From assembly GCA_021413805.1 (NCBI GenBank), contig JAIOPR010000010.1, positions 1 to 56,006 on the forward strand: a stretch of DNA of 56,006 bases, written 5' to 3'. Shown here piece after piece: positions 1-56,006 of the stretch (within the stretch, counting starts at the first letter, position 1; the number at the start of each line of letters is the position of its first letter). The stretch is from Planctomycetota bacterium. Lineage in GTDB: Bacteria; Planctomycetota; MHYJ01; WSZJ01. The notes below the pieces were generated by a model, which saw only the letters and a list, made by a program, of their open reading frames with translations, did no database searches and was not told where the DNA came from. A program made the position numbers and the translations under genes.

Positions 1-146
1 GGTTCGACACGCTTGATTCCGTGGGTTGCGACCTTCGGACGCAACCCACGAAATCAAAGCTGACTCACCACTGGCTGGTTCAGGGCCGGGGGCCGCGAGC
101 GAACGCTCGGCCCCCGCCCCCCAACCCGCTCGTCAAGGAGGAGCCC

Positions 147-356
147 ATGGTCGTCTTCTGCGTCCGGTGTGATACGTCGCTTCCGCTGGCGGATGTGACG
201 GTCAAGAACGGCACGGAGTACACGAGTCCGGACTACCTGTGCCCGATGTGCCACCAGCCGGCGGCCCCTTCGGTGCCGGATGACCCGGAGGACGAGATTG
301 GCGTGGATGAGCAGAACGACCTGGTTGTGAAGGACGGCAAGGCCGCGCGACCGTAG
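147..356 (+). CDS. small zinc-ribbon protein (CxxC...CxxC) with acidic tail
   Basis: ATG at 147 follows AAGGAGG (135-141). MVVFCVRCDT...DYLCPMCHQP gives two CxxC pairs. The GTG at 21 in the ORF track would only add a basic leader. Confidence 0.55.
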   Translation: MVVFCVRCDTSLPLADVTVKNGTEYTSPDYLCPMCHQPAAPSVPDDPEDEIGVDEQNDLVVKDGKAARP

Positions 357-383
357 CACTTTAGAAACCCAGGAGACACCTCG

Positions 384-1967
384 ATGCCGCAGCCCCCTGC
401 AGGCCGTCCCGCCGGCGGACCCCCCGCGAACCGGCCTTCGACCGTGCGCCCCGGAGGCGCGCCGCAACCTGCGGCCCGTCCCGCCGCCGCGCCGGCCGCC
501 CCGCCGTCCCAGCGGGTGGCGCGTCCCGCCGCCCCGGCCCCCGCGCCGCCGTCGCAGCGCGTCCAGCCTGTCCCCGCGCGTCCTCCTTCACCCGGCACCC
601 AGCGTATTTCCAAGACGCCCGCGGCGCCGCCTCCCGCTCCGCCGTCCCAGCGTGTCCAGCCCGTGGCCGCGAAGCCCTCAACCGGCACCCAGCGCATCGC
701 GAAGCCTGCCGCGCCCGGTGCGGGGGAAGCTTCCGGGCCGCCGTCCACCAAGTCCGTCCGCCCCGCCCGGAGCAGTGGCACCATTCCTGCGCCCATGGCG
801 CCCGTCGCCCGCGAGCCGATGTCCCGCAAGAAACTCCTCCTGAACCTGTCCATCTGGCTCTCCATCCCCATCTGCATCGCCGTCATCAGCATCCAGCTTT
901 ACCGCAAGGGCCTGAAGAAAATGGCCAAGGACGTGAAGGGCGTCGTGACGACGGACAAGACTCCCGACAACCAGGGCCCCCAGGTCTCCGACGAGCAGAA
1001 AGCCCTCGACGCCGTCGAGGACATCCGGAAAGAGGCCGGGAAGAATTTCGCCATCGCGAATCTCGACAAGACGACTGACCCCGAGAGAAAAGTCCTGTAC
1101 GAGAAAATCCTCGCGCTCGACAACGAGTACCGGGAGAAGATCCAGAAGTATCTCGACGACCCGAAATACCAGGACAAAGGCCACGAATACCTGTCGGACG
1201 GCCTGACCGAAATCAACCAGCGCGCCCGCGTCGTCAAGGACTGGCTCCGGGCGTCCGCGCCTCCGCCGGAAGAAGTCCCCGCGGAGCCGAATACCCGCGC
1301 CCTCGGCGCGATCTCGAGCTGGAACGGGACGAAACAGAAACTGTCCCTTCTCCTCCTCCCCAAGGACGCTTCACCGGCCGATCCCGCCGCCCTGGCCGCC
1401 GAATATCCCCAGACCATCGGCCACACCGGGGCGGAGCTCAAGGACCTGCCCGTTGACCGCATCTGGGAACTCCTCAAGGGCGACCTGAAGACGGACACCG
1501 AAAAGCTGCAGGGCGAAGAGAAGTCGAAGAAATGCGAAGAGCTGGCCAAAGGCATCCAGGTCTTCGAGGGACAGAAACTGACGGGAGGGTTCGAGTACCT
1601 GAAGTCGATCCAGGGGTACTACTTCAAGGACCAGCTCGCCCGCGTCCGCACCACGATCCATGACGACCGCGGCGTCTCCTCGTTCGCCGAGTACTACAAG
1701 GTCATCCTCCTGGCGATCGGCTCCCCCGCGAAGGGCTTTGAGAACGTTTCCGCCAGCGTCTGCGAATGGCGGTTGACCTGGCGGCAGGAGGGCGTCGTCT
1801 ACCGCCTCAACGCCATCGGCACGAAGAACGGCATGGACCTCGTCTTCACGGCGTACAACGAGGCCAACTGGAAGAGCCTGGCGGAGACGCTCGGGGACAA
1901 GGACGTCTTCGAAGAGGACAAGCAGGAAGACTGGGCGGACCGCACGCCGAAAGAACCGCCGAAGTAG
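384..1967 (+). CDS. membrane protein with Pro-rich tandem-repeat N-terminus, one TM helix and an uncharacterised C-terminal domain
   Basis: ATG 384 is preceded by AGGAGA (371-376). The motif PPSQRV..GTQRI repeats three times. The TM segment is LLLNLSIWLSIPICIAVISIQLY. GC3-biased coding continues to the stop, followed by a strong terminator. Confidence 0.75.
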   Translation: MPQPPAGRPAGGPPANRPSTVRPGGAPQPAARPAAAPAAPPSQRVARPAAPAPAPPSQRVQPVPARPPSPGTQRISKTPAAPPPAPPSQRVQPVAAKPSTGTQRIAKPAAPGAGEASGPPSTKSVRPARSSGTIPAPMAPVAREPMSRKKLLLNLSIWLSIPICIAVISIQLYRKGLKKMAKDVKGVVTTDKTPDNQGPQVSDEQKALDAVEDIRKEAGKNFAIANLDKTTDPERKVLYEKILALDNEYREKIQKYLDDPKYQDKGHEYLSDGLTEINQRARVVKDWLRASAPPPEEVPAEPNTRALGAISSWNGTKQKLSLLLLPKDASPADPAALAAEYPQTIGHTGAELKDLPVDRIWELLKGDLKTDTEKLQGEEKSKKCEELAKGIQVFEGQKLTGGFEYLKSIQGYYFKDQLARVRTTIHDDRGVSSFAEYYKVILLAIGSPAKGFENVSASVCEWRLTWRQEGVVYRLNAIGTKNGMDLVFTAYNEANWKSLAETLGDKDVFEEDKQEDWADRTPKEPPK

Positions 1968-1990
1968 GCAGAACAATTCGTGACGATCCC

Positions 1991-2020
1991 GGGGCCGGCG
2001 AAAGCCGGCCCCGCTTTTTT
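1991..2020 (+). terminator. rho-independent terminator
   Basis: GGGGCCGGC-GAAA-GCCGGCCCC hairpin followed by GCTTTTTT, 24 nt after the stop at 1967. Confidence 0.8.
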
Positions 2021-2073
2021 GGCCTCCTTCCGGTTTTGAACGTACTTTCAATTTTCCGCGCCGCCGCGATACG

Positions 2074-3369
2074 ATGATCCTCCCGATGCGCGCCGCCACG
2101 CTCCTCGCCCTTCTCGCTCTCTCCGCCTCCGCCGATGTCCTCAACCCGGCGCTCCGGGCCCAGGTCTCGGGCGGAAACGTCGCTCTTCGGCTCGAAGGCA
2201 CCGCCGACCTGCCGCGCGCCGCGACGGACTGGGCGCCGCTCGTCGATGTCGAATACCTGTTCGCGCCGCTTCGCCCCGAACGGCGCGTGGAGAAACTGCC
2301 GGGCGGATTGAATTTCGTGACGACGCGGCTGGTCGAGGGGCGCGAAGTTTCGCTGGGATTCGGGCGCGCGCGGATCCTGAGCGACGCGGTCGAGGACAAC
2401 CCGCCGTATCTCGATGCGCGGCCGTTCCTGGTCGCCGGGAGATTTGCCGGCGTTTACCGCGCAAGGCTTGTTTTCGACCCGGCGCGCCAGTCAGTCCGCA
2501 TCCGCGCCCGCGGGCTGCCGGCCGCGACTGCGGCTGCGGAAGTACGTTTCGGAAATCCGGATGATTTCGAGGCGCAGGTCGCGGAGTTGAGGGCTTCCGT
2601 GGAAGAGGACGCGGCCGCGCTCGGTTTCCTCGCGCGGGGGCTCCAGGGGATGTGGACCCAGGGAAGTTCTACGCCGCGCGGCGGGGAAGAATGGACCGCC
2701 GCACTCGAGGACTGGCGCTCGCGTTTCGAACCGCTTCCCGGCCGCAACGAGCACCGTCCCGCGAATGCGATTGCGACGTTCATGCCGGCGGCGCGAAGCG
2801 CGATCGGGGAGGCTTGCGAAGCGCTGGCGGTGCTGGCGGAAGCGTGCGACCGGGCGATGGCGCTGCCGATCGAAAAGAGGCGCGCGGTTCCGGAGGTCGA
2901 TGCGGCGGCGCGGCGGGTCCGCGAGGCGCTGTCCGGGGTCGATCGCGCGGCGGGCCGCCGCGAGCTTCAGCCCGATCTCGACCAGGCCCGCGGGGCGGTC
3001 ACGGTCCTCCGCGCCGCCCCCGCCGTTCTCCGCGCCTGGTACAGCGACTGGCGCGCCGGCAAACCCGGCCACGATGCCGCTGATTGGACCGCGTTCCGTG
3101 CCCGTACGCGAGAATCCCTTACCGAAGCGCTGTTCGTGGCCGGGCACGCCTCCGCCCCCGGCGTCTACCCTGACCTCGCCGCGGTCGCCCGGCTGCTCGT
3201 CGCCGACCTCCCCGCCGGACCCGGCCGTAATCCGTCTCTTCTCTCCGCCTACTCTTCGCGTATCCTGAAGGAAACCGCCACGCCCTTCGATGAGGGCTGG
3301 TTCCAGTCGTGCGAGCAGGAGCTGGCCGCACGGCTGGGACGGATCGAGAAGGGCCTCGAGTCGAAGTAG
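2074..3369 (+). CDS. secreted hypothetical protein
   Basis: Signal-peptide-like start MILPMRAATLLALLALSASADV. Consistent GC3 coding bias. I recognise no family motif. Confidence 0.65.
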   Translation: MILPMRAATLLALLALSASADVLNPALRAQVSGGNVALRLEGTADLPRAATDWAPLVDVEYLFAPLRPERRVEKLPGGLNFVTTRLVEGREVSLGFGRARILSDAVEDNPPYLDARPFLVAGRFAGVYRARLVFDPARQSVRIRARGLPAATAAAEVRFGNPDDFEAQVAELRASVEEDAAALGFLARGLQGMWTQGSSTPRGGEEWTAALEDWRSRFEPLPGRNEHRPANAIATFMPAARSAIGEACEALAVLAEACDRAMALPIEKRRAVPEVDAAARRVREALSGVDRAAGRRELQPDLDQARGAVTVLRAAPAVLRAWYSDWRAGKPGHDAADWTAFRARTRESLTEALFVAGHASAPGVYPDLAAVARLLVADLPAGPGRNPSLLSAYSSRILKETATPFDEGWFQSCEQELAARLGRIEKGLESK

Positions 3370-3378
3370 GAGCACACC

Positions 3379-4632
3379 ATGACGAACGAGCACCCGAACG
3401 AGACGGACCTGATCTACGACTGGAACCTGACCGACCCCACGAGGGGCCGCGAGAGGCAGGCGCGGCACATTGAGCTCGACGACGAGACCCTGCGCGACGG
3501 GTTGCAGAACCCGAGCGTCGTGACGCCGACGAAGGAGCAGAAGATCGCGATCCTGCACCTGATGGAGCGGCTGGGGATCGACACGCTCGACATCGGGCTG
3601 CCGGGCGCGGGGCCGAAGCACCTCGAGGATGCGCTGGCGCTGGCGAACGAAATCCGCACGAAAGGTCTGCGGATCGCCGCAAATTGCGCGGGCCGCACGG
3701 TCGAGGGCGACATCACGCCGATGGTGGAAGTTTCCCAGAAAGCAGGGATCCCGATCGAGGCGTCGCTCTTCATCGGCTCCAGCCCCATCCGCCAGTACGC
3801 GGAGGACTGGACGCTGGAGAAGATGGTCGATCACTCGAAGAAGGCGGTGACATTCGCGGTCAAGCACGGGCTGCAGGTGATGTATGTGACCGAGGACACG
3901 ACGCGGGCCCACCCGGACACGCTTCGGGCGCTCTACACCTCGGCGATTGAATGCGGCGCCACGCGGATCTGCCTGTGCGACACGGTGGGGCATTCGACCC
4001 CGGACGGCGTGCGGCGGCTGGTCGAGTACATGAAAGGCGTCGTCGAGCGGACGGGCGTGAAAGTGAAGATCGACTGGCACGGCCACAAGGACCGCGGGCT
4101 CGACATCGCGAACACGATGGCCGCCATTGAGGCGGGCGTGAACCGCGTCCACGGGGCGGCGCTGGGCATCGGCGAGCGCGCCGGGAACACGCCGATGGAA
4201 CTGATCCTCTGCAACCTCTACCTCTACGGCTACATCAGCCGCGACCTCACCGCGATCGGCGACTACTGCCGTGCGGTCAGTGAAGCGTGCCACGTGCCGA
4301 TCCCGCACAACTACCCCGTGGTCGGCCAGGATGCCTTCGAGACCGGCACCGGCGTCCACGCGGCTGCCGTCATCAAGGCCCTCAAGAAAGGCGACAAGTG
4401 GCTCGCCGACCGCATCTACTCCGGCGTCCCCGCCACCGAGTTCGGCCGCGAACAGACCATCCGCGTCGGCCCCATGTCCGGGCGCTCGAACGTCGTCTAC
4501 TGGCTTGAGAAGCGCGGTATCGCCGTCACCGATGCCCTCGTCGAGCGCATCTTCCTCGCCGCCAAGGCCTCGAACCACATGCTCGAGGACGCCGACGTCG
4601 AGAAGCTGGCGCTCGCGCCCGCGGCCAGATGA
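3379..4632 (+). CDS. 2-isopropylmalate synthase / homocitrate synthase-like DRE-TIM metallolyase (HMGL-like domain only, no LeuA regulatory domain)
   Basis: Motifs LDDETLRDGLQ, MYVTEDTTR, CDTVGHSTP and HGHKDRGLDIANTMAAIEAGVNRVHGAALGIGERAGNTPMEL match the IPMS/citramalate/homocitrate synthase catalytic barrel. AGGAG lies 7 nt upstream of the ATG. Confidence 0.85.
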   Translation: MTNEHPNETDLIYDWNLTDPTRGRERQARHIELDDETLRDGLQNPSVVTPTKEQKIAILHLMERLGIDTLDIGLPGAGPKHLEDALALANEIRTKGLRIAANCAGRTVEGDITPMVEVSQKAGIPIEASLFIGSSPIRQYAEDWTLEKMVDHSKKAVTFAVKHGLQVMYVTEDTTRAHPDTLRALYTSAIECGATRICLCDTVGHSTPDGVRRLVEYMKGVVERTGVKVKIDWHGHKDRGLDIANTMAAIEAGVNRVHGAALGIGERAGNTPMELILCNLYLYGYISRDLTAIGDYCRAVSEACHVPIPHNYPVVGQDAFETGTGVHAAAVIKALKKGDKWLADRIYSGVPATEFGREQTIRVGPMSGRSNVVYWLEKRGIAVTDALVERIFLAAKASNHMLEDADVEKLALAPAAR

Positions 4633-5783
4633 CCGAAGACGGAAAGGGAACGACGCGCCGCCTCCGCCGGTCGAAGCCGCCCCGGGGCGCGGCGCTGGCG
4701 AAGCGCCGTGAGCACGAGGCCCTGAAGCAGGCGTCGCGGGCGCCCGAAGTTGCGAAGAAGCCCGCGTCGATCGTGCCGGAAGTGGCTCCTCCGCCACCCG
4801 CACCCGCGCCGAAGAAGCCCGCCTCCGTCGTGCGCAGGCCCGAAGCTCCCGGCGCCCCGCCCACCGCAGGAATAACACGCGCTCTCCCCCCGGCCCCCGT
4901 CGCACCCGACGAAGCCACCGTCCCCGCCGCGCACCTCGCCGCGCTTCGACCCGCGGACGCGCTGGCGCCGCCGGTGAATGAGAACACGACGGTGCGCACG
5001 AAGCGCGAGGAGCCGAAGCACCGGCAGTCGAAAATGCCCTCGGCGCCGGGGACGCCGCACTTTTCAGGGACGCGCGGGATTCCGCCGCCGTCAGCGCCCG
5101 GCTCGCCGGGAGCCCGCATGCACGAGAGCCGCGGGATGCCGGCGTCTGCGGCGCCCCCGCCGGCCGCGCCGAAACCGCCGCCCGCACCGCCCGTCGCGCG
5201 CCCCGACCAGGCCAGCGGCACGCTCGCCGGGTTCGTGAGCGCCACGCGCCAGCTCTTCAAGAAATTCTCCGGCGCGCCCCCCGAGGTGCGGATCACGCTC
5301 CCCACCAACGAACTCAGCCTGTTCAAGATCACAGGGCTGATCGACGACCGCGTGGCGCTTCAGGCCGCCACGTGGATCCTCTTCGTGCAGGCGATGAAAT
5401 CGGACGCGGACCTGACGCTGGCGATCGACTCGACCGGGGGCTCGATCACGGCGGGGCTTTCGCTGATCGACGTGATGCTGAAGGCGAAATGCCGGGTGCG
5501 CACGCATTGCCCGCGGCAGGCGCAGGGGATTTCGAGCATTGTCCTCGCGGCGGGTTCCCGCGGTTACCGCACGATCGGCCGGTCGGCGCTCATCACGGTT
5601 CCCGGCGCGCCCGGGGTGGGTGACGGCAAAACCGCCGCCCTGCTTGCGCCGCGCGTCGTCGCCGCGGTCGCCGCCGCAACGGGCCGCCCCGCCGCGCAGG
5701 TCGAGAAGGATCTCCTCAAGCTGAAGGCCGTCACACCGAAACTGGCGGTGAAGCACGGCCTGGCCGACGCGGTGGCGGTGTAG
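4629..5783 (+). CDS. ClpP-fold protein lacking the catalytic triad, with a ~200-aa Pro/Ala-rich N-terminal extension
   Basis: The ATGA overlap with the preceding stop implies translational coupling. The C-terminal 160 aa (LAIDSTGGSITAGLSLIDVMLKAKCRVRTHCPRQAQGISSIVLAAGS...ALITVPGAPG) aligns with the ClpP core. It has Gly at the Ser nucleophile position and Thr at the His position. Confidence 0.75.
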   Translation: MTEDGKGTTRRLRRSKPPRGAALAKRREHEALKQASRAPEVAKKPASIVPEVAPPPPAPAPKKPASVVRRPEAPGAPPTAGITRALPPAPVAPDEATVPAAHLAALRPADALAPPVNENTTVRTKREEPKHRQSKMPSAPGTPHFSGTRGIPPPSAPGSPGARMHESRGMPASAAPPPAAPKPPPAPPVARPDQASGTLAGFVSATRQLFKKFSGAPPEVRITLPTNELSLFKITGLIDDRVALQAATWILFVQAMKSDADLTLAIDSTGGSITAGLSLIDVMLKAKCRVRTHCPRQAQGISSIVLAAGSRGYRTIGRSALITVPGAPGVGDGKTAALLAPRVVAAVAAATGRPAAQVEKDLLKLKAVTPKLAVKHGLADAVAV

Positions 5784-5792
5784 CGGCTGGAG

Positions 5793-6971
5793 TCAGCGGA
5801 GCCGAAGCGCCTTTGTCGCCAGCCGCAGGCGTCGCTTTTCCAGCTCTCCGCAATCCCGGATCGAGACGTCCGGGCGCTTGAGGAGGTCGAGCGTCAGCGC
5901 GAGCGCTCTTCCCACGTCCTTCGCCTTGTGCTCGTAGTGCATCGCCAGCTCGATCCCCGCTTCCAGCCCTTTCCTGCCGGGTTCGCGCGCGGCCATTTCC
6001 CAGAGGGGAAGCGCAGCGTCGGCGGCGCCGCGTTTCTTTTTCACGCGGGCGAGCTCGGGGGCGGCCTCGCGGGCGCCGCGGGAGAGCGCTTCGCCCAGCG
6101 CGGATTCGGCGCGGGGGTCGTGGTCGCGGGCCATCATGGCGCCGAGCGAGAAGAGATCGGTCGGGTGGGCGGCCTCGCCGGGATGGGCGAGGAGGCGGGC
6201 GAGGCGGCCGGCGAGGGCGGCGAGGGTCACGAGGTCGAGGCGGTTGTGCTCGATGACGGGGGCGAGCGGTCGGGGGTCGCCCAGGGCGAGCCAGTCGAAC
6301 CACCGCTGCGGGATTTCGGCGCCGCTGATGTCGCCATGGCGCGGGGCGCCGAAGACCTCGGCCTCGAGGCGTCCCAGGGTGCAGCTCTCGAGCCGGCGTT
6401 TCCAGACGCGCCGCGCCGGGTGGAGCAGGTCGAGGTGCGGAAGAATGCCGAGCTTGCGGCGGTGCATGATGAAGCGCGTCTCGAGAAGCGGGACGTCGAA
6501 ACATTTGCCGTTGAACGTGACGAGGTGCGTGCAGCCCCGGAGCTCCGCCTCGACGAGCGCGAGCGCGGCGCTCTCGGCGGCAGGGGAGCGGAGGAAATAC
6601 TGCCGCGTCTCGAAGCGGCCATCGCGGACGCGGGCGAGGCCGATGAGAAACGCGACGGTGCCGGTGCCGCCGGCGAGGCCGGTGGTCTCGAGGTCGAGGA
6701 AGGCGACGTCCTCGCGGCGGGCGGAAGCCCAGGCGGGTTCGCGGGCGAGGGTGGCCCACAGGCGCGGGTCGGCCTCCGTGAACTCCGCCGGCACGGGGTG
6801 GTCGCGGCGGACGAGGTAGGCTCCGCCGCCGGCATCTTCGCCCGGGATGAGCTCGGCGATGTCGATCCTGCCGCGCGATTGACGCATCGCCTGCTCGACG
6901 CGCTCGCGGTCTGCCGAAGGAGGCGGGGCGTCGGGGCCGAGGATGCGGGTGAGCTTGTCGCGAAGAGACAT
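5793..6971 (-). CDS. YprB-like RNase H-fold (DEDD-type) exonuclease domain protein with helical C-terminal region
   Basis: VAFLDLETTGL, LVTFNGKCFDVPLL and IEHNRLDLVTLA resemble the COG3359/RNase_H_2 family. The ATG is at 6969-6971. Confidence 0.7.
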   Translation of the reverse strand: MSLRDKLTRILGPDAPPPSADRERVEQAMRQSRGRIDIAELIPGEDAGGGAYLVRRDHPVPAEFTEADPRLWATLAREPAWASARREDVAFLDLETTGLAGGTGTVAFLIGLARVRDGRFETRQYFLRSPAAESAALALVEAELRGCTHLVTFNGKCFDVPLLETRFIMHRRKLGILPHLDLLHPARRVWKRRLESCTLGRLEAEVFGAPRHGDISGAEIPQRWFDWLALGDPRPLAPVIEHNRLDLVTLAALAGRLARLLAHPGEAAHPTDLFSLGAMMARDHDPRAESALGEALSRGAREAAPELARVKKKRGAADAALPLWEMAAREPGRKGLEAGIELAMHYEHKAKDVGRALALTLDLLKRPDVSIRDCGELEKRRLRLATKALRLR

Positions 6972-6981
6972 GGACTGGACC

Positions 6982-7500
6982 TTACCGGGAACGCCGCCGA
7001 TGTTTTGTTTGCGATCCGCCTCCGCCCGCCAGCTGTTTCACTTCAGGCCCCGCCACCCGGCACACGACCCACTCCTTCAGTTCCTTCGCCCCCAGCCCGC
7101 GGTACAGGCTCCTCGCGGGCTTGTTCCAGTCGAGGACGGTCCACTCGAAGCGCCCGCAGCCGTGCTTGAGGGCCTCCCGGGCCAGCCGCTTCATCACCAG
7201 CGTCGCCACGCCGCGGCCGCGCGCGTCGGGATGGACGAAGATGTCCTCGAGGTAGAGGGTAGGGCGGGCGAGGAAGCTGGAGTAGGTGAAGAAGAAGATC
7301 GCGTAGGCGACGACGCGCCCGTCCAGCTCGGCGATCCAGAGCGTGTAGCGGGGCTTTGTCCCGAACGCATCGCGGATGAGGCGCCTGCGGGCGCCGGCGT
7401 CGGGCGGCGGGAGCTTCTCAAAGTTCGCGAGCGCGACGACGAGCCCGAGAAAGTGTTTCGCATCGCTTTTCCGCGCCGGGCGAATCTCGATTTGCGGCAC
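6982..7500 (-). CDS. GNAT family N-acetyltransferase
   Basis: The acetyl-CoA motif is DIFVHPDARGRGVATLVMKRLAREALKHGC. GTG start with GGAGGG 6 nt upstream. Confidence 0.85.
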   Translation of the reverse strand: MPQIEIRPARKSDAKHFLGLVVALANFEKLPPPDAGARRRLIRDAFGTKPRYTLWIAELDGRVVAYAIFFFTYSSFLARPTLYLEDIFVHPDARGRGVATLVMKRLAREALKHGCGRFEWTVLDWNKPARSLYRGLGAKELKEWVVCRVAGPEVKQLAGGGGSQTKHRRRSR

Positions 7501-7515
7501 TTCGCACCCTCCGTC

Positions 7516-8655
7516 CTACTTGAGCACCACCCAGACCAGCTTCGTCCCGAGGTGCAGGATAAACTTTCCCGAATCGCCCGCCGCCTCGATCGCGACGACG
7601 CCCGCGGAAGGAACGCCCAGCGCGTACGAATGGTCGATCTTTCCCTTCGCGGTCTGCTGCACGAACGTCCCCGGCTCGCGCAACCCGAAGACCTTTTCGG
7701 CGGAGCGCGTGAATCCCCACACGTCCGTCCCTTCCACCGCGGCCGTCGGTTTCTGGAGGTCCCGCGACTTGAAAATGAGCGAGCCCCCGCCCTTGGCCAC
7801 TGGCCATCCTTCCGGCGAAGCCTCCGGCGCCGGCCCTGCGAAGTAGACGCCGTCCGGGCTCACCGCGAGATGCTTCACGCGGCCAAGCGGCGCTCCGGCT
7901 TCCTCGATCGTCAGCCCCACGCCCTTCACGCCCAGCCGGAAAATCCCGTCGCTGCTCGTGCAGAGGAGGTAGTCGCCCTTGGGTGAAGCGATCATGTTCT
8001 CGAACGTGCTCAGTTGTTTCGCGCCCGGGTGTTTCTTGTAGGACCCGGCGGCCGCCTGCGCCTGCATCATCTCGAGCGCGACCACCGCCCGCTGCTGCCC
8101 GTGGGTCTGCTGGTCGAGTACCTGGAGCTCCGTCGCGACCCCGCGGACGGTCTTGGGCACGTAGATCCCGCCGCCGTGCGGCATCGCGATCACCGTCCCC
8201 ACTTCGTCCAGCGTCCAGTGGTACGCGACTGTCAGGCTGTCCTCCTTGACCAGGATCAGCATCTTGTCCGCGGGGACCGCCGCAAGAATCCCCTCCTTGC
8301 ACGACGCCAGCGCCGTCACGGGCTTCCCGATCCACAGGCGGCGCTCTTCTTTCCACGTCGGAAGCGAAATTTTGCGGATGACGCCGGTGCGGTCGGCGAG
8401 AAAGACGGAGCCGCCGGAATCGGAGGTGAGCATGGTGGTGGCGATGTCGGAGCCACTGAGGTTGATCGTTCGCGACTCCACCCCGTCAGCGTCGACAGGG
8501 TCGCCGGCCAGCATCTCGCCCGTTTCGACGGGCTGGCCTTTCGCCCCGGCAGCCTTCAGCTTTGCCTCAAGATCCCCCGCGTCCGGCGGCGAGGCGGGAG
8601 TCTCGCCGAGCGCGATGGCCGCGGCGACGGCCCAGAGCAGGAGAGTGCGTTTCAT
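7516..8655 (-). CDS. secreted hypothetical protein (beta-rich, propeller-like)
   Basis: The internal ATG at 8655 gives the signal peptide MKRTLLLWAVAAAIALG. No recognisable catalytic motif. Confidence 0.65.
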   Translation of the reverse strand: MKRTLLLWAVAAAIALGETPASPPDAGDLEAKLKAAGAKGQPVETGEMLAGDPVDADGVESRTINLSGSDIATTMLTSDSGGSVFLADRTGVIRKISLPTWKEERRLWIGKPVTALASCKEGILAAVPADKMLILVKEDSLTVAYHWTLDEVGTVIAMPHGGGIYVPKTVRGVATELQVLDQQTHGQQRAVVALEMMQAQAAAGSYKKHPGAKQLSTFENMIASPKGDYLLCTSSDGIFRLGVKGVGLTIEEAGAPLGRVKHLAVSPDGVYFAGPAPEASPEGWPVAKGGGSLIFKSRDLQKPTAAVEGTDVWGFTRSAEKVFGLREPGTFVQQTAKGKIDHSYALGVPSAGVVAIEAAGDSGKFILHLGTKLVWVVLK

Positions 8656-8709
8656 GCGTCCATTTACCGGGAAGGACGGGCGCCGGGCAAGCGCGATTCC
8701 CGCCAACCA

Positions 8710-10110
8710 CTACTTGCCTTCTTCTTCCATCTTCCAGCCGCCGCCCAGCGCCTTGTACAGCGCGACGCGGTTCGTGGCGACCGCGGCGTCGCTCTGCGCC
8801 AGGTCATTGAGCGCGTTGAGCCATGCCTTGTCGGTTTCGAGGACGTCGAGAAGCGAGATGAGGCCCTGCTTGTAGAGGTCTTTCGCCTGCCCGACGGCGC
8901 GTCCTGTGGCGGCCACGGCGTTGGAAAGCGCGGTGCGGCGCGCGTCTTCGCTCTCCGTCTCCGCGAGGGCGTCTTCGACTTCGCGAAGCGCGCCGACGAC
9001 GGCGCCGTGGTACGCATGGAGCGCCTGTTCCGCGCGGGCGTCGGCGGCCTTGACCTCGCAGTAGAGCTGGGGAAGCGAGAACACGCGCCAGGAGATGGAG
9101 GGGCCGAAAGACCAGTAGGCGGAGGTGGACTTGAAGAGAAGCTGGGAGCCGATCGACTCGAGGCCGGCGAGCCCGAGCAGCGAGACGTGCGGGAGCATGG
9201 CATCGACCTTGATGCCGATGTCCGCGGTCGCGACGGCGAGCTGTCGTTCCGCGCGGCGAAGGTCCGGCCGGCGCGCCAGCAGGTCGGCGGGGAGCCCGGC
9301 CGGCGTCAACTTTGGCGGGACCGGGATGGGCCGGACTTCGGCCAGCTCCGCGTCCAGCACGCCCGGCCAGAGACCGAGAAGCGCCGCGAGCGCGTGCCGT
9401 GCCCGGCTCTCGGCCACGCGCAGGCTCGGGATCCGCGCCGTCAGGATTGCGACCTCCGCTTCCGCACGAGCCACGTCCAGGTCGCTCGCCATGCCGGCGT
9501 CGAAGCGCATCTTCGTGAGGTTGTAGATCTCCTGTTGTCCCTTGAGGCCGTCCGCGGCGACCTGGAGTTGCCGCTGGGTGCCGCGCAAGGCGATGTAGGT
9601 GCGCGCAACTTCGGCGCAAAGGCTGGTGAGCACGGCGTGAAGCTCCTCGGTGGTCACGCCGAGCATCGCGTCGGCTTCCTCAAGCGCGCGGCGCTTTCCG
9701 CCCCAGATGTCGACCTCCCAGGAGGCGTCGAATCCGGTTTGATAGAGGTCGTAGTTGTGCGTCGCGCCGGGCTGACGTCCCTGCAGGCTGTTCCGGGAGA
9801 CGCCCTTGGCTTTCAGGGAGGCGGAAGCGTCGACCTCCGGCAGGTTGTCGGCGATCGCCGAGCCGCGAAGGGCCCTTCCTTCCTTGAGCGCCGCCTGTGC
9901 GCGCTTGAGGTCGAAGTTCCCCTCGATCGCACGCAGGACGAGCGAGTCGAGCACGGGGTCGCCCAGCGCTTTCCACCATTCGGAGATGTCGCCGCAGTCG
10001 GCGCCGCCGCTGGAGAACTGCGCGGGCGTTTCGATTGCGGGAGGTTCGTACGACGGGCCCACGGAGCAGCCCGCGAGGAGCACGGCAGAGAGAACCGGAA
10101 ATCGTTTCAT
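8710..10110 (-). CDS. efflux outer-membrane factor lipoprotein (NodT/TolC family)
   Basis: Lipobox LLAGCS. Two-repeat TolC-like sequence with typical YDLYQTGFDASWEVDIWG and LLDVLETDKAWL blocks. It lies 1 nt after the HlyD stop. Confidence 0.9.
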   Translation of the reverse strand: MKRFPVLSAVLLAGCSVGPSYEPPAIETPAQFSSGGADCGDISEWWKALGDPVLDSLVLRAIEGNFDLKRAQAALKEGRALRGSAIADNLPEVDASASLKAKGVSRNSLQGRQPGATHNYDLYQTGFDASWEVDIWGGKRRALEEADAMLGVTTEELHAVLTSLCAEVARTYIALRGTQRQLQVAADGLKGQQEIYNLTKMRFDAGMASDLDVARAEAEVAILTARIPSLRVAESRARHALAALLGLWPGVLDAELAEVRPIPVPPKLTPAGLPADLLARRPDLRRAERQLAVATADIGIKVDAMLPHVSLLGLAGLESIGSQLLFKSTSAYWSFGPSISWRVFSLPQLYCEVKAADARAEQALHAYHGAVVGALREVEDALAETESEDARRTALSNAVAATGRAVGQAKDLYKQGLISLLDVLETDKAWLNALNDLAQSDAAVATNRVALYKALGGGWKMEEEGK

Positions 10111-10111
10111 G

Positions 10112-11164
10112 TTATTTTCTCGCCGCGACGGGCGGCGCCTCGATGGAAACGTCCATCTGCTGGCCGACGTACACGGGAAGCTCGGATTTCGAGAACCGGA
10201 AGAGGACCTGCATGACGCGGGTATCGACGCGCTCCTGCGACGAACCTGTCAGCGAGCGCTTCGGCACCACGAACGGCTCGACGCGCACGAATTCGAGTTT
10301 CGTGTTGAGGTCGCGGTTGCCGCGGACGTAGGCGATGGCGGCGGCGCCGGCCTTGAAGCGCCAGGCGTCGTTTTCGTCGATATCGACGCGGACATGGAGG
10401 ACCTCGGTGTTCCCGAGGACGACGAGCGGCGAAGCGGCGAGCGCGTACTCGCCGGGGCGGATGTTGACCTGGAGGATTTCCGCGTCGATCGGGGAGCGGA
10501 CGGTGAGGCGCTCGAGCGCGACTTCGCTCGCGTGGAGCTGGGCCTCCGCGCCCGCGATTTCGCTTTCCGCGAGCGCAATGTCGGGAGCCCACGCGCCGGC
10601 CTTCAGCAGCGCCAGCGTGGCGCGCGCCTCCGCGGCGCGGGCTTCCGCCGTCAGCGCCGCGAACCGCCTCCGGCTCAGGTCCTCTTCGCTCATCGCCCGC
10701 TTGTCCGGCATCGCCTCGACGCGCTTCAGCTGGTCCTTCGCATTCTCCGCGTCAGCCTCGAACGCCTTGACGCGGGCCTCGAGGGGCGGGACGTCCTCGG
10801 GGCGGGGGAACGACATGGTCCGGGCGAGCTTGAGGCGCGCGGACTTGACGATGGTCTTGCGGACCTCGATCTCGGCAGCGAGGTCGCGACCGTCGAGGCG
10901 CAGAAGCGGCGCCCCGGCTTTCACGGGCTTGCCGACCTCGACGAGGACCTCGACGACGAGCCCCGGCACCGGAGTCGCCGCTTCGATGTTTTCGGAGGAA
11001 GCTTCCACGATCCCGGCTCCCGCCATGTAGGACGCGAACGGTGCGCGGGACGGTTCGGAAACGGGGGTGCCGGCGGGGACGGGGCGGGCGCCCATGATGA
11101 CGGTCCAGATGGCCAGGACGACGCCCGCAAGCGCGACGAAAGGGAGGACGTATTTCCGGATCAT
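10112..11164 (-). CDS. HlyD/MacA-type periplasmic adaptor (membrane fusion protein)
   Basis: N-terminal TM anchor, coiled-coil hairpin (AEAQLHASEVALERL) and barrel-sandwich motifs. GAGGAG SD upstream. Confidence 0.9.
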   Translation of the reverse strand: MIRKYVLPFVALAGVVLAIWTVIMGARPVPAGTPVSEPSRAPFASYMAGAGIVEASSENIEAATPVPGLVVEVLVEVGKPVKAGAPLLRLDGRDLAAEIEVRKTIVKSARLKLARTMSFPRPEDVPPLEARVKAFEADAENAKDQLKRVEAMPDKRAMSEEDLSRRRFAALTAEARAAEARATLALLKAGAWAPDIALAESEIAGAEAQLHASEVALERLTVRSPIDAEILQVNIRPGEYALAASPLVVLGNTEVLHVRVDIDENDAWRFKAGAAAIAYVRGNRDLNTKLEFVRVEPFVVPKRSLTGSSQERVDTRVMQVLFRFSKSELPVYVGQQMDVSIEAPPVAARK

Positions 11165-11179
11165 GGGGGCATTTCTCCT

Positions 11180-11926
11180 CTAGTGGGGACCGGTTCCGCG
11201 TTCCCGGGCGTCCGGCGGGCGCGGTCCGCCCTTCGTCACTGACAAGATGCGTCCGTCGTCCATCCGGGCGATGCGGTCCGCGAACTCGAAGATGCGCGCG
11301 TCGTGGGTGACGACGACGAGCGCACGGTCGGCACCCGCGGCGACTTCCCGCATCAGTTCCATCACCTTGTGGCCGGTCTCGTGGTCGAGCGAACTCGTGG
11401 GTTCGTCGCAGACGATCAGCCGCGGGTTGTGCACCAGCGACCGCGCAATCGCGACCCGCTGCTGCTGCCCGCCGGAGAGTTTCGATGGAAGCGTATTCCA
11501 GCGGTCGCCGATGCCGACGCGGTCGAGGAGCGCGCGGCCGCGGCGGACGGCCTCGGAGCGCCGCACGCCCGCGATCAGGAGCGGGACCGCCACGTTTTCG
11601 GCGATGGTGAGCGTCGGGATCAGGTTGAACTGCTGGAACACGAACCCGATGTTCTCGCCGCGGAAACGCGTCCGGCGGGAGCTGGACATTTCCCGGAGAT
11701 CCTCGCCGAAGACGCGGACTTCACCCGCGTCGTGGTCGAGGATCGCGGCGATGACCGAGATCAGCGTGGTCTTCCCGCAGCCGGAGGGGCCGACCAGCAT
11801 CAGCAGCTCCCCCTGCCGGACCTCGAGGTCAATCCCGCGAAGGGCCGTGACCTGCGACTGCCCTTCGCCGTAGGTCTTGGTGACCCCGACGCAGGAAACG
11901 GCGATCTCGGTGGCGGTTTCAACCAT
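11180..11926 (-). CDS. ABC transporter ATP-binding protein (MacB/DevA-like)
   Basis: Walker A GPSGCGKTT, signature LSGGQQQRVAIAR, Walker B LIVCDEPTSSLD. The true start is the ATG at 11926, not the 663-aa ORF in the track. Confidence 0.92.
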   Translation of the reverse strand: MVETATEIAVSCVGVTKTYGEGQSQVTALRGIDLEVRQGELLMLVGPSGCGKTTLISVIAAILDHDAGEVRVFGEDLREMSSSRRTRFRGENIGFVFQQFNLIPTLTIAENVAVPLLIAGVRRSEAVRRGRALLDRVGIGDRWNTLPSKLSGGQQQRVAIARSLVHNPRLIVCDEPTSSLDHETGHKVMELMREVAAGADRALVVVTHDARIFEFADRIARMDDGRILSVTKGGPRPPDARERGTGPH

Positions 11927-11928
11927 GG

Positions 11929-13089
11929 TCAGCCCTTGAACACGATGGCGGGCTCGGCTCGCATGACCGTGCGGATGCTGATCAGGGCCGAGAGCGTGCA
12001 GATGACCAGGATCGCGAACCCGCTGATGGTGAGGAGTTGCCACGTCAGCAGGAACGACAGCTCGGTGTCGTGGAGGAGTAACCCGAAGAGCGAGGCGGCG
12101 CCGACGCCGATTCCCCATCCGATGGCGCCGACGATCATCGCCTGGAGGAGAATCATCCCGAGGAGCTGCGAGTCGCGGGCTCCCATCGCCTTGAGCGCGG
12201 CGAAGTACTTGATGTTGTCGACCGTGAAATTGAAGAACGTCTGCCCCGCGATCGCCGTGCCGACGATGAAACCCAGCAGGACGGCGATCCCGAAATTGAT
12301 CGGGATGCCGGTGTATTTCATGAAGTAGCTGTACGTCAGGTCCTGGAATCCCTTCTGCGTGTACGCCGCCAGCCCGGTCGCCGCTTCGATCTTCCGGCAG
12401 AGTTCCAGCCTGTCCACGCCGTCTTTCGCCTTCACGAGCACGAACGACAGCGGTTTGCGTTCCTGGGGGGCGAACTGCGTGGCGCGCGAGTAGGTCGTGT
12501 AGATGACGGGCTGCGACTGGAACGTCCGCGTGGTCCGGCAGATCCCGACCACAATCGCCCGGTGGTCGTTCAGCTCCAGCGTGTCGCCGACCTTGATCGG
12601 GACAGCCTTCCCCCCCTTCTCGGTCGCCGCCCGCGCGAGTTTCCCTTCCGCGCCGACGATGTCCAGGATCACCGAGTCCGCGCGCCGCAGATCCTCCAGC
12701 CGGCCCTCGATCATGGTCCCCGGTCCGCCGACGAGCGTCGCGTCGTCGAGCCCGATCACGTGGCAAGTCTGGAACCCCCCGTTCTCGAGGCGGGCCTTGA
12801 GGAGCCCCTTGTAGAGCGGCATCGCCCAGTCGACGCCTTCCACCCCCCGTACGCGGTACAGCATCGTTTCCTGAAGCGGCTTGATGTCCTCGATCATGAG
12901 GACTTTCTTGTCCATCACCCAGATGTCGGGGCCGCCCGTGTCCGTGATGAACCCGAACGTCCGGTGCATCAGCCCTTCGAAGATTGCGGCCTGTTGCGTG
13001 ATGAGAAGCGACGCAAACGTCAGCCCCATGAGGATGCCGAGGTAGCGGGCGCGATCGCCCACGAGCATCTTGATGGCGACAAATTTCAC
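11929..13089 (-). CDS. ABC transporter permease (FtsX/DevC-like)
   Basis: Four-TM FtsX-type topology with a large periplasmic loop. The GTG start overlaps the TetR stop (GTGA). Confidence 0.85.
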   Translation of the reverse strand: MKFVAIKMLVGDRARYLGILMGLTFASLLITQQAAIFEGLMHRTFGFITDTGGPDIWVMDKKVLMIEDIKPLQETMLYRVRGVEGVDWAMPLYKGLLKARLENGGFQTCHVIGLDDATLVGGPGTMIEGRLEDLRRADSVILDIVGAEGKLARAATEKGGKAVPIKVGDTLELNDHRAIVVGICRTTRTFQSQPVIYTTYSRATQFAPQERKPLSFVLVKAKDGVDRLELCRKIEAATGLAAYTQKGFQDLTYSYFMKYTGIPINFGIAVLLGFIVGTAIAGQTFFNFTVDNIKYFAALKAMGARDSQLLGMILLQAMIVGAIGWGIGVGAASLFGLLLHDTELSFLLTWQLLTISGFAILVICTLSALISIRTVMRAEPAIVFKG

Positions 13090-13742
13090 CGCTGCGATTC
13101 CAGGGCCATGGCGCGGATGCCGGCAAGCGAGAAGTCGGTGACGTGCCGGGCAAGGCGTTCGAGATCTTCACGGCGATAGGTCAGCGAAGGATTGAGCTTC
13201 GAGATCACGGGCTGGCAGTGCCGGTAGAACAGGATCTGCCCGACGACCGAAGCGGCACAAGCCTGGATCAGCGGGGGAGGGGCGTCCGGGCCGAGGAATT
13301 CCGCGAGAAGCGTGTTCAGGGCATCTATCAGCGGCCGGAGCACGGTTTCCACCAGCCGGTCCAGCGCCACTGTCGGCTCCGCCATCTCCCTGGCCATCAA
13401 CGGCCCGTGCCAGGAGCCGGGACTCTGGTCGAGAACACGCAGGAAGAACGAGAACACGAAGGCGTAGAGGCGCTCGTCGGGGGAGGATGAAGGGCTCGTT
13501 CCCAGCGTCGGGGGATACTTCTGGAGGACCGAGCCGAGCTGGTCCTGAAGCACCGATTCGTAAAGGCGGACCTTGTCGCCAAAGTGGTAGTTGATGGCGG
13601 CGATGTTGACGCCCGCCTTGGCGCAGATGTCTCTTACCGTCGCACCGCGGAACCCCTGGGCGGCAAAGATCTCAGCGCCCGCCATCAAGAGGCGGTGGCG
13701 CGTTTCGGCAGACGTATGGGGCAGCTCGGTGGTCTGTGACAT
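13086..13742 (-). CDS. TetR/AcrR family transcriptional regulator
   Basis: The HTH is RLLMAGAEIFAAQGFRGATVRDICAKAGVNIAAINYHFGDK. ATG at 13742. First gene of the efflux operon. Confidence 0.88.
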   Translation of the reverse strand: MSQTTELPHTSAETRHRLLMAGAEIFAAQGFRGATVRDICAKAGVNIAAINYHFGDKVRLYESVLQDQLGSVLQKYPPTLGTSPSSSPDERLYAFVFSFFLRVLDQSPGSWHGPLMAREMAEPTVALDRLVETVLRPLIDALNTLLAEFLGPDAPPPLIQACAASVVGQILFYRHCQPVISKLNPSLTYRREDLERLARHVTDFSLAGIRAMALESQR

Positions 13743-13759
13743 TTGTTTGAAGTGTAGGT

Positions 13760-13795
13760 TTGAAACAATTGTACAAAACAATCGTTTGAAGTCAA
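13760..13795 (-). promoter_or_regulatory. sigma-70-type promoter (TTGACT-16-TACAAT) overlapped by an imperfect 13-5-13 palindrome, a candidate TetR operator
   Basis: On the minus strand, TTGACT lies at 13795-13790 and TACAAT at 13773-13768. The palindrome TTGAAACAATTGT-ACAAA-ACAATCGTTTGAA spans 13760-13790 with 2 mismatches. Confidence 0.55.
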
Positions 13796-13899
13796 GTCGA
13801 GATCAAGAATTCCAGCATTTCCCGGTAAGAAACCTCCCGCACCGGCCCCCTGAATGGTTGAAGGGCCGCAATGGCGCGGCCCTGTAGAATGAGGCGCCC

Positions 13900-16047
13900 A
13901 TGAATATCTCTCCCGACCTGGTCCTCCTCGCCAAAACAGGCGACCGCCGCGCCCTCGCAAGCCTCGTCGCGGCCACCCAGGACCCGCTCTTCCATTTCCT
14001 CAATCGCGAACTCGGTTCCGCCGCCGACGCCGAAGACGCCCTGCAGGAAACCTGGCGGCAGGCGATCCGCTCGCTCCCCGGACTGCGCGATCCCGCTTCA
14101 TTCCGCGGCTGGATCCATCGCATCGCCATCCGCGCGGCCGGCGACCTCGCCCTGGCCCGCCGCGCCCGACATCGCGTCGAGGAGAACGCTTCAAGGAATG
14201 AACCGGTCGAGGACTCGGCCATGGCCGGAGCGGAGCGTCAGGAGACCGCAGAACGAGTCCGGGCAGCGGTTGCGTCGCTCGAGCCCAACCTCAGGACCGC
14301 CGTCCGGCTGCGTTACGAGCAGGGACTGTCGTACGAGGAAATCGCGGCGGCGACGGAAAGCCAGTCCGGGACGGTGGGGAAGAGGCTTCACACGGCGCAC
14401 GAGCGGTTGCGTGAAGCGTTGGCGGGGGTGGGCGTGGTGGTGGCGCTGGCGGTGCTGGAGCGCGAATTGGGAGCCGCGGAGCGCGTGGCGGCGCCGGAAT
14501 CGGCGAAGCGTCAGCTCGCGCAGCTGGTGAGGGGACGGTCGGCGGCCACCCCGACGGCGGGGAGAAAGCGGGGAGCGGCCGTTGCGGCCATCGCGGCGCT
14601 GCTCCTGATCGGGATCGCCTTCGTCTGGAAACAGGGCGCGGGCCGGGGCGCGGAGAAGGACGCGCGGCCGGGGGCCGAGAGAGTCAGCGGTGTGAACACG
14701 CCACGCAGCGAGGGAGCCGGTTCGGCGCCCGTGGTCGCTGGGGAGGTCGCTTCCGCCACCAGGAAGCCGCCTCCCGCCGAGCTGGCGGCCGCACCTGCGG
14801 AGACGGGGCGTGTGACCGGCGTCGTTCGCGACGTGTCCTCCGGGGCGCCGATCGCCGGCGCGCGGGTCCAACTCCGGCCCATCGGAACCCCGGAAGGGCG
14901 AAAGCCGGTCTACGGCGCAACAGACGACCACGGCGCATTCGTGCTCGATGCCGCCCCGGGCGCCTACTTCATCGATGCATGGTCCGACGACTACCCGGCA
15001 TTTTCCGTCCGCGATTTCGTCGAGGACATCGTCGTCCGCGGCCGGACCGAGGCGAAACCGGAGGGCCAAGTCGAGGACAACCCGCTCTTCATCGGCGTTC
15101 TTGCAGGCGGCCACTCGCAGAGAGATCTCGGGCTCGTCGCCGGGAAGCACCTGGCCGGCCGGGTGGTGGACTCCCGGGGGCTTCCGGTCGAAGGCGCGAC
15201 CGTGGATCCAGTCTTCCTGACCGTGCACGGCAAGATCGGGTTCGCGGCGTGCGAATGCGCTCCTTACGGCGTGCCATTGGAGCGCGTGACCGGTGTCGAC
15301 GGGCGATTTGCGCTTCCCGCCGTCTGGCCCGCGGGAAACCTCACGGTGAAGGTGTCGTGTCCCGGCTACCGGGAGGACGATGTGACGCTGGCGATCGACG
15401 AGGCCCGCGGTGAGATGACCTTGAAGATTGAATCGGCCTCAGCCTTTTCGGGCACCGTCAGCGACGTCCACGGCCATCCCGTTCAAGGCGCGCTCGTCTT
15501 CGCCGGGGCTGGCGATCCTGCGACAGGCGGCGTCTTCCTCATGCGGATCAAGCAGGGCGTTGACGAATCAGGGCGCTTCTCCGACCCCGGCACTCGTTCC
15601 CCGAAGATCGTGCTCGCCTGGGCGCCCGGCTATGGCCTAGCGGCCGCCGATCTCTCGACCTGCGATGCCTCCAGGCTGGACCTGCGCCTCGCCGTGGCAG
15701 ACGGCCGCATCCGCGGCGTCGTCCGCGACGACGCCGGGCTCGTGGTGGCCGGGGCGCGCGTGACCGCCATCCTGGTCGGGGTCACCTTTGGCTCGGCCGC
15801 CGTTTGCATGCCCCTCAATGACAACTTCACCGGGGCGAAAGGCGACCTGATCGCATTTCCTGCGACTGGCCTGCCCGCCCCGACAGCGACCACCGCCGTC
15901 GATGGGGGATTCGAGCTCGCGGGCGTTCCCTCCGGGGCCGGCACGTTTGTCACGCTTCGCGTTGAAGTGCCCGGGTCCAAGCCGAAAGTCGTACGGGTTC
16001 CGGATGGGGGAAGCGCGGACGTCACGCTGGACACGGCGGCAAAGTAG
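13900..16047 (+). CDS. ECF sigma factor fused to a TM helix and four carboxypeptidase-regulatory-like (CarboxypepD_reg) domains
   Basis: Region 2 is DAEDALQETWRQAI..FRGWIHRIAIRAA. Region 4 is LRTAVRLRYEQGLSYEEIAAATESQSGTVGKRLHTAHERL. The TM helix is AAVAAIAALLLIGIAFVW. The motif G-V-D..G.P..GA.V then repeats four times. Confidence 0.8.
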   Translation: MNISPDLVLLAKTGDRRALASLVAATQDPLFHFLNRELGSAADAEDALQETWRQAIRSLPGLRDPASFRGWIHRIAIRAAGDLALARRARHRVEENASRNEPVEDSAMAGAERQETAERVRAAVASLEPNLRTAVRLRYEQGLSYEEIAAATESQSGTVGKRLHTAHERLREALAGVGVVVALAVLERELGAAERVAAPESAKRQLAQLVRGRSAATPTAGRKRGAAVAAIAALLLIGIAFVWKQGAGRGAEKDARPGAERVSGVNTPRSEGAGSAPVVAGEVASATRKPPPAELAAAPAETGRVTGVVRDVSSGAPIAGARVQLRPIGTPEGRKPVYGATDDHGAFVLDAAPGAYFIDAWSDDYPAFSVRDFVEDIVVRGRTEAKPEGQVEDNPLFIGVLAGGHSQRDLGLVAGKHLAGRVVDSRGLPVEGATVDPVFLTVHGKIGFAACECAPYGVPLERVTGVDGRFALPAVWPAGNLTVKVSCPGYREDDVTLAIDEARGEMTLKIESASAFSGTVSDVHGHPVQGALVFAGAGDPATGGVFLMRIKQGVDESGRFSDPGTRSPKIVLAWAPGYGLAAADLSTCDASRLDLRLAVADGRIRGVVRDDAGLVVAGARVTAILVGVTFGSAAVCMPLNDNFTGAKGDLIAFPATGLPAPTATTAVDGGFELAGVPSGAGTFVTLRVEVPGSKPKVVRVPDGGSADVTLDTAAK

Positions 16048-16106
16048 CTCCTCGCCATCACCCGTTTCGCGGCCAGCGGGATACGATGGCGCGAAAGGAG
16101 GACGGC

Positions 16107-17111
16107 ATGCGAAGGGCACTGTCCGTTGCGGCGGTCGTGATGTTGGGCGCGCTTTCGGCGTACTCCCAGGAACCTCCGGCGGGTCTCAAGATCCCGGCGA
16201 AACCCTGGCACCGGGCCTGGCTCGCCCGCGAACGGGTCAAGAAAGAAGGCGAGCGACTCGCCGCGAAGGATCTCGATGCCTTGAAGAAAGAGGGAAGCGC
16301 GCTCCTCGGCCTCAAGCGGCGGCTGGCGGACGGGAAGCACCTGCTGGCGAAACGCGTGCGTGGTGAGGAAACCGCGCTCGCCGAACTCGAAAAGAAGGAA
16401 GCCGATCTGCTTGCCCGGATCCGCACCTACGGCGACCGCGCTGACCACCTTCGCGAAGAAATCCGCGCCCTGCAGGACGAACAGGAAATTGTCCAGCGGC
16501 GCCTCCGGGAGCACCGCCTCCTCCTCGACCTCGATCTCCGCCCCCGCCTCCGCGCCGAACTCGACGACTTCCGCGGCCGCTGCGAACTTTTCGCCCGCCG
16601 CGTCACCGACGCCTTCCGCCGCAAAGGCCTGATCCGGAAATACGAGTTCGACAAGTGGGCCAGGGACCTGATGCGCCGGCAGGACTACAGCCCTGACTCA
16701 CTCGGGCACACCCACTGCAACGCCTTCGTGAACGATTTTGCAGAAGCGGCGTTCGGGTACGGGGGGCTGCGCGGCAAGACTGCGAACGAGATCGCGGATT
16801 ACCTGAAGGAGGGGAAATTCGGGTGGACGGCGGTCCACGTGGACAAGGCGACGCTCCAGGACGACTTCCGCAAGGCGCAGGAGTTCGCGAACCAGGGTTA
16901 CCTCGTCGTCGCGACGTACCGGAGCCCTTCGACCCCCGACGCGCACGGCCACGTGGCGGTGGTGTTGCCGGGCGAGCTGAAGAAGAACGGGATGTGGGGG
17001 ATGGAAGTGCCGGACACGGCGCAGGCGGGGCACATCGTCTACGAGCGAGGGCCGATGAGCGTGGGGTTCGAGCACCACAAGGAAGTGGTGATTTACGTAC
17101 GGAAGCCGTGA
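16107..17111 (+). CDS. secreted coiled-coil protein with C-terminal papain-like (NlpC/P60- or CHAP-like) Cys-His domain
   Basis: AAGGAGG (16095-16101) precedes ATG 16107. The signal peptide is MRRALSVAAVVMLGALSAYS. There is a long heptad-rich region. HTHCNAFV (Cys codon 16716-16718) and HGHVAVV (His codon 16950-16952) match a Cys/His hydrolase pattern. Confidence 0.55.
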   Translation: MRRALSVAAVVMLGALSAYSQEPPAGLKIPAKPWHRAWLARERVKKEGERLAAKDLDALKKEGSALLGLKRRLADGKHLLAKRVRGEETALAELEKKEADLLARIRTYGDRADHLREEIRALQDEQEIVQRRLREHRLLLDLDLRPRLRAELDDFRGRCELFARRVTDAFRRKGLIRKYEFDKWARDLMRRQDYSPDSLGHTHCNAFVNDFAEAAFGYGGLRGKTANEIADYLKEGKFGWTAVHVDKATLQDDFRKAQEFANQGYLVVATYRSPSTPDAHGHVAVVLPGELKKNGMWGMEVPDTAQAGHIVYERGPMSVGFEHHKEVVIYVRKP

Positions 17112-17141
17112 CGGCGGGGTCCGGGGTTAGAATTGCCCTCC

Positions 17142-17582
17142 ATGGCTACCCCTGACCGACTGGCCCGCATCGTCGTGTTCGCGGTCCACCCGCAGTACGG
17201 GGGGTGGACGCTGTGGCTCAAGGCCGACGGCGCCGCCGCGGCCTTCAAGGTCGCCCGCGGCGGGAAGACCGCCGCGCGGCACGACACGACCGTTCCCGCG
17301 GCCGATCTCGCGCGGCTCGATGGACTGCTCGCCGAGTCCGCGTTCTGGGATCTCCCGCCGCCGTCGCTCCAGTCCTCGCCGATGCCCGATGAGACATGGG
17401 TCGAGGTCAGCGCGAAAGCGCAGAGCGGGATCCAGGCCTCGGTCGGGAAATTTGCGCGGCAGTCGAACGCGAGGTTCGACCCGATCCTGAAGAGCCTGGA
17501 ATCGGTCGCGGCGCGGGCGTGGAAGACGCCGCCGGTGTCGGAGAGCGCGTACGATCCCTACCAGGTCCCGAAGGGGTTTTGA
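17142..17582 (+). CDS. hypothetical protein
   Basis: ATG lies 31 nt after the preceding stop. GC3-biased. No signal peptide and no motif recognised. Confidence 0.45.
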   Translation: MATPDRLARIVVFAVHPQYGGWTLWLKADGAAAAFKVARGGKTAARHDTTVPAADLARLDGLLAESAFWDLPPPSLQSSPMPDETWVEVSAKAQSGIQASVGKFARQSNARFDPILKSLESVAARAWKTPPVSESAYDPYQVPKGF

Positions 17583-17594
17583 CGCACTGCGTTA

Positions 17595-17618
17595 ATAGTT
17601 GAGCGTCCGCTCAACTAT
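17595..17618. terminator. hairpin between convergent genes (weak terminator candidate)
   Basis: ATAGTTGAGC-GTCC-GCTCAACTAT, a 10-bp stem with no clear U-tract on either strand. Confidence 0.4.
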
Positions 17619-17626
17619 GTCCCAGC

Positions 17627-18607
17627 CTACTTCCCGGTGGCGCCCTTCGCCTCGTCGAGCGCCGCGCCGACTTTCGCCTCGGCCTCGCTCCCTGCGAAGG
17701 CGCTTTTCGCTTTCGTGAGCAGGTCGAGCGTCTTTTTCGCGTCACCCGCCGCTTTCGCGTCGGCGATCGCCTTGTCGGCCGCCTCGTCGATCTCCTTCGC
17801 GATGAGCGCTGCCCGGTTTTTCACGTAAGCGCTCTTCGTCGCCGCGAGCTTCTTCAACATCCCTCCCGCCTTGCCGTACTGCTTGGCCTCGACGAAGCTG
17901 CGTGCGCCCTGGAGAAGCGGCACGGCGTCGGGGGGCACGAGGCCGTCGAGCCATTCGAACTGGTGCTGCCAGGCCTCGGGGGGCGGCGTGTGCGCCCAGT
18001 CGGCGGGCTCTTCGAAGGTGACGTCCATGCCCGCCTTCTTCATGTCCTCGACCGACTTCTTCGACTGGTCGTGGTTGAAATCATTGCCGCCGCTGACGAC
18101 GCGGAAAGGCGTCTGGAGAAGTTTCCGGGCGGTCGCTTCGTCGATCAGGCAACCGCTGACCGGCGCGCCGGCCGTGAAAACGTCGGTGTGGTCGGTGCAG
18201 AGATGGCAGGTCACGAACCCGCCCGCTGAGTGGCCGGAGCAGAAGACGCGGTCGCGGTCCACCGAGTACGTCGCGATGACCTCTTTGACGATCTCAAAGA
18301 CCTGCTTCATGTCGTCCTCGTCGTATCCCGCCGGGACTTTCGCCGCCGGCAGGCAGACGATGTAGCCCTTCTTCGCCATCGTGTAGTGGTTCTCATAGCT
18401 CTCCGGCCGGCCGCCCGATCCGTGGAACATCACGATCATCGGCAGCTTCACGCCCGGCTTCCACGTCCCGGGCACGGAGAGCACGTAGTAGCTCGTGCCG
18501 AATTCGATTTTCTGACGGCCCGGTTTCGCGGGGGTCGGGGTCCGGGGGGCCTGCGCGGCGGCGGGAAGAGCGAACAGAAGGAGGGCGAAGGCAAGGATCG
18601 GACGCAT
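17627..18607 (-). CDS. secreted alpha/beta hydrolase (esterase / PHB-depolymerase-like)
   Basis: The signal peptide is MRPILAFALLLFALPAAAQA. The nucleophile elbow is GHSAGG. MFHGSGG forms an oxyanion-type motif. Confidence 0.8.
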   Translation of the reverse strand: MRPILAFALLLFALPAAAQAPRTPTPAKPGRQKIEFGTSYYVLSVPGTWKPGVKLPMIVMFHGSGGRPESYENHYTMAKKGYIVCLPAAKVPAGYDEDDMKQVFEIVKEVIATYSVDRDRVFCSGHSAGGFVTCHLCTDHTDVFTAGAPVSGCLIDEATARKLLQTPFRVVSGGNDFNHDQSKKSVEDMKKAGMDVTFEEPADWAHTPPPEAWQHQFEWLDGLVPPDAVPLLQGARSFVEAKQYGKAGGMLKKLAATKSAYVKNRAALIAKEIDEAADKAIADAKAAGDAKKTLDLLTKAKSAFAGSEAEAKVGAALDEAKGATGK

Positions 18608-18698
18608 GCGGCCTCCGGGAAATCGCACGCCTGAGGGGGCGGCGGCGGGTCATTCTCCCAGAACGTCCGCCCCGCGCTGGCCTATTCCCGCCGATTCG

Positions 18699-19253
18699 TC
18701 ACTTTCCCGACCGGCTCGTCCGGTTCGCGAGGCCGGCGGGAGCGCAGTCGAACGCGTGGTTGAAGCGCGCCGAAAAATTCTCGAGCGCGACCGCGCCGGC
18801 GAGCTCGACCATGGCGACGTCTCCAAATTTCTCCCGCAGCTCCGCGAACGTCGCGTCGTCCACGTGGGCCGGCGTGTCGGTCATGGCGTCGGAGAACCGC
18901 AGCACCGCGCGCTCGAGCGGCGACAGCGCGGCCGCTTCGGGCCCTTCACGCACCGCCGTGATCTTCTCGTTCGTGACTTTCGCCTCCCGGGCGAAGTACG
19001 TCGTGATGTCCATTCAGAACGGGCAGCCGACGCGCATCGCGACGCGGGCCATCGCGATCGATTTCATCTCCAGGGGCAGCTTGTGCGGTTTCTCGACGGC
19101 CCGGAGCAGCTTCCCGAAAGCCATCATCAGCCGCGGCACCAGCGCGTAGATCCGCGTCGGCTCGAGCACCTGCCCCCAGATGGAGCGCAGCCGCCAGTAC
19201 GCAAGCCGGACAATCAGCGGGCCTTTTCCGTCCCTGACGCCGGGCAGGCGCAT
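18699..19253 (-). CDS. AhpD-like / carboxymuconolactone decarboxylase family protein with in-frame TGA (probable selenocysteine, CPFU motif)
   Basis: Track ORFs 19014-19385 and 18699-19013 are contiguous and in frame, separated only by TGA (19016-19014). Joined, they read ...ARVAMRVGCPF-U-MDITTYFAREAKVTNEKI...PLERAVLRFSDAMTDTP...VELAGAVALENFSARFNHAF, a complete CMD-family domain. ATG 19253 has GGAG upstream. Confidence 0.7.
18972..19002 (-). other. SECIS-like hairpin downstream of the in-frame UGA
   Basis: The mRNA reads UGA-N13-CGUAC-UUCGCC-CGGGA-GGCGAA-A-GU-C-ACG. The upper stem is 6 bp, the apical loop is 5 nt (CGGGA), and the lower stem is 5 bp with bulges. The loop starts 24 nt after the UGA. 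Confidence 0.5.
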
Positions 19254-19366
19254 GGGAGATCTCCGTGGGAGGTGCGGCACAACTCGACACACCGGCCTGA
19301 TCTTAGACTGGCGACGGGGATTCGTGTATTTCGCGAAACGATCGCCGCGGCCCGGGCCGGCGCGGA

Positions 19367-20503
19367 CTACCTGGCCGACGAGCACTGCGCGTAAATCTCT
19401 TCGACTTCGCGGGCCACGAAGGCGCTTTTCCAGGTTTTCGTCCGCGCCGCCCGCTCCAATGCGGGAAGTGCGGCCGGGTCGCCGATTGCGGCGAGTGCTT
19501 TTGCGGCGCCCCAGGAGAGGAACTCGTTGTCGCCTTCGAGGATCTCGATGAGCCCGGGGACAGCCGAGCGGTCGCCGATGCGCCCGATGGCCGCGAGTGC
19601 GAACTCACGGAAACCATCCTCCTCGGAAGTGTCGAGCGCCTTCTCGAACAGCACCGGGACAGCCGCCGCTGCCTTCAGGTCGGAGAGCGCCTGGACGTAT
19701 TCGAAACAATCGCGCTCGGCACGAGTTGCCTCGATGAGCGCGCCGGAAACCGAAGGATCGCCGGGACGGGAGAGGGCCCAGGCCGCACGGGCGCGGACGG
19801 CGGGTGACGGGTCGCGAAGGAGATCCAGAAGGGCCGCGGAAGCGTCGCCGGTGCGCATCAGGCCTAGCGCGTTGACGGCGTTGCGGCGGAGGTCGGCAGA
19901 CGGGGAAGCGAGGAATGAGAAGGCGAGGTCGCGGACGGAGGAGCGAACGGAAGGGGCCTGCTCACCGATCTGCCCGAGAGTCAAGATCGCCAGACCCCGG
20001 ATCGCGTCGGATCGGGAGCTGTCCGAAGCAAGTGCAGTCAGGTCGGCGACCGCCTCGGGATCGCCGAGGAAGCCGAGAAGCTCAAAAGCCACCTGGCGGG
20101 CCGCTTCACCGGCGCCGGGATTCCCGCAGATTTCAAGCAGGATCCGGACGTCCGCGAGCGAATGGTGGGCCTTCAGGGCTTCCGCGAGCCCCTGTATCGA
20201 GGCGCGATCCCCGGCCGTCATGAGGCGAACGAGGTCGCCCGCTGACGGGGTTGAAGTCGCCGTGCGTGATCCGGCGACGGTCGGAGACGCCAGTGCCTCC
20301 ACCTCGCCGTCGCCAACCCGCAACCCCGCTTCCGTGTCTACCGATCCGGCTCGATTGACCGTATCGACCTCGTTCGGGAGCGCAGGGACGCGGCGCGTGA
20401 ACAGGATGAAGGCAATGGCGACGGCGCACCCGGCGGCGATCGCCAGGCCGCACAGGCGGCGAATCAGGGGGGAATCTGGAAGGGCGGTCCTGGGGGTCTT
20501 CAT
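19367..20503 (-). CDS. membrane-anchored HEAT-repeat (PBS-lyase-like) protein
   Basis: ATG 20503 gives a TM anchor LCGLAIAAGCAVAIAFILF. Repeated motifs D..VR..A..ALG..GD..A...L follow. Confidence 0.75.
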   Translation of the reverse strand: MKTPRTALPDSPLIRRLCGLAIAAGCAVAIAFILFTRRVPALPNEVDTVNRAGSVDTEAGLRVGDGEVEALASPTVAGSRTATSTPSAGDLVRLMTAGDRASIQGLAEALKAHHSLADVRILLEICGNPGAGEAARQVAFELLGFLGDPEAVADLTALASDSSRSDAIRGLAILTLGQIGEQAPSVRSSVRDLAFSFLASPSADLRRNAVNALGLMRTGDASAALLDLLRDPSPAVRARAAWALSRPGDPSVSGALIEATRAERDCFEYVQALSDLKAAAAVPVLFEKALDTSEEDGFREFALAAIGRIGDRSAVPGLIEILEGDNEFLSWGAAKALAAIGDPAALPALERAARTKTWKSAFVAREVEEIYAQCSSAR

Positions 20504-20583
20504 CGCGGGCTCCTTGGGTTGTCCTGCCTCGCCAGCCTCTAAAAGAAAGCCGCGGCGTTCCGACGATTTATATCCAATCAACG

Positions 20584-20615
20584 AAAAATCCCCGTCCGCG
20601 GGAGAGCGGACGGGG
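20584..20615 (-). terminator. rho-independent terminator
   Basis: Minus strand: CCCCGTCCGC-6 nt-GCGGACGGGG followed by ATTTTT. It lies 21 nt after the stop of 20636-21229. Confidence 0.7.
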
Positions 20616-20635
20616 AAGGGAACAACTTGAGAGGA

Positions 20636-21229
20636 TCAGCGCGCGGTCATCGCGGCCCGCTGGACTGCCGGGCTGAGCGTCGACCAGGTGTCTCCCGCAA
20701 CGATGTCGAGGCCTGCAGATTCATAAGCCCACTCAAGCAGCCCGTCGTTTCGGAAGCTGATTCCAGGCGATTTGTAACCCACTGTCAGGCTGAGGGTTGT
20801 GTAGCGCTGGGACCGCACGCTGGCCTCGATCAGGATGCCGACTTCGCGGGACTGCCCCTTGTGCGCGGCTCCCAGGTAGGTCGCTGCTCGCTTCCACGCA
20901 ACCAACGTGGATGTCACGAAATGTCCTGCCGCAGGAGGGCCCGAGGCGACCAGGACCGACTGCATGTCCATGACTCCCGCGCTCGACATGACACCGGCGT
21001 GCCCGGAATAACCCACGAAGGGCGAGGAGTCCCCCCCGGTTGCGCGGAACACGGCATCCCCGCTGAGGGGAGTCCCGGATGTTGCCGTGGTGGCGCTGAC
21101 AGCGGGAGGCGCGGCAGCCGGAACACTGAGTGTCCTGGAAGCGGTAAGGACGGGGGCGGAGTGCGCGCCGGTCATTGCGCAGAGGATGGCCGAAGCGACG
21201 GACGAGGCGATCAGGAAGTGCTTAAGCAT
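20636..21229 (-). CDS. secreted hypothetical protein
   Basis: AAGGAGA SD. The signal peptide is MLKHFLIASSVASAILCAMTGAHS. GC is lower than in neighbouring genes. I can defend no catalytic motif. Confidence 0.6.
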   Translation of the reverse strand: MLKHFLIASSVASAILCAMTGAHSAPVLTASRTLSVPAAAPPAVSATTATSGTPLSGDAVFRATGGDSSPFVGYSGHAGVMSSAGVMDMQSVLVASGPPAAGHFVTSTLVAWKRAATYLGAAHKGQSREVGILIEASVRSQRYTTLSLTVGYKSPGISFRNDGLLEWAYESAGLDIVAGDTWSTLSPAVQRAAMTAR

Positions 21230-21389
21230 GGCGAGTCTCCTTGGATGCGGGTTTCAGTGCGTTGTTGTGCAGGAGCACCTGAAGCAATGCCCCGGAATTC
21301 CGACGATCTTTCCGGAATCGAAATCCGCAATTGCAACCGGGCCCGCTGGCCAGCAGAATGTCTGCCAGCCAGGAATCGGAGCGATTTGA

Positions 21390-22121
21390 GTGGCCGCAAA
21401 TACCGGGGACCCGTCTGGCGTCGGATTCCCCCCGACGATGTGGTCGAAAGTGCTCTCCGCCGGCCAGGGATCTTCCACCGCCCTGGACCTCATGGCGCGC
21501 TGGTATCGGCCCGTAGTCCTGAAACTCGTGGGCTGGTACGTCTCCGGCCGCAGAGTCCGGCATGACCCTGAGGACGTGACCCAGGAGTTCTTCCTCCATC
21601 TTATGGGCCGGCAGGGCGAGATCTTCGGAAGCGCCGACCCTTCCCGCGGGCGCTTCCGTGCCTGGCTGCGCGCCTGCCTCCGCAACTGGCTCAACAACTG
21701 GGATGATCGCGTCCGGGCTGCCAAGCGCGGGGGAGGGGTGCACGAGACTTCGCTCGACTGGGAGGACGGGGTCGGGGATTCCGTCGCCGCCCCGGACGAC
21801 CTGGATGCCGAGTTCGACCGGGAATGGGCGAGGGACGTGGTGGCCCGCGCAACCGCCAAGCTTCGCCAGGAAGGGCCGGCCGCCCGCCTCGAACCGCACG
21901 ACCGGGAAGTGTGGGACCTCAAGTTCCGGGACGAGAACCTCTCTGACCGCGCGATCGCCGAGCGGCTCGGTCTGCACGAAAACGACGTCCTGACCTCTCT
22001 CCGGCGCTCGAAACGGCGTTTCCGGGAGCTCCTTCGGGGAGAGGTCCTGCCGACCGTGGCGTCGGAGGCAGAGGTGGAAGAAGAAGTGAGCGAATTGCTG
22101 CGGTGCCTCGGCCGGGAGTGA
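21390..22121 (+). CDS. sigma-70 family (ECF-like) RNA polymerase sigma factor
   Basis: N-terminal PPTMWSKV motif, region-2-like EDVTQEFFLHLM..FRAWLRACLRNW, and C-terminal HTH LSDRAIAERLGLHENDVLTSLRRSKRRFRELL. The start (GTG 21390) is uncertain. Confidence 0.65.
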   Translation: MAANTGDPSGVGFPPTMWSKVLSAGQGSSTALDLMARWYRPVVLKLVGWYVSGRRVRHDPEDVTQEFFLHLMGRQGEIFGSADPSRGRFRAWLRACLRNWLNNWDDRVRAAKRGGGVHETSLDWEDGVGDSVAAPDDLDAEFDREWARDVVARATAKLRQEGPAARLEPHDREVWDLKFRDENLSDRAIAERLGLHENDVLTSLRRSKRRFRELLRGEVLPTVASEAEVEEEVSELLRCLGRE

Positions 22122-22138
22122 CACTCCGGATTTCCCGC

Positions 22139-22167
22139 TTGACAGCCTCTTCCGCGGTCCGTAAGTT
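22139..22167 (+). promoter_or_regulatory. sigma-70-type promoter TTGACA-17-TAAGTT
   Basis: TTGACA lies at 22139-22144 and TAAGTT at 22162-22167. It is positioned about 8 nt upstream of the riboswitch P1 stem. Confidence 0.6.
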
Positions 22168-22174
22168 TGCCCCC

Positions 22175-22332
22175 CTCTTATCCAGACCGGTCGAGGGATG
22201 TGGCCCGATGACACCGGGGCAACCACCCGCAAGGGGAAGGTGCCAATTCCCACCCGCGACGTGGCGGGGGAGATAAGAGGTGAGGCACTGTCGCCAACCC
22301 TCGTCTTCCCCGAAAAGGAACGAGGGTTTTTT
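22175..22332 (+). promoter_or_regulatory. SAM-I (S-box) riboswitch aptamer (22175-22279) plus intrinsic terminator (22298-22332)
   Basis: The aptamer reads CUCUUAUC-CAGAC-CGGUCGAGGGAUGUGGCCCGAUGACACCGGGGCAACC...GGUGCCAAUUCC...GGAGAUAAGAG and matches the S-box consensus almost block for block. CCCUCGU-15 nt-ACGAGGG plus U6 then ends 1 nt before the hom GTG. Confidence 0.9.
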
Positions 22333-22333
22333 C

Positions 22334-23647
22334 GTGGCACAGATCACGCTGGGGCTGATCGGGCTCGGGACGGTGGGGACGGGCGTGGTGCGCCTGCTCC
22401 GCGAGAACGGGGACCTGATCGAGAAGAAGACGGGCATCCGGTTCCGGCTGAAGAAGATCGCGGACCGGGGGATTCACCTGTTCAGGGAATTCCCGCTCGA
22501 CGGGTACGAGCTGGCCGAGAAGGCGGAGGCCGTGCTCGAGGACCCGGAGATCGAAATCGCGATCGAGCTGATCGGCGGGTACGAGCCGGCGCGGACGTAC
22601 CTGCTTCAGGCCATCGAGAGCGGGAAGCACGTCGTCACCGCGAACAAGGCGCTTCTGGCGAAGTTCGGGGGCGAGATTTTCGCCCTGGCCGACAAGGTCG
22701 GGGTTGAGGTCGGGTTCGAGGGAAGTGTCGCGGGGACGGTGCCGATCATCCGCGTGCTGCAGGACGGGCTCGCCGCGAACCGGATCGAGAAGGTGATGGG
22801 GATCGTGAACGGCACGACGAATTTCATCCTGACCCGCATGACGGAGGATGGGATGTCGTACGCGGAGGCGCTGGCCGAAGCGACGCGGCGCGGGTTTGCG
22901 GAAGCGGACCCGACGCTGGATGTGGATGGCGAGGATGCGGCGCACAAGCTGTCGATCCTCGCGACGCTGGCGTTCGGGGTGCGGCCGGAGCGCGGGGACA
23001 TCCACGTCGAGGGGATCCGCGATCTCGGCTCGGAGGACATCGCGTTCGCGAAGGACAACGGCTACGTCATCAAGCTCCTCGCCATCGGCCGCAAGACCAA
23101 CGGCCACGTCGAGCTGCGCGTCCACCCCGCGCTCGTCCCGAAGAACCACCCGCTGGCCTCCGTCCGCGATGAGTTCAACGCCGTCTTCGTCAAGGGCGAC
23201 GCTTCCCGCGAAACCATGTACTACGGCCGCGGCGCCGGCCAGATGCCCACCGCTTCCGCCGTCCTCAGCGACATCATCGAGATCGCCGAGCGCGCTCTCC
23301 ACTCGCCGCGCGGATCGCGGCCTGCCGAATCGCGGATGAGAAAGCGCACGCTCTACTGGAGTTCGGACAAGTTCAAGCCGATCTATGAAGTCCGGACGCG
23401 CTATTACCTCCGGTTCCCGATCGCCGACACACCCGGCGCCATCGGGGCCCTCACGACCATCCTCGGCAAACACGGCGTCTCCATCGCCGCCGTGCGCGCT
23501 TCCATTGTCGATTCCTCAGCGAAAAAGGGGCGGATCGAGATCCTGACGCACGAAGCGGAGGAAATGGCGGTGAAGGTGTCGTGCACGGAGATCGACGCGA
23601 CAGGGATCCTGCGGGATCGGCCGCGGTTGATCCGCGTGGAGGACTAG
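22334..23647 (+). CDS. hom: homoserine dehydrogenase
   Basis: The NAD motif is GLIGLGTVGTGV. Central motifs are GTVPIIRVL and VMGIVNGTTNFILT. A C-terminal ACT domain is present. GTG start at 22334. Confidence 0.9.
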   Translation: MAQITLGLIGLGTVGTGVVRLLRENGDLIEKKTGIRFRLKKIADRGIHLFREFPLDGYELAEKAEAVLEDPEIEIAIELIGGYEPARTYLLQAIESGKHVVTANKALLAKFGGEIFALADKVGVEVGFEGSVAGTVPIIRVLQDGLAANRIEKVMGIVNGTTNFILTRMTEDGMSYAEALAEATRRGFAEADPTLDVDGEDAAHKLSILATLAFGVRPERGDIHVEGIRDLGSEDIAFAKDNGYVIKLLAIGRKTNGHVELRVHPALVPKNHPLASVRDEFNAVFVKGDASRETMYYGRGAGQMPTASAVLSDIIEIAERALHSPRGSRPAESRMRKRTLYWSSDKFKPIYEVRTRYYLRFPIADTPGAIGALTTILGKHGVSIAAVRASIVDSSAKKGRIEILTHEAEEMAVKVSCTEIDATGILRDRPRLIRVED

Positions 23648-23649
23648 CC

Positions 23650-24627
23650 ATGAACACGCTTCCGATGACGAAGACGTTCCAGGTCACCACGGGGGACCTC
23701 GCGACGAACCGCCGGCCCGCGCCGAAAGCGAAAGGGTTGAAGGCGGGCGAAGGGGTCTCGGTGCGGGCGCCGGCGACGACGTCGAATCTCGGGCCCGGGT
23801 TTGATGCGTTCGGGCTGGCGCTGTCGCTCGAGAACGAGGCGGTGTTCGAAGCGGCGGACCGGTGGCATGTGGAGATCAACGGCGAAGGCGCGGGGGCGCT
23901 GCCGACCGACGGGGCCAACCTGATCGCGAAGGCCTGCGCGCTGGGGCTTGAAACCTGGGGGAGCGTGCTGAAGGCGCGGATTTCCTGTGTGAACCGGATT
24001 CCTCTCGGGCGCGGACTGGGGTCGAGCGCGGCGGCGATCGTCACGGGGCTGGCGGGGGCGGCGGCGCTTTCCGGGAAAAACCCGGGGCGCGACGAGATCC
24101 TCGAGCTCGCGCTGAAGCTGGAGCCGCACCCGGACAACCTCGCGGCGTGCCTGTGGGGATCGTTCACGATCGCGGCGCCGCCTCATGTCGTGACGCTGCC
24201 GTGGCCCGAGACGCTGCGCATCGTCGCGGCGATCCCGGACTTCGCCGTCGAGACCGCGAAAGCCCGGGCGCTTCTCCCGAAATCGATCTCCCGTGAGGAC
24301 GCCGTGCACAATATCGCCCGCGCCGCCGTGCTCGCCGCGGCGCTGGCCTCGGAGTCGTTCCTGCCGGCGTGGGCGTTCGACGACAAGCTGCACCAGGACC
24401 ACCGGGCGCCGCTCGTCAAAGCCTGGCCCGCCGCCCGTGACGCGGCCATCGCGGCCGGCGCGCTCGGCGCCGCCATATCGGGTTCCGGTCCCACGCTCGT
24501 CGCCTTCACGAACTCGCACACGAAGGACGTCGGGGCCGCCCTCGCGGCCGAATTCACCAAAGTCGGCGCCAGGGCGCGCGTGCTCGAACTCGGGCCCGCC
24601 GCCGGCGCTTCATGGAGGAAATCATGA
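23650..24627 (+). CDS. thrB: homoserine kinase
   Basis: APATTSNLGPGFDAFGLAL and PLGRGLGSSAAAIV are GHMP kinase motifs. There is a ~30-aa N-terminal extension relative to typical ThrB. Confidence 0.9.
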   Translation: MNTLPMTKTFQVTTGDLATNRRPAPKAKGLKAGEGVSVRAPATTSNLGPGFDAFGLALSLENEAVFEAADRWHVEINGEGAGALPTDGANLIAKACALGLETWGSVLKARISCVNRIPLGRGLGSSAAAIVTGLAGAAALSGKNPGRDEILELALKLEPHPDNLAACLWGSFTIAAPPHVVTLPWPETLRIVAAIPDFAVETAKARALLPKSISREDAVHNIARAAVLAAALASESFLPAWAFDDKLHQDHRAPLVKAWPAARDAAIAAGALGAAISGSGPTLVAFTNSHTKDVGAALAAEFTKVGARARVLELGPAAGASWRKS

Positions 24628-25886
24628 CCACCGCCACCACTCCCAACGCCCGCGCCGCCACCGCCGCGCGCCTCAAGGGCCTCAAGTGCCGCGAGTGCGG
24701 CACGGTCGTCCCGATCGCGCCGGTGTACGTCTGCGAGGAATGCTACGGGCCGCTCGAAGTCATTTACGACTACGACGAGATCCGCCGCCAGTTGACGCGG
24801 GAGAAGATCGAGAAGGGCCCGAGGTCCATCTGGCGGTACATGCCGCTCCTGCCCGTGAGCGAGGACTGCATCGTCACGCTTCATGAGGGCTGCACCCCCC
24901 TCGTCCCCGCGCCGCGGCTGGGCAAGGAGCTCGGCCTCACGAACCTCTGGATCAAGAACGACGCCGTGAACCCGACGTACTCGTTCAAGGACCGCGTCGT
25001 TGCCTGCGCCGTTTCGCGGGCGAAGGAGTTCGGGTTCGACACCGTGTCGTGCGCTTCAACCGGCAACCTCGGCTGCTCGGTCGCGGCGTTCGGCGGAATC
25101 TCGGGGATGCGGCCGATTATCTTCATCCCGGCCGACCTCGAGCCTTCCAAGATCGTCGGCATCAGCAGCTATTCGCCGACGCTCATCGCGGTGGAAGGAA
25201 ACTACGACGAGGTCAACCGCCTGTGCGCGGAGATCAGCGCGACGAAGAACTGGGCGTTCGTGAACATCAACCTGCGACCGTTCTACAGCGAAGGCTCGAA
25301 GACCCTCGGCTACGAGGTCGCCGAGCAGCTCGGCTGGCGCGCCCCCGACCACGTCGTCCTCCCGATCGCCAGTGGCTCGCTGCTCTGCAAGGTCTACAAG
25401 GCGCTCCACGAGCTCGAAACGCTCGGGCTGATCGGCAAAGTGAACACCCGGGTCAGCGGCGCGCAGGCCACCGGGTGCGCCCCGGTTGCCAGTGCATTCC
25501 TCGAAAAGCGCGACGAAATCGTCCCCGTGAGGCCGCAGACGATCGCCAAGTCGCTCGCCATCGGCAACCCCGCCGACGGGACTTACGCGCTCGACATCAT
25601 CCGGAAAACGGGCGGAGGCGCCGCGATGATCACTGACGAGGAAATCGTCGTCGCGATGAAGCTTCTCGCCCGCACCGAGGGGATCTTCACGGAAACCGCC
25701 GGGGGCGTCACCATCGGCACCGTCGCGAAGCTCGCGAAACAGGGCGTCATCGGCCGCGACGAGCTCGTCGTCGCCTACATCACCGGGAACGGCTACAAGA
25801 CGGTTGAAGCGATCATCCCGACGCTGCCGAAGCCCATTGTGATCAAGCCGACGCTGAAGGAAGTCGAGCGCGCGCTCGGCGTTTAA
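24624..25886 (+). CDS. thrC: threonine synthase with N-terminal zinc ribbon
   Basis: ATG 24624 overlaps the thrB stop (ATGA) and follows GGAGGA (24614-24619). An alternative ATG lies at 24612. Motifs: CRECG...CEECYG, the PLP lysine motif NPTYSFKDRVV, and GNLG. Confidence 0.9.
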   Translation: MTTATTPNARAATAARLKGLKCRECGTVVPIAPVYVCEECYGPLEVIYDYDEIRRQLTREKIEKGPRSIWRYMPLLPVSEDCIVTLHEGCTPLVPAPRLGKELGLTNLWIKNDAVNPTYSFKDRVVACAVSRAKEFGFDTVSCASTGNLGCSVAAFGGISGMRPIIFIPADLEPSKIVGISSYSPTLIAVEGNYDEVNRLCAEISATKNWAFVNINLRPFYSEGSKTLGYEVAEQLGWRAPDHVVLPIASGSLLCKVYKALHELETLGLIGKVNTRVSGAQATGCAPVASAFLEKRDEIVPVRPQTIAKSLAIGNPADGTYALDIIRKTGGGAAMITDEEIVVAMKLLARTEGIFTETAGGVTIGTVAKLAKQGVIGRDELVVAYITGNGYKTVEAIIPTLPKPIVIKPTLKEVERALGV

Positions 25887-25893
25887 CAGGGGC

Positions 25894-25940
25894 AAAAAAA
25901 GGACGCCGGGTCGAGGCCAACACAGCCCCGACCCGGCGTC
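25894..25940. terminator. bidirectional terminator hairpin between convergent thrC and the matrixin gene
   Basis: An A7 tract is followed by a GACGCCGGGTCG-15 nt-CGACCCGGCGTC hairpin (12-bp stem), then TGATTATT. Confidence 0.65.
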
Positions 25941-25976
25941 TGATTATTGAGCGACCCCGGTTGCCCGGCACCGCTC

Positions 25977-27068
25977 TCACCTGGCGAGCGCCCCCCTCAC
26001 GAGCGCCCGCAGGATTTCGCTCTGCTTTACGACCTGCGCCAGCGGTGCCGCGGCGTTTTCGTACGTCTCGACCGCTTTCGCACCCGCTGGGATGCCCTTC
26101 AGCGACCGGTCCCGCAAGGCCCTGAGCGCATCCACGCGGGAAGCGTCCTCTGAGCCGCAGGCCGCGGTGGCGACGATGCAGTACTTGTCCTTGTAGCGGT
26201 TGTAGGCGCCCTTGGGGCCGCTGCCGTAGTCGGGGCCGTTTTCAGTGACGACCACGTGCTTCGTGACCTTCCGGGGGCCCGTGCCTCCCCCGCTGCTGCC
26301 GGGGGGTACTGGATCGGGATCGATGGGAGGGTCGTGCGAAGGGGGAGGAGGAGGCGGCGGCGGCGGCGGGGGCGGCGGCGGCGGAGGGGGAGGCGCCGAT
26401 TCGTCAACGCCGTCGCTTCCTGACCCTGTGCCGTAAAGGGCGATCGCTCCTGCGATGTCGTCCGGCTGCAGGACGGAGACGCTTCCGACCACCGGGTTCA
26501 TGATCGCGGTGACCGTGGTTTCATGCCCGAGGCCGATGGCGTGGCCGAACTCATGAAGCGCCACCTTGTCCATGAGGATCGGGTCGGACCAGCCGAAGTC
26601 GAGCCCGTTGAACTGGACGTCCGCTTCGGAGAACTGGTCGCCGAAGTAATCGAAGTTGCACACGCCGATGACGCCGCTGCCGGGGGCGTACGGCCACGTG
26701 GCGGCCGTCTCGTCCCATTCGACCATGTTCGATCCGTCCCCGTAGATGACGGGGAGGCTCGTCCAGCCGTTCCAGCGGAGGTCCAGGTTTCCTGTCGTGG
26801 CGTCTTCCCAGGCCTGAAGGCTGTTCGTCAGTTCCGTCCACTCGCCGTCCTTCGTGCCCGTGCCCGATCCGGCACCGCCGCCGCCCCCCGCCATGTCCGG
26901 GGTCCCCGCGTCGTTATAAAGGAAGTCCACGTTCCCGCCGCTCGACGACGGCGCCGCGGTGGCTCCCCACTTCGGCGGAGGCGACCCGAACGTCACGTAT
27001 CCGCTCAGCCGGGGCGTTTCCACCAGGACCAGCCCGAAGCAGGCAGCGACCAGGATGAATTTCTTCAT
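25977..27068 (-). CDS. secreted matrixin-type (M10) zinc metalloprotease with poly-proline linker and Cys-containing C-terminal domain
   Basis: Signal peptide MKKFILVAACFGLVLV, zinc site HEFGHAIGLGH, Met-turn AIMNP, a run of about 18-20 Pro, and a C-terminal CIVATAACGS...LRALRDRSL motif. The ATG overlaps the upstream stop (ATGA). Confidence 0.85.
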   Translation of the reverse strand: MKKFILVAACFGLVLVETPRLSGYVTFGSPPPKWGATAAPSSSGGNVDFLYNDAGTPDMAGGGGGAGSGTGTKDGEWTELTNSLQAWEDATTGNLDLRWNGWTSLPVIYGDGSNMVEWDETAATWPYAPGSGVIGVCNFDYFGDQFSEADVQFNGLDFGWSDPILMDKVALHEFGHAIGLGHETTVTAIMNPVVGSVSVLQPDDIAGAIALYGTGSGSDGVDESAPPPPPPPPPPPPPPPPPPSHDPPIDPDPVPPGSSGGGTGPRKVTKHVVVTENGPDYGSGPKGAYNRYKDKYCIVATAACGSEDASRVDALRALRDRSLKGIPAGAKAVETYENAAAPLAQVVKQSEILRALVRGALAR

Positions 27069-27643
27069 TTGGCCATCTCCGACTGCAGGCGGGTGATGAC
27101 ATCGGAAAGGGGTTCTTCGGTCGCGGCGGGTTTTGCGGCCGCAGTCAGCGACCCGTCGGCCTGTCGCGCCATGAATTGCGCTTCGCCCAGGTCGCGGGAA
27201 GCGATGTCCTTCCCGTTGGCATTCGTCGTCACCTGCCACCGGCCCTGGATGGCGCCGACGATGGGGGACAACCGGGCTTTGTCAGGATCGGGGTAGAGGC
27301 AGAGGAGAAGCCGCTCGTCCTTTTTCCAGAGGGGGACCCCGGCGGACCCCATCGTGCGGTTGCCGATAGTGCCCCCGAACACCTGAAGGGTCACGTAGGC
27401 GCCCGGCTGGTCGGTGCCCTTCACGACCTGATCGACCCGGAAGGTCGCGACCGTGTAGATGGACTGGATGCCGTCCCCGTCAGGGTCGGCCCACTGCGCG
27501 GTCGAAGTCAGGACGGTCCCCACCACGATGCGGTCACTGGCCTTGACGATTTCCGCGTCAGTGAGCGCCAGCAGCGTCAGCGATCTCGCCGACAGCGCCG
27601 CGGCCACCAGAAAGGCCGTACTCAGCAGGACTCTTCGCTTCAT
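27065..27643 (-). CDS. secreted hypothetical protein (first gene of the matrixin operon)
   Basis: AGGAGAAGCACG-ATG. The signal peptide is MKRRVLLSTAFLVAAALSA. Confidence 0.65.
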   Translation of the reverse strand: MKRRVLLSTAFLVAAALSARSLTLLALTDAEIVKASDRIVVGTVLTSTAQWADPDGDGIQSIYTVATFRVDQVVKGTDQPGAYVTLQVFGGTIGNRTMGSAGVPLWKKDERLLLCLYPDPDKARLSPIVGAIQGRWQVTTNANGKDIASRDLGEAQFMARQADGSLTAAAKPAATEEPLSDVITRLQSEMAK

Positions 27644-27721
27644 CGTGCTTCTCCTGGTTGCTTCCGGGTTCCGCGGCGGGACGAAAAAGATCTCATCCGT
27701 GCCGGGCGAATGGGACGCTCT

Positions 27722-27737
27722 TGCAAAGGCTCTGCCA
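27722..27737 (-). promoter_or_regulatory. sigma-54-type -24/-12 promoter
   Basis: The minus strand reads TGGCAGAGCCTTTGCA, which is TGGCA-N6-TTGCA with canonical GG/GC spacing. It lies about 80 nt upstream of ATG 27643. Confidence 0.5.
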
Positions 27738-27820
27738 AGGTAAAACGCTTAAAGACCGCTAAATCCCGCGTTGGGGCGTGCAATTCTGCATGAACCATGA
27801 CCGGGGTGTGAAGGATGCTT

Positions 27821-27841
27821 TTCAGTGTAAGTTTCACTGAA
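27821..27841. promoter_or_regulatory. inverted repeat TTCAGTG-N7-CACTGAA (candidate enhancer-binding-protein site)
   Basis: A perfect 7-bp inverted repeat lies about 90-100 bp upstream of the -24 element. Confidence 0.3.
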
Positions 27842-27877
27842 CACGCACAACTGGTCAGGCGGGCTATTCTCGCATAC

Positions 27878-29101
27878 CTACCACCACCTCCGCGCATCGT
27901 ATTTCCCGCTCAGCAACCGCTCGACCGACTGCCCCAGGATCTGCCGCCCCCACTTGAACTTCGCGTACAGCCGCACGAACATCACCACGTCCCCGATCAC
28001 CATCATCCGCTCACTCCACGACAGCTTTCGAAGCGCCGCCCAGACGTCGGCCTCGTGCGGACGGCCGAAGGCGATGAGAAGCGGGTTCCACTGGTCGCTG
28101 CAGCGCCGGACTTCGCTGTGGATCGCGCGCCGGTAGACGTACTGCGCCGGCTCGCCGTGAAACGCCGCTTCCACAATCGATTCGCCGCAGATGGCGCCGG
28201 AGTGAAGCGCCGCGGACATCCCTTCGGCCATCATGTTGAGGAACCCGGCGGCCTGGCCGGTGATGAGGACGCGCCCCTTGCCGAAGACGTAGCGGTTGAT
28301 GAGGGAGAGCCCGAAATTTTCGCCGCAGCCTTCGGAGTCCCGCGCGGGCCCGAGCTCCACGCCGTGGCGCTTGCCGATGTATTTCACGACGTTCTGATGG
28401 GCCGCGTCGAAGTTGTGCCCGACGTCGAACCCGACGCCGACGATCTGCCGGCCGTCGCGCGCGTGGCTCCAGGTGTAGTGGCCGAGGCCGGGGTGAAACC
28501 AGAAATGGAAATACGCCTGGTCGAGCGGGCAGCGCACGATGTCGTGCAACTTCTGGCCGACGAGAAACCACGGGATCGAAGCGGGATACCCCGGGTACAA
28601 CGCCCTCACCACCATCGACGTCGGCCCGTCGGCGCCCACAACCCACTTCGCCCGGAACTGCTCCGGCCTCCCGCGCCGCGTCACGTTCACGAGCACATGG
28701 TCCGCCGCGGTCTCCAGCCCCGCGAAGGAAGTCTCGTCCTGCACTTCCACGCCGCTCCTCTTGATCGCCCACCAGTCCGAATGTTTCCGGTAAAGATGCG
28801 GCGTCGGCCCGCCGATGAAATCAATGTCGATCGAAGGCGCCTTCGGGAAATGAAACGTCACGCCCCGGCAACTCGTGGGCTCGTGCATCGTTTCGCGCGG
28901 AAGCGGCCCGAAATTCTCGACCAGGAACCGGTGCCCGCGCGGCGACAGGATCCCGCTGCAGATCTTGTGGCGCGGCAGCTTCTTGCGCTCGATCACCACC
29001 GTCTCCAGCCCCGCATCGACAAGCCGCTTCGCACAAGCCGCCGCCGACAGCGAAGCGCCGATGATGAGGACGTCCACGTTGCGGGGGGCGGGGGCGATCA
29101 T
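27878..29101 (-). CDS. FAD-dependent oxidoreductase (geranylgeranyl-reductase-like family)
   Basis: The N-terminal dinucleotide fold is DVLIIGASLSAAACAKRLVDAGLETVVIERKK, followed by HKICSGIL. Length is about 400 aa. Confidence 0.75.
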   Translation of the reverse strand: MIAPAPRNVDVLIIGASLSAAACAKRLVDAGLETVVIERKKLPRHKICSGILSPRGHRFLVENFGPLPRETMHEPTSCRGVTFHFPKAPSIDIDFIGGPTPHLYRKHSDWWAIKRSGVEVQDETSFAGLETAADHVLVNVTRRGRPEQFRAKWVVGADGPTSMVVRALYPGYPASIPWFLVGQKLHDIVRCPLDQAYFHFWFHPGLGHYTWSHARDGRQIVGVGFDVGHNFDAAHQNVVKYIGKRHGVELGPARDSEGCGENFGLSLINRYVFGKGRVLITGQAAGFLNMMAEGMSAALHSGAICGESIVEAAFHGEPAQYVYRRAIHSEVRRCSDQWNPLLIAFGRPHEADVWAALRKLSWSERMMVIGDVVMFVRLYAKFKWGRQILGQSVERLLSGKYDARRWW

Positions 29102-29147
29102 GAAAAGGACAGGATAGCCCGGCTCCGGGCCGCGGGGAACCGTGCGG

Positions 29148-29867
29148 CTACTTCGGCGCGGGAAAGAGGCGGTACTGCGCGTACGGCTTTCCGGTCGCCG
29201 CTTCGATGAGGACCGCGCGCTCTTCGTTCCCGACGATCACCGTGCCTCCGGGGATCCGGGCGACGGAGAGCTTCGGCGGCTCGGTGTCGAAGCGATAGAA
29301 CATCATCCGGGCCAACCCGGCGGACGGAGGCGGCGGAAGGCCGAGTGCGGCGTTGAGCGCTGCGGGATCGGGCGTGAAGGCCACCGTTTCCTTCGCCCCC
29401 CGCAGGGCTGCGGCGGCTTCTTCCCGCGTCGGGTACGGCCCGACGTAGGAGCCTTTCATCGGCCCGAACGTGTGGATCAGCCCGCGCAAGGCGACGTTGT
29501 TGCCGGCATTGGCGAACGGTTCCCAGCCGCAGACGACGCACCCGGTCGTGCGTTTTGCGCAGCGCAGATCGGGGTTCAGGTTCCGGGCCTCGTCGGAGGG
29601 GAGGCCGACCATCATGAGCGCCGCATCGCCGCGGACATATCCCACACACGCTTTGGCGAAACCCCACGCCGGCAGGCCGAGCAGCGGCGACAGCACGAGC
29701 GTGAGCCACCAACCGCGCCGGTGGCCGACGGCCGAGTGGATGAAATGAAGCGCCGAGATCGCGCATCCCGCCAAAGGCGCGACCAGCATGAAAACGATCC
29801 AGGCGGCCGCGAGGGGCGTGACCAGGATGAGGGACCGCCGCGGCGGGACCGGCGAAGTCTCGGCCAT
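29148..29867 (-). CDS. membrane protein, unknown function
   Basis: Two or three N-terminal TM helices, then a soluble domain with CAKRTTGCVVCG. Start is ATG 29867 or GTG 29882. Confidence 0.5.
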   Translation of the reverse strand: MAETSPVPPRRSLILVTPLAAAWIVFMLVAPLAGCAISALHFIHSAVGHRRGWWLTLVLSPLLGLPAWGFAKACVGYVRGDAALMMVGLPSDEARNLNPDLRCAKRTTGCVVCGWEPFANAGNNVALRGLIHTFGPMKGSYVGPYPTREEAAAALRGAKETVAFTPDPAALNAALGLPPPPSAGLARMMFYRFDTEPPKLSVARIPGGTVIVGNEERAVLIEAATGKPYAQYRLFPAPK

Positions 29868-29930
29868 GGGGATTGTCGTCACGGCGTCATTCTACGACGA
29901 GAGGGTCACGAATCGACGGGCCAATGATTC

Positions 29931-30923
29931 TTACTTTGCCGCGCTGATCGCCGCCACGTGCACGACCGGCATGTTCCTCTCTCGCCGCACCGCTTCGCCG
30001 TCCTCCATGTTCTCGACCACCACGCGCGACGGCCGGCGTCCTTCCAGAATCCACTTCACCTGCTCGGCGACTCGGACGGGGCCGGTGCCGAAGCGCGAGT
30101 TGAGGGCGTTGGCGGCGGTGGTGATGGCGAGGTGCTGGAGGTCGAGGCTGAGATCGCAGCCGGTTTCGTGGCGAAGGGTGTCGTAGACGGGGACGAGGCG
30201 CTCGAAGTCAGCGTGGTAGGCGCGGGCATCGAGGAGATAGAGGTCGGTGGGGCGGAGGGCGCGGCGGGTTTCGGCGAGGGCGAGGCAGGATTCGCCGAGG
30301 CTGCGGATCGGGGTGCCGGGGAGCCACTTGCGGAGGAAGGAGTTCAGGAAACCTTCGGTGGTGACGACGCGAAGGGCGCCGCGGAGGCCGGCGAGGAATT
30401 CCTCGAGGCGTTCGGGCGCGACAGGGATCCCGGCCTCGAGCGCTGCGGCGATGTCGAATCCCGTGTCGTCCGCGACGATGACGTGAGCCGGGCCGCCGAG
30501 GCGGAGAGTGGCGGCAGCGAGCAGAGACGGATCGGCGAGCAGCCGCTCTTCGGCGAGAAGCACGGTCTTCAGGCGGACATTCGCTTTGCTGACTTCGCGC
30601 GGCGGTTCGATCATCCCGGCGGCGAGCGGCGCGAGCGGCGAGCGGCCTTTCGCCGCGAGGTCGGCGCGCAGGCCGAGCGTCATCCCCACGAGGTCAATCC
30701 GCTCCGGGCACGCCGGGACGCACGAGCCGCACAGCGTGCAGGCGCCGAGCGACTCGACGATGTCCTCCGCCGAAGCGCCGCCCTGGAGCGCCGTCGCGCG
30801 GCCCTTCGGCGTCAGGCGCACGTCGTGCGTCTGCTGCCAGACCGGGCAGGCCAGCGCGCAGATATCGCAGCCGGAGCACGCGGCGAAGGTGGCGGGAGAG
30901 AAGCGGGGGAGCGCGGATCGCAT
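29931..30923 (-). CDS. (Fe-S)-binding protein, 2x[4Fe-4S] ferredoxin-type (GlcF-like N-terminus)
   Basis: CSGCDICALACP and CTLCGSCVPACP. The start overlaps the upstream stop (TGATG). Confidence 0.8.
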   Translation of the reverse strand: MRSALPRFSPATFAACSGCDICALACPVWQQTHDVRLTPKGRATALQGGASAEDIVESLGACTLCGSCVPACPERIDLVGMTLGLRADLAAKGRSPLAPLAAGMIEPPREVSKANVRLKTVLLAEERLLADPSLLAAATLRLGGPAHVIVADDTGFDIAAALEAGIPVAPERLEEFLAGLRGALRVVTTEGFLNSFLRKWLPGTPIRSLGESCLALAETRRALRPTDLYLLDARAYHADFERLVPVYDTLRHETGCDLSLDLQHLAITTAANALNSRFGTGPVRVAEQVKWILEGRRPSRVVVENMEDGEAVRRERNMPVVHVAAISAAK

Positions 30924-32557
30924 CAGAACACGACGTCCGGGTTCAGGATCATCGCGGGATCCGCCGCGCGTTTCATCGCGAGGTGCCGGTCCACCATCGC
31001 GTCGCCGAAAGCGCGCCGGATGTAGCCCTTCATGCTCCCCCCGAACCTGTAATAGCTCGTCCCCATCTTCACGCCGACGTCGTAGATCTCGTTCTTGAAA
31101 CTCTGGAGCGTGTCGCGGCTGTACTCGCCGGCCCTGAAAATCGGCTCAAACTCGCAACCGTACGCCCACCCCGTCGCGTCGCCCGGGATGCAGGACATCT
31201 CGTAGCGCTCGCGGTTCGGCTGCAGGCGGATCGCGACGCAGTAGAGCGTGTAGTGCGGGAAATATTTCCGGATCACCTTGTTGCCGCGCAGGACCGACTC
31301 GATGAACTTCGACTCCGAAGTCGCGAGGTCCGGGATCACCATGCTGCGGTTTCCCCAGTGGCGCCAAACGGCGCGCGAGAACACCACCGTCCGGTCGTCC
31401 ATCTTCCCGCCGCGCACATGCTCGGGCCGCTCGAACTCCGGCATCAGCGTCCGTTTCCGCCGCCACAGCCAGAGCGCTTCACCGATTTTCCACGGGTGAA
31501 GCGCGTAGTACCTCGCCGCGCGCATTGCGAATTGTCCCTCGGTGAGGCCTTTCAATTTCGGGCGGACGTTCGCGAAGAACGCCTTCTCGCGGTCCTCGGA
31601 GTCGAACGCGAACAGGAGATTGTTCGCGCGGTCGTTCATCGTGAGGATGCCGCTGTAGTCGGTCGATTCGGAACGGACGACGACGATGAGGTCTTCCATG
31701 GCGGCCTTGAGGTCATCATAGAAGATGTGGTGCATGCGGCAGGGCGTGTAGGGCCGGATACGCATCGTGGCCTCGGTGACGACGCCGAACTGCCCGTAAC
31801 CGAGGAGGACGCGGTCGAAGAGCTCGGTGTTCGCCGTTTCGCTGCACTCGACGACCTGGCCCGTCGGCGTCACGACTTCCATCGCGACGCACTGGTCCGC
31901 GCTCGCTCCCCACTTGCACGCGTTCACGTCGATCCCGCCGACGGCGAGCGTGCCGCCGACGCTGGAAGTGAAATTGAGCGGCGCGGAAATGTAGTCGAGC
32001 CCCTGGCGGCGCAGCACTTCCGCCATAGAGTGCCAGAAGATTCCCGCTTCGACCCGCGCGAGCATCCGGTCGCGGTCCACCCACCGGACCTTGCTCATCC
32101 CCGTCATGTCGAGCTGCAGCCCGCCGAACGCGACCGACTCGCCCTCGGTCGTGAGCCCGCCGCCGCGCGTGGTGACGGGGACACGGAATCGCTGGGCGGC
32201 GCGCAAAACCGTGGCGACCTGGAGGGCCGAGCGCGCGATCACGACGCCGTGCGGCGCCCCGAACGATAGCCCGCCCGCGTCCGTCACGAACATCGCCTTC
32301 GTCGCGCGGTCCTCACGGACGTCCACGCCGCCGTCGCGAAGTTCTTCCACGAACGGCTTCCACGTTTCCCCTGACCAGCGCGAAGGATTCGTCTGGACGC
32401 GGGGGATCCCGAACATCGCTTCGGGCGAGACGGTCTCGGGTGGAATCACGCCGCGCGGAGGAGGAGGCATTTCGGGCGCGGGACCACCGTCGTGGCGGGC
32501 CGTGGCACCGCGGGGGAGGACTGACTTTGAAGTGTCGTACGGCATCGGGCCTTGCAT
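30923..32557 (-). CDS. FAD-binding oxidase (FAD_binding_4 / GlcD-like)
   Basis: Motifs: VPVTTRGGGLTTEGESV, AGIFWHSMAEVLRRQG, GGTLAVGGIDVNACKWG, TELFDRVLLGYGQFGVVTEATMRI and C-terminal DPAMILNP. Confidence 0.85.
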   Translation of the reverse strand: MQGPMPYDTSKSVLPRGATARHDGGPAPEMPPPPRGVIPPETVSPEAMFGIPRVQTNPSRWSGETWKPFVEELRDGGVDVREDRATKAMFVTDAGGLSFGAPHGVVIARSALQVATVLRAAQRFRVPVTTRGGGLTTEGESVAFGGLQLDMTGMSKVRWVDRDRMLARVEAGIFWHSMAEVLRRQGLDYISAPLNFTSSVGGTLAVGGIDVNACKWGASADQCVAMEVVTPTGQVVECSETANTELFDRVLLGYGQFGVVTEATMRIRPYTPCRMHHIFYDDLKAAMEDLIVVVRSESTDYSGILTMNDRANNLLFAFDSEDREKAFFANVRPKLKGLTEGQFAMRAARYYALHPWKIGEALWLWRRKRTLMPEFERPEHVRGGKMDDRTVVFSRAVWRHWGNRSMVIPDLATSESKFIESVLRGNKVIRKYFPHYTLYCVAIRLQPNRERYEMSCIPGDATGWAYGCEFEPIFRAGEYSRDTLQSFKNEIYDVGVKMGTSYYRFGGSMKGYIRRAFGDAMVDRHLAMKRAADPAMILNPDVVF

Positions 32558-32769
32558 TACATCAGGGTGCGACGCGTTGGCGCAAGGACGTCCCGGCCGG
32601 ACTGGGGGCAGCAGACGCTCGACATCGATCTTCCTTCCGTGCCCGTGCTGACGCGCTGGACCGGGCCGCTTCCAAAAGATGCGCCGCCGCGGGCGCTGAT
32701 GCTGAAGCTCGTGGAGTTGGCATCAGCGAAGGTGAAAGGGGTGAACCTGGACGCGCTGAAACCGTAGTG

Positions 32770-33705
32770 TCAGGCCGCGGCGCCGATTTCGCGCGGACGG
32801 ACGGCCAGGGAGAGCTTGCGTTCGCCGCGGATGACGTCCATGACGATCTCCGCGTCGATCGCATCGCGGCCGAGGGCGCGGTGGAGATCGGGGACGGACT
32901 GGACGGGCTTGCCGGCGATGGCGACGACGAGGTCGCCGGGGTGCAGGCCGGCGGCAGCTGCGGGGGAGCGGGGCGCAATTTCCCGGAGGGCGACGGCGCG
33001 GGTCGCGTTGCTGCCGGCGGCGCGGGCGATCCGGGCGGGGAGGAGGACTTCCTGCGCGGAGACGCCGAGCCAGGCGCGGCGCACGCGGCCGTGCGCGAGA
33101 ATTTCGGAGAGCACGAACGAAGCCGTATTGGAAGGCACGGCGAACCCGAGGCCCTGCGCGGGAAAAACCACAGCCGAGTTAATGCCGACGACACGCGCAT
33201 CGGCGTCGGCGAGCGGCCCGCCGCTGTTCCCCGGGTTGATCGGCGCGTCGGTCTGGATCACGCCCTCAATGACCCGCCCCGTCCGCCCGCCTGGCAGCGT
33301 CCGGCCGAGCGCGCTCACGATCCCGCACGTCACCGTCCGGTCGAGCCCGAGCGGCGAGCCCAGCGCGAGCACGAGATGACCGACGCGAAGCGCGTTGGAA
33401 TCGCCCAGCTCGGCGTGCGCAAGGCCGGACCCCGCGAGGCGCAGGACCGCCAGGTCCGTCGCGGGATCATCCCCAGCGATGTCGGCCAGCAGCGTCCGCC
33501 CGTCCGCGAGCGTCGCTTCCACCGCCGTCGCCCCGTGCACGACGTGCGAGTTCGTGAGCGCGTAGCCGTCGGGAGCCACGACGACGCCGGATCCGGTGGC
33601 CACGCCGTGGCGGCCGTCGAGAAGCGCCCGGACGTGGAGCAGCGCGGGCGACACGCGATCGACGACGGTGGCGAGCTGGTCGGAGAAGTCGCGGAGGGGA
33701 ATCAT
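32770..33705 (-). CDS. HtrA/DegP-type S1C serine protease with PDZ domain, no signal peptide
   Basis: The triad motifs are TNSHVVHG, TDLAVLRL and NPGNSGGPL. The C-terminal PDZ reads AAAGLHPGDLVVAIAGKPV. AGGAG SD. Confidence 0.88.
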   Translation of the reverse strand: MIPLRDFSDQLATVVDRVSPALLHVRALLDGRHGVATGSGVVVAPDGYALTNSHVVHGATAVEATLADGRTLLADIAGDDPATDLAVLRLAGSGLAHAELGDSNALRVGHLVLALGSPLGLDRTVTCGIVSALGRTLPGGRTGRVIEGVIQTDAPINPGNSGGPLADADARVVGINSAVVFPAQGLGFAVPSNTASFVLSEILAHGRVRRAWLGVSAQEVLLPARIARAAGSNATRAVALREIAPRSPAAAAGLHPGDLVVAIAGKPVQSVPDLHRALGRDAIDAEIVMDVIRGERKLSLAVRPREIGAAA

Positions 33706-33783
33706 GGCGGGCTCCTGAGGCGGGATCGGAATGCAGTGGAGACATAACAAAGCAGAGGCTTTACATATTCCAGGTTGCCACGC

Positions 33784-34146
33784 TCAGGAAAGCTTCTCAA
33801 CGACCGTGTCGATGATCCCGTAGTCGAGCGCTTCCGTTGCGGTCATCCGACACCCGCGCTTCATGTCGCCCTCGATTAGCCCGGGAAGCCGCCCCGTGTC
33901 TTTCGCCATCTGCTGGATGAACTCCGTGCGGAGCCTCGCGATTTCCTGGGCCTGCCTCGGGGAAGAGGTCGATCCGCCCCACAATTCATCGAATCCGATC
34001 CGCGCGTTCGGAAGCGCCGCGCGGTGGCCGAAGAGCAGATTGGCGACGGTCTCGGTCGCGACCGCATCATCGATCGGGGTCCCGATGAAGACGATCCGTT
34101 CCTTGAGCAGACGTGCGATCAATTCGCTGAGAGTCGGTGTGCCCAA
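33784..34146 (-). CDS. ClpP-derived 120-aa protein (internal deletion, no catalytic residues); possibly a pseudogene remnant
   Basis: TTG start 6 nt after AAGGAGGAAG. LLKERIVFIGTPIDDAVATETVANLLF joins directly to AALPNARIGFDELWGG...EALDYGIIDTVV. The ~70-aa segment carrying the Ser nucleophile is absent. Confidence 0.55.
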   Translation of the reverse strand: MGTPTLSELIARLLKERIVFIGTPIDDAVATETVANLLFGHRAALPNARIGFDELWGGSTSSPRQAQEIARLRTEFIQQMAKDTGRLPGLIEGDMKRGCRMTATEALDYGIIDTVVEKLS

Positions 34147-34207
34147 CGCTTCCTCCTTCTTCGTTGCCGTTGTGATTCCGCCCGGCGCCCGTCATCATGC
34201 CACGCCC

Positions 34208-34969
34208 ATGGTCCAGCCGACGCCGCCGATCGCGCCCCGCCGCCGCCTGAGCGGCCTCCAGATCGCGTGGTTCGCGGCCATCCTCCTCGGCATCGGCGGC
34301 GCTTCTATGATGCCGTTCGCGCGGCATCCGAAGATTGTCGCCGTCTGGCCGGGACACGGGCCCGACGTGAAGCCCAAAGGGTGGGACGAGCGGCGCGGGG
34401 TGTTTGCGGCGCGCGAAGCGGCGGACCGCGGGGCGGTGGTGTTCGCGGGGGACTCGATCACGGCGTGGTGGGCCGGGCTGCCGGAGGCGTTCCCGAAGCT
34501 CAAGGTCGCGAACCGCGGGATTTCGGGCGACACTTCGAGGGGGCTTCTCGCCCGGTTCCACGCCGACGTCCTGGCCCTCGAGCCGCGCGCCGTGGTGATC
34601 CTCATCGGGACCAACGATCTCCACCTCGGCGCGAAGCCCGCGGACGTGACGTTCAACGTCCACGAAATCCTCGATCTCCTCGACAGGGAACGCCCGGGAA
34701 CGCCGGTCGTGCTGTGCTGCGTGATGCCGCGCAAACCCGAGCCGGGACTCTTCCCCGACGAACTCCTTCATCTCAACGCCCAGCTTCGCTCCTTCGCCAC
34801 CGTCCGCCGCGGCGTGACCTGGTGCGACACCTGGGAAGTCTTCGCGACCGACATCGGCGGCGTACGCGACGACGAATTCCCGGACGGGCTCCACCCGAAC
34901 GAAGCGGGGTATGCGAAATTTGCCGAAGCGCTTCGGGCGGCGCTCAAGTCCGCCGGCGTGGGAGACTAA
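34208..34969 (+). CDS. SGNH/GDSL hydrolase
   Basis: Block I is FAGDSIT, block III is GTNDL, and block V is DGLHPN. An N-terminal TM/signal anchor is present. Confidence 0.85.
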   Translation: MVQPTPPIAPRRRLSGLQIAWFAAILLGIGGASMMPFARHPKIVAVWPGHGPDVKPKGWDERRGVFAAREAADRGAVVFAGDSITAWWAGLPEAFPKLKVANRGISGDTSRGLLARFHADVLALEPRAVVILIGTNDLHLGAKPADVTFNVHEILDLLDRERPGTPVVLCCVMPRKPEPGLFPDELLHLNAQLRSFATVRRGVTWCDTWEVFATDIGGVRDDEFPDGLHPNEAGYAKFAEALRAALKSAGVGD

Positions 34970-35715
34970 TCTCTCCGGGAGGCCAGCTTCGACAGGAGCC
35001 GCAGGATCTCGAGGTAGAGCCACACGAGCGTGACGAGCAGCCCGTACGCGCCGTACCACTCCATGAACTTCGGCGCGTTCGAATCCGCACCGGTCTCGAT
35101 GAAATCGAAGTCGAGGACGAGGTTGAGCGCGGCGATGGTGACGACGAAGAGCGAGAACCCGATGCCCATCAGCCCGCTTTCGTGGATGAACGGCAGGCGG
35201 ATGCCGAAGAGGCTGAGCACGAAGGAAACCAGGTAGACGAGCGCGATGCCGCCGGTCGCCGCGAAGACCCCGAGCTTGAAATTCTCCGTCGCCCGGATGA
35301 GCCGCGTCGTGTACGCCGCCAGCAGTGCGAACAGCGTCCCGAACGTCAGCAACACGGCGTGAAGGACTATCGGCCTGCCCGGGTAATGCAGGTCGTAAAT
35401 CGAGGAGATCGCCCCGAGAAATAGCCCTTCGCAGGCCGCGTAAAGCGGCGCCGTCACGGGCGCCCATGCCGGCTTGAACGCCGTCGTGAGCCCGAAGACG
35501 AGCCCGCCGAGCAGCCCGCCCAGCGCCAGGATCCCCGCGGTGAGGAAATCTCCCGAGTGCATCGGGATCCACGTCAGCACCGCGCACCCTGCACAGAGGA
35601 ACAGCAGCACGCCCGTCTTGTTGACCGTCCCCTGGACCGTCATCACCGGCGAGCCGGCGGCGGCGAAGAACTTCTTGAACACGTTTTCGTTCAGGGCGGG
35701 ATTCGCTGTGCGCAT
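34966..35715 (-). CDS. Bax inhibitor-1/YccA family membrane protein
   Basis: MRTANPAL start, seven predicted TM helices, and a basic C-terminus. The stop codons overlap convergently with the SGNH gene. Confidence 0.8.
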   Translation of the reverse strand: MRTANPALNENVFKKFFAAAGSPVMTVQGTVNKTGVLLFLCAGCAVLTWIPMHSGDFLTAGILALGGLLGGLVFGLTTAFKPAWAPVTAPLYAACEGLFLGAISSIYDLHYPGRPIVLHAVLLTFGTLFALLAAYTTRLIRATENFKLGVFAATGGIALVYLVSFVLSLFGIRLPFIHESGLMGIGFSLFVVTIAALNLVLDFDFIETGADSNAPKFMEWYGAYGLLVTLVWLYLEILRLLSKLASRRD

Positions 35716-35777
35716 ATCCGAGTTCCACGCAATTCGGGTGCCGCGTCAGGGTATCCTTGTCCCGGGGGAAGAGCCAC

Positions 35778-35880
35778 CTGAGAGCGTGAGCAGATGTCGA
35801 TCTACGGCTCGGCCAGACGTCGCTCGCTTTGCTCGCTCGGCCTGGCCGAGCCTTCGATCGACTTCTGCTCACGCTCTCAG
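35778..35880. repeat. 103-nt near-perfect hairpin/palindrome (34 bp in three helices)
   Basis: CTGAGAGCGTGAGCAG / CTGCTCACGCTCTCAG is 16 bp. GTCGATC / GATCGAC is 7 bp. GGCTCGGCCAG / CTGGCCGAGCC is 11 bp. The apical region is 25 nt. Confidence 0.7.
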
Positions 35881-35901
35881 AAGTTGTTGTCGTCCCGGAG
35901 C

Positions 35902-36008
35902 TTGAGTAAGAATCGAGTGGGGGCCAGCGGCGGCGGCGCTGAACGGCTTACGAGCGTGAATCACGTTTCGCGCCGATGCCGCTGTGCTCCCACACGATTC
36001 TTACTCAA
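35902..36008. repeat. 107-nt hairpin (22-position stem, 1 mismatch and 1 G-T)
   Basis: TTGAGTAAGAATCGAGTGGGGG (35902-35923) pairs with CTCCCACACGATTCTTACTCAA (35987-36008). The loop is 63 nt. Confidence 0.7.
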
Positions 36009-36029
36009 ACTCCGAGTCAGGAATTCCGC

Positions 36030-37220
36030 GTGCACATTCGACTGCGTCGGGCCTGCCTGCTCGCCGCCCTGTCTGCCATTCCGGCCGCCGGGGAAGCGTC
36101 GTCATGGGCCTTTCCCGCCGAGGCGATGTCGGCGACGAGCGAGCGCCTCCCGTGCCCCGTCGAGGTCGTCCGCGGCGAGAGTGGTGCCGTCGGCGTCTTC
36201 GTCTTCGAACGCGACGGCGGACTGACGCTTCGCATCTCGAAGGACGGCCGCGCTCCCTGGAAAGTCCTCCTCCTCCCGAACGGCCCCGCGGGCGAGCCGG
36301 TCGTCGAGGGCGACCGCGTGCAGGTCCTGCTGGCCGACGCGGACGACAAGTCGGTTTCGCTTGGCGTCTTCGACCTGGTCGCCCAGAAGGACCTTTCCCG
36401 CGTCCGCATCCCCGGAAAACTTCCCGGCATTCCCTCCTTCTCCCGCCTCGCCGCCCAGGGCCCGGCGCGCTTCGCCACCGTCGCCCTCGAGTCGGGAGAG
36501 CTCCTCTATTCCCGGAGCGCCGACGGCGGCAAGTCGTGGAGCGCGTTCGAGTCGGTGGCGAAACTTGCCGCGCGCGGCGACGCGTGCTGCCCGCCGCTTC
36601 TCGTCGCCGACGACGGCGTGCATCTCTATTTCGCCGCTTCCGGCGGAAAGCTCGCGCACCGGGTGAGCAACGACGGCGCCGCGTGGAAGGACGGCGTGGC
36701 ACCCCCGGCGCTTCCGGAGGAGCACGGAGTCCCCGGGGCGGTCACGGGCACCCAGGTCGGGAAGCAGTTCCACCTGGTCGTGCTGACCTCGAAGCTGCGG
36801 TATCTCTACAACTGGAGCGACGACCGCGGCGCGCATTGGGGTGCCTGGTCGGTCCTGGCGGCGCCGTCGTCGGAAGTGCTGGGGTCGTTCGACCTGGCGG
36901 CGACGTTCCGGCTCAAGGCCCGCGGGAAGACGATGGCCTTCACCTGGACCGAGCGCGGCCCGAAGGAGGGCGACCCGCTCCATTGCCGTTTCCTCGTGAG
37001 CCGAACGAGCGGGGCGAAATGGGAAAACTCGAGTCCAGCCGCCGGGGTGAAGGGGAGTACCGGGCTGGCGACGGCGTACATCGGGGCGAATGGAGAGTTG
37101 ACCGCCGCCTTTGCCGCGGCGCCGGGGGTGAGGAGCGGACCGCGCTACGTGCTTGTGGCGGGGGAGGGGAAGGGCGGAGGAGAGAGTGGGGAAGAGAAGA
37201 AGGAGTGGTGGGGGAAGTGA
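36030..37220 (+). CDS. secreted BNR/Asp-box repeat (sialidase-fold) protein
   Basis: GTG 36030 follows AGGAA. The signal peptide is VHIRLRRACLLAALSAIPAAGEA. The Asp-boxes are SKDGRAPW, SADGGKSW, SNDGAAW, SDDRGAHW and SRTSGAKW. Confidence 0.75.
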   Translation: MHIRLRRACLLAALSAIPAAGEASSWAFPAEAMSATSERLPCPVEVVRGESGAVGVFVFERDGGLTLRISKDGRAPWKVLLLPNGPAGEPVVEGDRVQVLLADADDKSVSLGVFDLVAQKDLSRVRIPGKLPGIPSFSRLAAQGPARFATVALESGELLYSRSADGGKSWSAFESVAKLAARGDACCPPLLVADDGVHLYFAASGGKLAHRVSNDGAAWKDGVAPPALPEEHGVPGAVTGTQVGKQFHLVVLTSKLRYLYNWSDDRGAHWGAWSVLAAPSSEVLGSFDLAATFRLKARGKTMAFTWTERGPKEGDPLHCRFLVSRTSGAKWENSSPAAGVKGSTGLATAYIGANGELTAAFAAAPGVRSGPRYVLVAGEGKGGGESGEEKKEWWGK

Positions 37221-37399
37221 ACGGCAAACGGCAAACAGAAAACGGAAAACGAAAATGGAAAAGGACAAATGAAAAAGGAAAAGGGCGGGGAGGGCACGGT
37301 TTGACGCGGGAGGGAGGTGCAATTTTCCTTTTTACTTTTTCACTTTTCTTTTTCCCTTTGACGTTTGCCCTTTGTCGTTCGCCCTTTGCCGTTCCCCCC
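37221..37399. repeat. AT-rich imperfect inverted repeat built from degenerate heptamers (purine-rich arm, GC-rich spacer, pyrimidine-rich arm)
   Basis: The 5' arm reads ACGGCAA ACGGCAA ACAGAAA ACGGAAA ACGAAAA TGGAAAA GGACAAA TGAAAAA GGAAAAG. The 3' arm reads TTTTCCT TTTTACT TTTTCAC TTTTCTT ... TTTGCCC TTTGTCG TTCGCCC TTTGCCG. The core pairing AAAAAGGAAAA (37272-37282) / TTTTCCTTTTT (37323-37333) is perfect. Confidence 0.65.
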
Positions 37400-37414
37400 T
37401 AGGAGCTCCCTCCC

Positions 37415-37762
37415 ATGGCTGATCCTGTCACCACCCCCTCCGGCCTCAAGTACGAAGACCTTGTCCCCGGGACCGGCGCTTCCCCCACCCCCGGCTCGAA
37501 CGTGAAAGTGCACTACACCGGGTGGCTGACGGACGGGAAGAAGTTCGACAGCTCCAAGGACCACGGGCAGCCGTTCGAATTCCCGATCGGGAAGGGGCGC
37601 GTGATCAAGGGATGGGACGAGGGAGTGGCGACGATGAAGATCGGCGGGAAGCGGAAGCTGACGATCCCGCCGGGGCTGGCGTACGGGGCGCAGGGCGCGG
37701 GCGGCGTGATCCCCCCGAACGCGACGCTGGTGTTCGAGGTGGAGCTGCTCGGCTTCAGGTAG
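37415..37762 (+). CDS. FKBP-type peptidyl-prolyl cis-trans isomerase
   Basis: VHYTGWLTDGKKFDSS...PFEFPIGKGRVIKGWDEG...IPPGLAYG...IPPNATLVFEVELL is the canonical FKBP domain. AGGAG SD. Confidence 0.92.
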   Translation: MADPVTTPSGLKYEDLVPGTGASPTPGSNVKVHYTGWLTDGKKFDSSKDHGQPFEFPIGKGRVIKGWDEGVATMKIGGKRKLTIPPGLAYGAQGAGGVIPPNATLVFEVELLGFR

Positions 37763-37799
37763 CGGTGGCGGCGCGCGGAATTGCGGGTAAGCTCCGGCC

Positions 37800-38861
37800 A
37801 TGCCCCCCGCACTGTTCACGCCGTTCACGCTTCGCAACCTCGTCCTCCAGAACCGGATCGTCGTGTCGCCGATGTGCCAGTACAGCGCCGAGGACGGGCG
37901 CGCCACGGACTGGCACCTGATGCACCTCGGGCAGTTCGCGGCCGGGGGCGCGGGGCTGGTGTGGATCGAAGCGACCGGCGTTGAGCCGCGCGGCCGGATC
38001 ACGCCGGCGTGCCTGGGGCTGTGGTCGGAAGCGCATGCGAAGGCGCTGGATCCGGTCGTCGCGTTTTTCCGGAAGCACGGGGGCGCGAAGCTCGGGATCC
38101 AGCTGGCGCACGCGGGGCGCAAGGCCTCGACGGACGTGCCGTGGCGGGGCGGGAAGCCGCTCGCGTCGGGGGCGTGGGAGTCGGTTTCCGCCTCCGCGGT
38201 TCCGTTCGATGCCGGTTGGCCGGCGCCGCGCGCGCTGGACGCGGCGGGTCTGAAGGAAGTCCGTGAGGCCTTCGCGGCGGCGGCGCGGCGGGCCGTTTCG
38301 ATCGGGCTGGACGCGATCGAGGTCCACTCGGCGCACGGCTACCTGCTCCACCAGTTCCTCTCGCCCTTCTCGAACCACCGCCGCGACGAGTACGGCGGCT
38401 CGCTCGAGAACCGGATGCGCTTCCCGATCGAGGTCTTTGACGCAGTGCGTCAATCGGCGCCGGGCCTCGCGGTCGGCGTCCGCGTTTCCGCGACCGACTG
38501 GGCCGACGGCGGCTGGACGCTTGACGACACCGTCGCCTACGCTGCGGCCCTCAAGCTGCGCGGCTGCGATTTCGTGGACGTCTCCAGCGGCGGCTCCCTC
38601 CCGAAGGCGAAAATCCCGGCCGGCCCCGGCTTCCAGGTCCCCTTCGCCGCCGCCGTCCGCCTCGACGCCGTCATTCCCACCATCGCCGTCGGTTTCATCA
38701 CCGAGCCTGCCCAGGCCGAGCAGATCGTCGCCTCCGGCGAGGCCGATCTCGTCGCCATGGCCCGCGCGTTCCTCGACGACCCGCACTGGCCGTGGCACGC
38801 GGCGAAAGTGCTGGGGGCGGAAGCGCCGTATCCGCCGCAGTACGCCCGGGCGAAAAAGTAG
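37800..38861 (+). CDS. NADH:flavin oxidoreductase (Old Yellow Enzyme family)
   Basis: LRNLVLQNRIVVSPMCQYS, GAGLVWIEATGV, QLAHAGRKAS, IEVHSAHGYLLHQFLSP and NHRRDEYGGSLENRMRF. Confidence 0.92.
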   Translation: MPPALFTPFTLRNLVLQNRIVVSPMCQYSAEDGRATDWHLMHLGQFAAGGAGLVWIEATGVEPRGRITPACLGLWSEAHAKALDPVVAFFRKHGGAKLGIQLAHAGRKASTDVPWRGGKPLASGAWESVSASAVPFDAGWPAPRALDAAGLKEVREAFAAAARRAVSIGLDAIEVHSAHGYLLHQFLSPFSNHRRDEYGGSLENRMRFPIEVFDAVRQSAPGLAVGVRVSATDWADGGWTLDDTVAYAAALKLRGCDFVDVSSGGSLPKAKIPAGPGFQVPFAAAVRLDAVIPTIAVGFITEPAQAEQIVASGEADLVAMARAFLDDPHWPWHAAKVLGAEAPYPPQYARAKK

Positions 38862-38864
38862 GGC

Positions 38865-40547
38865 TTACTCGAGCGGGATCTTCTGCCGGGGCCGCTTGAG
38901 CAGCAGGGTCGTCCAGCTCACCCGCGCTTCCCGGTCATCCCCCGCGTGCCGCTTCACCGCCTCTCCCCGCGCTTTCGCCCGCGGCGACGACGCCGGCTCC
39001 CGCGTCGCCCGGTCCAGTTCCTCCGCGCTGAAATACGGGCGCGACTGCCCCGCTTCACGCAGGACGTGGCCGTAGCCGCGCGGGCCGATCTCATGGAAGC
39101 GGGTGTCGATTTTCTGCGCCGTGGCCGCGGTGGCGGTGCCGGCCGTCGCGACCGCCACGCCTCGCCAGCCGCCGTCCTCCGCGAGCGCCTCGGCCACCAG
39201 GTCGCGCTTCGCCACCCAGTCGAGGTCCTTGTAGAGGAGGTGCGGGTCCTCGGCGAGGGCGCCGAGGACGAAGCGCCATTTCGAGAGGATCTCGGCGGTT
39301 TCGGGCTCGGCGTTGGTGCCGCAGAATTTCTCGGCTTCCTCGAGGAAGTGGCGCTGGATTTCGAGTGCGGTCGCCGATCCGCCGGCGGCGAGCGGAATCG
39401 AGGCGCGGAGGGAAACGTCGCCGTCCACGATCGCGATGGCCTGGCGGAGGTCGCGCGGCGTGAAATCGCGAAGCGGGTGGCCGGCCTCGATCATGCGGAG
39501 GACGAGGTCGGTCGTGCCGAGCCTGAGCGCGGTCGCGAGGCGCGAGGTGTTCGAGTCGGCGAACAGCACCTGCAGCCGTTTCCTTCGTTTCCAGATGCTC
39601 CACGGCTCGCGCACGAAATTCTTGAGGTCGAAGACCGGGCGGGCGTCGTCGTCCCAGAAGATACCGGAGGCGACGCGGATGGCGGGGCCCTTGTGCGAAA
39701 GAGCGAGGCGCCCTTCGCCGGCCTCGACGCGGCCGGGGCCGCAGAAGACAAGGCGCGTGACGAGGTGGGGGAGGAGCAGCTGCCGCGTGCGGGGGAGAAC
39801 GATGAATCGCAGGAACAGGCTGTAGACGCGGATCCACGGGATTGTGACCGCGTAGGTCAGGTCCATGAGGCGCGTCAGCGACTCCTCCCTGAACGCTGCG
39901 CGTCCGAGCCCCACGATCCCCCGCGCCGCCGCCGCGAACGGCCGGCCGGCGCCCGGAAGGTGCGCGAGCGCCGTGCAGACGTGGTACGCAGCGGCGATGA
40001 AAAGCAGGAACGCGTAAAACATGACGATCAGCGCCACTTCCACCAGGAGCACGGGGATCCAGAACACCGGGAATACCAGCGCGACGAGCAGGCGCCGAAG
40101 CGCCCCCGGCGGCTCGTCGACTTCGTAGTTCTCGTGCGACCCCCACACGTTCCCCGCCGTGTCCGCCGCCGCCTTCCCGATCACCAGCTCCCCGTCAAAT
40201 CCGCGGGTCCGCAGCCGGAATTCCACCTCCTGGTGCACCCGCCCCAGAAGTTCGTCCTGCCCGTGGTGGTACCGCGCCGCTTCAAGCGCCCCGCGGCACT
40301 CGGGCGTCGCCATCTCCAGCAGACCCTTCGAAAACCTCGCCGTCGGCGCCTCGTAGTGCAGCAGCCCGCCCGTGGACAGGAAGATGCCGCTCTTCGGAAG
40401 CGCAGCCGGCAGCGTGGGGATCTCGGCGCGCACAGCCGCTTCCACAAGCTGGTAGATGTCGCGCGGAAGTGGCGCGCGGGCTCCGGGCTCGCGGGGCACC
40501 CAGGCGAGGGCGTACTCGGTCTCGACGCCGATCAGTCGGGGGTGCAT
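38865..40547 (-). CDS. Pup-ligase family protein (PafA/Dop homologue) with a ~110-aa hydrophobic insertion
   Basis: Family blocks: RLIGVETEYA, LEMATPEC, NVWGSHENY, LLPHLVTRLVFCGPGRV, LQVLFADSNTSRLATALRLGTTDLVLRMIEAG, ALEIQRHF, LDWVAKRDL and IDTRFHEI. Between HENY and LVTR lies LLVALVFPVFWIPVLLVEVALIVMFYAFLLFIAAAYHVCTALAHL plus further hydrophobic sequence. Confidence 0.88.
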   Translation of the reverse strand: MHPRLIGVETEYALAWVPREPGARAPLPRDIYQLVEAAVRAEIPTLPAALPKSGIFLSTGGLLHYEAPTARFSKGLLEMATPECRGALEAARYHHGQDELLGRVHQEVEFRLRTRGFDGELVIGKAAADTAGNVWGSHENYEVDEPPGALRRLLVALVFPVFWIPVLLVEVALIVMFYAFLLFIAAAYHVCTALAHLPGAGRPFAAAARGIVGLGRAAFREESLTRLMDLTYAVTIPWIRVYSLFLRFIVLPRTRQLLLPHLVTRLVFCGPGRVEAGEGRLALSHKGPAIRVASGIFWDDDARPVFDLKNFVREPWSIWKRRKRLQVLFADSNTSRLATALRLGTTDLVLRMIEAGHPLRDFTPRDLRQAIAIVDGDVSLRASIPLAAGGSATALEIQRHFLEEAEKFCGTNAEPETAEILSKWRFVLGALAEDPHLLYKDLDWVAKRDLVAEALAEDGGWRGVAVATAGTATAATAQKIDTRFHEIGPRGYGHVLREAGQSRPYFSAEELDRATREPASSPRAKARGEAVKRHAGDDREARVSWTTLLLKRPRQKIPLE

Positions 40548-40604
40548 GAAGGGCCTGGGGCGCGCAGGACCTCCGCCGAGGGGCGGAGGAGAAGGGCGGG
40601 GGAG

Positions 40605-40763
40605 TTACTCGCCGCCGCCCGGCACGATCGTCGCTTTGACGTACTCCACGGGCTGGGACTTCGCGTCCGTCGCGATCGCGGCGATGGCGGCCGCGACCAG
40701 ATCTTTCGGCGGGGCGGGCGGTTGCTGGATTGCGGGGGCTTCAGGCTTTTCTACGGGGGTCAT
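40605..40763 (-). CDS. Pup/UBact-like small protein (52 aa, C-terminal GGGE)
   Basis: GGAGAAGGAA lies 2 nt upstream of ATG 40763. The protein is MTPVEKPEAPAIQQPPAPPKDLVAAAIAAIATDAKSQPVEYVKATIVPGGGE-stop. It lies 57 nt upstream of the PafA/Dop homologue on the same strand. Confidence 0.65.
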   Translation of the reverse strand: MTPVEKPEAPAIQQPPAPPKDLVAAAIAAIATDAKSQPVEYVKATIVPGGGE

Positions 40764-40872
40764 GGTTCCTTCTCCGGGGTTGGCGACCTGCGAATGGTAG
40801 CTGGCCTCTACATTCCGGCCAATCCCCCAACGGCGCAAGGACGATTTCGCACGAAAGCCGGGCGGCGCCGTT

Positions 40873-41763
40873 CTACGCCGGCGAGGCGGGGCCGATCGGC
40901 CCGCCGCCCTGCGCCTGCCAGATTTTCTTGAAGAGCGCGATCGACGCGGGCGCGTGGCCGGCGTAGTGGTTGTTGAAGTACCCGTAGATCTCGTACTTCG
41001 GCGAAAGGTCGCGCACGGCGGCCACCCAGTCCACCGTTTCCTTCTCGCGGTCCACCACGGTCTTGTCCCACGTCAGCTTGACTTCCTCGGCTGACTCCGG
41101 CCGCTTCTCCCCCTGCGGCAGCTTCGCCAGGATTTCTTCCCGGATCTGCTTCTCGATCCCCATCCGGTCGCCGAGCCAGCGCACGTAGATCCAGTCGGAG
41201 GTCAGCAGGTCCATCCGCTTCCGGTACTCCGACGCCTTCAGCATGAACGGATGATCGATCAGCGCGAGCGCGATCCGTTTTGACCGGAGCGTTTCGAGGA
41301 AAGCGGGGACGAGGAAATTCTTGTTCCGGACCTCGACGGCGAAACGGAAGCCGGTGGGAAGCGCCTTGACGAATTTTTTCAGGGCGTCGAAGAACGGGAC
41401 GGGCGAAGGCATGTCGGTCTTGTTGAAGTACGGGAACTGGAAAAGGATGGGGCCGAGCCGGTCGCCGAGGCCGGACATCACCTTGACGTACGCGTTGAGT
41501 TCTTCCTCGGCGCCCTCGAGGCGTTTTTCGTGCGTGATGACCTGGGGGGCCTTGGAGGCGAAGAGGAAACCCTCGGGGGTTTTGCGTTTCCAGCCCTCGA
41601 CCATGGCGGGGGAGGGGGTGCGATAGAACGTGGCGTCGATTTCGACGGTGTCGAAGGATTTGGCGTACCACGGGAGGAAGTCCGCGGCCGGCGTGCCGGC
41701 GGGGTAGAAGGAACCGACCCACGAATCGGCGGACCAGGAGGATGTTCCGAGGCGGACAGGCAT
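40873..41763 (-). CDS. DUF72 (UPF0759/YecE-like) protein
   Basis: LGTSSWSADSWVGSFYP...FLPWYAKSFDTVEIDATFYRTP...GWKRKTPEGFLFASKAPQVITH is the typical DUF72 N-terminus. Confidence 0.85.
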   Translation of the reverse strand: MPVRLGTSSWSADSWVGSFYPAGTPAADFLPWYAKSFDTVEIDATFYRTPSPAMVEGWKRKTPEGFLFASKAPQVITHEKRLEGAEEELNAYVKVMSGLGDRLGPILFQFPYFNKTDMPSPVPFFDALKKFVKALPTGFRFAVEVRNKNFLVPAFLETLRSKRIALALIDHPFMLKASEYRKRMDLLTSDWIYVRWLGDRMGIEKQIREEILAKLPQGEKRPESAEEVKLTWDKTVVDREKETVDWVAAVRDLSPKYEIYGYFNNHYAGHAPASIALFKKIWQAQGGGPIGPASPA

Positions 41764-41803
41764 CGCCGGATGGTATCACGGGCCGGGCAGGGTGCGCGCG
41801 GTT

Positions 41804-43408
41804 CTACCCTGCGGGTTTTGGAGTCCCTGCGGCTTTCGCGGCGGCTTCGTCGTCCTCGAGGATCGCGTCCAGGCCGAAGTAGTGTTTGCGGACGACGCGG
41901 TCGCGGTCGACCCACCACATGGAGCGGGCGCGGTCGTTGATGCGCTCGACGAACTTGCAGAGGACGACTTTCTGGCCGCGGATTTCGACTTCCTGTTCGC
42001 CGTGGCACTCGATCCCGCAGGGAGCGAGTTCGGTCGCCGTCCGCGCGAGGCGCTGCACGATGCGGCGCGAGCCGGGGGACTGGGAGAACGTCGCGATCCA
42101 CTGGCTCAGCCCGAACCCGGGGACGAAATCGTCGGGAAGCGCGCGCTTGTAGGGTTTTCCCTGCCAGGTGCCGATGAATCCGGTCTCGATGTGGCGGAGA
42201 GTGAAGAACGGCTGGCCGAGCTCGGTCTGGATGCCGTCCTGCATGAAATGGGCGTTGGCGATCTTGTCCTGGGCGCCGAAGACGACGACCGCGGAGGTTT
42301 TGTGCCACGTGTTGTCCTGGCCGAGGTAGTGCGTCTCGGTCTCGAGCATCGCCCCTTCGCCGGTCGTGTTGACGAGCTGCGACTCCCACCCGGCCGGCGC
42401 GCCGTTGTTCCAGAGCGAGTACCAGTACTTTCCTTTCCGGTAGACCCCGCGCTCGCCGAGTTCGCGGGTCGGCGCCGGCCCCGCGGCCGGGATCACCAGC
42501 TCGGGTCGCCGCGCCGGTTCGCCCGAAGGCGGCACCACCGCGGAATTCGCGCCCGGCGGCGGCGGCGCCGTCGCCCGCCCCATGATCTGCGAAGGAGAAT
42601 CCACCACCCCCGGGGTCGTCCCGCGTACTCCCGATCCCGGCGCACCCGGGACCCCCGGCGGCCGCGTCCCAGGTCCCGAAATCTGCGTCGATTGCCGCCC
42701 GGTCGCCCCCATCACCTTCGTCGGGTCGTCAAACGCCGCGATCCCGCCCGCCCCCATCGTCTGCCGGTCCCGCGCCACCGGCGCGCCCTTCGCCCCCGAC
42801 TCCGACGACTCCAGCACCGCATTCAGCCCGAAATTCACCCGCACCACCGTCCGGTCCGAATCCACCCACCACCGGTTCCGGTCCTTCCCCCCCACCCGCT
42901 CCACGAAATGCCACGCCTTGATTAGCTTTCCACCCACCTGCTGGTCCTCTTCGCCCACACACTCCACCCCCGCCGACGCCGGGATGTCCGCCCCCATCGG
43001 CAGCCGCGAGAAGGCCACGAGCGATTGCGACTCGAGCGGAAGCGTCGCCACCCACTCGGCGTTGCCGAAGTTGGGAATGAAGTCGGCAGGGAGGATCCTG
43101 GTGAAGGGTTTCCCTGCCCACGTCCCGCTGAAGACCTCGCCATTCCGGCGGATCTGGAATCCCATGACGCCGTCGCGCTGGTAGCGCACCGCCTCGAGCC
43201 GCGCGCCTCCCGTGCCGAACGCCAGCGTCGCGACGCTCTCCGACATCCCGCCCGCCGCCTTGTACGACGTCAGCGTCTCGATCGTCGCGCTTCCGTCCGA
43301 CACCGCGCTGACCACGTGGCGTTCGTAGCCCACCCGCTGCCCGTTCTGGTCCCACAGGGAGTACCAGCGGACGCCGCTTCGAAAAGGCGCTCGTTTCACG
43401 TTCGGCAT
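41804..43408 (-). CDS. hypothetical protein with two homologous ~210-aa domains joined by a Gly/Pro-rich linker
   Basis: Domain 1 (VRWYSLWDQNG...WWVDSDRTVVRVNFGLNAVLE) and domain 2 (KYWYSLWNNGA...WWVDRDRVVRKHYFGLDAILE) align along their whole length. Confidence 0.7.
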   Translation of the reverse strand: MPNVKRAPFRSGVRWYSLWDQNGQRVGYERHVVSAVSDGSATIETLTSYKAAGGMSESVATLAFGTGGARLEAVRYQRDGVMGFQIRRNGEVFSGTWAGKPFTRILPADFIPNFGNAEWVATLPLESQSLVAFSRLPMGADIPASAGVECVGEEDQQVGGKLIKAWHFVERVGGKDRNRWWVDSDRTVVRVNFGLNAVLESSESGAKGAPVARDRQTMGAGGIAAFDDPTKVMGATGRQSTQISGPGTRPPGVPGAPGSGVRGTTPGVVDSPSQIMGRATAPPPPGANSAVVPPSGEPARRPELVIPAAGPAPTRELGERGVYRKGKYWYSLWNNGAPAGWESQLVNTTGEGAMLETETHYLGQDNTWHKTSAVVVFGAQDKIANAHFMQDGIQTELGQPFFTLRHIETGFIGTWQGKPYKRALPDDFVPGFGLSQWIATFSQSPGSRRIVQRLARTATELAPCGIECHGEQEVEIRGQKVVLCKFVERINDRARSMWWVDRDRVVRKHYFGLDAILEDDEAAAKAAGTPKPAG

Positions 43409-43537
43409 GAGGGGGCTCGCAAGCCCGCGATCCTGCGTGGGATGCGGGAGGAGGGGAAGGATAATAGCAGGGAACGGGCGGCGCGTGCCGGTGTTTTTAT
43501 TGCGTGGGGCCCTTCGACTCGCTCAGGGCAGCCGGGC

Positions 43538-44740
43538 CTACCCGACCAGCTTCAGCACGGCGAAGATCGCCGCACGCACCTTCACCCGCTTCACCTCAAG
43601 CTCCAGCCGGTCCTTCCCGAATTCCAGGATCTCGTCGTAGCCGTTCGCGTAGGGAAGCGGGTAATCGACGACGTGGTCGGGCGTGACGCCTTTGCCTTCG
43701 AGCTTGTCGCCCTTGGTGTAGACGCGGCCGTCCACGACGGGGCAGAGGAGACAGGATCCGTCGCCGAGCGGGAAGAACTGCGAGCCGAGCACGGCGCCCT
43801 CCGTGGTGCGGCCGACTGCGGGGCCGAGGTGCTCGCGCATCCACGACCACGTGAAGATTTCCTTCGCGGAGCGCGACCGGTCGTCCACGAGCAGCACGAC
43901 GGGTTTGTCCCAGGCGCCGGTGCGGAAGAGGCCGAGGATGGCGTTCATGACGATCGGTGATCCGCCGCGGCCGCGGACGTCGAGGAGCAGGCCGTCGCAC
44001 TGGGAGAATTCCTTCGCCATGGCGCTCGAGACGGTGCCGAAGATCTGGGAGACGAGGAAGTGCCAGGTGTGGACGTAGCCGAATTTCATGCCGTGGTACT
44101 TGATGACGCGGACGCTGTTCTGTGTCGCGATGACGCCGGAGATCGCCTCGGGCGTGACGGTGACAGTGCGCGGCTTGCCCTTCTCGGACTCGACCGTCAT
44201 CTCGACCGGGTCGGTCCCCTCGAGGCGCACGTAATACAGCGGCGGCCAGGGCAGCCCCGGGTCGCACCCTTCATCTTCCAGCCGCCCCGACTTCTTCGCA
44301 GCCACGCCCTCGATCTTCACGATCCGGTCGCCGCGCTTGATCCCCGCCTTCACCGCCGGCCCGCCCTCGAGCAGGCTCCGCACGAAAATCCCGCCGTCGA
44401 TCTCGATCGCCTCAAACCCCAGCTGCGGCCGCGGTTCCGAGCCCAGTTCCGGCAGCATGTGCTCCTGGTACGCGTCCTTCGACATCAGCACCAGGTGCGA
44501 CGCCTTCAACTCGCCCAGCATCCTGTTCGTGATCTCGATCAGCTCCGTCTCCGTCTTCGCTTCCTTCGCCAGCGGCCGGTATTTGTCCTTCAGCGCGTCC
44601 CACGTCTCGCCCACCTGCTTCTTGTCGTAGAAGTTCGCCTTCGTCGTCTTCCACGCTTCGTCGAACGTCTTGATCCGCGGTTTCTCCGCGAACGCCGAAA
44701 CGGACAGGACGAGCGACAGGCAGATGGCGATGAGGCGCAT
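43538..44740 (-). CDS. S41 family peptidase (tail-specific/C-terminal processing protease-like) with PDZ
   Basis: Signal peptide MRLIAICLSLVLSVSAFA, PDZ GGPAVKAGIKRGDRIVKIEGV, and LLVDDRSRSAKEIF containing the S41 Ser/Lys region. Confidence 0.85.
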   Translation of the reverse strand: MRLIAICLSLVLSVSAFAEKPRIKTFDEAWKTTKANFYDKKQVGETWDALKDKYRPLAKEAKTETELIEITNRMLGELKASHLVLMSKDAYQEHMLPELGSEPRPQLGFEAIEIDGGIFVRSLLEGGPAVKAGIKRGDRIVKIEGVAAKKSGRLEDEGCDPGLPWPPLYYVRLEGTDPVEMTVESEKGKPRTVTVTPEAISGVIATQNSVRVIKYHGMKFGYVHTWHFLVSQIFGTVSSAMAKEFSQCDGLLLDVRGRGGSPIVMNAILGLFRTGAWDKPVVLLVDDRSRSAKEIFTWSWMREHLGPAVGRTTEGAVLGSQFFPLGDGSCLLCPVVDGRVYTKGDKLEGKGVTPDHVVDYPLPYANGYDEILEFGKDRLELEVKRVKVRAAIFAVLKLVG

Positions 44741-44845
44741 GGGGAATCCTGTTGAAGAAGTGAAGTGATTTACGGACGCGGCGTCGTGGTGATAGGCCCC
44801 TTGGGTGAAATGTCGCTTAAACCCGTGGTCACGTGATCCTGATTG

Positions 44846-45415
44846 CTAGCCGCTGCGTTCGCGTTCCAGACGTTCCTTCGAGGCCTTCGCAGGAGTCCAG
44901 CCGCTCCTCTTCAGGACGTTCCGGAGCTCCGGGAGGCATGCCCCGATCCTTGCCGCCGCTTCGTCCAGTGTCTCGTTCTTCCTGCAGATCCCGCCAGCCT
45001 CGTCGAAACCCATCTGCTGGTTGATATTCAAGGGCATCATCGCCCCCACCTTGCAGACGACCTTCCCGCTGAGGTTCGAAAAATCGACCTTCAGTGCGTG
45101 CGTCAGCACTTTCCAGGCGGCGATGGCTTCGTGGGCACTCTCCCCGGCAGGCAGCTTCCTTCGCGCCTTCCATGCCTTCCGTGACTTCGCCCCTTCTTCA
45201 GCAACGATTCGAAGCGCGCTGACGGGCAAATACACGAACATGGACATACCGACGAGCTCGCTGCCATCGAGCTTCGGCGCAATCCTCCCAGGCCTCTTCA
45301 TCTTTCCGCCGGTGCCGGGCTCGGCAACTTCCGGGGAGGGAGACTCAGGCATGCACTCCCCGACGATCTTCGCATCGACGGACGTCCGTGGCTTCCGGAC
45401 ACGCCGTTTTTTCAT
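44846..45415 (-). CDS. hypothetical protein translationally coupled to queC
   Basis: ATG 45415 overlaps the queC stop (ATGA). Basic N-terminus MKKRRVRKPR. GC is lower than in flanking genes. No motif recognised. Confidence 0.5.
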   Translation of the reverse strand: MKKRRVRKPRTSVDAKIVGECMPESPSPEVAEPGTGGKMKRPGRIAPKLDGSELVGMSMFVYLPVSALRIVAEEGAKSRKAWKARRKLPAGESAHEAIAAWKVLTHALKVDFSNLSGKVVCKVGAMMPLNINQQMGFDEAGGICRKNETLDEAAARIGACLPELRNVLKRSGWTPAKASKERLERERSG

Positions 45416-46095
45416 CGAGACGAGCCCCCATACTTCGTGGGGTCCTGGATCCGTGCCGTCTCGAATCCCTGCCGTCGAAGGGTGCACGAATCGCACTGAC
45501 CGCAAGCCCGTCCCCGGCGGTCGGGGTCGTAGCAGGAGTGGGTGAGCGAGAAGTCGAATCCCGCCGCGGCGCCGGCGCGGATGATTTCGGCCTTTGTCAT
45601 GCGGATCAGCGGCGCGTGGATTTTCCAGCGCGCGCCCTCGGCTCCGGATTTCGTCCCCGCGGCGAGGACGCGCTCGAAGGCGCGGAGAAATTGCGGCCGG
45701 CAGTCCGGGTAGCCCGAGTAGTCGAGTACGTTGAACCCGACGACGAGGTCCCGCGCCCCGATCGTCTCCGCGAACGCCGCCGCGATCGCCAGGAACACCG
45801 TGTTCCGCGCCGGCACGTACGTCGAAGGGATCCCCTTCCCGATCCGCCGCTTCTTCGGCACCGCGATCGCCCGATCCGTCAGCGCGCTTCCCCCGAACGC
45901 CGCCAGGTCCAGCGCCACCACGCGGTGATCCCGTATCCCCAGCGCCCGCGCCACGCGCTTCGCGGCCGCCAGCTCCACCGCGTGCCGCTGGCCGTAGCGG
46001 AACGAGAGGGCGTGGAGGCGGAACTTTTTTCGGAGAAGGGCTCCTGCGGTGGCGGAGTCGAGGCCGCCGGAGAGGAGAAGGACGGCGTTGGGCAT
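45412..46095 (-). CDS. queC: 7-cyano-7-deazaguanine synthase
   Basis: The PP-loop is LLLSGGLDSATA. Further motifs are FRYGQRH and YPDCR, and the Zn cluster is CGQCDSCTLR. Confidence 0.92.
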   Translation of the reverse strand: MPNAVLLLSGGLDSATAGALLRKKFRLHALSFRYGQRHAVELAAAKRVARALGIRDHRVVALDLAAFGGSALTDRAIAVPKKRRIGKGIPSTYVPARNTVFLAIAAAFAETIGARDLVVGFNVLDYSGYPDCRPQFLRAFERVLAAGTKSGAEGARWKIHAPLIRMTKAEIIRAGAAAGFDFSLTHSCYDPDRRGRACGQCDSCTLRRQGFETARIQDPTKYGGSSR

Positions 46096-46101
46096 GGGCC
46101 C

Positions 46102-46698
46102 ATGCTATACGATCCGCCCATCGACTCTACCTCTTCAACCCAGGGCCCGGACGGCGACACCGACCTCATGCTCCGGTGTGGCGGGGGGGACCGTGCGGCG
46201 TTCGAAGAGCTTCTCAAGCGGTACGAGACGCGCCTGCTTGCCTTCATCCGGTCGATCGTGCGCGACCGCGGCGACGCGGAGGACCTCTTCCAGGAAACGT
46301 TCCTTCGCGTGCACCGGGCGGCGCCGCGTTATGTGCCGAAGGCGCGGCTGTCCACGTTCCTGCACACGATTGCGCGGAACCTGGCGCTGAATTTTGTCCA
46401 AAAGAAGCGGGAGAAGCCGGTTCAACCTGTTGTGGAACCCGCGACCGCGGAAGAGGCCGGCCGGGGCGTCGATCTCGACGCCCTGAGGACGACGCTCGCC
46501 GCGGCGCTGTCCGCTCTTCCCCCCAACCAGCGGGAGGCGATCACGCTGAGGTACGTGAGCGAGCTGCCGTACAAGCGGATCGCCGAGGTCATGGGCGCGC
46601 CGATGGGGACCGTCGCTTCGTGGGTGCACGAAGGCCTGAAGACGCTGTCGCCGTCGATGCGGAAGTTCGGGCCGATGGCGGGGGAGGAAGAGCGATGA
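46102..46698 (+). CDS. ECF sigma factor
   Basis: AFEELLKRYETRLLAFIRSIVRDRGDAEDLFQETFLRVHR is region 2. QREAITLRYVSELPYKRIAEVMGAPMGTVASWVHEGL is region 4. Confidence 0.85.
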   Translation: MLYDPPIDSTSSTQGPDGDTDLMLRCGGGDRAAFEELLKRYETRLLAFIRSIVRDRGDAEDLFQETFLRVHRAAPRYVPKARLSTFLHTIARNLALNFVQKKREKPVQPVVEPATAEEAGRGVDLDALRTTLAAALSALPPNQREAITLRYVSELPYKRIAEVMGAPMGTVASWVHEGLKTLSPSMRKFGPMAGEEER

Positions 46699-47462
46699 GC
46701 CATCCGGTCACGCCGGTGCAGTTGCTGCTTCACGACGCGGGCGAGCTGGACGCGGCGGAAGCGCGGGCGGTGTCGTTGCATGCCGCGGGGTGCGCGGAGT
46801 GTGCGGCGCAGCTGGCGGAGTTGAGGACGCTGGGGGCGCTGGTGGCGAAGGGAGGCTTGCCGGAGCCGCAGGTCCTCCGGAGGCAGCGTGTCATCGCGGC
46901 GGCGTTCGGCGTCTCGCACCGGAGGATCGCCTGGGGCCTCGCCCTCGCGGTGGCGGCGGCGCTTCTGTTCGCCGTCGGTCGCGCGTGGTGGCCAGCGGGT
47001 CGGACCGTCCCGCCGAAACCGGCGAACCCCTGGGTCGCGCGGCACCATGAGGCCTTGCAGCGCCTCGACCGGCGGCCGGTCGAATTGGCGCGCGGGCCGG
47101 GCGAGCCGGGAGCGGGGATCGGCAGCGCGCCGATCGGCCCGGAGCCGGGGGACGCGGCGCGGGCGGCGGTGGCGAAATGGGAAGCGATCGCCGGCGTGAG
47201 GGCGCTCTACCCGGCGCGGGTCCCGGAGGGGATGCGGTTCCGGCAAGCGCGCGTGGCGGGCGACGCGGTGGAAGTAACGTTCGCGGGGGGCGGGAAGTCG
47301 TTCACGGTGTTCGCGGGGGCGGGAGACGGTGTGGAACGGGTCGAAGGGACGGTCGTTGCCGGGACTGCCGCGGGGCTGCGCTTCGTGATCGTCGGGGAGG
47401 GGCTGGGCGCCGCCGACCTGAAGCTGATCCGGGAGTCGCTGGAGCGCCCGGCGCCGAAATAA
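46695..47462 (+). CDS. anti-sigma factor (zf-HC2-like N-terminus, single TM)
   Basis: ATGA overlap with the sigma stop. The zf-HC2-like N-terminus is LHAAGCAECAAQLAEL. The TM helix is IAWGLALAVAAALLFAV. Confidence 0.75.
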   Translation: MSHPVTPVQLLLHDAGELDAAEARAVSLHAAGCAECAAQLAELRTLGALVAKGGLPEPQVLRRQRVIAAAFGVSHRRIAWGLALAVAAALLFAVGRAWWPAGRTVPPKPANPWVARHHEALQRLDRRPVELARGPGEPGAGIGSAPIGPEPGDAARAAVAKWEAIAGVRALYPARVPEGMRFRQARVAGDAVEVTFAGGGKSFTVFAGAGDGVERVEGTVVAGTAAGLRFVIVGEGLGAADLKLIRESLERPAPK

Positions 47463-47541
47463 TCGGAATTTCCCAAAAAAGGTCCGCGGAGCCGGTTTCA
47501 CAGACGGCGGGGAAACACGGTTCCATTCGAGGAGTTGCCCG

Positions 47542-49827
47542 ATGCTGCACCGCACGATCGTCCTGGCTCTCGTCCTGCTCGCTTCCTGCGCGGCGGCCCT
47601 CCGCGCCGACATCTCCCCCGAACCGCTGGGCGGCGGGGTCACGCCGGGTCCGCGCGGCGAGAAGACCGACGTCGCGATGACTGCAGAGGAAGTGGAGCTG
47701 GGGCTGTCGAAGGACCGCCTCGACGTCAAGGTGACGTTCCATCTCGAGAACCTCGGGGCGGAGACGTCGCTTCAGGTCGGCTTCCCCATGACTTCCATCG
47801 ACGAACTGAAGGACTTCAAGGTCGAGATCGACGGCAAGAAGGAAGGCCCCGCGCTGGTGGCCGCGCCGCCGGGGAAGGAGCCCGGCGGGCACGACTTCAG
47901 CTACTGGCTGGCGTGGGAGATGAAATTCGCGCCGGCCGAGAAGAAGACGGTCGTCGTGAGCTACAACGTCTCCGCGCTGGAGCGCGCTTTCGCCGTCCGT
48001 GAAGAATCGAGCTCGGAGTGGGAGGAGTATTTGGGCGGCGAGGACGTCGAAACGAGCCTGGCGCGCCGCCGGACGTACTACATCCTCGAGACCGGCGCCC
48101 CGTGGAAAGGCCCGATCGGCAAGGCGGTCGTCCGGCTGAAGCTGGAAGGCGGGCTCACCGCCGCGAACCTGCGCGAGCTCTCGCCGCCCCCGACGTCGCG
48201 CAACGCTGCCGGCGCCGAGTGGTCTTTCACGGACCTCGAGCCGACGGAGAACATCGAGATCGCCTTTTGCCCGGCCACGACGCTCGACCGCGAAATCGAG
48301 ATCACCCGGGGCGTCCACGGCGAGGCGATGAGCACCTGGGACCGTCTTTGCTTCCACAAGCATCTTGCGGACCTGCTCCGGCTGAAGGGCGATGGAGCCG
48401 GCATGAGGGCCGCTTACGACGCGATGCTCGACACGATCATCGCGGAGCAGGGCGAGGAGCCGGCGAGCGACAAGCCCTGCACGGACGAGATCAACGAAAT
48501 CGCCACCAATCTCTTCTCTTCTCCCGAGGCCCTGGCCGACCCCGCGACCGCCGCCCGTGCGAAGAAAGCCTGCGACTTTCTCGACCGCTGGATCGCCGCC
48601 GTGGGTGACGACGACGAGGTGCTCGCGGCGCTCGTGAAGGCCCGCAAGGCGCTCGGCCGGGACTTCCGCGAACTGGTCCACATCCTGGATTGGGGCGGGC
48701 CGGAGGGACGGACGATGGAGATGCCGGACGTGAGCGACGCCGGGAAGGCCACGCTGGAGGAAGAACGCGTCACGATCACGGTCGGCCCGGCGGAAACGAT
48801 CTACGACACGACCTTCATCCTCCGCGGCCGTCGCGACGGCACGGCGAAGGTGACTCTCGGCGGACCCCTCTGGCCCGCGGAGATCGAGCTCGTCACCGCG
48901 GCCGCGGGAACGTTCGACAACCTGTCTGTCACCGTGGATGGCGCCCCCGTCAAGGTCGGGCCCGTCGCGTGCTCCATCCCGAACGGCCCCGACGACCCGC
49001 CGCGCGCCGAGACCCGCACCGGCTGGACCCTTGCCCTCCGCGCCGGCCAGACGATCGAAGTCCGCGTGCGGGTCACGGTGGAATCCTCCCCGGACCTTTC
49101 CGGCTATGCCTGGAAATCCTCCCCCAGGACCCCGCCCGATGACGAACGCCGCTTCGACCGCCGCCGCGCCACCTGGACCGCCGCCGGCACCTGCTGGACG
49201 ACCCCGCGCAAACTCATCGTCGCGGTCCGTCTCCCCGACGGCGTCTCCCCGGCCCACGTCCGGCATCTCTTCCCCGACACCGGAAAGCTCGACGGCTCCA
49301 CCGCCCGCTGGACCTTCGACGCCGTCGACACTTCGGGCGTCCACGCCGAAACCGAGGTGCACGTCCAGTGGAAGGGCTTCACGCTTGACGAGGAAGTCGC
49401 CCACCTGCGGAAACTCCTCGACTCCAAGCCCGCAGGCGCCGACATCGTTCGCTTCCAGCTCGCCCTCGCTCTCCGCCAGGCGGGACGCTTTGAGGACGAG
49501 ATCGCCGCGCTCGACGAACTGATCGCCGCGAACGCCGACCCGCTGTCCGCCGGCGCCGACCAGGACCAGTTGAAGCTCGACCCGGGCTTGACCGGAACCC
49601 GCCCACTTCCGTGCTACGTTTTCGAAGCCCGCCGCAAGCTCGGCGACGACAAGGCCACTCGCGCCGCCGCTGCGCGCGCCGTCGAGGCACTCAAGGCGAA
49701 GATCGCCGACACGCACAACCCGCACGAGGACAAGTCGCCCCTCTGGCGAGAGCTGGCGGAAGTGGAACGGTTCCTGGGAAATGAGGCGGAGGCGAAGCAG
49801 GCGGAGGAGCAGGCTGGCCAGAGGTGA
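47542..49827 (+). CDS. secreted protein of unknown function (N-terminal beta-rich domains, C-terminal helical/TPR-like region)
   Basis: GAGGAG SD. The signal peptide is MLHRTIVLALVLLASCAAAL. It is co-directional with the sigma/anti-sigma pair. The N-terminus is reminiscent of DUF4424, but this is from memory and low confidence. Confidence 0.7.
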   Translation: MLHRTIVLALVLLASCAAALRADISPEPLGGGVTPGPRGEKTDVAMTAEEVELGLSKDRLDVKVTFHLENLGAETSLQVGFPMTSIDELKDFKVEIDGKKEGPALVAAPPGKEPGGHDFSYWLAWEMKFAPAEKKTVVVSYNVSALERAFAVREESSSEWEEYLGGEDVETSLARRRTYYILETGAPWKGPIGKAVVRLKLEGGLTAANLRELSPPPTSRNAAGAEWSFTDLEPTENIEIAFCPATTLDREIEITRGVHGEAMSTWDRLCFHKHLADLLRLKGDGAGMRAAYDAMLDTIIAEQGEEPASDKPCTDEINEIATNLFSSPEALADPATAARAKKACDFLDRWIAAVGDDDEVLAALVKARKALGRDFRELVHILDWGGPEGRTMEMPDVSDAGKATLEEERVTITVGPAETIYDTTFILRGRRDGTAKVTLGGPLWPAEIELVTAAAGTFDNLSVTVDGAPVKVGPVACSIPNGPDDPPRAETRTGWTLALRAGQTIEVRVRVTVESSPDLSGYAWKSSPRTPPDDERRFDRRRATWTAAGTCWTTPRKLIVAVRLPDGVSPAHVRHLFPDTGKLDGSTARWTFDAVDTSGVHAETEVHVQWKGFTLDEEVAHLRKLLDSKPAGADIVRFQLALALRQAGRFEDEIAALDELIAANADPLSAGADQDQLKLDPGLTGTRPLPCYVFEARRKLGDDKATRAAAARAVEALKAKIADTHNPHEDKSPLWRELAEVERFLGNEAEAKQAEEQAGQR

Positions 49828-49909
49828 TGGGAAGCCCGTGCTTTGCGGCGACTGTTCGCCTGGTTACACCGTTGGCAATCCGCCGGGAGATTCAGATGTT
49901 ATTGCGTCG

Positions 49910-50284
49910 TCAGACGTGACCGCGCGCCTTGCCCAAGGGTCGCATGCGGACCGACTTCGAAGTCACAACGCTGAAATGTCCCACCCAGATCAAGTCGGAC
50001 TGGAGAACCGAGACCACGCGGTGCGTGTCTTCAGCAGGGGAAGCTCCGTCAAGCCGGAACAGGATGACTCCCGGCGGAGCTTGCTTCAGGTCGCGGAACA
50101 CGAGGTCGCCGAAATCCTTGTCGAGCGTGACCAGAATCCGATGCTCGTCGTGCGCCTTCGCGAGCACCTTTACATCCGGCGCGCCGGGAATGGAGTCGGT
50201 CGCGCACACGATGTCGACACCCGCCGCCACCAGCTCCGCGATGGCGACCTCGGAAACGCACTGGTCGGCGAAGAATCGCGTCAA
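49910..50284 (-). CDS. DUF5615 (PIN-like/Mut7-C-like) putative toxin
   Basis: MTRFFADQCV...GAPDVKVLAKAHDEHRILVTLDKDFGDLVF...GVILFRL matches the DUF5615 pattern. The TTG start overlaps the upstream stop (TTGA). Confidence 0.75.
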   Translation of the reverse strand: MTRFFADQCVSEVAIAELVAAGVDIVCATDSIPGAPDVKVLAKAHDEHRILVTLDKDFGDLVFRDLKQAPPGVILFRLDGASPAEDTHRVVSVLQSDLIWVGHFSVVTSKSVRMRPLGKARGHV

Positions 50285-50547
50285 GCGGGCAGCGTGTACG
50301 CTTTTTCGCCCGACAGCACCTCGCGCGCGTACGCCAGGCAGGCGCGCACGTCCGCCTCCTCGAGGAAGCGGTAGTGCTTCAGCACGTCCGGGATGGTCCA
50401 GCCGCGCGCCAGCAGATCGATCACGAATTCCACCGAGATGCGCGTTCCCCGCACGATCGGTTTTCCGACCAACACCTTCGAGTCAACAGTAATACGGTCG
50501 AGGATGCCGCGTTCGGAGCGAGCGTGTTTCGGGACGACTTTCTTCAT
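50281..50547 (-). CDS. DUF433 putative antitoxin
   Basis: ITVDSKVLVGKPIVRGTRISVEFVIDLLARGWTIPDVLKHYRFLEEADVRACLAYA is the classic DUF433 signature. Confidence 0.85.
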   Translation of the reverse strand: MKKVVPKHARSERGILDRITVDSKVLVGKPIVRGTRISVEFVIDLLARGWTIPDVLKHYRFLEEADVRACLAYAREVLSGEKAYTLPA

Positions 50548-50691
50548 GCGGGACAGTATACCGCGAACGATGGGAGGTGGAGTTCGAGCAGGTGTCGCGG
50601 GATCCCGGAGCGCCGTGGGCCGGGTACCCTTCGACGTGCTACCTGATTTTCTGGCCGCCTCCTGACACCGGCCCGCGCTGATCGGCTGCGC

Positions 50692-52341
50692 TCAGGCGCG
50701 GGACATCGGGATCCGGATCCCGTGCTTCTTCGCCGCCTTCTTCGCCTCCTCATACCCCGCATCCGCATGCCGGGCGATGCCGATCCCGGGGTCGTTGGTG
50801 AGGACGAGGGAAGCGCGTTTCGACGACTTGGCGCTGCCGTCGACGCAGACGACCTGTCCCGCGTGGATCGAATAGCCGATGCCGACGCCGCCGCCGTGGT
50901 GGACGGAGACCCAGGTCGCGCCGCTCGCGGTGTTCAGCAGGGCGTTCAGGACGGGCCAGTCGGCGATGGCGTCGCTTCCATCTTTCATGGCCTCGGTTTC
51001 GCGGTTCGGTGAAGCGACGCTTCCCGTGTCCAGGTGGTCGCGGCCGATGACGAAGGGGGCCTTGACCTTCTTCTTCGCGACGAGGCGGTTCAGCAGTTCG
51101 CCGAACCTGGCGCGTTCGCCCTGGCCGAGCCAGCAGATGCGGGCGGGGAGGCCCTGGAATTTGACGCGTTCGCGGGCCATGCGGATCCAGTTCACCAGGG
51201 ATTCGTTGTCGCCGAATTCCTTGAGGACGAGGTCGTCGGTGATCGCGATGTCGTGCGGGTCGCCGGAGAGCGCGGCCCAGCGGAACGGCCCGCGCCCTTC
51301 GCAGAACAGGGGCCGCACATACGCCGGCACGAACCCCGGGTAGTCGAACGCGTTTTCGACGCCGGCGAGTTTCGCCTGGCCGCGGAGGTTGTTGCCGTAG
51401 TCGAAGACGACGGCGCCGGCTTTCTGCATGGCGAGCATGGCGCGGCAGTGGACGGCCATGGACTCCATCGAGCGGCGGACGTATTCCTGCGGGGCCTTGG
51501 TGCGGAGGTTCGCAGCCAGCTCGAGCGTCATGCCGTTGGGGACGTAGCCGTTGAGCGCATCGTGGGCGCTGGTCTGGTCGGTCACGACGTCGGGGATGAC
51601 GCCGCGCTTCACGAGCTCGGGGAAGACGTCCGCGCAGTTGCCGACGAGGCCGACGGAGAGCGCTTCCTTCTTTTGACGCGCTGCGTCAATCCAGCGGAGC
51701 GCTTCGTCGAGCGACGATGTCATCTTGTCGCAGTACGCCTTGTCGATCCGCCGCTGGATCCGCGCCGGGTCCACCTCGACGCACAGGATCGCCGCGCCCG
51801 CCATCGTTCCCGCGAGCGGCTGCGCGCCGCCCATTCCCCCGAGGCCGCCGGTCAGGACGAATTTCCCGGCGAGCGAGCTGCCGAAGTGCTTCTTCCCGCA
51901 CGCCGCGAACGTCTCGTACGTGCCCTGCAGGATTCCCTGCGTGCCGATGTAAATCCACGACCCCGCCGTCATCTGCCCGAACATCGTCAGCCCCAGCGCT
52001 TCCAGCCGCCGGAATTCGTCCCATGTCGCCCAGTGCGGGACCAGGAGCGAATTCGCGATCAGGACGCGCGGCGCCATGTCGTGCGTCCGGAAGACGCCGA
52101 CGGGTTTTCCGCTCTGCACGAGCAGCGTCTCGTCGTCTTTCAGCGTCTTCAGCGTCGCCAGGATCGACTTCAGGCACGCCTCGTTCCGCGCTGCCTTCCC
52201 GCTTCCCCCGTACACCACGAGCCGCTGCGGGTCCTCCGCGACCTCGGGATCCAGGTTGTTCTGCAGCATCCGGTACGGCGCTTCCGTCTGCCACGACCGG
52301 CAGCTCAGTTTCGTGCCCCGCGGCGCTCGGATCGTTTTCAT
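50692..52341 (-). CDS. hutU: urocanate hydratase
   Basis: Near-full-length match to conserved HutU blocks: [45 protein letters not shown] and [18 protein letters not shown]. The start is ATG 52341, not the 1001-aa track ORF. Confidence 0.95.
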
Positions 52342-52434
52342 GCGCTGATTCTGCGGCGCGCCTTCCCGCGGGGAAAGAATTTCGAGGGGAGCGATAATTC
52401 TGAATCGAAGAGCGCCAATCGCTACTCTGGGTCG

Positions 52435-53598
52435 ATGACTGAACCGGTCGCCATCCTGAGAGCCCAGTATGCCGTCGCCCGCGCGCTTGCCGAGTCGGGG
52501 TCGCTCGGGGAAGCGACGCCGTCGATCCTGCGCGAAGTCTGCGCCGCGCTCGCGTGGGACGTCGGCGTTCTCTGGCGCGTCGATGCCGCTTCGCATGAGT
52601 TGCGGTTCGTGGATTTCTGGAGCCGGCCCGGGGTGAAGACGGCGGAATTCGAAGCGGAGTGCCGGGCGCGGATGTTCGGGATCGGGGAGGGGCTGCCGGG
52701 GCGGGTGTTGAGGGACGCGCGGCCGGCGTGGATTACCGATGTGCAGGCGGACCCGAATTTTCCGCGGGCGCCGATCGCGATGGAGCCGGGGTTGCGGGCG
52801 GCGTTCGCGTTTCCCGTGCGGCTCGGCAACCATGTTTTCGGCGTCATGGAGTTCTTCAGCCGGGAATCGCGCGAGCCTGACGAGGAGCTGCTGAGCGTCA
52901 TGGAGGGGATCGGGAGCCAGGTCGGGCAGTACGACGTGCGGCGCCGTGCGGAGGCCGAGCTGGCCGACGCCCACGCGCGGCTGGCGCAGCAGCACGCGGC
53001 GCTCGAGGACGCGAACCGCCGTCTCTCCGAGCTCGCCATCACCGACGTCCTCACGGGCATCCCGAACCAGCGCGCGTTCCGGCTGCGGCTGGAAGCGCTT
53101 CTCGCAGAAGGCGTCCGGGGTCGCAAATTCGCCCTCGCGATCGCGGACATCGACCAGTTCAAGCTGCTCAACGACGCGCACGGCCACCCCGCGGGCGACG
53201 ATGTCCTGCGCGCCGTGGCGACGACGCTTCGGGACGGCCTTCGCCGCACCGATTTCGTCGCGCGCTACGGCGGCGAGGAATTCGCGATCCTGCTGGTGGA
53301 TGTCGATCTCGAGAAGGCCGTCGAGGTCGTCGAAGTGCTCCGGCGCCGCGTCTCCGGCATCGCGAACCCCTGGCGCCGCGTCACCGCGAGCTTCGGCGTC
53401 GCCGACTTCGGCCTCGGCCGCAACAAGGGCGACTCGCTCTTCGAGGCCGCCGACAAAGCCCTCTACCGCGCCAAGCGCCGCGGGCGGAACCGCGTGGAGG
53501 CCGCGCCGCTGAAGCGCAAAATTGCGTCGCCGAAGGCAGCGATTGCGAAGAAGAAAAAAGGAAGCCGGAGGCCGAAGCCCTCGAAAAAGCGCCGCTGA
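52435..53598 (+). CDS. GAF domain-containing diguanylate cyclase (GGDEF) with basic C-terminal tail
   Basis: The GAF region is [18 protein letters not shown]...FAFPV. The I-site is RRTD. The active site is RYGGEEF. The tail is [16 protein letters not shown]. Confidence 0.9.
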
Positions 53599-53674
53599 AG
53601 CTGCCGCGCCCGGTTCGCCTCTTCCGTAGATTCCCCTCGCCGCCCGCGCCAAACCTGCTACTCTCCGCGCACTC

Positions 53675-55060
53675 ATGACGAGCTTCAAAGATCTCAATCT
53701 GATCCCGGAGCTTCTCCAGGCGGTCGCGGAAGAAGGTTACACGTCGCCGACGCCGATCCAGGAGAAGGCGATCCCGCTGCTGTTGGACGGGAAAGACGTG
53801 CTCGGCTGCGCCCAGACGGGCACGGGCAAGACTGCGGCGTTCACGCTGCCGATTCTTCAGCGCCTGGCCGCGGAGCCGGCGATTGTGGGGAAGCGGGAGC
53901 CGCGGTGCCTGATCCTGGCGCCGACGCGCGAGCTGGCGCAGCAGATCGGCGACAGCGTCACGGCGTACGGGCGGCGGACGGCGATCACGGGGACGACGAT
54001 TTATGGCGGCGTATCGCAGGGGGCGCAGGCCCGGGCGGTGCGCGCCGGGGTGGACGTGCTCGTCGCGACGCCGGGCCGGCTGCTCGACCTCATGGGACAG
54101 GCGATCGTCCCGCTGAATTCGGTCCGCTACCTCGTGCTCGACGAAGCCGACCGCATGCTCGACATGGGCTTCCTCCCCGACGTCCTCCGCATCGTCCGCA
54201 AAGTCCCGCTTCGCAGGCAGACGATGCTGTTCAGCGCCACGCTTTCCCGCGAAATCGTCGAGCTCGCCAAGGAACTTCTCCACGAACCCGTCCGCGTCGA
54301 TGTCGCGCCGTCCTCGACGACCGTCGAGCGCGTCCGGCAGGTCGTCTACCATGTCTCCCGGAACGCCAAAGGCCCGCTCCTTGACCGCCTTGTCGCCATG
54401 CCCGACGTCGAACGCGCCCTCGTCTTCACGCGCACCAAGCGCGGCGCCAACCAGGTCGTCGAGCGCCTGAACCTCGGCCCCATCCGCGCCGATGTCATGC
54501 ATGCCGACCGCGGGCAGAGCGCGCGTGAGAAGAGCCTCGAGAGCTTCAAGGTCGGCACCACCCGCGTCCTCGTCGCAACGGACATCGCTTCGCGCGGCCT
54601 CGACGTGGACAACATCACGCACGTCATCAACTTCGACGTCCCCGACGAGCCCGACGCCTACGTCCACAGGATCGGCCGCACGGCCCGCGCCGGCGCGCAC
54701 GGCCTGGCGATCACGCTGTGCGACCGCGAGGAAGAAGGCAAGCTGGCGGCGATCGAGAAGGCCATCCGGTTGAAGATCCCGGAGGGTGAGATGCCCGGGA
54801 AAGCGGCGAGCGGGCGGGCGGGGGGGCATGCGGGCGCGAAGGCTGGCGCGCATACTCCTGCGGCGCCGCACGGCCACGCGCCGGCCCATGCTCACGCCCC
54901 GGTTCACGCGCACGCCCCGGCTTACCCTGCGCCTCCCGCTCCCGACGCGGCCCCCGCGCGCGACGAACGCCACGGCCCCGGCCCCGCACCGCTCACTGCT
55001 TCGGGCGAAGAGCCGAAGAAAGTCGGCCGGCTGCGCCAGCGCCACCCGCGGCGGCGGTAA
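53675..55060 (+). CDS. DEAD-box ATP-dependent RNA helicase (RhlE-like) with His/Ala/Pro-rich tail
   Basis: The Q-motif is GYTSPTPIQ. Further motifs are [36 protein letters not shown] and [10 protein letters not shown]. Confidence 0.93.
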
Positions 55061-55064
55061 ATCG

Positions 55065-55089
55065 CCCGGGGGAAAAGCTTTCCCCCGGG
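55065..55089. terminator. hairpin between convergent genes (terminator candidate without a clear U-tract)
   Basis: CCCGGGGGAAA-AGC-TTTCCCCCGGG, an 11-bp stem. Confidence 0.45.
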
Positions 55090-55099
55090 GATCACGGTT

Positions 55100-55669
55100 C
55101 TACTTCTTGCGCGTGTACGTCAGCTCCATGGACTTCACGTCCTTGCCGTCCATGATCTCGTACATTTCGTACACGAACTCGTCATCGGACTTGTGCGTCG
55201 CGACGGTCTTGTACTTGCTGACCCCGCCCTTGCCGTCCGGCATCTCGCCCGGGTACTCGACCGTCTTCCCGCCGTCGGCGCTCGTCCCCATGAGCAGCAT
55301 GGGCATCGATCCGGCGCTGTCGCTCCAGTAGTTGGTGTACTTCCCCGAGGCCTGGTTGTACCCGAGCATCCCGGCGCCCTTGTACGGCGCGCCCATGAAC
55401 GTCCCCGTGAATTCCTGCTGCACGTACCAGCCGTCGAGGATCGCCTTGAACTCGGCGGAGCCCTGTGTCGCCTTCCCGTCGTCAGGCAGCCCCATCCAGA
55501 ACTTCGCGGACACGTCCCACTTCCCGGCCAGCTTCGCAAGCCTCGCGTGCTCCGCGCCCGGCTTGGGCATTTCCGGCGCGGCCTTGCCGTCGTCCGACCA
55601 GAGCGGGCGGGCGATAAGGGCGCAGAGCAACGCCGAAGTGGCAATCCCGAATGCAATTCGCGATTTCAT
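55100..55669 (-). CDS. DUF1579 family secreted protein
   Basis: Signal peptide MKSRIAFGIATSALLCALIA. LAGKWDVSAKFW...AILDGWYVQQEFTG...MLGYN...YTNYWSDS matches the DUF1579 pattern. GGGAGA SD. Confidence 0.8.
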   Translation of the reverse strand: MKSRIAFGIATSALLCALIARPLWSDDGKAAPEMPKPGAEHARLAKLAGKWDVSAKFWMGLPDDGKATQGSAEFKAILDGWYVQQEFTGTFMGAPYKGAGMLGYNQASGKYTNYWSDSAGSMPMLLMGTSADGGKTVEYPGEMPDGKGGVSKYKTVATHKSDDEFVYEMYEIMDGKDVKSMELTYTRKK

Positions 55670-55768
55670 GGACAGTCTCCCTCTGAAGTGGTGTCTGGTT
55701 CCGCGATCAGCGCGGGGAGTCGAAGGCTACGGAAGGAAGGGCGGGGCGCGCAATACCGAAAGCGCCGC

Positions 55769-55966
55769 CTATCGAAACTCCATCGCCGTGTAGCTCACGA
55801 CCTCATGGTTTTCCATGTCGGCGAAGCGGTCGTACTTGACGAGCTTGCCTTCCTTCGCGTCGGTCGCGGCGAGGAGCGTCGTGATCGCGGAGAGGCCGCA
55901 GATCTTGCGCCAGTCTTTCACGGCGCTGATCGACCGGAACCAGCCCTTCGCATCGACCGCGGCCAC
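55769..55966 (-). CDS. short ORF of uncertain status (65 aa)
   Basis: GTG start. An in-frame stop lies at 55994-55996, so it cannot extend past the window edge. No SD and no recognised motif. Confidence 0.2.
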   Translation of the reverse strand: MAAVDAKGWFRSISAVKDWRKICGLSAITTLLAATDAKEGKLVKYDRFADMENHEVVSYTAMEFR

Positions 55967-56006
55967 GTGCTCGAGGGATTCGAGGTCTTCCTTCTAGATC
56001 TTCTTG

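Follow-up and report, generated by a model that had tools for sequence, protein, structure and literature searches.

The window analysed here, a single whole contig of 56 kb, carries on its minus strand a gene that in all probability genuinely encodes selenocysteine (Sec), and whose product would be an AhpD-like selenoprotein of the CxxU type that annotation has split in two at an in-frame TGA. An earlier sequence-only reading of the same DNA had proposed that ORF callers divide such a gene at this position, and the proposal is now supported by the pairing of TGA with Cys at one alignment column, by purifying selection acting on both halves of the frame, and by a covarying hairpin downstream of the TGA. 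The criteria described in PMC1088965, namely the presence of UGA in at least two orthologues, the existence of Cys-containing homologues, sequence conservation downstream of the UGA, and a stem-loop with a G-containing loop, all describe this gene.

The interrupted frame and its protein family

A single minus-strand frame of 184 codons extends from the ATG at 19253 to the stop at 18699, and its sole interruption is the TGA at 19016-19014 (Table 1). The joined product amounts to 184 residues, composed of 79 residues, Sec, and a further 104 residues, in agreement with the length previously derived from the same ATG. The two ORFs annotated on the minus strand, 19014-19385 and 18699-19013, abut in frame with the TGA alone between them, as had been described from their coordinates. 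Direct reading of the sequence likewise reproduces the junction claimed earlier, which is ...MARVAMRVGCPF-TGA-MDITTYFAREAKVTNEKI and which reads ...VGCPF-TGA-MDITTYFAREAK... across the TGA. The N-termini of the orthologues begin at the same MR[LIM]PGV. A scan of the window for in-frame TGAs flanked on either side by coding signal left the AhpD-like TGA alone; four other TGA candidates in the window were rejected, since each is either the end of a gene whose neighbour shares its frame or an antisense shadow.

Table 1. Positions of the predicted selenoprotein gene and its elements in the window
Feature	Position	Strand	Remarks
Complete CDS, AhpD-like/CMD selenoprotein (predicted)	18699..19253	minus	184 residues including Sec80, plus terminal stop
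In-frame UGA, codon 80, read as Sec (predicted)	19014..19016	minus	TGA column shared by orthologues; TGC/TGT in Cys forms
Redox motif C77-P-F-U80, TGC CCG TTC TGA	19014..19025	minus	Direct reading of the sequence
SECIS-like hairpin	18979..18995	minus	5' arm UUCGCC 18995-18990, loop CGGGA 18989-18985, 3' arm GGCGAA 18984-18979
Start ATG 19253-19251 with GGAG 19264-19261, 7 nt upstream	19251..19264	minus	Sequence reading; equivalent Met starts all orthologues
True terminator, also UGA	18699..18701	minus	No conserved hairpin after it

For scoring against Pfam and NCBIfam, Cys was substituted for the TGA. The resulting protein passes the gathering threshold of the Pfam CMD family PF02627 (39.3 bits against a cut-off of 23, E 6.6e-10), and the matching region, residues 40-120, spans the TGA. 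None of the curated NCBIfam (seleno)protein models reaches its cut-off, either for the window protein or for the wider family characterized by the motif GCPF-U-[VIM]D. The top-scoring model, NF053654 (GroundWater_YciW), covers residues 23-170 with 78.9 bits where 310 are required, and TIGR01926, a peroxidase-related enzyme model that corresponds to the 'AhpD-like protein' of the 2026 selenoprotein list, yields 46.3 bits against 81.8; the wider family scores 95-139 bits and 36-39 bits on these two models, respectively. A profile of the family compared with solved structures retrieves Bmp8 (E 1.3e-22), as well as PA0269, Atu0492, and several AhpD proteins, and the CxxC of Bmp8, PA0269, and other solved AhpD-family/CMD proteins aligns with CPF-U.

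The structure was considered through the AlphaFold model of a natural Cys-containing relative, P0001, which is 70% identical to the window protein. This model consists of a single all-helical AhpD-like domain, whose confident core (residues 61-160) has pLDDT values of 82-95 and contains the CxxC, placed where helix 78-90 begins. Foldseek returns significant scores for this model only to AhpD-family/CMD structures, with mlr4105, PA0269, Atu0492, and Bmp8 matched at probability 1.0. Since both the domain and the fold span the TGA, the two ORFs represent halves of one domain, cut within its active site. The conserved motif quoted by the sequence-only reading proves essentially right, with C77, F79, C/U80, and D82 invariant in the alignment. 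Judged from these sequence and fold relationships, the gene product is most probably a 184-residue cytoplasmic thiol/selenol oxidoreductase of the AhpD/CMD fold with the motif C77-P-F-U80.

Conservation of the TGA, both halves, and the downstream hairpin

A protein search recovered ten clusters of downstream halves, 102-104 residues in length and 59-86% identical to the window protein, together with one full-length Cys form (P0001) and a number of distant Cys forms. On each contig encoding such a downstream half, a 79-residue gene abuts that half. The TGA was read directly in all eight distinct lineages of the clade (the window, L001, L003, L008, L009, L011, L014, and L095), which share about 59-86% identity. 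A further 160 loci were drawn from a species-representative genome collection and from JGI metagenomes by means of back-translated scan patterns, a Cys codon being required in one of the two motifs, and in 97 of them the corresponding codon is TGA, within the motif GCPF-TGA-[VIM]D or ECAF-TGA-[IV]D; because one pattern demanded a Cys codon, the resulting 97:30 ratio of TGA to Cys is not an unbiased frequency. The labels of the TGA-bearing MAGs include Methylomirabilota/Rokubacteria, Binataceae, Desulfuromonadales, Alpha-, Beta-, and Gammaproteobacteria, and others, and the TGA-bearing loci also include cultured Vineibacter terrae. Cys is invariant at this column in P0001 and P0013-17, and the codon is TGC or TGT in 58 distinct Cys-type sequences; within the clade, the single Cys-type relative is P0001/L007, at 70% identity. 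The comparison of TGA with Cys in orthologues, which had been suggested as a check, has thus turned out in favour of the selenoprotein reading.

Pairwise synonymous divergence (pS) within the clade is 0.30-0.57, and dN/dS is 0.14-0.47 for codons 81-182, similar to the 0.04-0.56 obtained for codons 1-79 in clade pairs. Further disruption in either half had been named beforehand as evidence that would count against a functional gene; no frameshift or extra stop is present in any clade member, dN/dS lies below 1 on either side of the TGA, and the window copy departs from otherwise invariant clade columns at one position, by the conservative substitution L66I.

The hairpin in the window, UUCGCC-CGGGA-GGCGAA, has a 6-bp stem and a loop that starts 24 nt after the UGA; the sequence-only reading gives 16-37 nt after the UGA as the spacing window of bacterial SECIS models. 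The stem, loop, and loop start drawn in that reading are retained, whereas its lower-stem extension (CGUAC / GU-C-ACG) is not conserved, so that the conserved element comprises only the upper stem of 6-7 bp and the loop. The window hairpin is no more stable than expected by chance (fold z-score 0.04 relative to dinucleotide shuffles), and a stem of at least 6 bp is also found within the same search range in 17 of the 58 Cys-type homologues; its significance therefore comes only from comparison across relatives.

Such comparison reveals a hairpin of at least 5 bp in 98 of 98 distinct Sec-type sequences, with a stem of at least 6 bp in 97 of them. The distance from the UGA to the start of the loop is 18 nt in 79 sequences; the 8 members of the window's clade have 24 nt, and another 7 sequences have 22 nt. 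Stems vary from clade to clade (GCAUCC/GGAUGC, CUCUGCC/GGCAGAG, UUCCGUC/GACGGAA, UCCCUC/GAGGGA, UUCCGCG/CGCGGAA, CUUCGCC/GGCGAAG, and UCUCGCC/GGCGGGA), and the loops are small (CGUG, CGGG, GUG, CGUGU, CGUGA), nearly all with G in the first two positions. When the classes whose loops have 5 nt, the window included, are aligned, 95% of cells are paired compared with 47-59% in slid controls, and 7 of 7 pairs have changed on both sides, although the segments were located by a hairpin search, a bias that the fixed distance from the TGA limits and does not remove.

Synonymous diversity in the clade is 0.16 over codons 79-90, compared with 0.31-0.60 elsewhere, and over the stretch running from the TGA to the 3' arm the eight Sec forms have almost identical DNA. 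Three synonymous changes (GCC to GCG, GAG to GAA, and GCG to GCC) break the stem in the Cys form L007, and in Cys forms overall the hairpin element is absent or displaced. The conservation of the hairpin, another point that had been singled out for examination, is accordingly confirmed: the element is kept and covaries in Sec forms and is lost in the closest Cys form. A search with a covariance model had been recommended as well, and model R1, built solely from the hairpins of other clades, finds its top match across both strands of the window at 18976-18998 of the minus strand, falling exactly on the hairpin, although with marginal statistics (14.5 bits, E 0.05). Rfam models detect a SAM riboswitch in the window and nothing else, and no SECIS family matches at either the gathering or a permissive threshold.

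Proposed decoding and competing explanations

In the proposed mechanism, the SECIS-like stem-loop located 18-35 nt past the UGA would recruit SelB together with GTP and Sec-tRNA(Sec) to the ribosome, Sec would be inserted at UGA80 instead of termination, and translation would run on to the stop at 18699-18701. From established bacterial Sec decoding and from AhpD-family chemistry, respectively, we infer that the insertion would be SelB-dependent and that the product would play a redox role. In the CxxC of AhpD, the second Cys is the reactive nucleophile, and this position is held here by Sec. The selenolate at the helix N-terminus would accordingly be the attacking nucleophile, Cys77 may resolve the intermediate as a selenenylsulfide, and peroxides, disulfides, and electrophiles are possible substrates.

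Several other explanations of the in-frame TGA deserve consideration. A single TGC/TGT-to-TGA nonsense mutation in a Cys-type AhpD-like gene, leaving the downstream half to decay as part of a pseudogene, would require just one nucleotide change, and this explanation is favoured by the existence of a Cys-type relative, P0001/L007, at 70% identity and by the fact that no Sec machinery is seen in the window. However, the TGA is common to eight lineages, separated by a pS of 0.3-0.57, and to 97 distant loci, the downstream half retains dN/dS of 0.14-0.47 with neither frameshifts nor more stops, the window copy has one conservative private change, and the synonymous sites beside the TGA are frozen, not relaxed. 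The purifying selection past the TGA and the lack of decay exclude a decaying pseudogene, and the nonsense-pseudogene alternative, which the sequence-only reading had itself raised, is very improbable, being effectively excluded by these observations together with the shared TGA. An error of sequencing or assembly that turned TGC into TGA in the window has a negligible probability, since the same TGA occurs in independent ENA, JGI, NCBI, and Logan assemblies. Alternatively, the locus could comprise two genes, with translation stopping at the UGA and restarting at the adjacent AUG through UGA-AUG coupling, giving polypeptides of 79 and 104 residues that may assemble. The codon after the TGA in the window is indeed ATG, and gene callers in all databases annotate genes of 79 and 103/104 residues, but what follows the TGA is the [V/I/M] that the family conserves in CxxC-[VIM]-D, Cys forms included, and most Sec-type loci use ATC, ATT, ATA, GTC, or GTA at this codon, which are poor or non-start codons. 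The TGA also aligns exactly with the invariant catalytic Cys, and the CxxC/U starts a helix in the middle of the domain, where a split would take away half of the active site; the two-gene explanation is consequently very hard to sustain.

Read-through independent of a SECIS element, whether because a near-cognate or suppressor tRNA (Trp, Cys, or Arg) reads the UGA or because the codon has been reassigned, is comparably improbable. It would suit the fact that no Sec machinery is observed in the window, and a hairpin might conceivably promote generic read-through. Against it, UGA is the terminator of about 16 of the approximately 40 probable genes in the window, the gene itself included, and is therefore an ordinary stop here and not a reassigned codon. 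The affected site is the column of the redox Cys, a hallmark of Sec/Cys exchange, and the hairpin has the placement and the small G-containing loop of a bacterial SECIS (PMC1088965). Additionally, the same arrangement recurs in MAGs labelled as many phyla, and the relatives possess a second TGA/Cys site.

The selenoprotein reading presupposes that the lineage decodes Sec. Neither selA, selB, nor selD is found in the Pfam annotation of the approximately 40 probable genes of the 56-kb window, a tRNA scan of the window detects no tRNA gene and no tRNA-Sec, and no tRNA-Sec was detected by the same kind of scan in 1.54 Mb of the relatives' flanks. Complete gene sets for Sec insertion have been reported in some Planctomycetes (PMC4807772), and the window is syntenic with Planctomycetota MAGs, with which it has in common genes for homoserine dehydrogenase, GHMP kinase, a PALP enzyme, sigma-70/CarboxypepD_reg fusion proteins, an S9-type hydrolase, and a HEAT-repeat protein.

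The second TGA/Cys site is located in a neighbouring gene for an FG-GAP/VCBS-repeat protein in L001, L011, L014, and L007, where a conserved in-frame TGA (...VETG-TGA-CVGFGPQ...) precedes a strong hairpin that is likewise conserved, GGUCCGC-AGGUN-GCGGACC. Full-length homologues of this protein have Cys at the TGA column (TGCCIGF, TGCCVGF, AGCYVGF, NGCRTGF), and a Fimbriimonadaceae homologue has the same TGA and hairpin; the gene is absent from the window itself. This second, independent site argues for Sec decoding in the lineage, and the window's lineage, as far as can be judged from such sites, appears to decode Sec. It is conceivable, although rather doubtful, that the AhpD-like CxxU gene and the secreted FG-GAP/VCBS-repeat gene form a linked selenoprotein pair in this Planctomycetota-associated clade, in which case the FG-GAP protein possibly works with the AhpD-like protein. 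The FG-GAP family does not appear in the text of the 2026 selenoproteome review, and the protein matches no NCBIfam model, so that it would constitute an undescribed selenoprotein family.

Comparison with known systems and significance

A 2005 study (PMC1088965) predicted that AhpD-like (COG2128) and CMD-domain proteins with a CxxU motif form selenoprotein families in bacteria, AhpD-like 1 and AhpD-like 2 are among the most abundant selenoprotein families in GOS (PMC2398784), and AhpD-like/CMD selenoproteins are listed in a 2026 review (PMC13188914); the sequence-only reading had treated AhpD-like proteins as a recognised bacterial selenoprotein family. Since this class has been known since 2005, the window gene adds a member to it. 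The AhpD-like and CMD CxxU selenoproteins of the Sargasso Sea and GOS belong to the same fold family and have Sec where CxxC has its second Cys; they likewise have abundant Cys homologues and a hairpin just past the UGA, and their genes are routinely split. Compared with the published CxxU groups, the window protein falls below the TIGR01926 cut-off and its clade is Planctomycetota-associated, and in this clade the distance between UGA and hairpin exceeds that of most GCPF-U-[VIM]D family members by 6 nt. NF053654, named 'YciW-related (seleno)protein', matches over nearly the full length and describes a family that includes Sec forms, but it is an equivalog model, and at 78.9 versus 310 bits the window protein is a relative of that family, not a member.

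Among solved structures, the closest by sequence is the tetrabromopyrrole debrominase Bmp8 (PDB 6ohi/6ohj), a thiol-dependent enzyme of the CMD fold that is also a Foldseek match and whose GCMYC aligns with GCPFU. It differs in having about 22% identity and Cys instead of Sec, and no bmp gene cluster is found in the window. Because the closest solved relative is a debrominase, a dehalogenase-type activity, and not peroxide or disulfide reduction, is conceivable for the Sec form, a suggestion by analogy that is weaker than that of the linked selenoprotein pair. M. tuberculosis AhpD (1gu9), PA0269 (2ijc/2o4d/7xw1), and Atu0492 (2gmy) display the same all-helical fold with the CxxC at a helix N-terminus. 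AhpD proper is distinguished by a CxxCxxxH motif with a proton-relay His and by its partnership with AhpC. This His is missing here, the residue four positions after U80 being Thr84 (Asn in most of the wider family), and Asp82 is invariant instead; no peroxiredoxin or ahpC gene is found in the Pfam annotation of the approximately 40 ORFs of the window. Without the motif His and an ahpC neighbour, the protein does not belong to AhpD proper (alkylhydroperoxidase D). The hairpin resembles the E. coli fdhF-type SECIS in being a stem-loop within the coding region, directly 3' of the UGA, with a small G/U-containing apical loop; it differs in the absence of sequence similarity and in that the conserved part here is a minimal stem of 6-7 bp.

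What is mildly new concerns the Planctomycetota-associated clade and the far larger GCPF-U-[VIM]D family recovered from many phyla, which lie below all NCBIfam cut-offs and are split or called hypothetical in public annotation, together with the 6-nt shift of the hairpin. The gene is mis-annotated wherever it is found, as fragments of 79 and 103/104 residues; for example, the downstream half of one relative, encoded in a Planctomycetota MAG under locus tag AAB074_10615, is deposited in GenBank as MEK7467855.1, a 'hypothetical protein'. Another close relative is located on contig CAZPWT010000046.1 of GCA_964590435.1. As no NCBIfam model reaches its cut-off, a model for GCPF-U-[VIM]D would rescue many split selenoprotein genes. 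The value of the result is therefore mainly practical, lying in the correction of annotation, and the general knowledge of selenoproteins is unchanged. Additionally, the clade offers a natural example of Sec/Cys exchange, in which the closest Cys form has shed the hairpin through synonymous changes, and of a SECIS position that has moved by 6 nt within one protein family.

In-frame TGA codons in the genes adjoining the AhpD-like gene

In relatives, an FG-GAP/VCBS-repeat gene beside the AhpD-like gene carries a conserved in-frame TGA (..VETG-TGA-CVGFGPQVADLDGDG..), and the hairpin GGUCCGC-AGGUN-GCGGACC lies after this codon. Gene callers cut this gene into fragments of approximately 100 and 300 aa, Cys occupies the TGA column in full-length homologues, and a homologue from Fimbriimonadaceae has the identical TGA and hairpin. 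The window itself does not contain this FG-GAP gene or its TGA. The protein matched none of the NCBIfam models, and no link between FG-GAP/VCBS proteins and selenoproteins was found in a literature search or in the text of the 2026 selenoproteome review (PMC13188914). The FG-GAP/VCBS-repeat protein may represent an undescribed selenoprotein family.

The gene downstream of the AhpD-like gene, encoding an S9/PHB-depolymerase-like hydrolase, also contains a TGA, in a single instance on one metagenome contig (L095). The corresponding codon is TGC in the window and in all other clade loci where the motif (..APVSG-C-L..) was located. No clear hairpin accompanies this TGA, which could be a sequencing error, a nonsense mutation or a Cys-to-Sec change.

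Variation of the AhpD-like gene among relatives

The closest Cys-type relative (L007) is nested within the Sec clade; its AhpD-like hairpin has been destroyed through synonymous changes, and the adjoining FG-GAP gene retains its TGA. L007 appears to be a case in which Cys recently took the place of Sec and the organism still decodes Sec.

A subgroup characterized by ECAF-TGA-[I/V]D (L016-L018, L096 and L097), from MAGs labelled Desulfuromonadales and one labelled Pedobacter, shares the hairpin position and the CGUGA loop with the window clade. Between the two, the outer two pairs of the stem are exchanged (CUUCGCC/GGCGAAG versus UCUCGCC/GGCGGGA). Among the matches, several MAG labels ('Enterobacteriaceae' and 'Pedobacter', for example) seem questionable for such GC-rich environmental contigs.

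Features of the window and of homologous loci
Feature	Locus	Position	Strand	Detail
FG-GAP gene TGA	L001	13554-13556	-	
FG-GAP gene TGA	L011	2314-2316	-	
FG-GAP gene TGA	L014	2376-2378	-	
FG-GAP gene TGA	L007	1886-1888	-	
FG-GAP gene TGA	L175	2989-2991	+	
Cys-type AhpD-like gene	L007	364-918	+	70% identity
Hydrolase TGA	L095	2200-2202	+	..APVSG-TGA-LVNE..
Orthologous hydrolase codon	window	18149-18151	-	TGC (Cys)
Sigma-70/CarboxypepD_reg fusion	window	13888-16047	+	~700 aa
Fusion paralogues	L001	5268-9595; 10328-12496		
SAM riboswitch	window	22175-22279	+	RF00162, 87.6 bits
Homoserine dehydrogenase, GHMP kinase, PALP enzyme genes	window	22277-25886		
ClpP remnant	window	33787-34191	-	partial Pfam profile match
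Pup-ligase family protein	window	38865-40604	-	PF03136, E 3e-70

Other genes of the window

The ClpP remnant matches its Pfam profile solely in the C-terminal half (positions 99-181). A ClpP-like N-terminal stretch, LLKERIVFIGTPIDD, comes before that half, and there are two stops just upstream. The central part, where the catalytic Ser would be expected, appears to be deleted, and this ClpP is probably either degraded or without catalytic activity. The genes for the homoserine dehydrogenase, the GHMP kinase and the PALP enzyme come directly after the SAM riboswitch. Actinobacteria are the best-known source of pupylation components; here, the Pup-ligase family gene is carried by a contig with Planctomycetota synteny. 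In the fusion protein, sigma-70 regions 2 and 4 of the ECF type are joined to CarboxypepD_reg domains; paralogues of this protein flank the AhpD-like gene in relatives.

Follow-up and report, generated by a model that had tools for sequence, protein, structure and literature searches.

What does a Pup-ligase family enzyme do when it is encoded beside its own small, Glu-ended protein, with no proteasome gene in view? Pupylation has been studied almost solely as an actinobacterial route to the proteasome, and the locus analysed here poses this question within a 56-kb window (the whole stretch of DNA that was analysed). An earlier note, made from the sequence alone, had read the locus as a minimal two-gene tagging module, possibly proteasome-independent, in which a Pup/UBact-like modifier lies upstream of a single PafA/Dop-family ligase. 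We compared both genes with related loci, with protein family profiles and with known structures, and weighed the resulting picture against other explanations.

The tag gene is a real gene paired with the ligase gene

In the window, the tag gene and then the ligase gene lie on the minus strand in the same reading frame, with a spacer of 57 nt between the tag ORF and the ligase ATG at 40547 (Table 1). The tag protein (MTPVEKPEAPAIQQPPAPPKDLVAAAIAAIATDAKSQPVEYVKATIVPGGGE) has the C-terminus ...VPGGGE. Everything that had been said of the sequence itself, namely the 52-aa ORF, its Shine-Dalgarno sequence, the GGGE end, the 57-nt gap and the ligase blocks, holds.

Table 1 Features of the tag-ligase locus, with coordinates in the window.
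Feature	Coordinates	Strand	Basis
Tag gene, 52-aa Pup-like protein	40605..40763	-	ORF, conservation, AlphaFold model, GC3
Conserved tag core, residues 20-52	40608..40706	-	Position counts from 79 loci
Shine-Dalgarno-like GGAGAAGGAA, 2 nt 5' of tag ATG	40766..40775	-	Sequence inspection
Spacer hairpin, perfect 8 bp, GC-rich: CCUCCGCC-CCUC-GGCGGAGG	40570..40589	-	In 57-nt tag-ligase spacer
Ligase gene, 560 aa, Pup-ligase family (PafA/Dop-like) carboxylate-amine ligase, membrane-insertion clade	38865..40547	-	Pfam PF03136, AlphaFold, Foldseek
Hydrophobic insertion, ~residues 145-252, after HENY strand	39792..40115	-	Alignment, hydropathy, AlphaFold
GhExE ATP/Mg-binding motif, G7-V-E9-T-E11	40515..40529	-	Alignments; motif per PMC2588565
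Glu66, aligned with catalytic Asp of PafA/Dop	40350..40352	-	Clade alignment
H138-E139-N140, [HQ]x[NH] motif of core strand 4	40128..40136	-	Alignment; motif per PMC2588565

A small ORF ending in GGE was found directly 5' of the ligase in 79/80 related loci, mostly from Planctomycetota (many Pirellulaceae) with some Acidobacteriota and others, and this bears out the synteny of the 52-aa ORF that had been put forward for checking. In most of these loci the tag stop codon lies 2-96 nt ahead of the start of the ligase match. The in-frame GC3 of the tag ORF (0.83) resembles that of the genuine genes of the window, and ~40-50% of the tag codons that differ from those of relatives are synonymous. 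A chance ORF in GC-rich DNA was rejected on the strength of the pairing, the GC3 and the synonymous changes; the small ORF is a real gene.

A promoter scan of positions 38600-41900 returned no sigma-70 sites, and terminator-like matches in this region occurred at chance level only. The spacer contains the hairpin listed in Table 1, around which a 76-nt stretch gave z = -1.4, a value not significant alone. Similar spacer hairpins were present in three related loci (L011, L013 and L015) and, together with a U-run, in two others (L016 and L019). The hairpin may serve as an attenuator or may stabilise the mRNA, favouring the tag over the enzyme.

The tag resembles Pup in its tail motif

Conservation was confined to the C-terminal half of the tag. 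The N-terminal half is variable and, in the window's lineage, Pro/Ala-rich; no structure was predicted by AlphaFold for residues 1-19, followed by predicted helices at 20-36 and 38-43 and an extended tail to GGE-COOH (pLDDT ~70). The tag was kept in 24 protein clusters, all with the GGE terminus, and the family motif is [IV]xxD[AS]xxx[PA]xx[YF][LV]x[ED][TS]xVPxGGE-COOH. Across the 79 loci, the final two positions are invariant (E-1 and G-2, 79/79 each) and G-3 occurs in 78/79; further upstream, P-5 was found in 73, V-6 in 72 and both [YF]-12 and D-20 in 78. The C-terminal residue of the homologues is always Glu, never Gln. Residues 20-52 are presumed to comprise the ligase-binding part together with the conjugated Glu. 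The last Lys of the tag is K42, leaving ATIVPGGGE as the tryptic remnant; because of this, the Lys-GGE remnant for which the earlier note had suggested a proteomic search is not expected with trypsin.

The description of the tag as Pup-like stood in part. Its tail does resemble that of Pup, sharing the motif I..D......[YF][LV]...V..GG[EQ], but the Pup models PF05639 and TIGR03687 gave no match to the tag at E <= 10 (7 and 24 family members). The same two models matched the positive control, M. tuberculosis Pup, at E 3e-22 and 4e-21, respectively. Using hhalign, the tag core was placed weakly on Pup residues 38-63 (E 0.0038, probability 8.7%), and a profile search of the PDB with the tag did not retrieve Pup. 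Comparison with Pfam, NCBIfam and PDB sequence profiles produced chance-level matches only (ribosomal L22, clathrin; E >= 0.13). Judged by these sequence comparisons, the tag is without detectable homology to Pup and its likeness is limited to the tail motif. The further label 'UBact-like' found no support, as no Pfam or NCBIfam model matched at E <= 10 among 24-31 family members, the NCBIfam coverage of UBact being without a positive control.

The ligase has a predicted PafA/Dop fold and a clade-specific signature

The 560-aa protein, for which a Pup_ligase profile search had been proposed, matched PF03136 over profile positions 1-440 of 441 with 238 bits (E 2.6e-70), relative to a Pfam cut-off of 25 bits. 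It contains the blocks IGVETEYA, EMATPEC, WGSHENY, LLPHLVTRLVFCGPGRV, LGTTDLVLRMIEAG, LDWVAKRDL and IDTRFHEI. Scores against the NCBIfam equivalogs for PafA (TIGR03686, 171 bits) and Dop (TIGR03688, 146 bits) were below the respective cut-offs of 551 and 492. In a Foldseek search with the AlphaFold model (pLDDT 88), the leading matches were Dop (4b0r, E 1.4e-26) and PafA (4bjr, E 1.4e-24), with a probability of 1.00 and target-normalised TM-scores of 0.75-0.82 for 4b0r, 7oxy and 4bjr; the YbdK-type structures 1r8g and 1tt4 came next (E ~1e-5). By profile and predicted structure, the protein is a Pup-ligase family member with the PafA/Dop fold.

The catalytic motifs of this family (GhExE, acidic residues on strands 2 and 3, [HQ]x[NH], Arg fingers and [QH]x4D) were listed by Iyer, Burroughs & Aravind (2008, Biol Direct 3:45, PMC2588565). 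The corresponding residues are present in the ligase (G7/E9/E11, E78, E83, H138-E139-N140, R265, R303, R324 and Q326..D331), and GhExE, E78, E83, [HQ]EN, R265, R303, R324 and [QH]x4D are kept in ~150/157 members of its clade. GhExE is invariant in the alignments, and E9 and E11 are conserved in 146-147 of the 157 clade members, the remainder being gaps. At the position of the catalytic Asp, a Glu occurs in 153/157 members of the insertion clade and an Asp in 20/20 insertion-less sequences; the Glu66 position is invariant in alignment A4. The Thr-Thr pair of the PafA/Dop alpha-loop is not conserved in the clade, with the Arg of Thr-Thr-x(n)-Arg retained. Mutating the two alpha-loop threonines slows PafA (Hecht et al. 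2020, PMC7947786), and the same paper sets out what the catalytic Asp and the alpha-loop residues do. Given the change from Asp to Glu and the loss of Thr-Thr, the chemistry may therefore differ from that of PafA and Dop.

The enzyme had also been described as a mixture of PafA-like and Dop-like signature residues, with GSHENY and ATPEC assigned to Dop. GSHENY turned out not to be Dop-specific, as the aligned PafA sequences have it too, whereas ATPEC combines a Pro as in Dop with an Ala-Thr as in PafA. No insertion occurs at the Dop-loop position in the alignment; that is, the Dop loop is absent. The insertion clade splits from the PafA/Dop-type sequences (NJ, bootstrap 81/100). Within this clade, the window's lineage forms a small divergent sub-clade of ~9 clusters at 64-72% identity, with only ~30-42% identity to the rest.

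The defining feature is a ~105-residue hydrophobic insertion, which starts ~5 residues after H138-E139-N140 and which neither PafA nor Dop shares in the alignment. AlphaFold predicted helices at residues 149-194, 201-218 and 221-249, and Kyte-Doolittle hydropathy (19-residue) peaked at up to 2.84. A segment with KD >= 1.6 was present in 144/150 best cluster representatives. Based on hydropathy and predicted structure, the insertion is presumed to be a membrane anchor with 2-4 membrane passes. Owing to this hydrophobic helical insertion, which the earlier note had missed, the enzyme is predicted to be membrane-anchored and not a minimal soluble PafA. The clade is widespread: no fewer than 144 clusters (50% identity) have the insertion, and relatives are present in 252 species genomes from a single collection.

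The pair is not linked to proteasome genes

The genes flanking the pair encode DUF72, an Oxidored_FMN (OYE) reductase, which is convergent and follows the ligase, FKBP_C and a 534-aa protein without a Pfam match, much as had been noted. The absence of a proteasome subunit, AAA unfoldase or second ligase, claimed for the vicinity of the pair, extends to the whole window: the ~47 ORFs spanning its 56 kb yielded neither a Proteasome nor an AAA domain, and no Pup_ligase beyond the one described. Likewise, no proteasome gene, AAA ATPase or second ligase occurred within +/-10 kb of the pair in six annotated relatives.

To look for a conserved third gene, we compared 4016 ORFs, taken from 81 loci, with one another in an all-against-all BLAST. 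No third family was common to more than 10/81 loci, shadow ORFs inside the ligase gene aside, and this included membrane-protein families. The commonest neighbour families were housekeeping enzymes (SDR, amidohydrolase, DUF1501, aldolase, aminotransferase and chorismate synthase). An Acyl_transf_3 gene overlaps in one locus (L001), and a small transmembrane ORF lies upstream in another (L084). PADLOC matched none of its defence-system models to the ligase, the tag, DUF72 or the neighbouring 534-aa protein, and a defence-island reading was dropped. The data support a self-contained pair of tag and ligase without proteasome linkage at the examined loci. The module proposed in the earlier note thus survives as regards its self-containment and lack of linkage (80 genomes), but not as a minimal soluble PafA system.

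Proposed function and alternative explanations

We consider it somewhat more probable than not that the gene pair constitutes a Pup-type protein-tagging module, independent of the proteasome and working on the cytoplasmic side of the inner membrane. The 52-aa protein would be a largely disordered tag that docks into the ligase through its ~30 conserved C-terminal residues, which comprise two short helices and the extended VPxGGE tail. With ATP, and by analogy with PafA, the ligase would phosphorylate the gamma-carboxylate of the terminal Glu, after which an amine would receive the tag. This acceptor would most likely be a lysine epsilon-amino group of a protein in, or associated with, the membrane. 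The hydrophobic helices after the HENY strand, arranged as a hairpin or a bundle, would keep the enzyme at the membrane. Since all homologues of the tag are already synthesised with Glu as the last residue, no deamidase would be needed, and the core inference of the earlier note is supported on this point. Being the sole PafA/Dop-type enzyme in the locus, the 560-aa protein would therefore have to be the ligase. The fate of the tagged proteins is presumably regulatory, not proteasomal. The same proteasome-unlinked reading was reached independently in PMC2588565, and no biochemical or experimental work on the insertion clade since that 2008 prediction was found in the searchable literature.

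Alternatively, the tag could be joined to a lipid head-group amine (phosphatidylethanolamine, ornithine lipid) or a small amine, becoming lipidated in the manner of Atg8-PE or amidated at its Glu. The membrane anchor is inserted beside the strand contacting the acyl-phosphate, the neighbouring genes include no conserved protein partner, and the Asp to Glu change with the loss of Thr-Thr could reflect a different acceptor; in addition, YbdK is the next structural match after Dop and PafA, and GCS2/YbdK and glutamine synthetase of the same superfamily ligate small amines (PMC2588565). However, the nearest characterised relatives, PafA and Dop, use protein lysines and no lipid-biosynthesis gene was a conserved neighbour in the 81 loci, and we regard such an acceptor as unlikely. 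A stricter version, in which the ligase couples the tag Glu to phosphatidylethanolamine or ornithine lipid with no protein pupylation at all, would be a bacterial, non-ubiquitin-fold analogue of Atg8/LC3 lipidation and has a slim chance of being correct. A disordered protein would then be anchored to the membrane, and the Asp to Glu change and the loss of Thr-Thr would be adaptations to the acceptor.

Nor need the small protein be a tag at all: as a precursor or substrate peptide it could be modified for its own sake, in a RiPP-like or RimK-like manner (C-terminal amidation, cyclisation or oligo-amino-acid addition). A small gene directly 5' of an ATP-grasp/GS-like ligase also suits peptide-maturation pairs, and a membrane location could link modification to export. 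This is nevertheless quite improbable, since there is no conserved transporter, protease or tailoring gene beside the pair, the invariant GGE-COOH and Pup-like docking motif suit a conjugation tag, and the closest structures to the enzyme are Dop and PafA. We hold it to be very improbable that a canonical Pup/UBact-proteasome system lies elsewhere in the genome, with the pair as its stray paralogue and with tagged proteins sent to the proteasome. Some non-actinobacterial phyla carry proteasome loci, and the window covers only 56 kb of its source genome; against this, the ligase is paired with its own tag gene in 79/80 loci, falls into a clade of its own, marked by the insertion and by a distinctive set of catalytic residues, and lacks proteasome linkage at every examined locus. 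Pup binds Mpa through residues further upstream, whereas the tag is conserved in its C-terminal half only and has a variable N-terminal half. The homologue is, moreover, single-copy in Planctomycetes (PMC7947786). Finally, it is scarcely credible that the enzyme is a Dop-like hydrolase (depupylase/deamidase) and not a ligase, even though Dop structures were marginally best in Foldseek and ATPEC has the Dop-type Pro: all tags are already Glu-ended, leaving nothing to deamidate, a single family member without a ligase would have no conjugate to hydrolyse (single-copy per PMC7947786), the Dop loop is absent and the NCBIfam score is higher for PafA than for Dop.

If tagging by the membrane-anchored ligase is true, the pair would represent a proteasome-independent, membrane-localised protein modification in Planctomycetota and Acidobacteriota.

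Comparison with known systems

UBact conjugation-proteasome loci reportedly occur in Gram-negative phyla. These loci hold Mpa-like, Dop-like and PafA-like genes together with proteasome subunits, and their tag ends in ...R[TS]G[EQ]. The present pair shares with them a small tag with a C-terminal Glu/Gln and PafA/Dop homologues outside the Actinobacteria; relative to this description, it differs in having one enzyme, no proteasome genes in the window and a VPxGGE tail.

The glutamine-synthetase-fold core is common to the ligase and the GCS2/YbdK carboxylate-amine ligases, which were proposed as the ancestors of Pup ligases (PMC2588565). Unlike the window's ligase, GCS2/YbdK use free glutamate and small amines with no protein tag, and have neither the C-terminal helical domain nor the membrane insertion. 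Dop, as the best structural match (4b0r), shares the Pro of the xTPE motif, but the ligase is without a Dop loop and has no Gln-terminated tag to deamidate.

With actinobacterial PafA, the ligase shares the predicted fold, the ATP/Mg/phosphate-binding residues and the lack of a Dop loop, and with actinobacterial Pup the tag shares its small size, its largely unstructured nature and a GG[EQ] end after an [FY][VL] motif. In contrast, identity to PafA is ~30%, and the ~105-residue hydrophobic insertion, the Glu in place of the catalytic Asp and the non-conserved Thr-Thr set the ligase apart; the tag fails PF05639 and TIGR03687, and mpa, prcBA and dop are absent from the window.

The closest counterpart is the pair described computationally in 2008, in which Pup accompanies a single ligase in Rhodopirellula baltica and Plesiocystis pacifica; that ligase has a transmembrane insertion 'immediately C-terminal to core strand-4' and no link to proteasome genes (PMC2588565). 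Both arrangements consist of a G[EQ]-ending small protein adjoining a single PafA-family gene, have hydrophobic segments right after core strand 4, which bears the [HQ]x[NH] motif, and are unlinked to proteasome subunit or ATPase genes. They differ in that PMC2588565 reports a linked membrane-protein gene where no conserved one was found here, and in that the window's lineage is a divergent sub-clade, R. baltica and P. pacifica being likened to it by description, not alignment. The window pair is a member of this Pup and transmembrane-insert ligase arrangement, which is itself not new. The result from the window is modest, adding a divergent member together with clade-wide signatures, namely the change from Asp to Glu, the loss of Thr-Thr, the VPxGGE tail and the lack of a conserved partner. 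Details that are new here are the change from Asp to Glu, the loss of Thr-Thr and a tag unmatched by the Pup models or any other Pfam or NCBIfam model. Hecht et al. (2020, PMC7947786) rooted the PafA/Dop tree with the single-copy Planctomycetes homologue, and the insertion clade, as an outgroup, would inform the evolution of the PafA/Dop ligase-hydrolase pair.

Conservation of the tag gene and its resemblance to Pup

The small ORF preceding the ligase is a gene. With an in-frame GC3 of 0.83 it resembled the window's real genes, and gene calls on relatives' contigs revealed an unannotated 49–61-aa ORF with a GGE end directly 5′ of ligases sharing 72%, 65%, 42% and ~30% identity with that of the window. 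Scanning one genome per species identified ligase relatives in 252 genomes. Amongst the best 80 of these, labelled as Planctomycetota (~64), Acidobacteriota (10), 'Proteobacteria' (3), Leptospiraceae (1) or unlabelled (2), a [GS]GE-ending ORF preceded the ligase match at 79 loci, with the stop codon mostly 2–96 nt from the start of the match. This bore out the synteny check proposed in an earlier note made from the sequence alone, whose quoted peptide blocks were also all found in the 560-aa ORF. The last residue was Glu in all 79 loci and Gln in none, and the family shared the motif [IV]xxD[AS]xxx[PA]xx[YF][LV]x[ED][TS]xVPxGGE-COOH. Within a 34-codon conserved core, ~40–50% of codon differences from six close relatives were synonymous. 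A tag profile retrieved 24 protein clusters, all with a GGE terminus, 'hypothetical' or without a name, and none carrying a Pfam domain. AlphaFold modelling (modest pLDDT, 70) predicted unstructured residues 1–19, helices at 20–36 and 38–43 and an extended tail; the N-terminal half was variable among homologues. As the last tag lysine is K42, a tryptic remnant would be ATIVPGGGE (+781.40 Da) and not the GGE remnant suggested in the note. L084, from a 'Proteobacteria bacterium' MAG, was the sole locus of the 80 lacking a GGE-ending ORF in front of its ligase; a strongly hydrophobic small ORF (~115 aa, ~9500–10000) takes that place, and might account for the linkage to a 'membrane protein' described in Plesiocystis by Iyer et al.

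Likeness of the tag to UBact, also claimed from the sequence, was not upheld: 31 tag-family sequences had no Pfam or NCBIfam match at E ≤ 10, compared with E values of 3e-22 and 4e-21 for the positive control, Mycobacterium tuberculosis Pup. The tag profile did not retrieve the Pup chains in the PDB, and hhalign placed the last 26 residues of the tag on Pup 38–63 with E 0.0038 but a probability of only 8.7%. Judged by sequence, the tag has no detectable membership of the curated Pup families, and its likeness to Pup is a common pattern, I..D......[FY][VL]....V..GG[EQ], offset by one residue. The C-terminal half of Pup is the part that binds PafA, and the conserved C-terminal segment of the tag is thus presumed to bind the ligase.

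Features of the tag–ligase locus and of other genes in the window
Feature	Position	Strand	Observation
Tag ORF, 52 codons	40605-40763	-	Encodes MTPVEKPEAPAIQQPPAPPKDLVAAAIAAIATDAKSQPVEYVKATIVPGGGE
GGAGAAGGAA	2 nt ahead of tag ATG	-	Direct sequence reading
Tag–ligase spacer	57 nt	-	Tag ORF first, then ligase ORF
GC-rich spacer hairpin	40570-40589	-	z = -1.4, not significant in the window alone
Ligase ORF, 560 codons	38865-40547	-	Pfam Pup_ligase match
534-aa protein	41804-43408	-	Internal duplication; no Pfam or PADLOC match
ECF-type sigma-70 ORF, 715 aa	13900-16047	+	Regions 2 and 4 (residues 22–172); CarboxypepD_reg-like domains (305–502)
HtrA-like trypsin-PDZ protease gene	32770-33750		Adjoins the 120-aa ORF
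ClpP-like ORF, 120 aa	33784-34146	-	Partial Pfam CLP_protease match in two stretches; best, profile 99–181, E 1.5e-18
Urocanase mechanical ORF, 1001 aa	50692-53697	-	Urocanase domains only at residues 456–990

A divergent Pup-ligase-family protein with a hydrophobic insertion

Membership of the Pup-ligase family, as first proposed, was substantiated by an end-to-end match to Pfam Pup_ligase (238 bits, E 2.6e-70) and by the AlphaFold model (17 homologues; pLDDT 88, pTM 0.88), whose closest PDB structures were Dop (4b0r, E 1.4e-26) and PafA (4bjr, E 1.4e-24), with YbdK/GCS2 next and well behind. Against the NCBIfam equivalog models the protein scored 171 bits for PafA and 146 bits for Dop, far short of the respective cut-offs of 551 and 492; two relatives carry the public annotation 'PafA2 family protein'. 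Alignment against actinobacterial PafA and Dop revealed ~105 extra residues (~145–252) directly after the G-S-H-E-N-Y strand, present in all full-length relatives aligned. Kyte–Doolittle 19-residue averages reached 2.84 here, above the classical transmembrane threshold of 1.6, whereas PafA and Dop controls stayed below 1.35, and three long helices were predicted (149–194, 201–218 and 221–249). Core strand 4 is the strand with the [HQ]x[NH] motif (PMC2588565); this motif corresponds to H138-E139-N140, just before the insertion, which therefore occupies the same point as that of Iyer et al. A HMMER search of 1.84 billion representatives returned 2721 family members at E ≤ 1e-3, of which 213 also passed E ≤ 1e-30; 144 of the 150 best had a hydrophobic segment of this type. 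Insertion-bearing sequences separated from those without it in a neighbour-joining tree (bootstrap 81/100).

Every ATP-, Mg- and phosphate-binding residue was kept in this insertion clade. The catalytic Asp position of PafA/Dop was Glu in 153/157 clade members and Asp in 20/20 sequences lacking the insertion. The alpha-loop Thr pair conserved in PafA and Dop, both residues of which are required for full PafA activity (PMC7947786), was lost from conservation, with the next Arg conserved. The xTxE motif was mixed, so that the Dop-like reading of ATPEC held for its Pro and failed for its PafA-type Ala-Thr; reading GSHENY as Dop-like was mistaken. A sub-clade with longer ligases (~635–670 aa; loci L006/L017, cluster representatives P0060–P0068; 42% identity in L006) has a further ~60–100-residue insertion within the C-terminal domain.

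Genomic context

The note had seen no such gene within about 15 kb on either side; across the whole window, Pfam scans of ~47 ORFs likewise found no proteasome subunit, AAA ATPase or second Pup_ligase, and PADLOC gave no match at the locus. The nearest neighbours (DUF72, the 534-aa protein, an S41/Tricorn_C1 peptidase, an OYE reductase and FKBP) formed a set common only to the 6–7 closest relatives. Besides the ligase, no family occurred in more than 10 of 81 loci (all-against-all BLAST clustering, ORFs within ±8 kb), and tag and ligase are therefore the entire conserved unit; the commonest real neighbours were housekeeping enzymes.

GC-rich hairpins were also found in the tag–ligase spacers of relatives L011, L013, L015, L016 and L019, followed in L016 and L019 by a 3′ U-run resembling an intrinsic terminator. 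Such a hairpin could set a high tag-to-enzyme ratio. The spacer is far longer in L017 and L019 (215–375 nt).

Several neighbouring genes were also recorded. The 534-aa protein, with two ...YWYSLW.. module copies seen by eye, is conserved with DUF72 and the S41/Tricorn_C1/PDZ peptidase upstream of the pair in the seven closest relatives only. L001 is, of the well-assembled relatives, the closest; there a gene for an Acyl_transf_3 membrane acyltransferase (11623–12765) overlaps the ligase 3′ end by 49 nt and is followed by a SIMPL-domain gene. The window has neither, and its OYE reductase gene, in convergent orientation, borders directly on the stop codon of the ligase. At L006 the pair adjoins ssb, rpsR, rplI and dnaB. 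Elsewhere in the window, the 120-aa ORF has by eye a ClpP-like N-terminal start, with the middle and its expected catalytic Ser apparently missing, and may be a degenerate remnant or a frameshifted gene. Provided that it is a single gene, the 715-aa ORF would encode a sigma-factor fusion of an unusual kind. Given the position of its domains and the 552-aa length of the L004 relative, the true urocanase start is probably internal, the long N-terminus being an ORF-calling artefact of GC-rich DNA.

Proposed function and relation to earlier descriptions

The core of the earlier module interpretation stood; its completeness did not, as the predicted membrane anchor had been overlooked. We consider it probable that a membrane-anchored ligase attaches the tag to lysine residues on proteins in or near the membrane, with a non-proteasomal outcome, although we infer the activity and the acceptor as well as the topology and the consequence. 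Helices arranged as a hairpin or bundle would hold the enzyme in the inner membrane and leave its two catalytic halves in the cytoplasm. The enzyme would bind the C-terminal helices of the tag, activate the terminal Glu γ-carboxylate with ATP and pass the tag to those lysines. A deamidase would be dispensable, and since the locus has no other PafA/Dop-family member, this single enzyme would have to act as the ligase. The consequence of tagging is presumably not proteasomal.

An acceptor other than protein, such as a lipid amine, would fit the same membrane insertion and is unlikely, though the foremost alternative. That tag and enzyme form a peptide-maturation pair would also agree with a two-gene unit, yet seems improbable for an enzyme modelled so close to Dop and PafA. 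A stray paralogue of a complete Pup–proteasome system elsewhere in the genome, of which 56 kb were examined, is more doubtful still beside the recurrence of the pair across relatives, and a Dop-like hydrolase, for all the Dop-type Pro and the Dop structural match, is the least credible beside an invariant terminal Glu.

The novelty implied by the earlier note was overstated, as Iyer, Burroughs and Aravind described this kind in 2008: Plesiocystis and Rhodopirellula possess Pup and Pup ligase without linkage to proteasome genes, the ligase has transmembrane segments inserted just C-terminal of core strand 4, and pupylation of membrane-associated proteins there was proposed as possibly regulatory (PMC2588565). 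Hecht et al. 2020 reported a single-copy homologue in some Planctomycetes with 29–31% identity to PafA and Dop alike, and rooted the PafA/Dop tree with it (PMC7947786). We found no experimental study of the insertion clade in the literature searched. The pair thus adds a fairly divergent member to a kind that is computationally described and experimentally uncharacterised. To the 2008 description our analysis adds retention of the ATP/Mg/phosphate site, the Asp-to-Glu change, loss of the Thr pair, the mixed xTxE motif and a tag not detectably within the curated Pup families.

Follow-up and report, generated by a model that had tools for sequence, protein, structure and literature searches.

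What is understood of pupylation comes almost wholly from Actinobacteria, in which the pathway supplies the Mpa-proteasome. Iyer, Burroughs and Aravind (Biol Direct 3:45, 2008; PMC2588565; hereafter Iyer 2008) reported that the Pup ligases of Rhodopirellula and Plesiocystis carry transmembrane (TM) insertions directly C-terminal to core strand 4, and proposed that the insertions anchor these enzymes to the membrane. The initial annotation of the DNA described here, which took a membrane-embedded Pup ligase to be undescribed, was mistaken on this point. The proposal dates from 2008, and we present our locus as a well-supported instance of a neglected system rather than as a discovery; a search for experimental tests of membrane-type Pup ligases found none in the searchable literature, subscription-only papers not being covered.

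The locus lies in the window, the whole 56,006-nucleotide stretch of planctomycete DNA that was analyzed (contig JAIOPR010000010.1). Our reading is that it probably constitutes a two-gene cassette, in which a Pup-like modifier ending in GGE is paired with a PafA/Dop-family ligase whose long helical hairpin anchors the enzyme at the membrane.

The ligase gene and its small partner

The two genes and the catalytic motifs of the ligase are located as follows.

40605..40763, (-) strand: Pup-like small modifier gene, 52 aa, C-terminus ...EYVKATIVPGGGE, read directly from the sequence
38865..40547, (-) strand: Pup-ligase family (PafA/Dop-like) gene, 560 aa plus stop, from Pfam PF03136, AF2 and Foldseek
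40512..40529, (-) strand: GhExE ATP/Mg2+ motif GVETEY, aa 7-12, in core strand 1, from alignments
40350..40352, (-) strand: Glu66, where PafA/Dop have their catalytic Asp, invariant in the clade, placed by profile alignment
40125..40142, (-) strand: GSHENY, the [HQ]x[NH] motif of core strand 4, aa 136-141, from alignments and an AF2 strand at 137-144

The larger open reading frame matched the Pfam HMM PF03136 with an E-value of 2.6e-70 (238 bits against a cut-off of 25), and the match covered positions 1-440 of the 441 in the profile. With the NCBIfam equivalogs it scored 171 bits for PafA (TIGR03686) and 146 bits for Dop (TIGR03688), below the respective cut-offs of 551 and 492 bits, and by these scores the gene encodes a PafA/Dop-family enzyme that is neither PafA proper nor Dop proper. 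Dop and PafA were also its sequence matches in the PDB, and a profile of the clade to which it belongs retrieved Dop (1.3e-93) slightly better than PafA (4.7e-80). The AF2 model, built with 131 sequences in the alignment, had a pLDDT of 94.3 with all five models concordant, and gave Foldseek TM-scores of 0.83 to Dop 4b0r and 0.73-0.77 to PafA (4B0T/4BJR), those for 4bjr being 0.75-0.77. The core PafA/Dop fold, that of a GS-like carboxylate-amine ligase with a C-terminal domain, is thus predicted to be intact around the insertion, and the initial annotation is in our view right to argue that the two halves of the fold have to lie on the same side of the membrane.

The catalytic motifs are retained in the ligase, with Glu replacing the catalytic Asp. 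In the GhExE motif, which like the [HQ]x[NH] motif was defined by Iyer 2008 (PMC2588565), residues E9, T10 and E11 were invariant or nearly so in alignments A1-A3, as G136 and E139 were invariant in the strand-4 block. Glu66, R265 and R527 did not vary across 131 sequences, and profile alignment set the "hyE" of the clade opposite the "LYLD" of Corynebacterium glutamicum PafA. The alpha-loop reads AIRVASGIFWDDDARP and matches the signature residues of neither PafA nor Dop; the PafA signature (H..WEG.SSA..RS), for which we looked in the ligase, was absent. A Dop loop of about 40 residues was likewise absent after helix 1, where the ligase carries just some 9 extra residues.

The modifier gene lies 57 nt upstream of the ligase start, its ATG is preceded by GGAGAAGGAA, and its product ends in GGGE. 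It had been overlooked by the initial annotation. This gene is strictly conserved with the ligase: directly upstream of the latter, 79 of the 80 genome loci carry a GGE-terminated small ORF of 46-83 aa and all five contig loci an equivalent one, and a GGQ terminus was never seen among the upstream small ORFs of the 80 genome loci. Profile searches did not connect these small proteins with Pup; none of 38 members matched the Pup HMM PF05639, even at E ≤10, none matched an NCBIfam model, and a profile built from them did not retrieve Pup from the PDB. Aligned by hhalign to a genuine Pup, one with a Pfam Pup match, they gave a collinear but weak alignment (probability 28%, P 6e-4).

Further partners were sought in the neighborhood. 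No proteasome (PF00227), AAA/Mpa or second PafA/Dop gene was present among 30 of the larger genes of the window, or within 10 kb on either side in five related loci. All-against-all BLAST of the neighbors, in search of a conserved third gene, returned no family present in more than 12 of the 80 loci; an Acyl_transf_3 gene lies downstream of the ligase in the closest relatives alone, and is absent from the window. Around the cassette no promoter-like or terminator-like sites were found, and a GC hairpin in the spacer between the two genes was not significant (z -1.41). The minimal unit is two genes, modifier and ligase.

The hydrophobic insertion and its helical pairing

The initial annotation had reported a hydrophobic insertion within the catalytic domain of a PafA/Dop homologue, on the basis of three peptides, LLVALVFPVFWIPVLLVEVALIV, MFYAFLLFIAAAYHVCTALAHL and YAVTIPWIRVYSLFLRFIVL, all of which are found in the 560-aa ORF at 38865..40547 (-); the interval to which it assigned them, 39783-40112, corresponds to aa 146-255 of the ligase. 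The insertion was borne out. GSHENY and LLPHLVTR (aa 257-264) are separated by a spacer of 115 residues, as compared with about 12 residues between the same two blocks in Dop 4b0r and 13-15 in canonical PafA/Dop (the 17 of 21 sequences that could be parsed by one fixed motif pattern). In Kyte-Doolittle (KD) profiles with 19-residue windows and a threshold of ≥1.6, the values above threshold were confined, within the whole ligase, to aa 148-198 (peak 2.84) and 233-251 (1.61). The insertion lies directly after core strand 4, beginning 4-7 residues past HENY.

A survey of homologues, proposed at the outset, gave a clear answer. The insertion was present in all 13 near and distant homologues first compared, and in each of the 80 genome loci surveyed, which were drawn from the 252 species genomes with a relative. 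An exhaustive profile search of 1.84 billion representatives yielded 149 parsed clade proteins, every one with a spacer of at least 82 aa and all but one (148/149) with a KD peak of at least 1.6. The clade comprises at least 150 clusters at 50% identity, and a genome scan found relatives in at least 252 species genomes, mostly of Planctomycetota, but also of Acidobacteriota and Myxococcota-like MAGs, and complete genomes with the cassette include that of Anatilimnocola sp. NA78 (NZ_CP187419); word-indexed homology searches, which returned just 14 clade clusters, understate the family relative to the profile search and the genome scan. Judged by sequence, the insertion defines a large and coherent clade. 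Databases label these proteins "proteasome accessory factor".

Within the insertion four elements can be distinguished.

39966..40103, (-) strand: Arm A, one unbroken helix that is hydrophobic throughout, aa 149-194, predicted as the chief membrane segment (AF2, KD, hydrophobic moment)
39888..39965, (-) strand: hairpin tip and amphipathic helix B, aa 195-220, with conserved Pro198 and a charged region of variable length (AF2, coevolution)
39801..39887, (-) strand: Arm C, an amphipathic, moderately hydrophobic return helix, aa 221-249, which includes the third stretch of the initial annotation (AF2, KD19 1.61)
39780..39794, (-) strand: basic cluster at the hairpin base, aa 252-256, PRTRQ (family consensus RRxRR), before the canonical helix LLPHLVTR

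AF2 placed Arm A in one unbroken helix from 149 to 194 (pLDDT 88-96) in all five models, followed by a loop at 195-200 and a helix at 201-218. The hydrophobic moment of Arm A was low (0.02-0.17) and its mean hydrophobicity 0.72-0.89, as compared with moments of 0.57 for helix B and 0.41-0.43 for Arm C. In the family profile Arm A runs for about 37-41 residues nearly without charges, with Pro165 in 86% of members, and in 218 diverged sequences it held a mean of about one charged residue, 42% of them having none. The tip and helix B region, in which indels are present, averages 4.5 K+R and 3.6 D+E across the family; Arm C carries Pro237 in 83% and Arg247 in 58%. At the base, K/R frequency was 0.48-0.86 at four of the five positions 252-256 across the family, and the net charge of the C-terminal flank was +2.64.

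The pairing of these helices was read from direct coupling analysis (DCA), the top raw pairs of which held gap-column artefacts (columns 160/161, 195/196 and 279) and were filtered by column occupancy. A strong antiparallel ridge (z up to 10.3) was found at i+j 408-416, where residues 173-194 pair with 214-236; within it, the 195-220 region coevolves with 188-194, and Arm C with 173-179. Model and coevolution together predict that the insertion is a long antiparallel helical hairpin, in which the hydrophobic helix 149-194 packs against amphipathic return helices at 201-249.

This arrangement differs from the one first proposed for the sequence, in which a tight two-span TM hairpin is made up of 152-174 and 175-197 and turns at about 172-175, and the segments that follow, including 232-251, are cytoplasmic amphipathic helices. 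A hydrophobic run of 40-46 residues is the length expected of a tight helical hairpin, there is a slight dip in hydrophobicity at reference positions 170-174, where some homologues have E..K or D-R, and the K/R-rich stretch 195-226 would remain cytoplasmic, which fits the positive-inside rule; several TM segments were also predicted in 2008, presumably on the same basis. Against a split at about 174/175, however, stands the unbroken helix that AF2 returned from a deep alignment, and no antiparallel ridge was detected in DCA at i+j of about 345 (z 0.1-0.7), where such a turn would place it. Moreover, the couplings of 173/174 with 232-236 and of 179 with 226-229 would join the supposed periplasmic turn to a supposed cytoplasmic helix. 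We consider the tight two-span topology unlikely, if still the most credible of the alternatives. The amphipathic third stretch described in the initial annotation is the return arm of the hairpin, paired with Arm A.

A bundle of four TM segments, also considered for the clade, appears unlikely, the would-be TM3 (195-226) averaging 4.5 K/R and 3.6 D/E, and DCA giving no contact ridges between segments 1 and 2 or 3 and 4.

Proposed membrane anchoring, probable activity and alternatives

From hydropathy, charge pattern and conservation we infer that the hairpin most probably serves to hold the enzyme in or on the cytoplasmic membrane and leaves the two halves of its catalytic domain on the cytoplasmic side. 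The insertion, of about 100 residues, interrupts the catalytic domain after strand 4, is predicted to project from the PafA/Dop fold and has conserved Arg clusters at its base, and the hairpin would either span the bilayer twice, with the tip across, or sit monotopically in one leaflet. Because Arm A, at about 40 residues, is too long for one perpendicular span, while the return arm is borderline hydrophobic (KD 1.61) and the tip rich in K/R (mean 4.5), a simple two-span arrangement and a simple monotopic one each agree imperfectly with the insertion. Two further points tell against the reading as a whole: Glu stands where the catalytic Asp is expected, and the small protein reaches neither the Pup model of Pfam nor Pup in the PDB.

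If the anchored enzyme works as PafA does, it would spend ATP on phosphorylating the terminal Glu of the modifier at its gamma-carboxylate, and the modifier would then be ligated to lysines of membrane-proximal targets. Since its terminus is already GGE, the modifier would be made ready for use and no deamidase would be required, and with no linked proteasome or Mpa the outcome would be proteasome-independent. The action of the enzyme as a ligase and not a hydrolase, the kind of targets and this outcome are all put forward here as suppositions, proteasome genes having been assessed locally; because the clade scores closer to Dop and its alpha-loop bears neither signature, the case for ligase activity is made from the logic of the system.

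It is on this ground that a Dop-like hydrolase, acting as a de-conjugase or amidase and not as a ligase, has to be weighed. The clade is marginally nearer Dop than PafA in both sequence and structure, and a published tree sets the planctomycete homologues outside both PafA and Dop. On the other hand, the Dop loop is missing, with some 9 residues in its place, and the partner always ends in Glu and never in Gln, so that no deamidation is needed. The enzyme is, furthermore, the sole PafA/Dop homologue in the cassette, and is reportedly single-copy in Planctomycetes, so a hydrolase would have nothing to remove in the absence of a ligase; the ancestral enzyme has also been argued to be a ligase. 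Taken together, these points make a hydrolase quite improbable.

The anchoring role of the hairpin can be disputed in its turn, by supposing that the insertion is a hydrophobic stalk through which a soluble enzyme oligomerizes, the helix being buried between subunits with no membrane anchor. A long two-armed helical stalk is indeed what the AF2 model depicts, the return arms are amphipathic, and dimers or larger assemblies are common among carboxylate-amine ligases (Iyer 2008, PMC2588565). But Arm A is hydrophobic on every face over about 40 residues with few charges, and basic clusters lie at the base of the hairpin, and because it is nearly uncharged and basic-flanked in this way, exposure to lipid is to be expected rather than a coiled coil with polar heptad positions. 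We regard the stalk as highly improbable.

Since a membrane hairpin would hold the active site against the surface of the membrane, and neither a proteasome nor any other partner is linked, one may also imagine that the GGE modifier is put not on protein lysines but on a membrane amine, such as the headgroups of phosphatidylethanolamine or ornithine-type aminolipids, or, in a related alternative, that a periplasm-exposed hairpin tip gates cytoplasmic tagging by envelope signals. These are long shots; were the first true, lipid tagging would be a bacterial analogue of Atg8-PE lipidation.

Finally, the insertion might be ascribed to faulty assembly, a frameshift or a gene fusion in a metagenomic contig, an idea suggested solely by the uncultured, metagenome-like origin of the sequence. 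It is refuted to near certainty by the recurrence of the architecture in over 200 independent sequences, which come from different phyla and projects, as well as by the continuous, uninterrupted frame, a uniform GC3 of 0.89 like that of the neighboring genes, and an AF2 model that is confident throughout.

Comparison with described systems

In the membrane-anchored cassette that we favor, the modifier is like Pup (PF05639) in its size of about 50-65 aa, its position directly upstream of the ligase and its GG-E C-terminus, and the putative [D/E]-[Y/F]-[L/V] helix that precedes its tail can be aligned, weakly, in collinear order with ...EEFVKGFVQKGGQ of Pup. It differs from Pup in having no significant Pfam or PDB match, a tail longer by one residue (VP-x-GGE) that always ends in Glu, and an unrelated N-terminal half.

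With PafA (C. glutamicum 4B0T/4BJR) the ligase shares the fold, the GhExE, [HQ]ExN and arginine motifs, an adjacent GG[E/Q] modifier and the lack of a Dop loop. In contrast to PafA, which is soluble, it has an invariant Glu for the catalytic Asp, a hydrophobic hairpin of 100 residues and no PafA alpha-loop signature; identity to PafA is at most about 30%, and there is no Mpa, proteasome or Dop partner nearby. Dop (Acidothermus cellulolyticus 4B0R, 5LRT, 7OXY) is the best PDB match in sequence, by the clade profile, and in structure, and has the same core motifs, but the ligase has neither a Dop loop, some 40 residues long in Dop, nor the alpha-loop residues of Dop, carries the hydrophobic insertion, and has a partner without need of deamidation.

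The closest counterparts are the ligases of Rhodopirellula baltica and Plesiocystis pacifica (Iyer 2008), which have the same hydrophobic insertion after core strand 4, an adjacent Pup-like gene with a G[EQ] terminus and no linkage to proteasome genes, all as found here; the lineages also match (Planctomycetota and Myxococcota-like), as does the anchoring hypothesis. Where 4 TM segments were counted in 2008, modeling and coevolution point here to one long hydrophobic helix with amphipathic return helices, and where a linked membrane-protein gene was described, no third gene is conserved among our loci. The clade also exceeds by far, in size and in taxonomic breadth, the two genomes known in 2008, and includes Acidobacteriota. 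In it a single PafA/Dop-like enzyme with a conserved hydrophobic hairpin is strictly coupled to a modifier that already ends in GGE, and no proteasome genes were found in the vicinity. The published picture is refined in three respects: four TM segments give way to a predicted long helical hairpin, a Glu replaces the catalytic Asp, and the minimal unit consists of two genes.

A Pup-ligase core and its insertion

Two genes of the window are considered here:

40605..40763, reverse strand: Pup-like ORF, 52 aa, preceded by a good ribosome-binding site; the ligase starts 57 nt downstream on the same strand
38865..40547, reverse strand: PafA/Dop-family ORF ("the ligase"), 560 aa, enclosing 39783-40112 (aa 146-255)

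The ligase frame is uninterrupted, and its GC3 (0.89) is in line with that of neighbouring genes. Pfam Pup_ligase (PF03136) covers the protein over its full length (238 bits), while against the NCBIfam equivalogs it scores far too low for PafA (171 bits, cut-off 551) or Dop (146 bits, cut-off 492). An AlphaFold2 model from a 131-sequence alignment had a pLDDT of 94.3 and a pTM of 0.93, with five models in agreement, and Foldseek placed it on Dop (4b0r, TM 0.83) and PafA (4bjr, TM 0.75-0.77), followed by the GCS2-type ligases YbdK and 1tt4. Given the confidence of the model and this placement, the PafA/Dop core is predicted to be intact around the insertion.

In alignments, the insertion-bearing (membrane-type) relatives of the ligase keep the motifs that Iyer, Burroughs and Aravind 2008 (PMC2588565) gave for the superfamily, namely GhExE as GVETEY, strand-4 [HQ]x[NH] as HEN, and the arginines, and Glu66, invariant in this clade, occupies the position of the catalytic Asp of C. 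glutamicum PafA ('LYLD'). Alignment with PafA and Dop revealed no Dop loop in the ligase, and its alpha-loop fits the signature residues of neither enzyme as tabulated by Hecht et al. 2020, in agreement with the use of planctomycete homologues by those authors as an outgroup to both.

The initial annotation had proposed a large hydrophobic insertion at 39783-40112, and this was confirmed: the three peptides it quoted were found exactly, GSHENY (aa 136-141) and LLPHLVTR (aa 257-264) lie 115 residues apart, and Kyte-Doolittle (KD) 19-residue windows reach 1.6 only at aa 148-198 (peak 2.84) and, marginally, at 233-251 (1.61). The canonical spacer is short: one fixed motif pattern was able to parse 17 of 21 canonical PafA/Dop sequences, and in these it spans 13-15 residues; in Dop (4b0r) the matching blocks are ~12 residues apart.

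AlphaFold2 predicted strand 137-144, a continuous helix 149-194 (arm A, pLDDT 88-96), a loop at 195-200, helices 201-218 (B) and 221-249 (C), and then the canonical helix 252-264; a model from 13 sequences agreed. Mean-field DCA of 218 unique insertion sequences (Neff 197, gappy columns removed) produced an antiparallel ridge at i+j = 408-416 (z = 10.3, 7.2, 5.4), with pairs 192-214, 188-217/220, 179-226..229 and 173/174-232..236. These helices and this ridge show the insertion to be a long helical hairpin of two arms, the tip falling at ~195-205. The hairpin of helices 152-174 and 175-197 proposed initially is not supported, the modelled helix 149-194 being unbroken and a ridge for a turn at ~172-175 (i+j ~345) being absent (z 0.1-0.7). 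Helices B and C of the window ligase are amphipathic (hydrophobic moment 0.41-0.57), and the third, amphipathic stretch of the initial reading is the hairpin's return arm.

A family-averaged profile with per-region counts begins with a basic N-flank (net charge +1.4), followed by a hydrophobic arm of ~40 residues that is nearly charge-free (mean 0.7 K/R and 0.35 D/E; zero charged residues in 42% of the 218 sequences) and has Pro165 in 86% of sequences. A conserved Pro198 separates this arm from a tip of variable length that is highly charged (mean 4.5 K/R and 3.6 D/E), and the moderately hydrophobic return arm of ~26 residues (Pro237 in 83%, Arg247 in 58%) is followed by an RRxRR-like cluster (net charge +2.6) running into the canonical helix. 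Arm A of the window ligase is hydrophobic all around, with a hydrophobic moment of 0.02-0.17 and a mean hydrophobicity of 0.72-0.89.

Distribution of the clade and the two-gene cassette

The survey of homologues that the initial annotation recommended showed the insertion to be shared by a large clade. All 13 homologues aligned over their full length have it, at identities from 72% down to 30%, and canonical PafA/Dop in that alignment are without it. At least 150 of 1.84 billion cluster representatives matched when these were searched exhaustively with a profile, nearly all of those listed fitting the insertion-bearing profile end to end; the spacer is at least 82 aa (median 119) in 149/149 parsed clade proteins, and the KD peak at least 1.6 in 148 of them. 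Scanning GTDB species genomes located a relative in 252. Planctomycetota (Pirellulaceae, Planctomycetaceae, Gemmataceae) make up most of the best 80, among them Anatilimnocola sp. NA78 with a complete genome; the rest are Acidobacteriota, one Leptospiraceae MAG, and MAGs that carry the label 'Deltaproteobacteria' or 'Proteobacteria'. The insertion is present in all 80 (89-138 aa, KD peaks 1.96-3.55). Clade proteins are named in databases 'proteasome accessory factor PafA2 family protein', 'proteasome accessory factor A' or hypothetical. The insertion defines a clade, and is no peculiarity of the window contig.

The 52-aa product of the upstream gene ends in ...EYVKATIVPGGGE. A small ORF of this kind lies upstream of the ligase in 5/5 related contigs examined and in 79 of the 80 loci from the best-matching genomes, usually with ~46-83 aa and the C-terminal consensus [D/E]-[Y/F]-[L/V]-x-[E/D]-x-x-V-P-x-G-G-E; no Gln-ending versions occur among the surveyed loci. 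The sole locus of the 80 without a GGE-terminated small ORF within 900 nt upstream is in a Proteobacteria MAG (L084, SYOX01000180.1), and in a Gemmataceae MAG (L080) the small protein ends ...RVAASGE. Searches of Pfam, NCBIfam and PDB returned no Pup sequence match for the family. Profile comparison with genuine Pup, taken from a Nesterenkonia Mpa-Dop-Pup-PafA locus, aligned the conserved C-terminal region collinearly with the ligase-binding helices of Pup, weakly (probability 28%, P 6e-4). Iyer et al. 2008 (PMC2588565) took the small proteins of Rhodopirellula and Plesiocystis to be Pup orthologues. The small protein is called Pup-like here.

The 57-nt spacer between the two genes holds an 8-bp GC-only hairpin (CCUCCGCC / GGCGGAGG; 40570-40589, reverse strand). 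Compared with shuffled sequences, its folding energy lacks significance (z -1.41); the hairpin could still tune how much modifier is made per ligase.

No 20S proteasome subunit, Mpa-type AAA ATPase or second PafA/Dop was found among 30 of the larger genes predicted in the window, nor within 10 kb on each side at five related loci. All-against-all comparison of neighbours at the 80 loci revealed no third conserved gene; since no other family occurs in more than 12 loci, the conserved unit is a two-gene cassette of Pup-like gene and ligase.

An Acyl_transf_3 membrane protein gene overlaps the ligase 3' end in the closest relatives and is missing from the window. An FKBP-type prolyl isomerase gene (37415-37762, forward) lies two genes from the ligase, likewise in close relatives L001 and L004; FKBP genes directly follow pafA in the Micrococcales comparison loci (L091, Nesterenkonia, 11563-13211; L092, Micrococcus, 11495-12975), and Iyer et al. 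2008 (PMC2588565) reported such linkage in actinobacterial Pup neighbourhoods. As FKBP was not seen at distant membrane-type loci, this proximity may be coincidence. The two comparison loci have Mpa-Dop-Pup-PafA in succession (L091 6468-11491; L092 6219-11446). No proteasome subunit genes separate pup from pafA, and the Pfam families listed for the 21-kb loci include none of the proteasome; these would be actinobacterial pupylation systems with no 20S core next to them. A 534-aa protein without a Pfam match (41804-43408, reverse) has an obvious internal tandem duplication (for example YSLWDQNGQRVGYE... / YSLWNNGAPAGWE... and KAWHFVERVGGKDRNRWWVD / CKFVERINDRARSMWWVD); it, DUF72 and an S41/Tricorn_C1/PDZ peptidase (43538-44740) are kept upstream of the cassette in the closest relatives only. 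In a 1001-aa ORF (50692-53697, reverse) urocanase domains are confined to aa 456-990, and the L004 urocanase has 552 aa; the length of its N-terminal part probably reflects an ORF call run too far in high-GC DNA, not a true fusion. A 384-aa ORF (4629-5783, forward) has a ClpP-family protease domain at aa 234-383 only, its N-terminal 230 residues lacking a Pfam match, and is either a call with an over-extended start or an unusual extended ClpP. A 715-aa protein (13900-16047, forward) joining N-terminal ECF sigma-70 regions 2 and 4 to CarboxypepD_reg-like domains is an uncommon sigma-factor fusion.

Proposed membrane placement and function

Given that the ~40-residue helix is uniformly hydrophobic and nearly charge-free, with arginine clusters at its core-proximal end, and that the character of this arm rather than its sequence is conserved across phyla, the insertion is most likely a membrane anchor. 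The tethering proposed in the initial annotation is plausible, and was anticipated by Iyer et al. 2008; the hairpin split it put forward is unsupported. Both halves of the catalytic domain would lie on one side of the membrane, because the fold could not otherwise form; as ATP and the modifier are found in the cytoplasm, the domain would lie there.

In one possible arrangement, a monotopic one, the hairpin would be embedded in the cytoplasmic leaflet and helices B and C would sit at the interface. This agrees with arm A being so long, with a return arm that is amphipathic and borderline hydrophobic, and with a tip rich in K/R, but is unusual for a helix hydrophobic on all faces. Alternatively, arm A might cross outward and arm C return; such a two-span topology agrees with a hairpin and its basic base, but is strained by the very three features that the monotopic arrangement accommodates.

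By homology, the ligase would put a phosphate on the terminal Glu of the modifier, at the gamma-carboxylate, and then pass the modifier on to an amine. Lysines of proteins in or close to the membrane are the parsimonious targets, and with a GGE terminus no Dop-type deamidase would be needed. As no proteasome or Mpa genes were found linked to the cassette at the loci examined, the outcome of tagging would be regulatory, or non-proteasomal in some other way. That the modifier is instead conjugated to an amine lipid of the membrane, or that tagging is gated by the envelope, is very improbable.

Relation to known systems

The initial annotation knew of no membrane-embedded Pup-ligase family member, which was wrong: Iyer, Burroughs and Aravind 2008 (PMC2588565) had reported TM insertions just past core strand 4 in the Pup ligases of Plesiocystis and Rhodopirellula and suggested that they anchor the enzyme to the membrane, with Pup and Pup ligase unlinked to proteasome genes in both. 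The literature searched yielded no experimental work on membrane-type Pup ligases. The window ligase belongs to a known, computationally described kind, and the system is under-studied rather than new. What is added here is how large and taxonomically broad the clade is, a GGE partner that is nearly universal in a minimal unit of two genes with no conserved third, the Asp-to-Glu swap at the catalytic-base position, and evidence that, whereas the earlier description had four TM segments, the clade would have one long helical hairpin.
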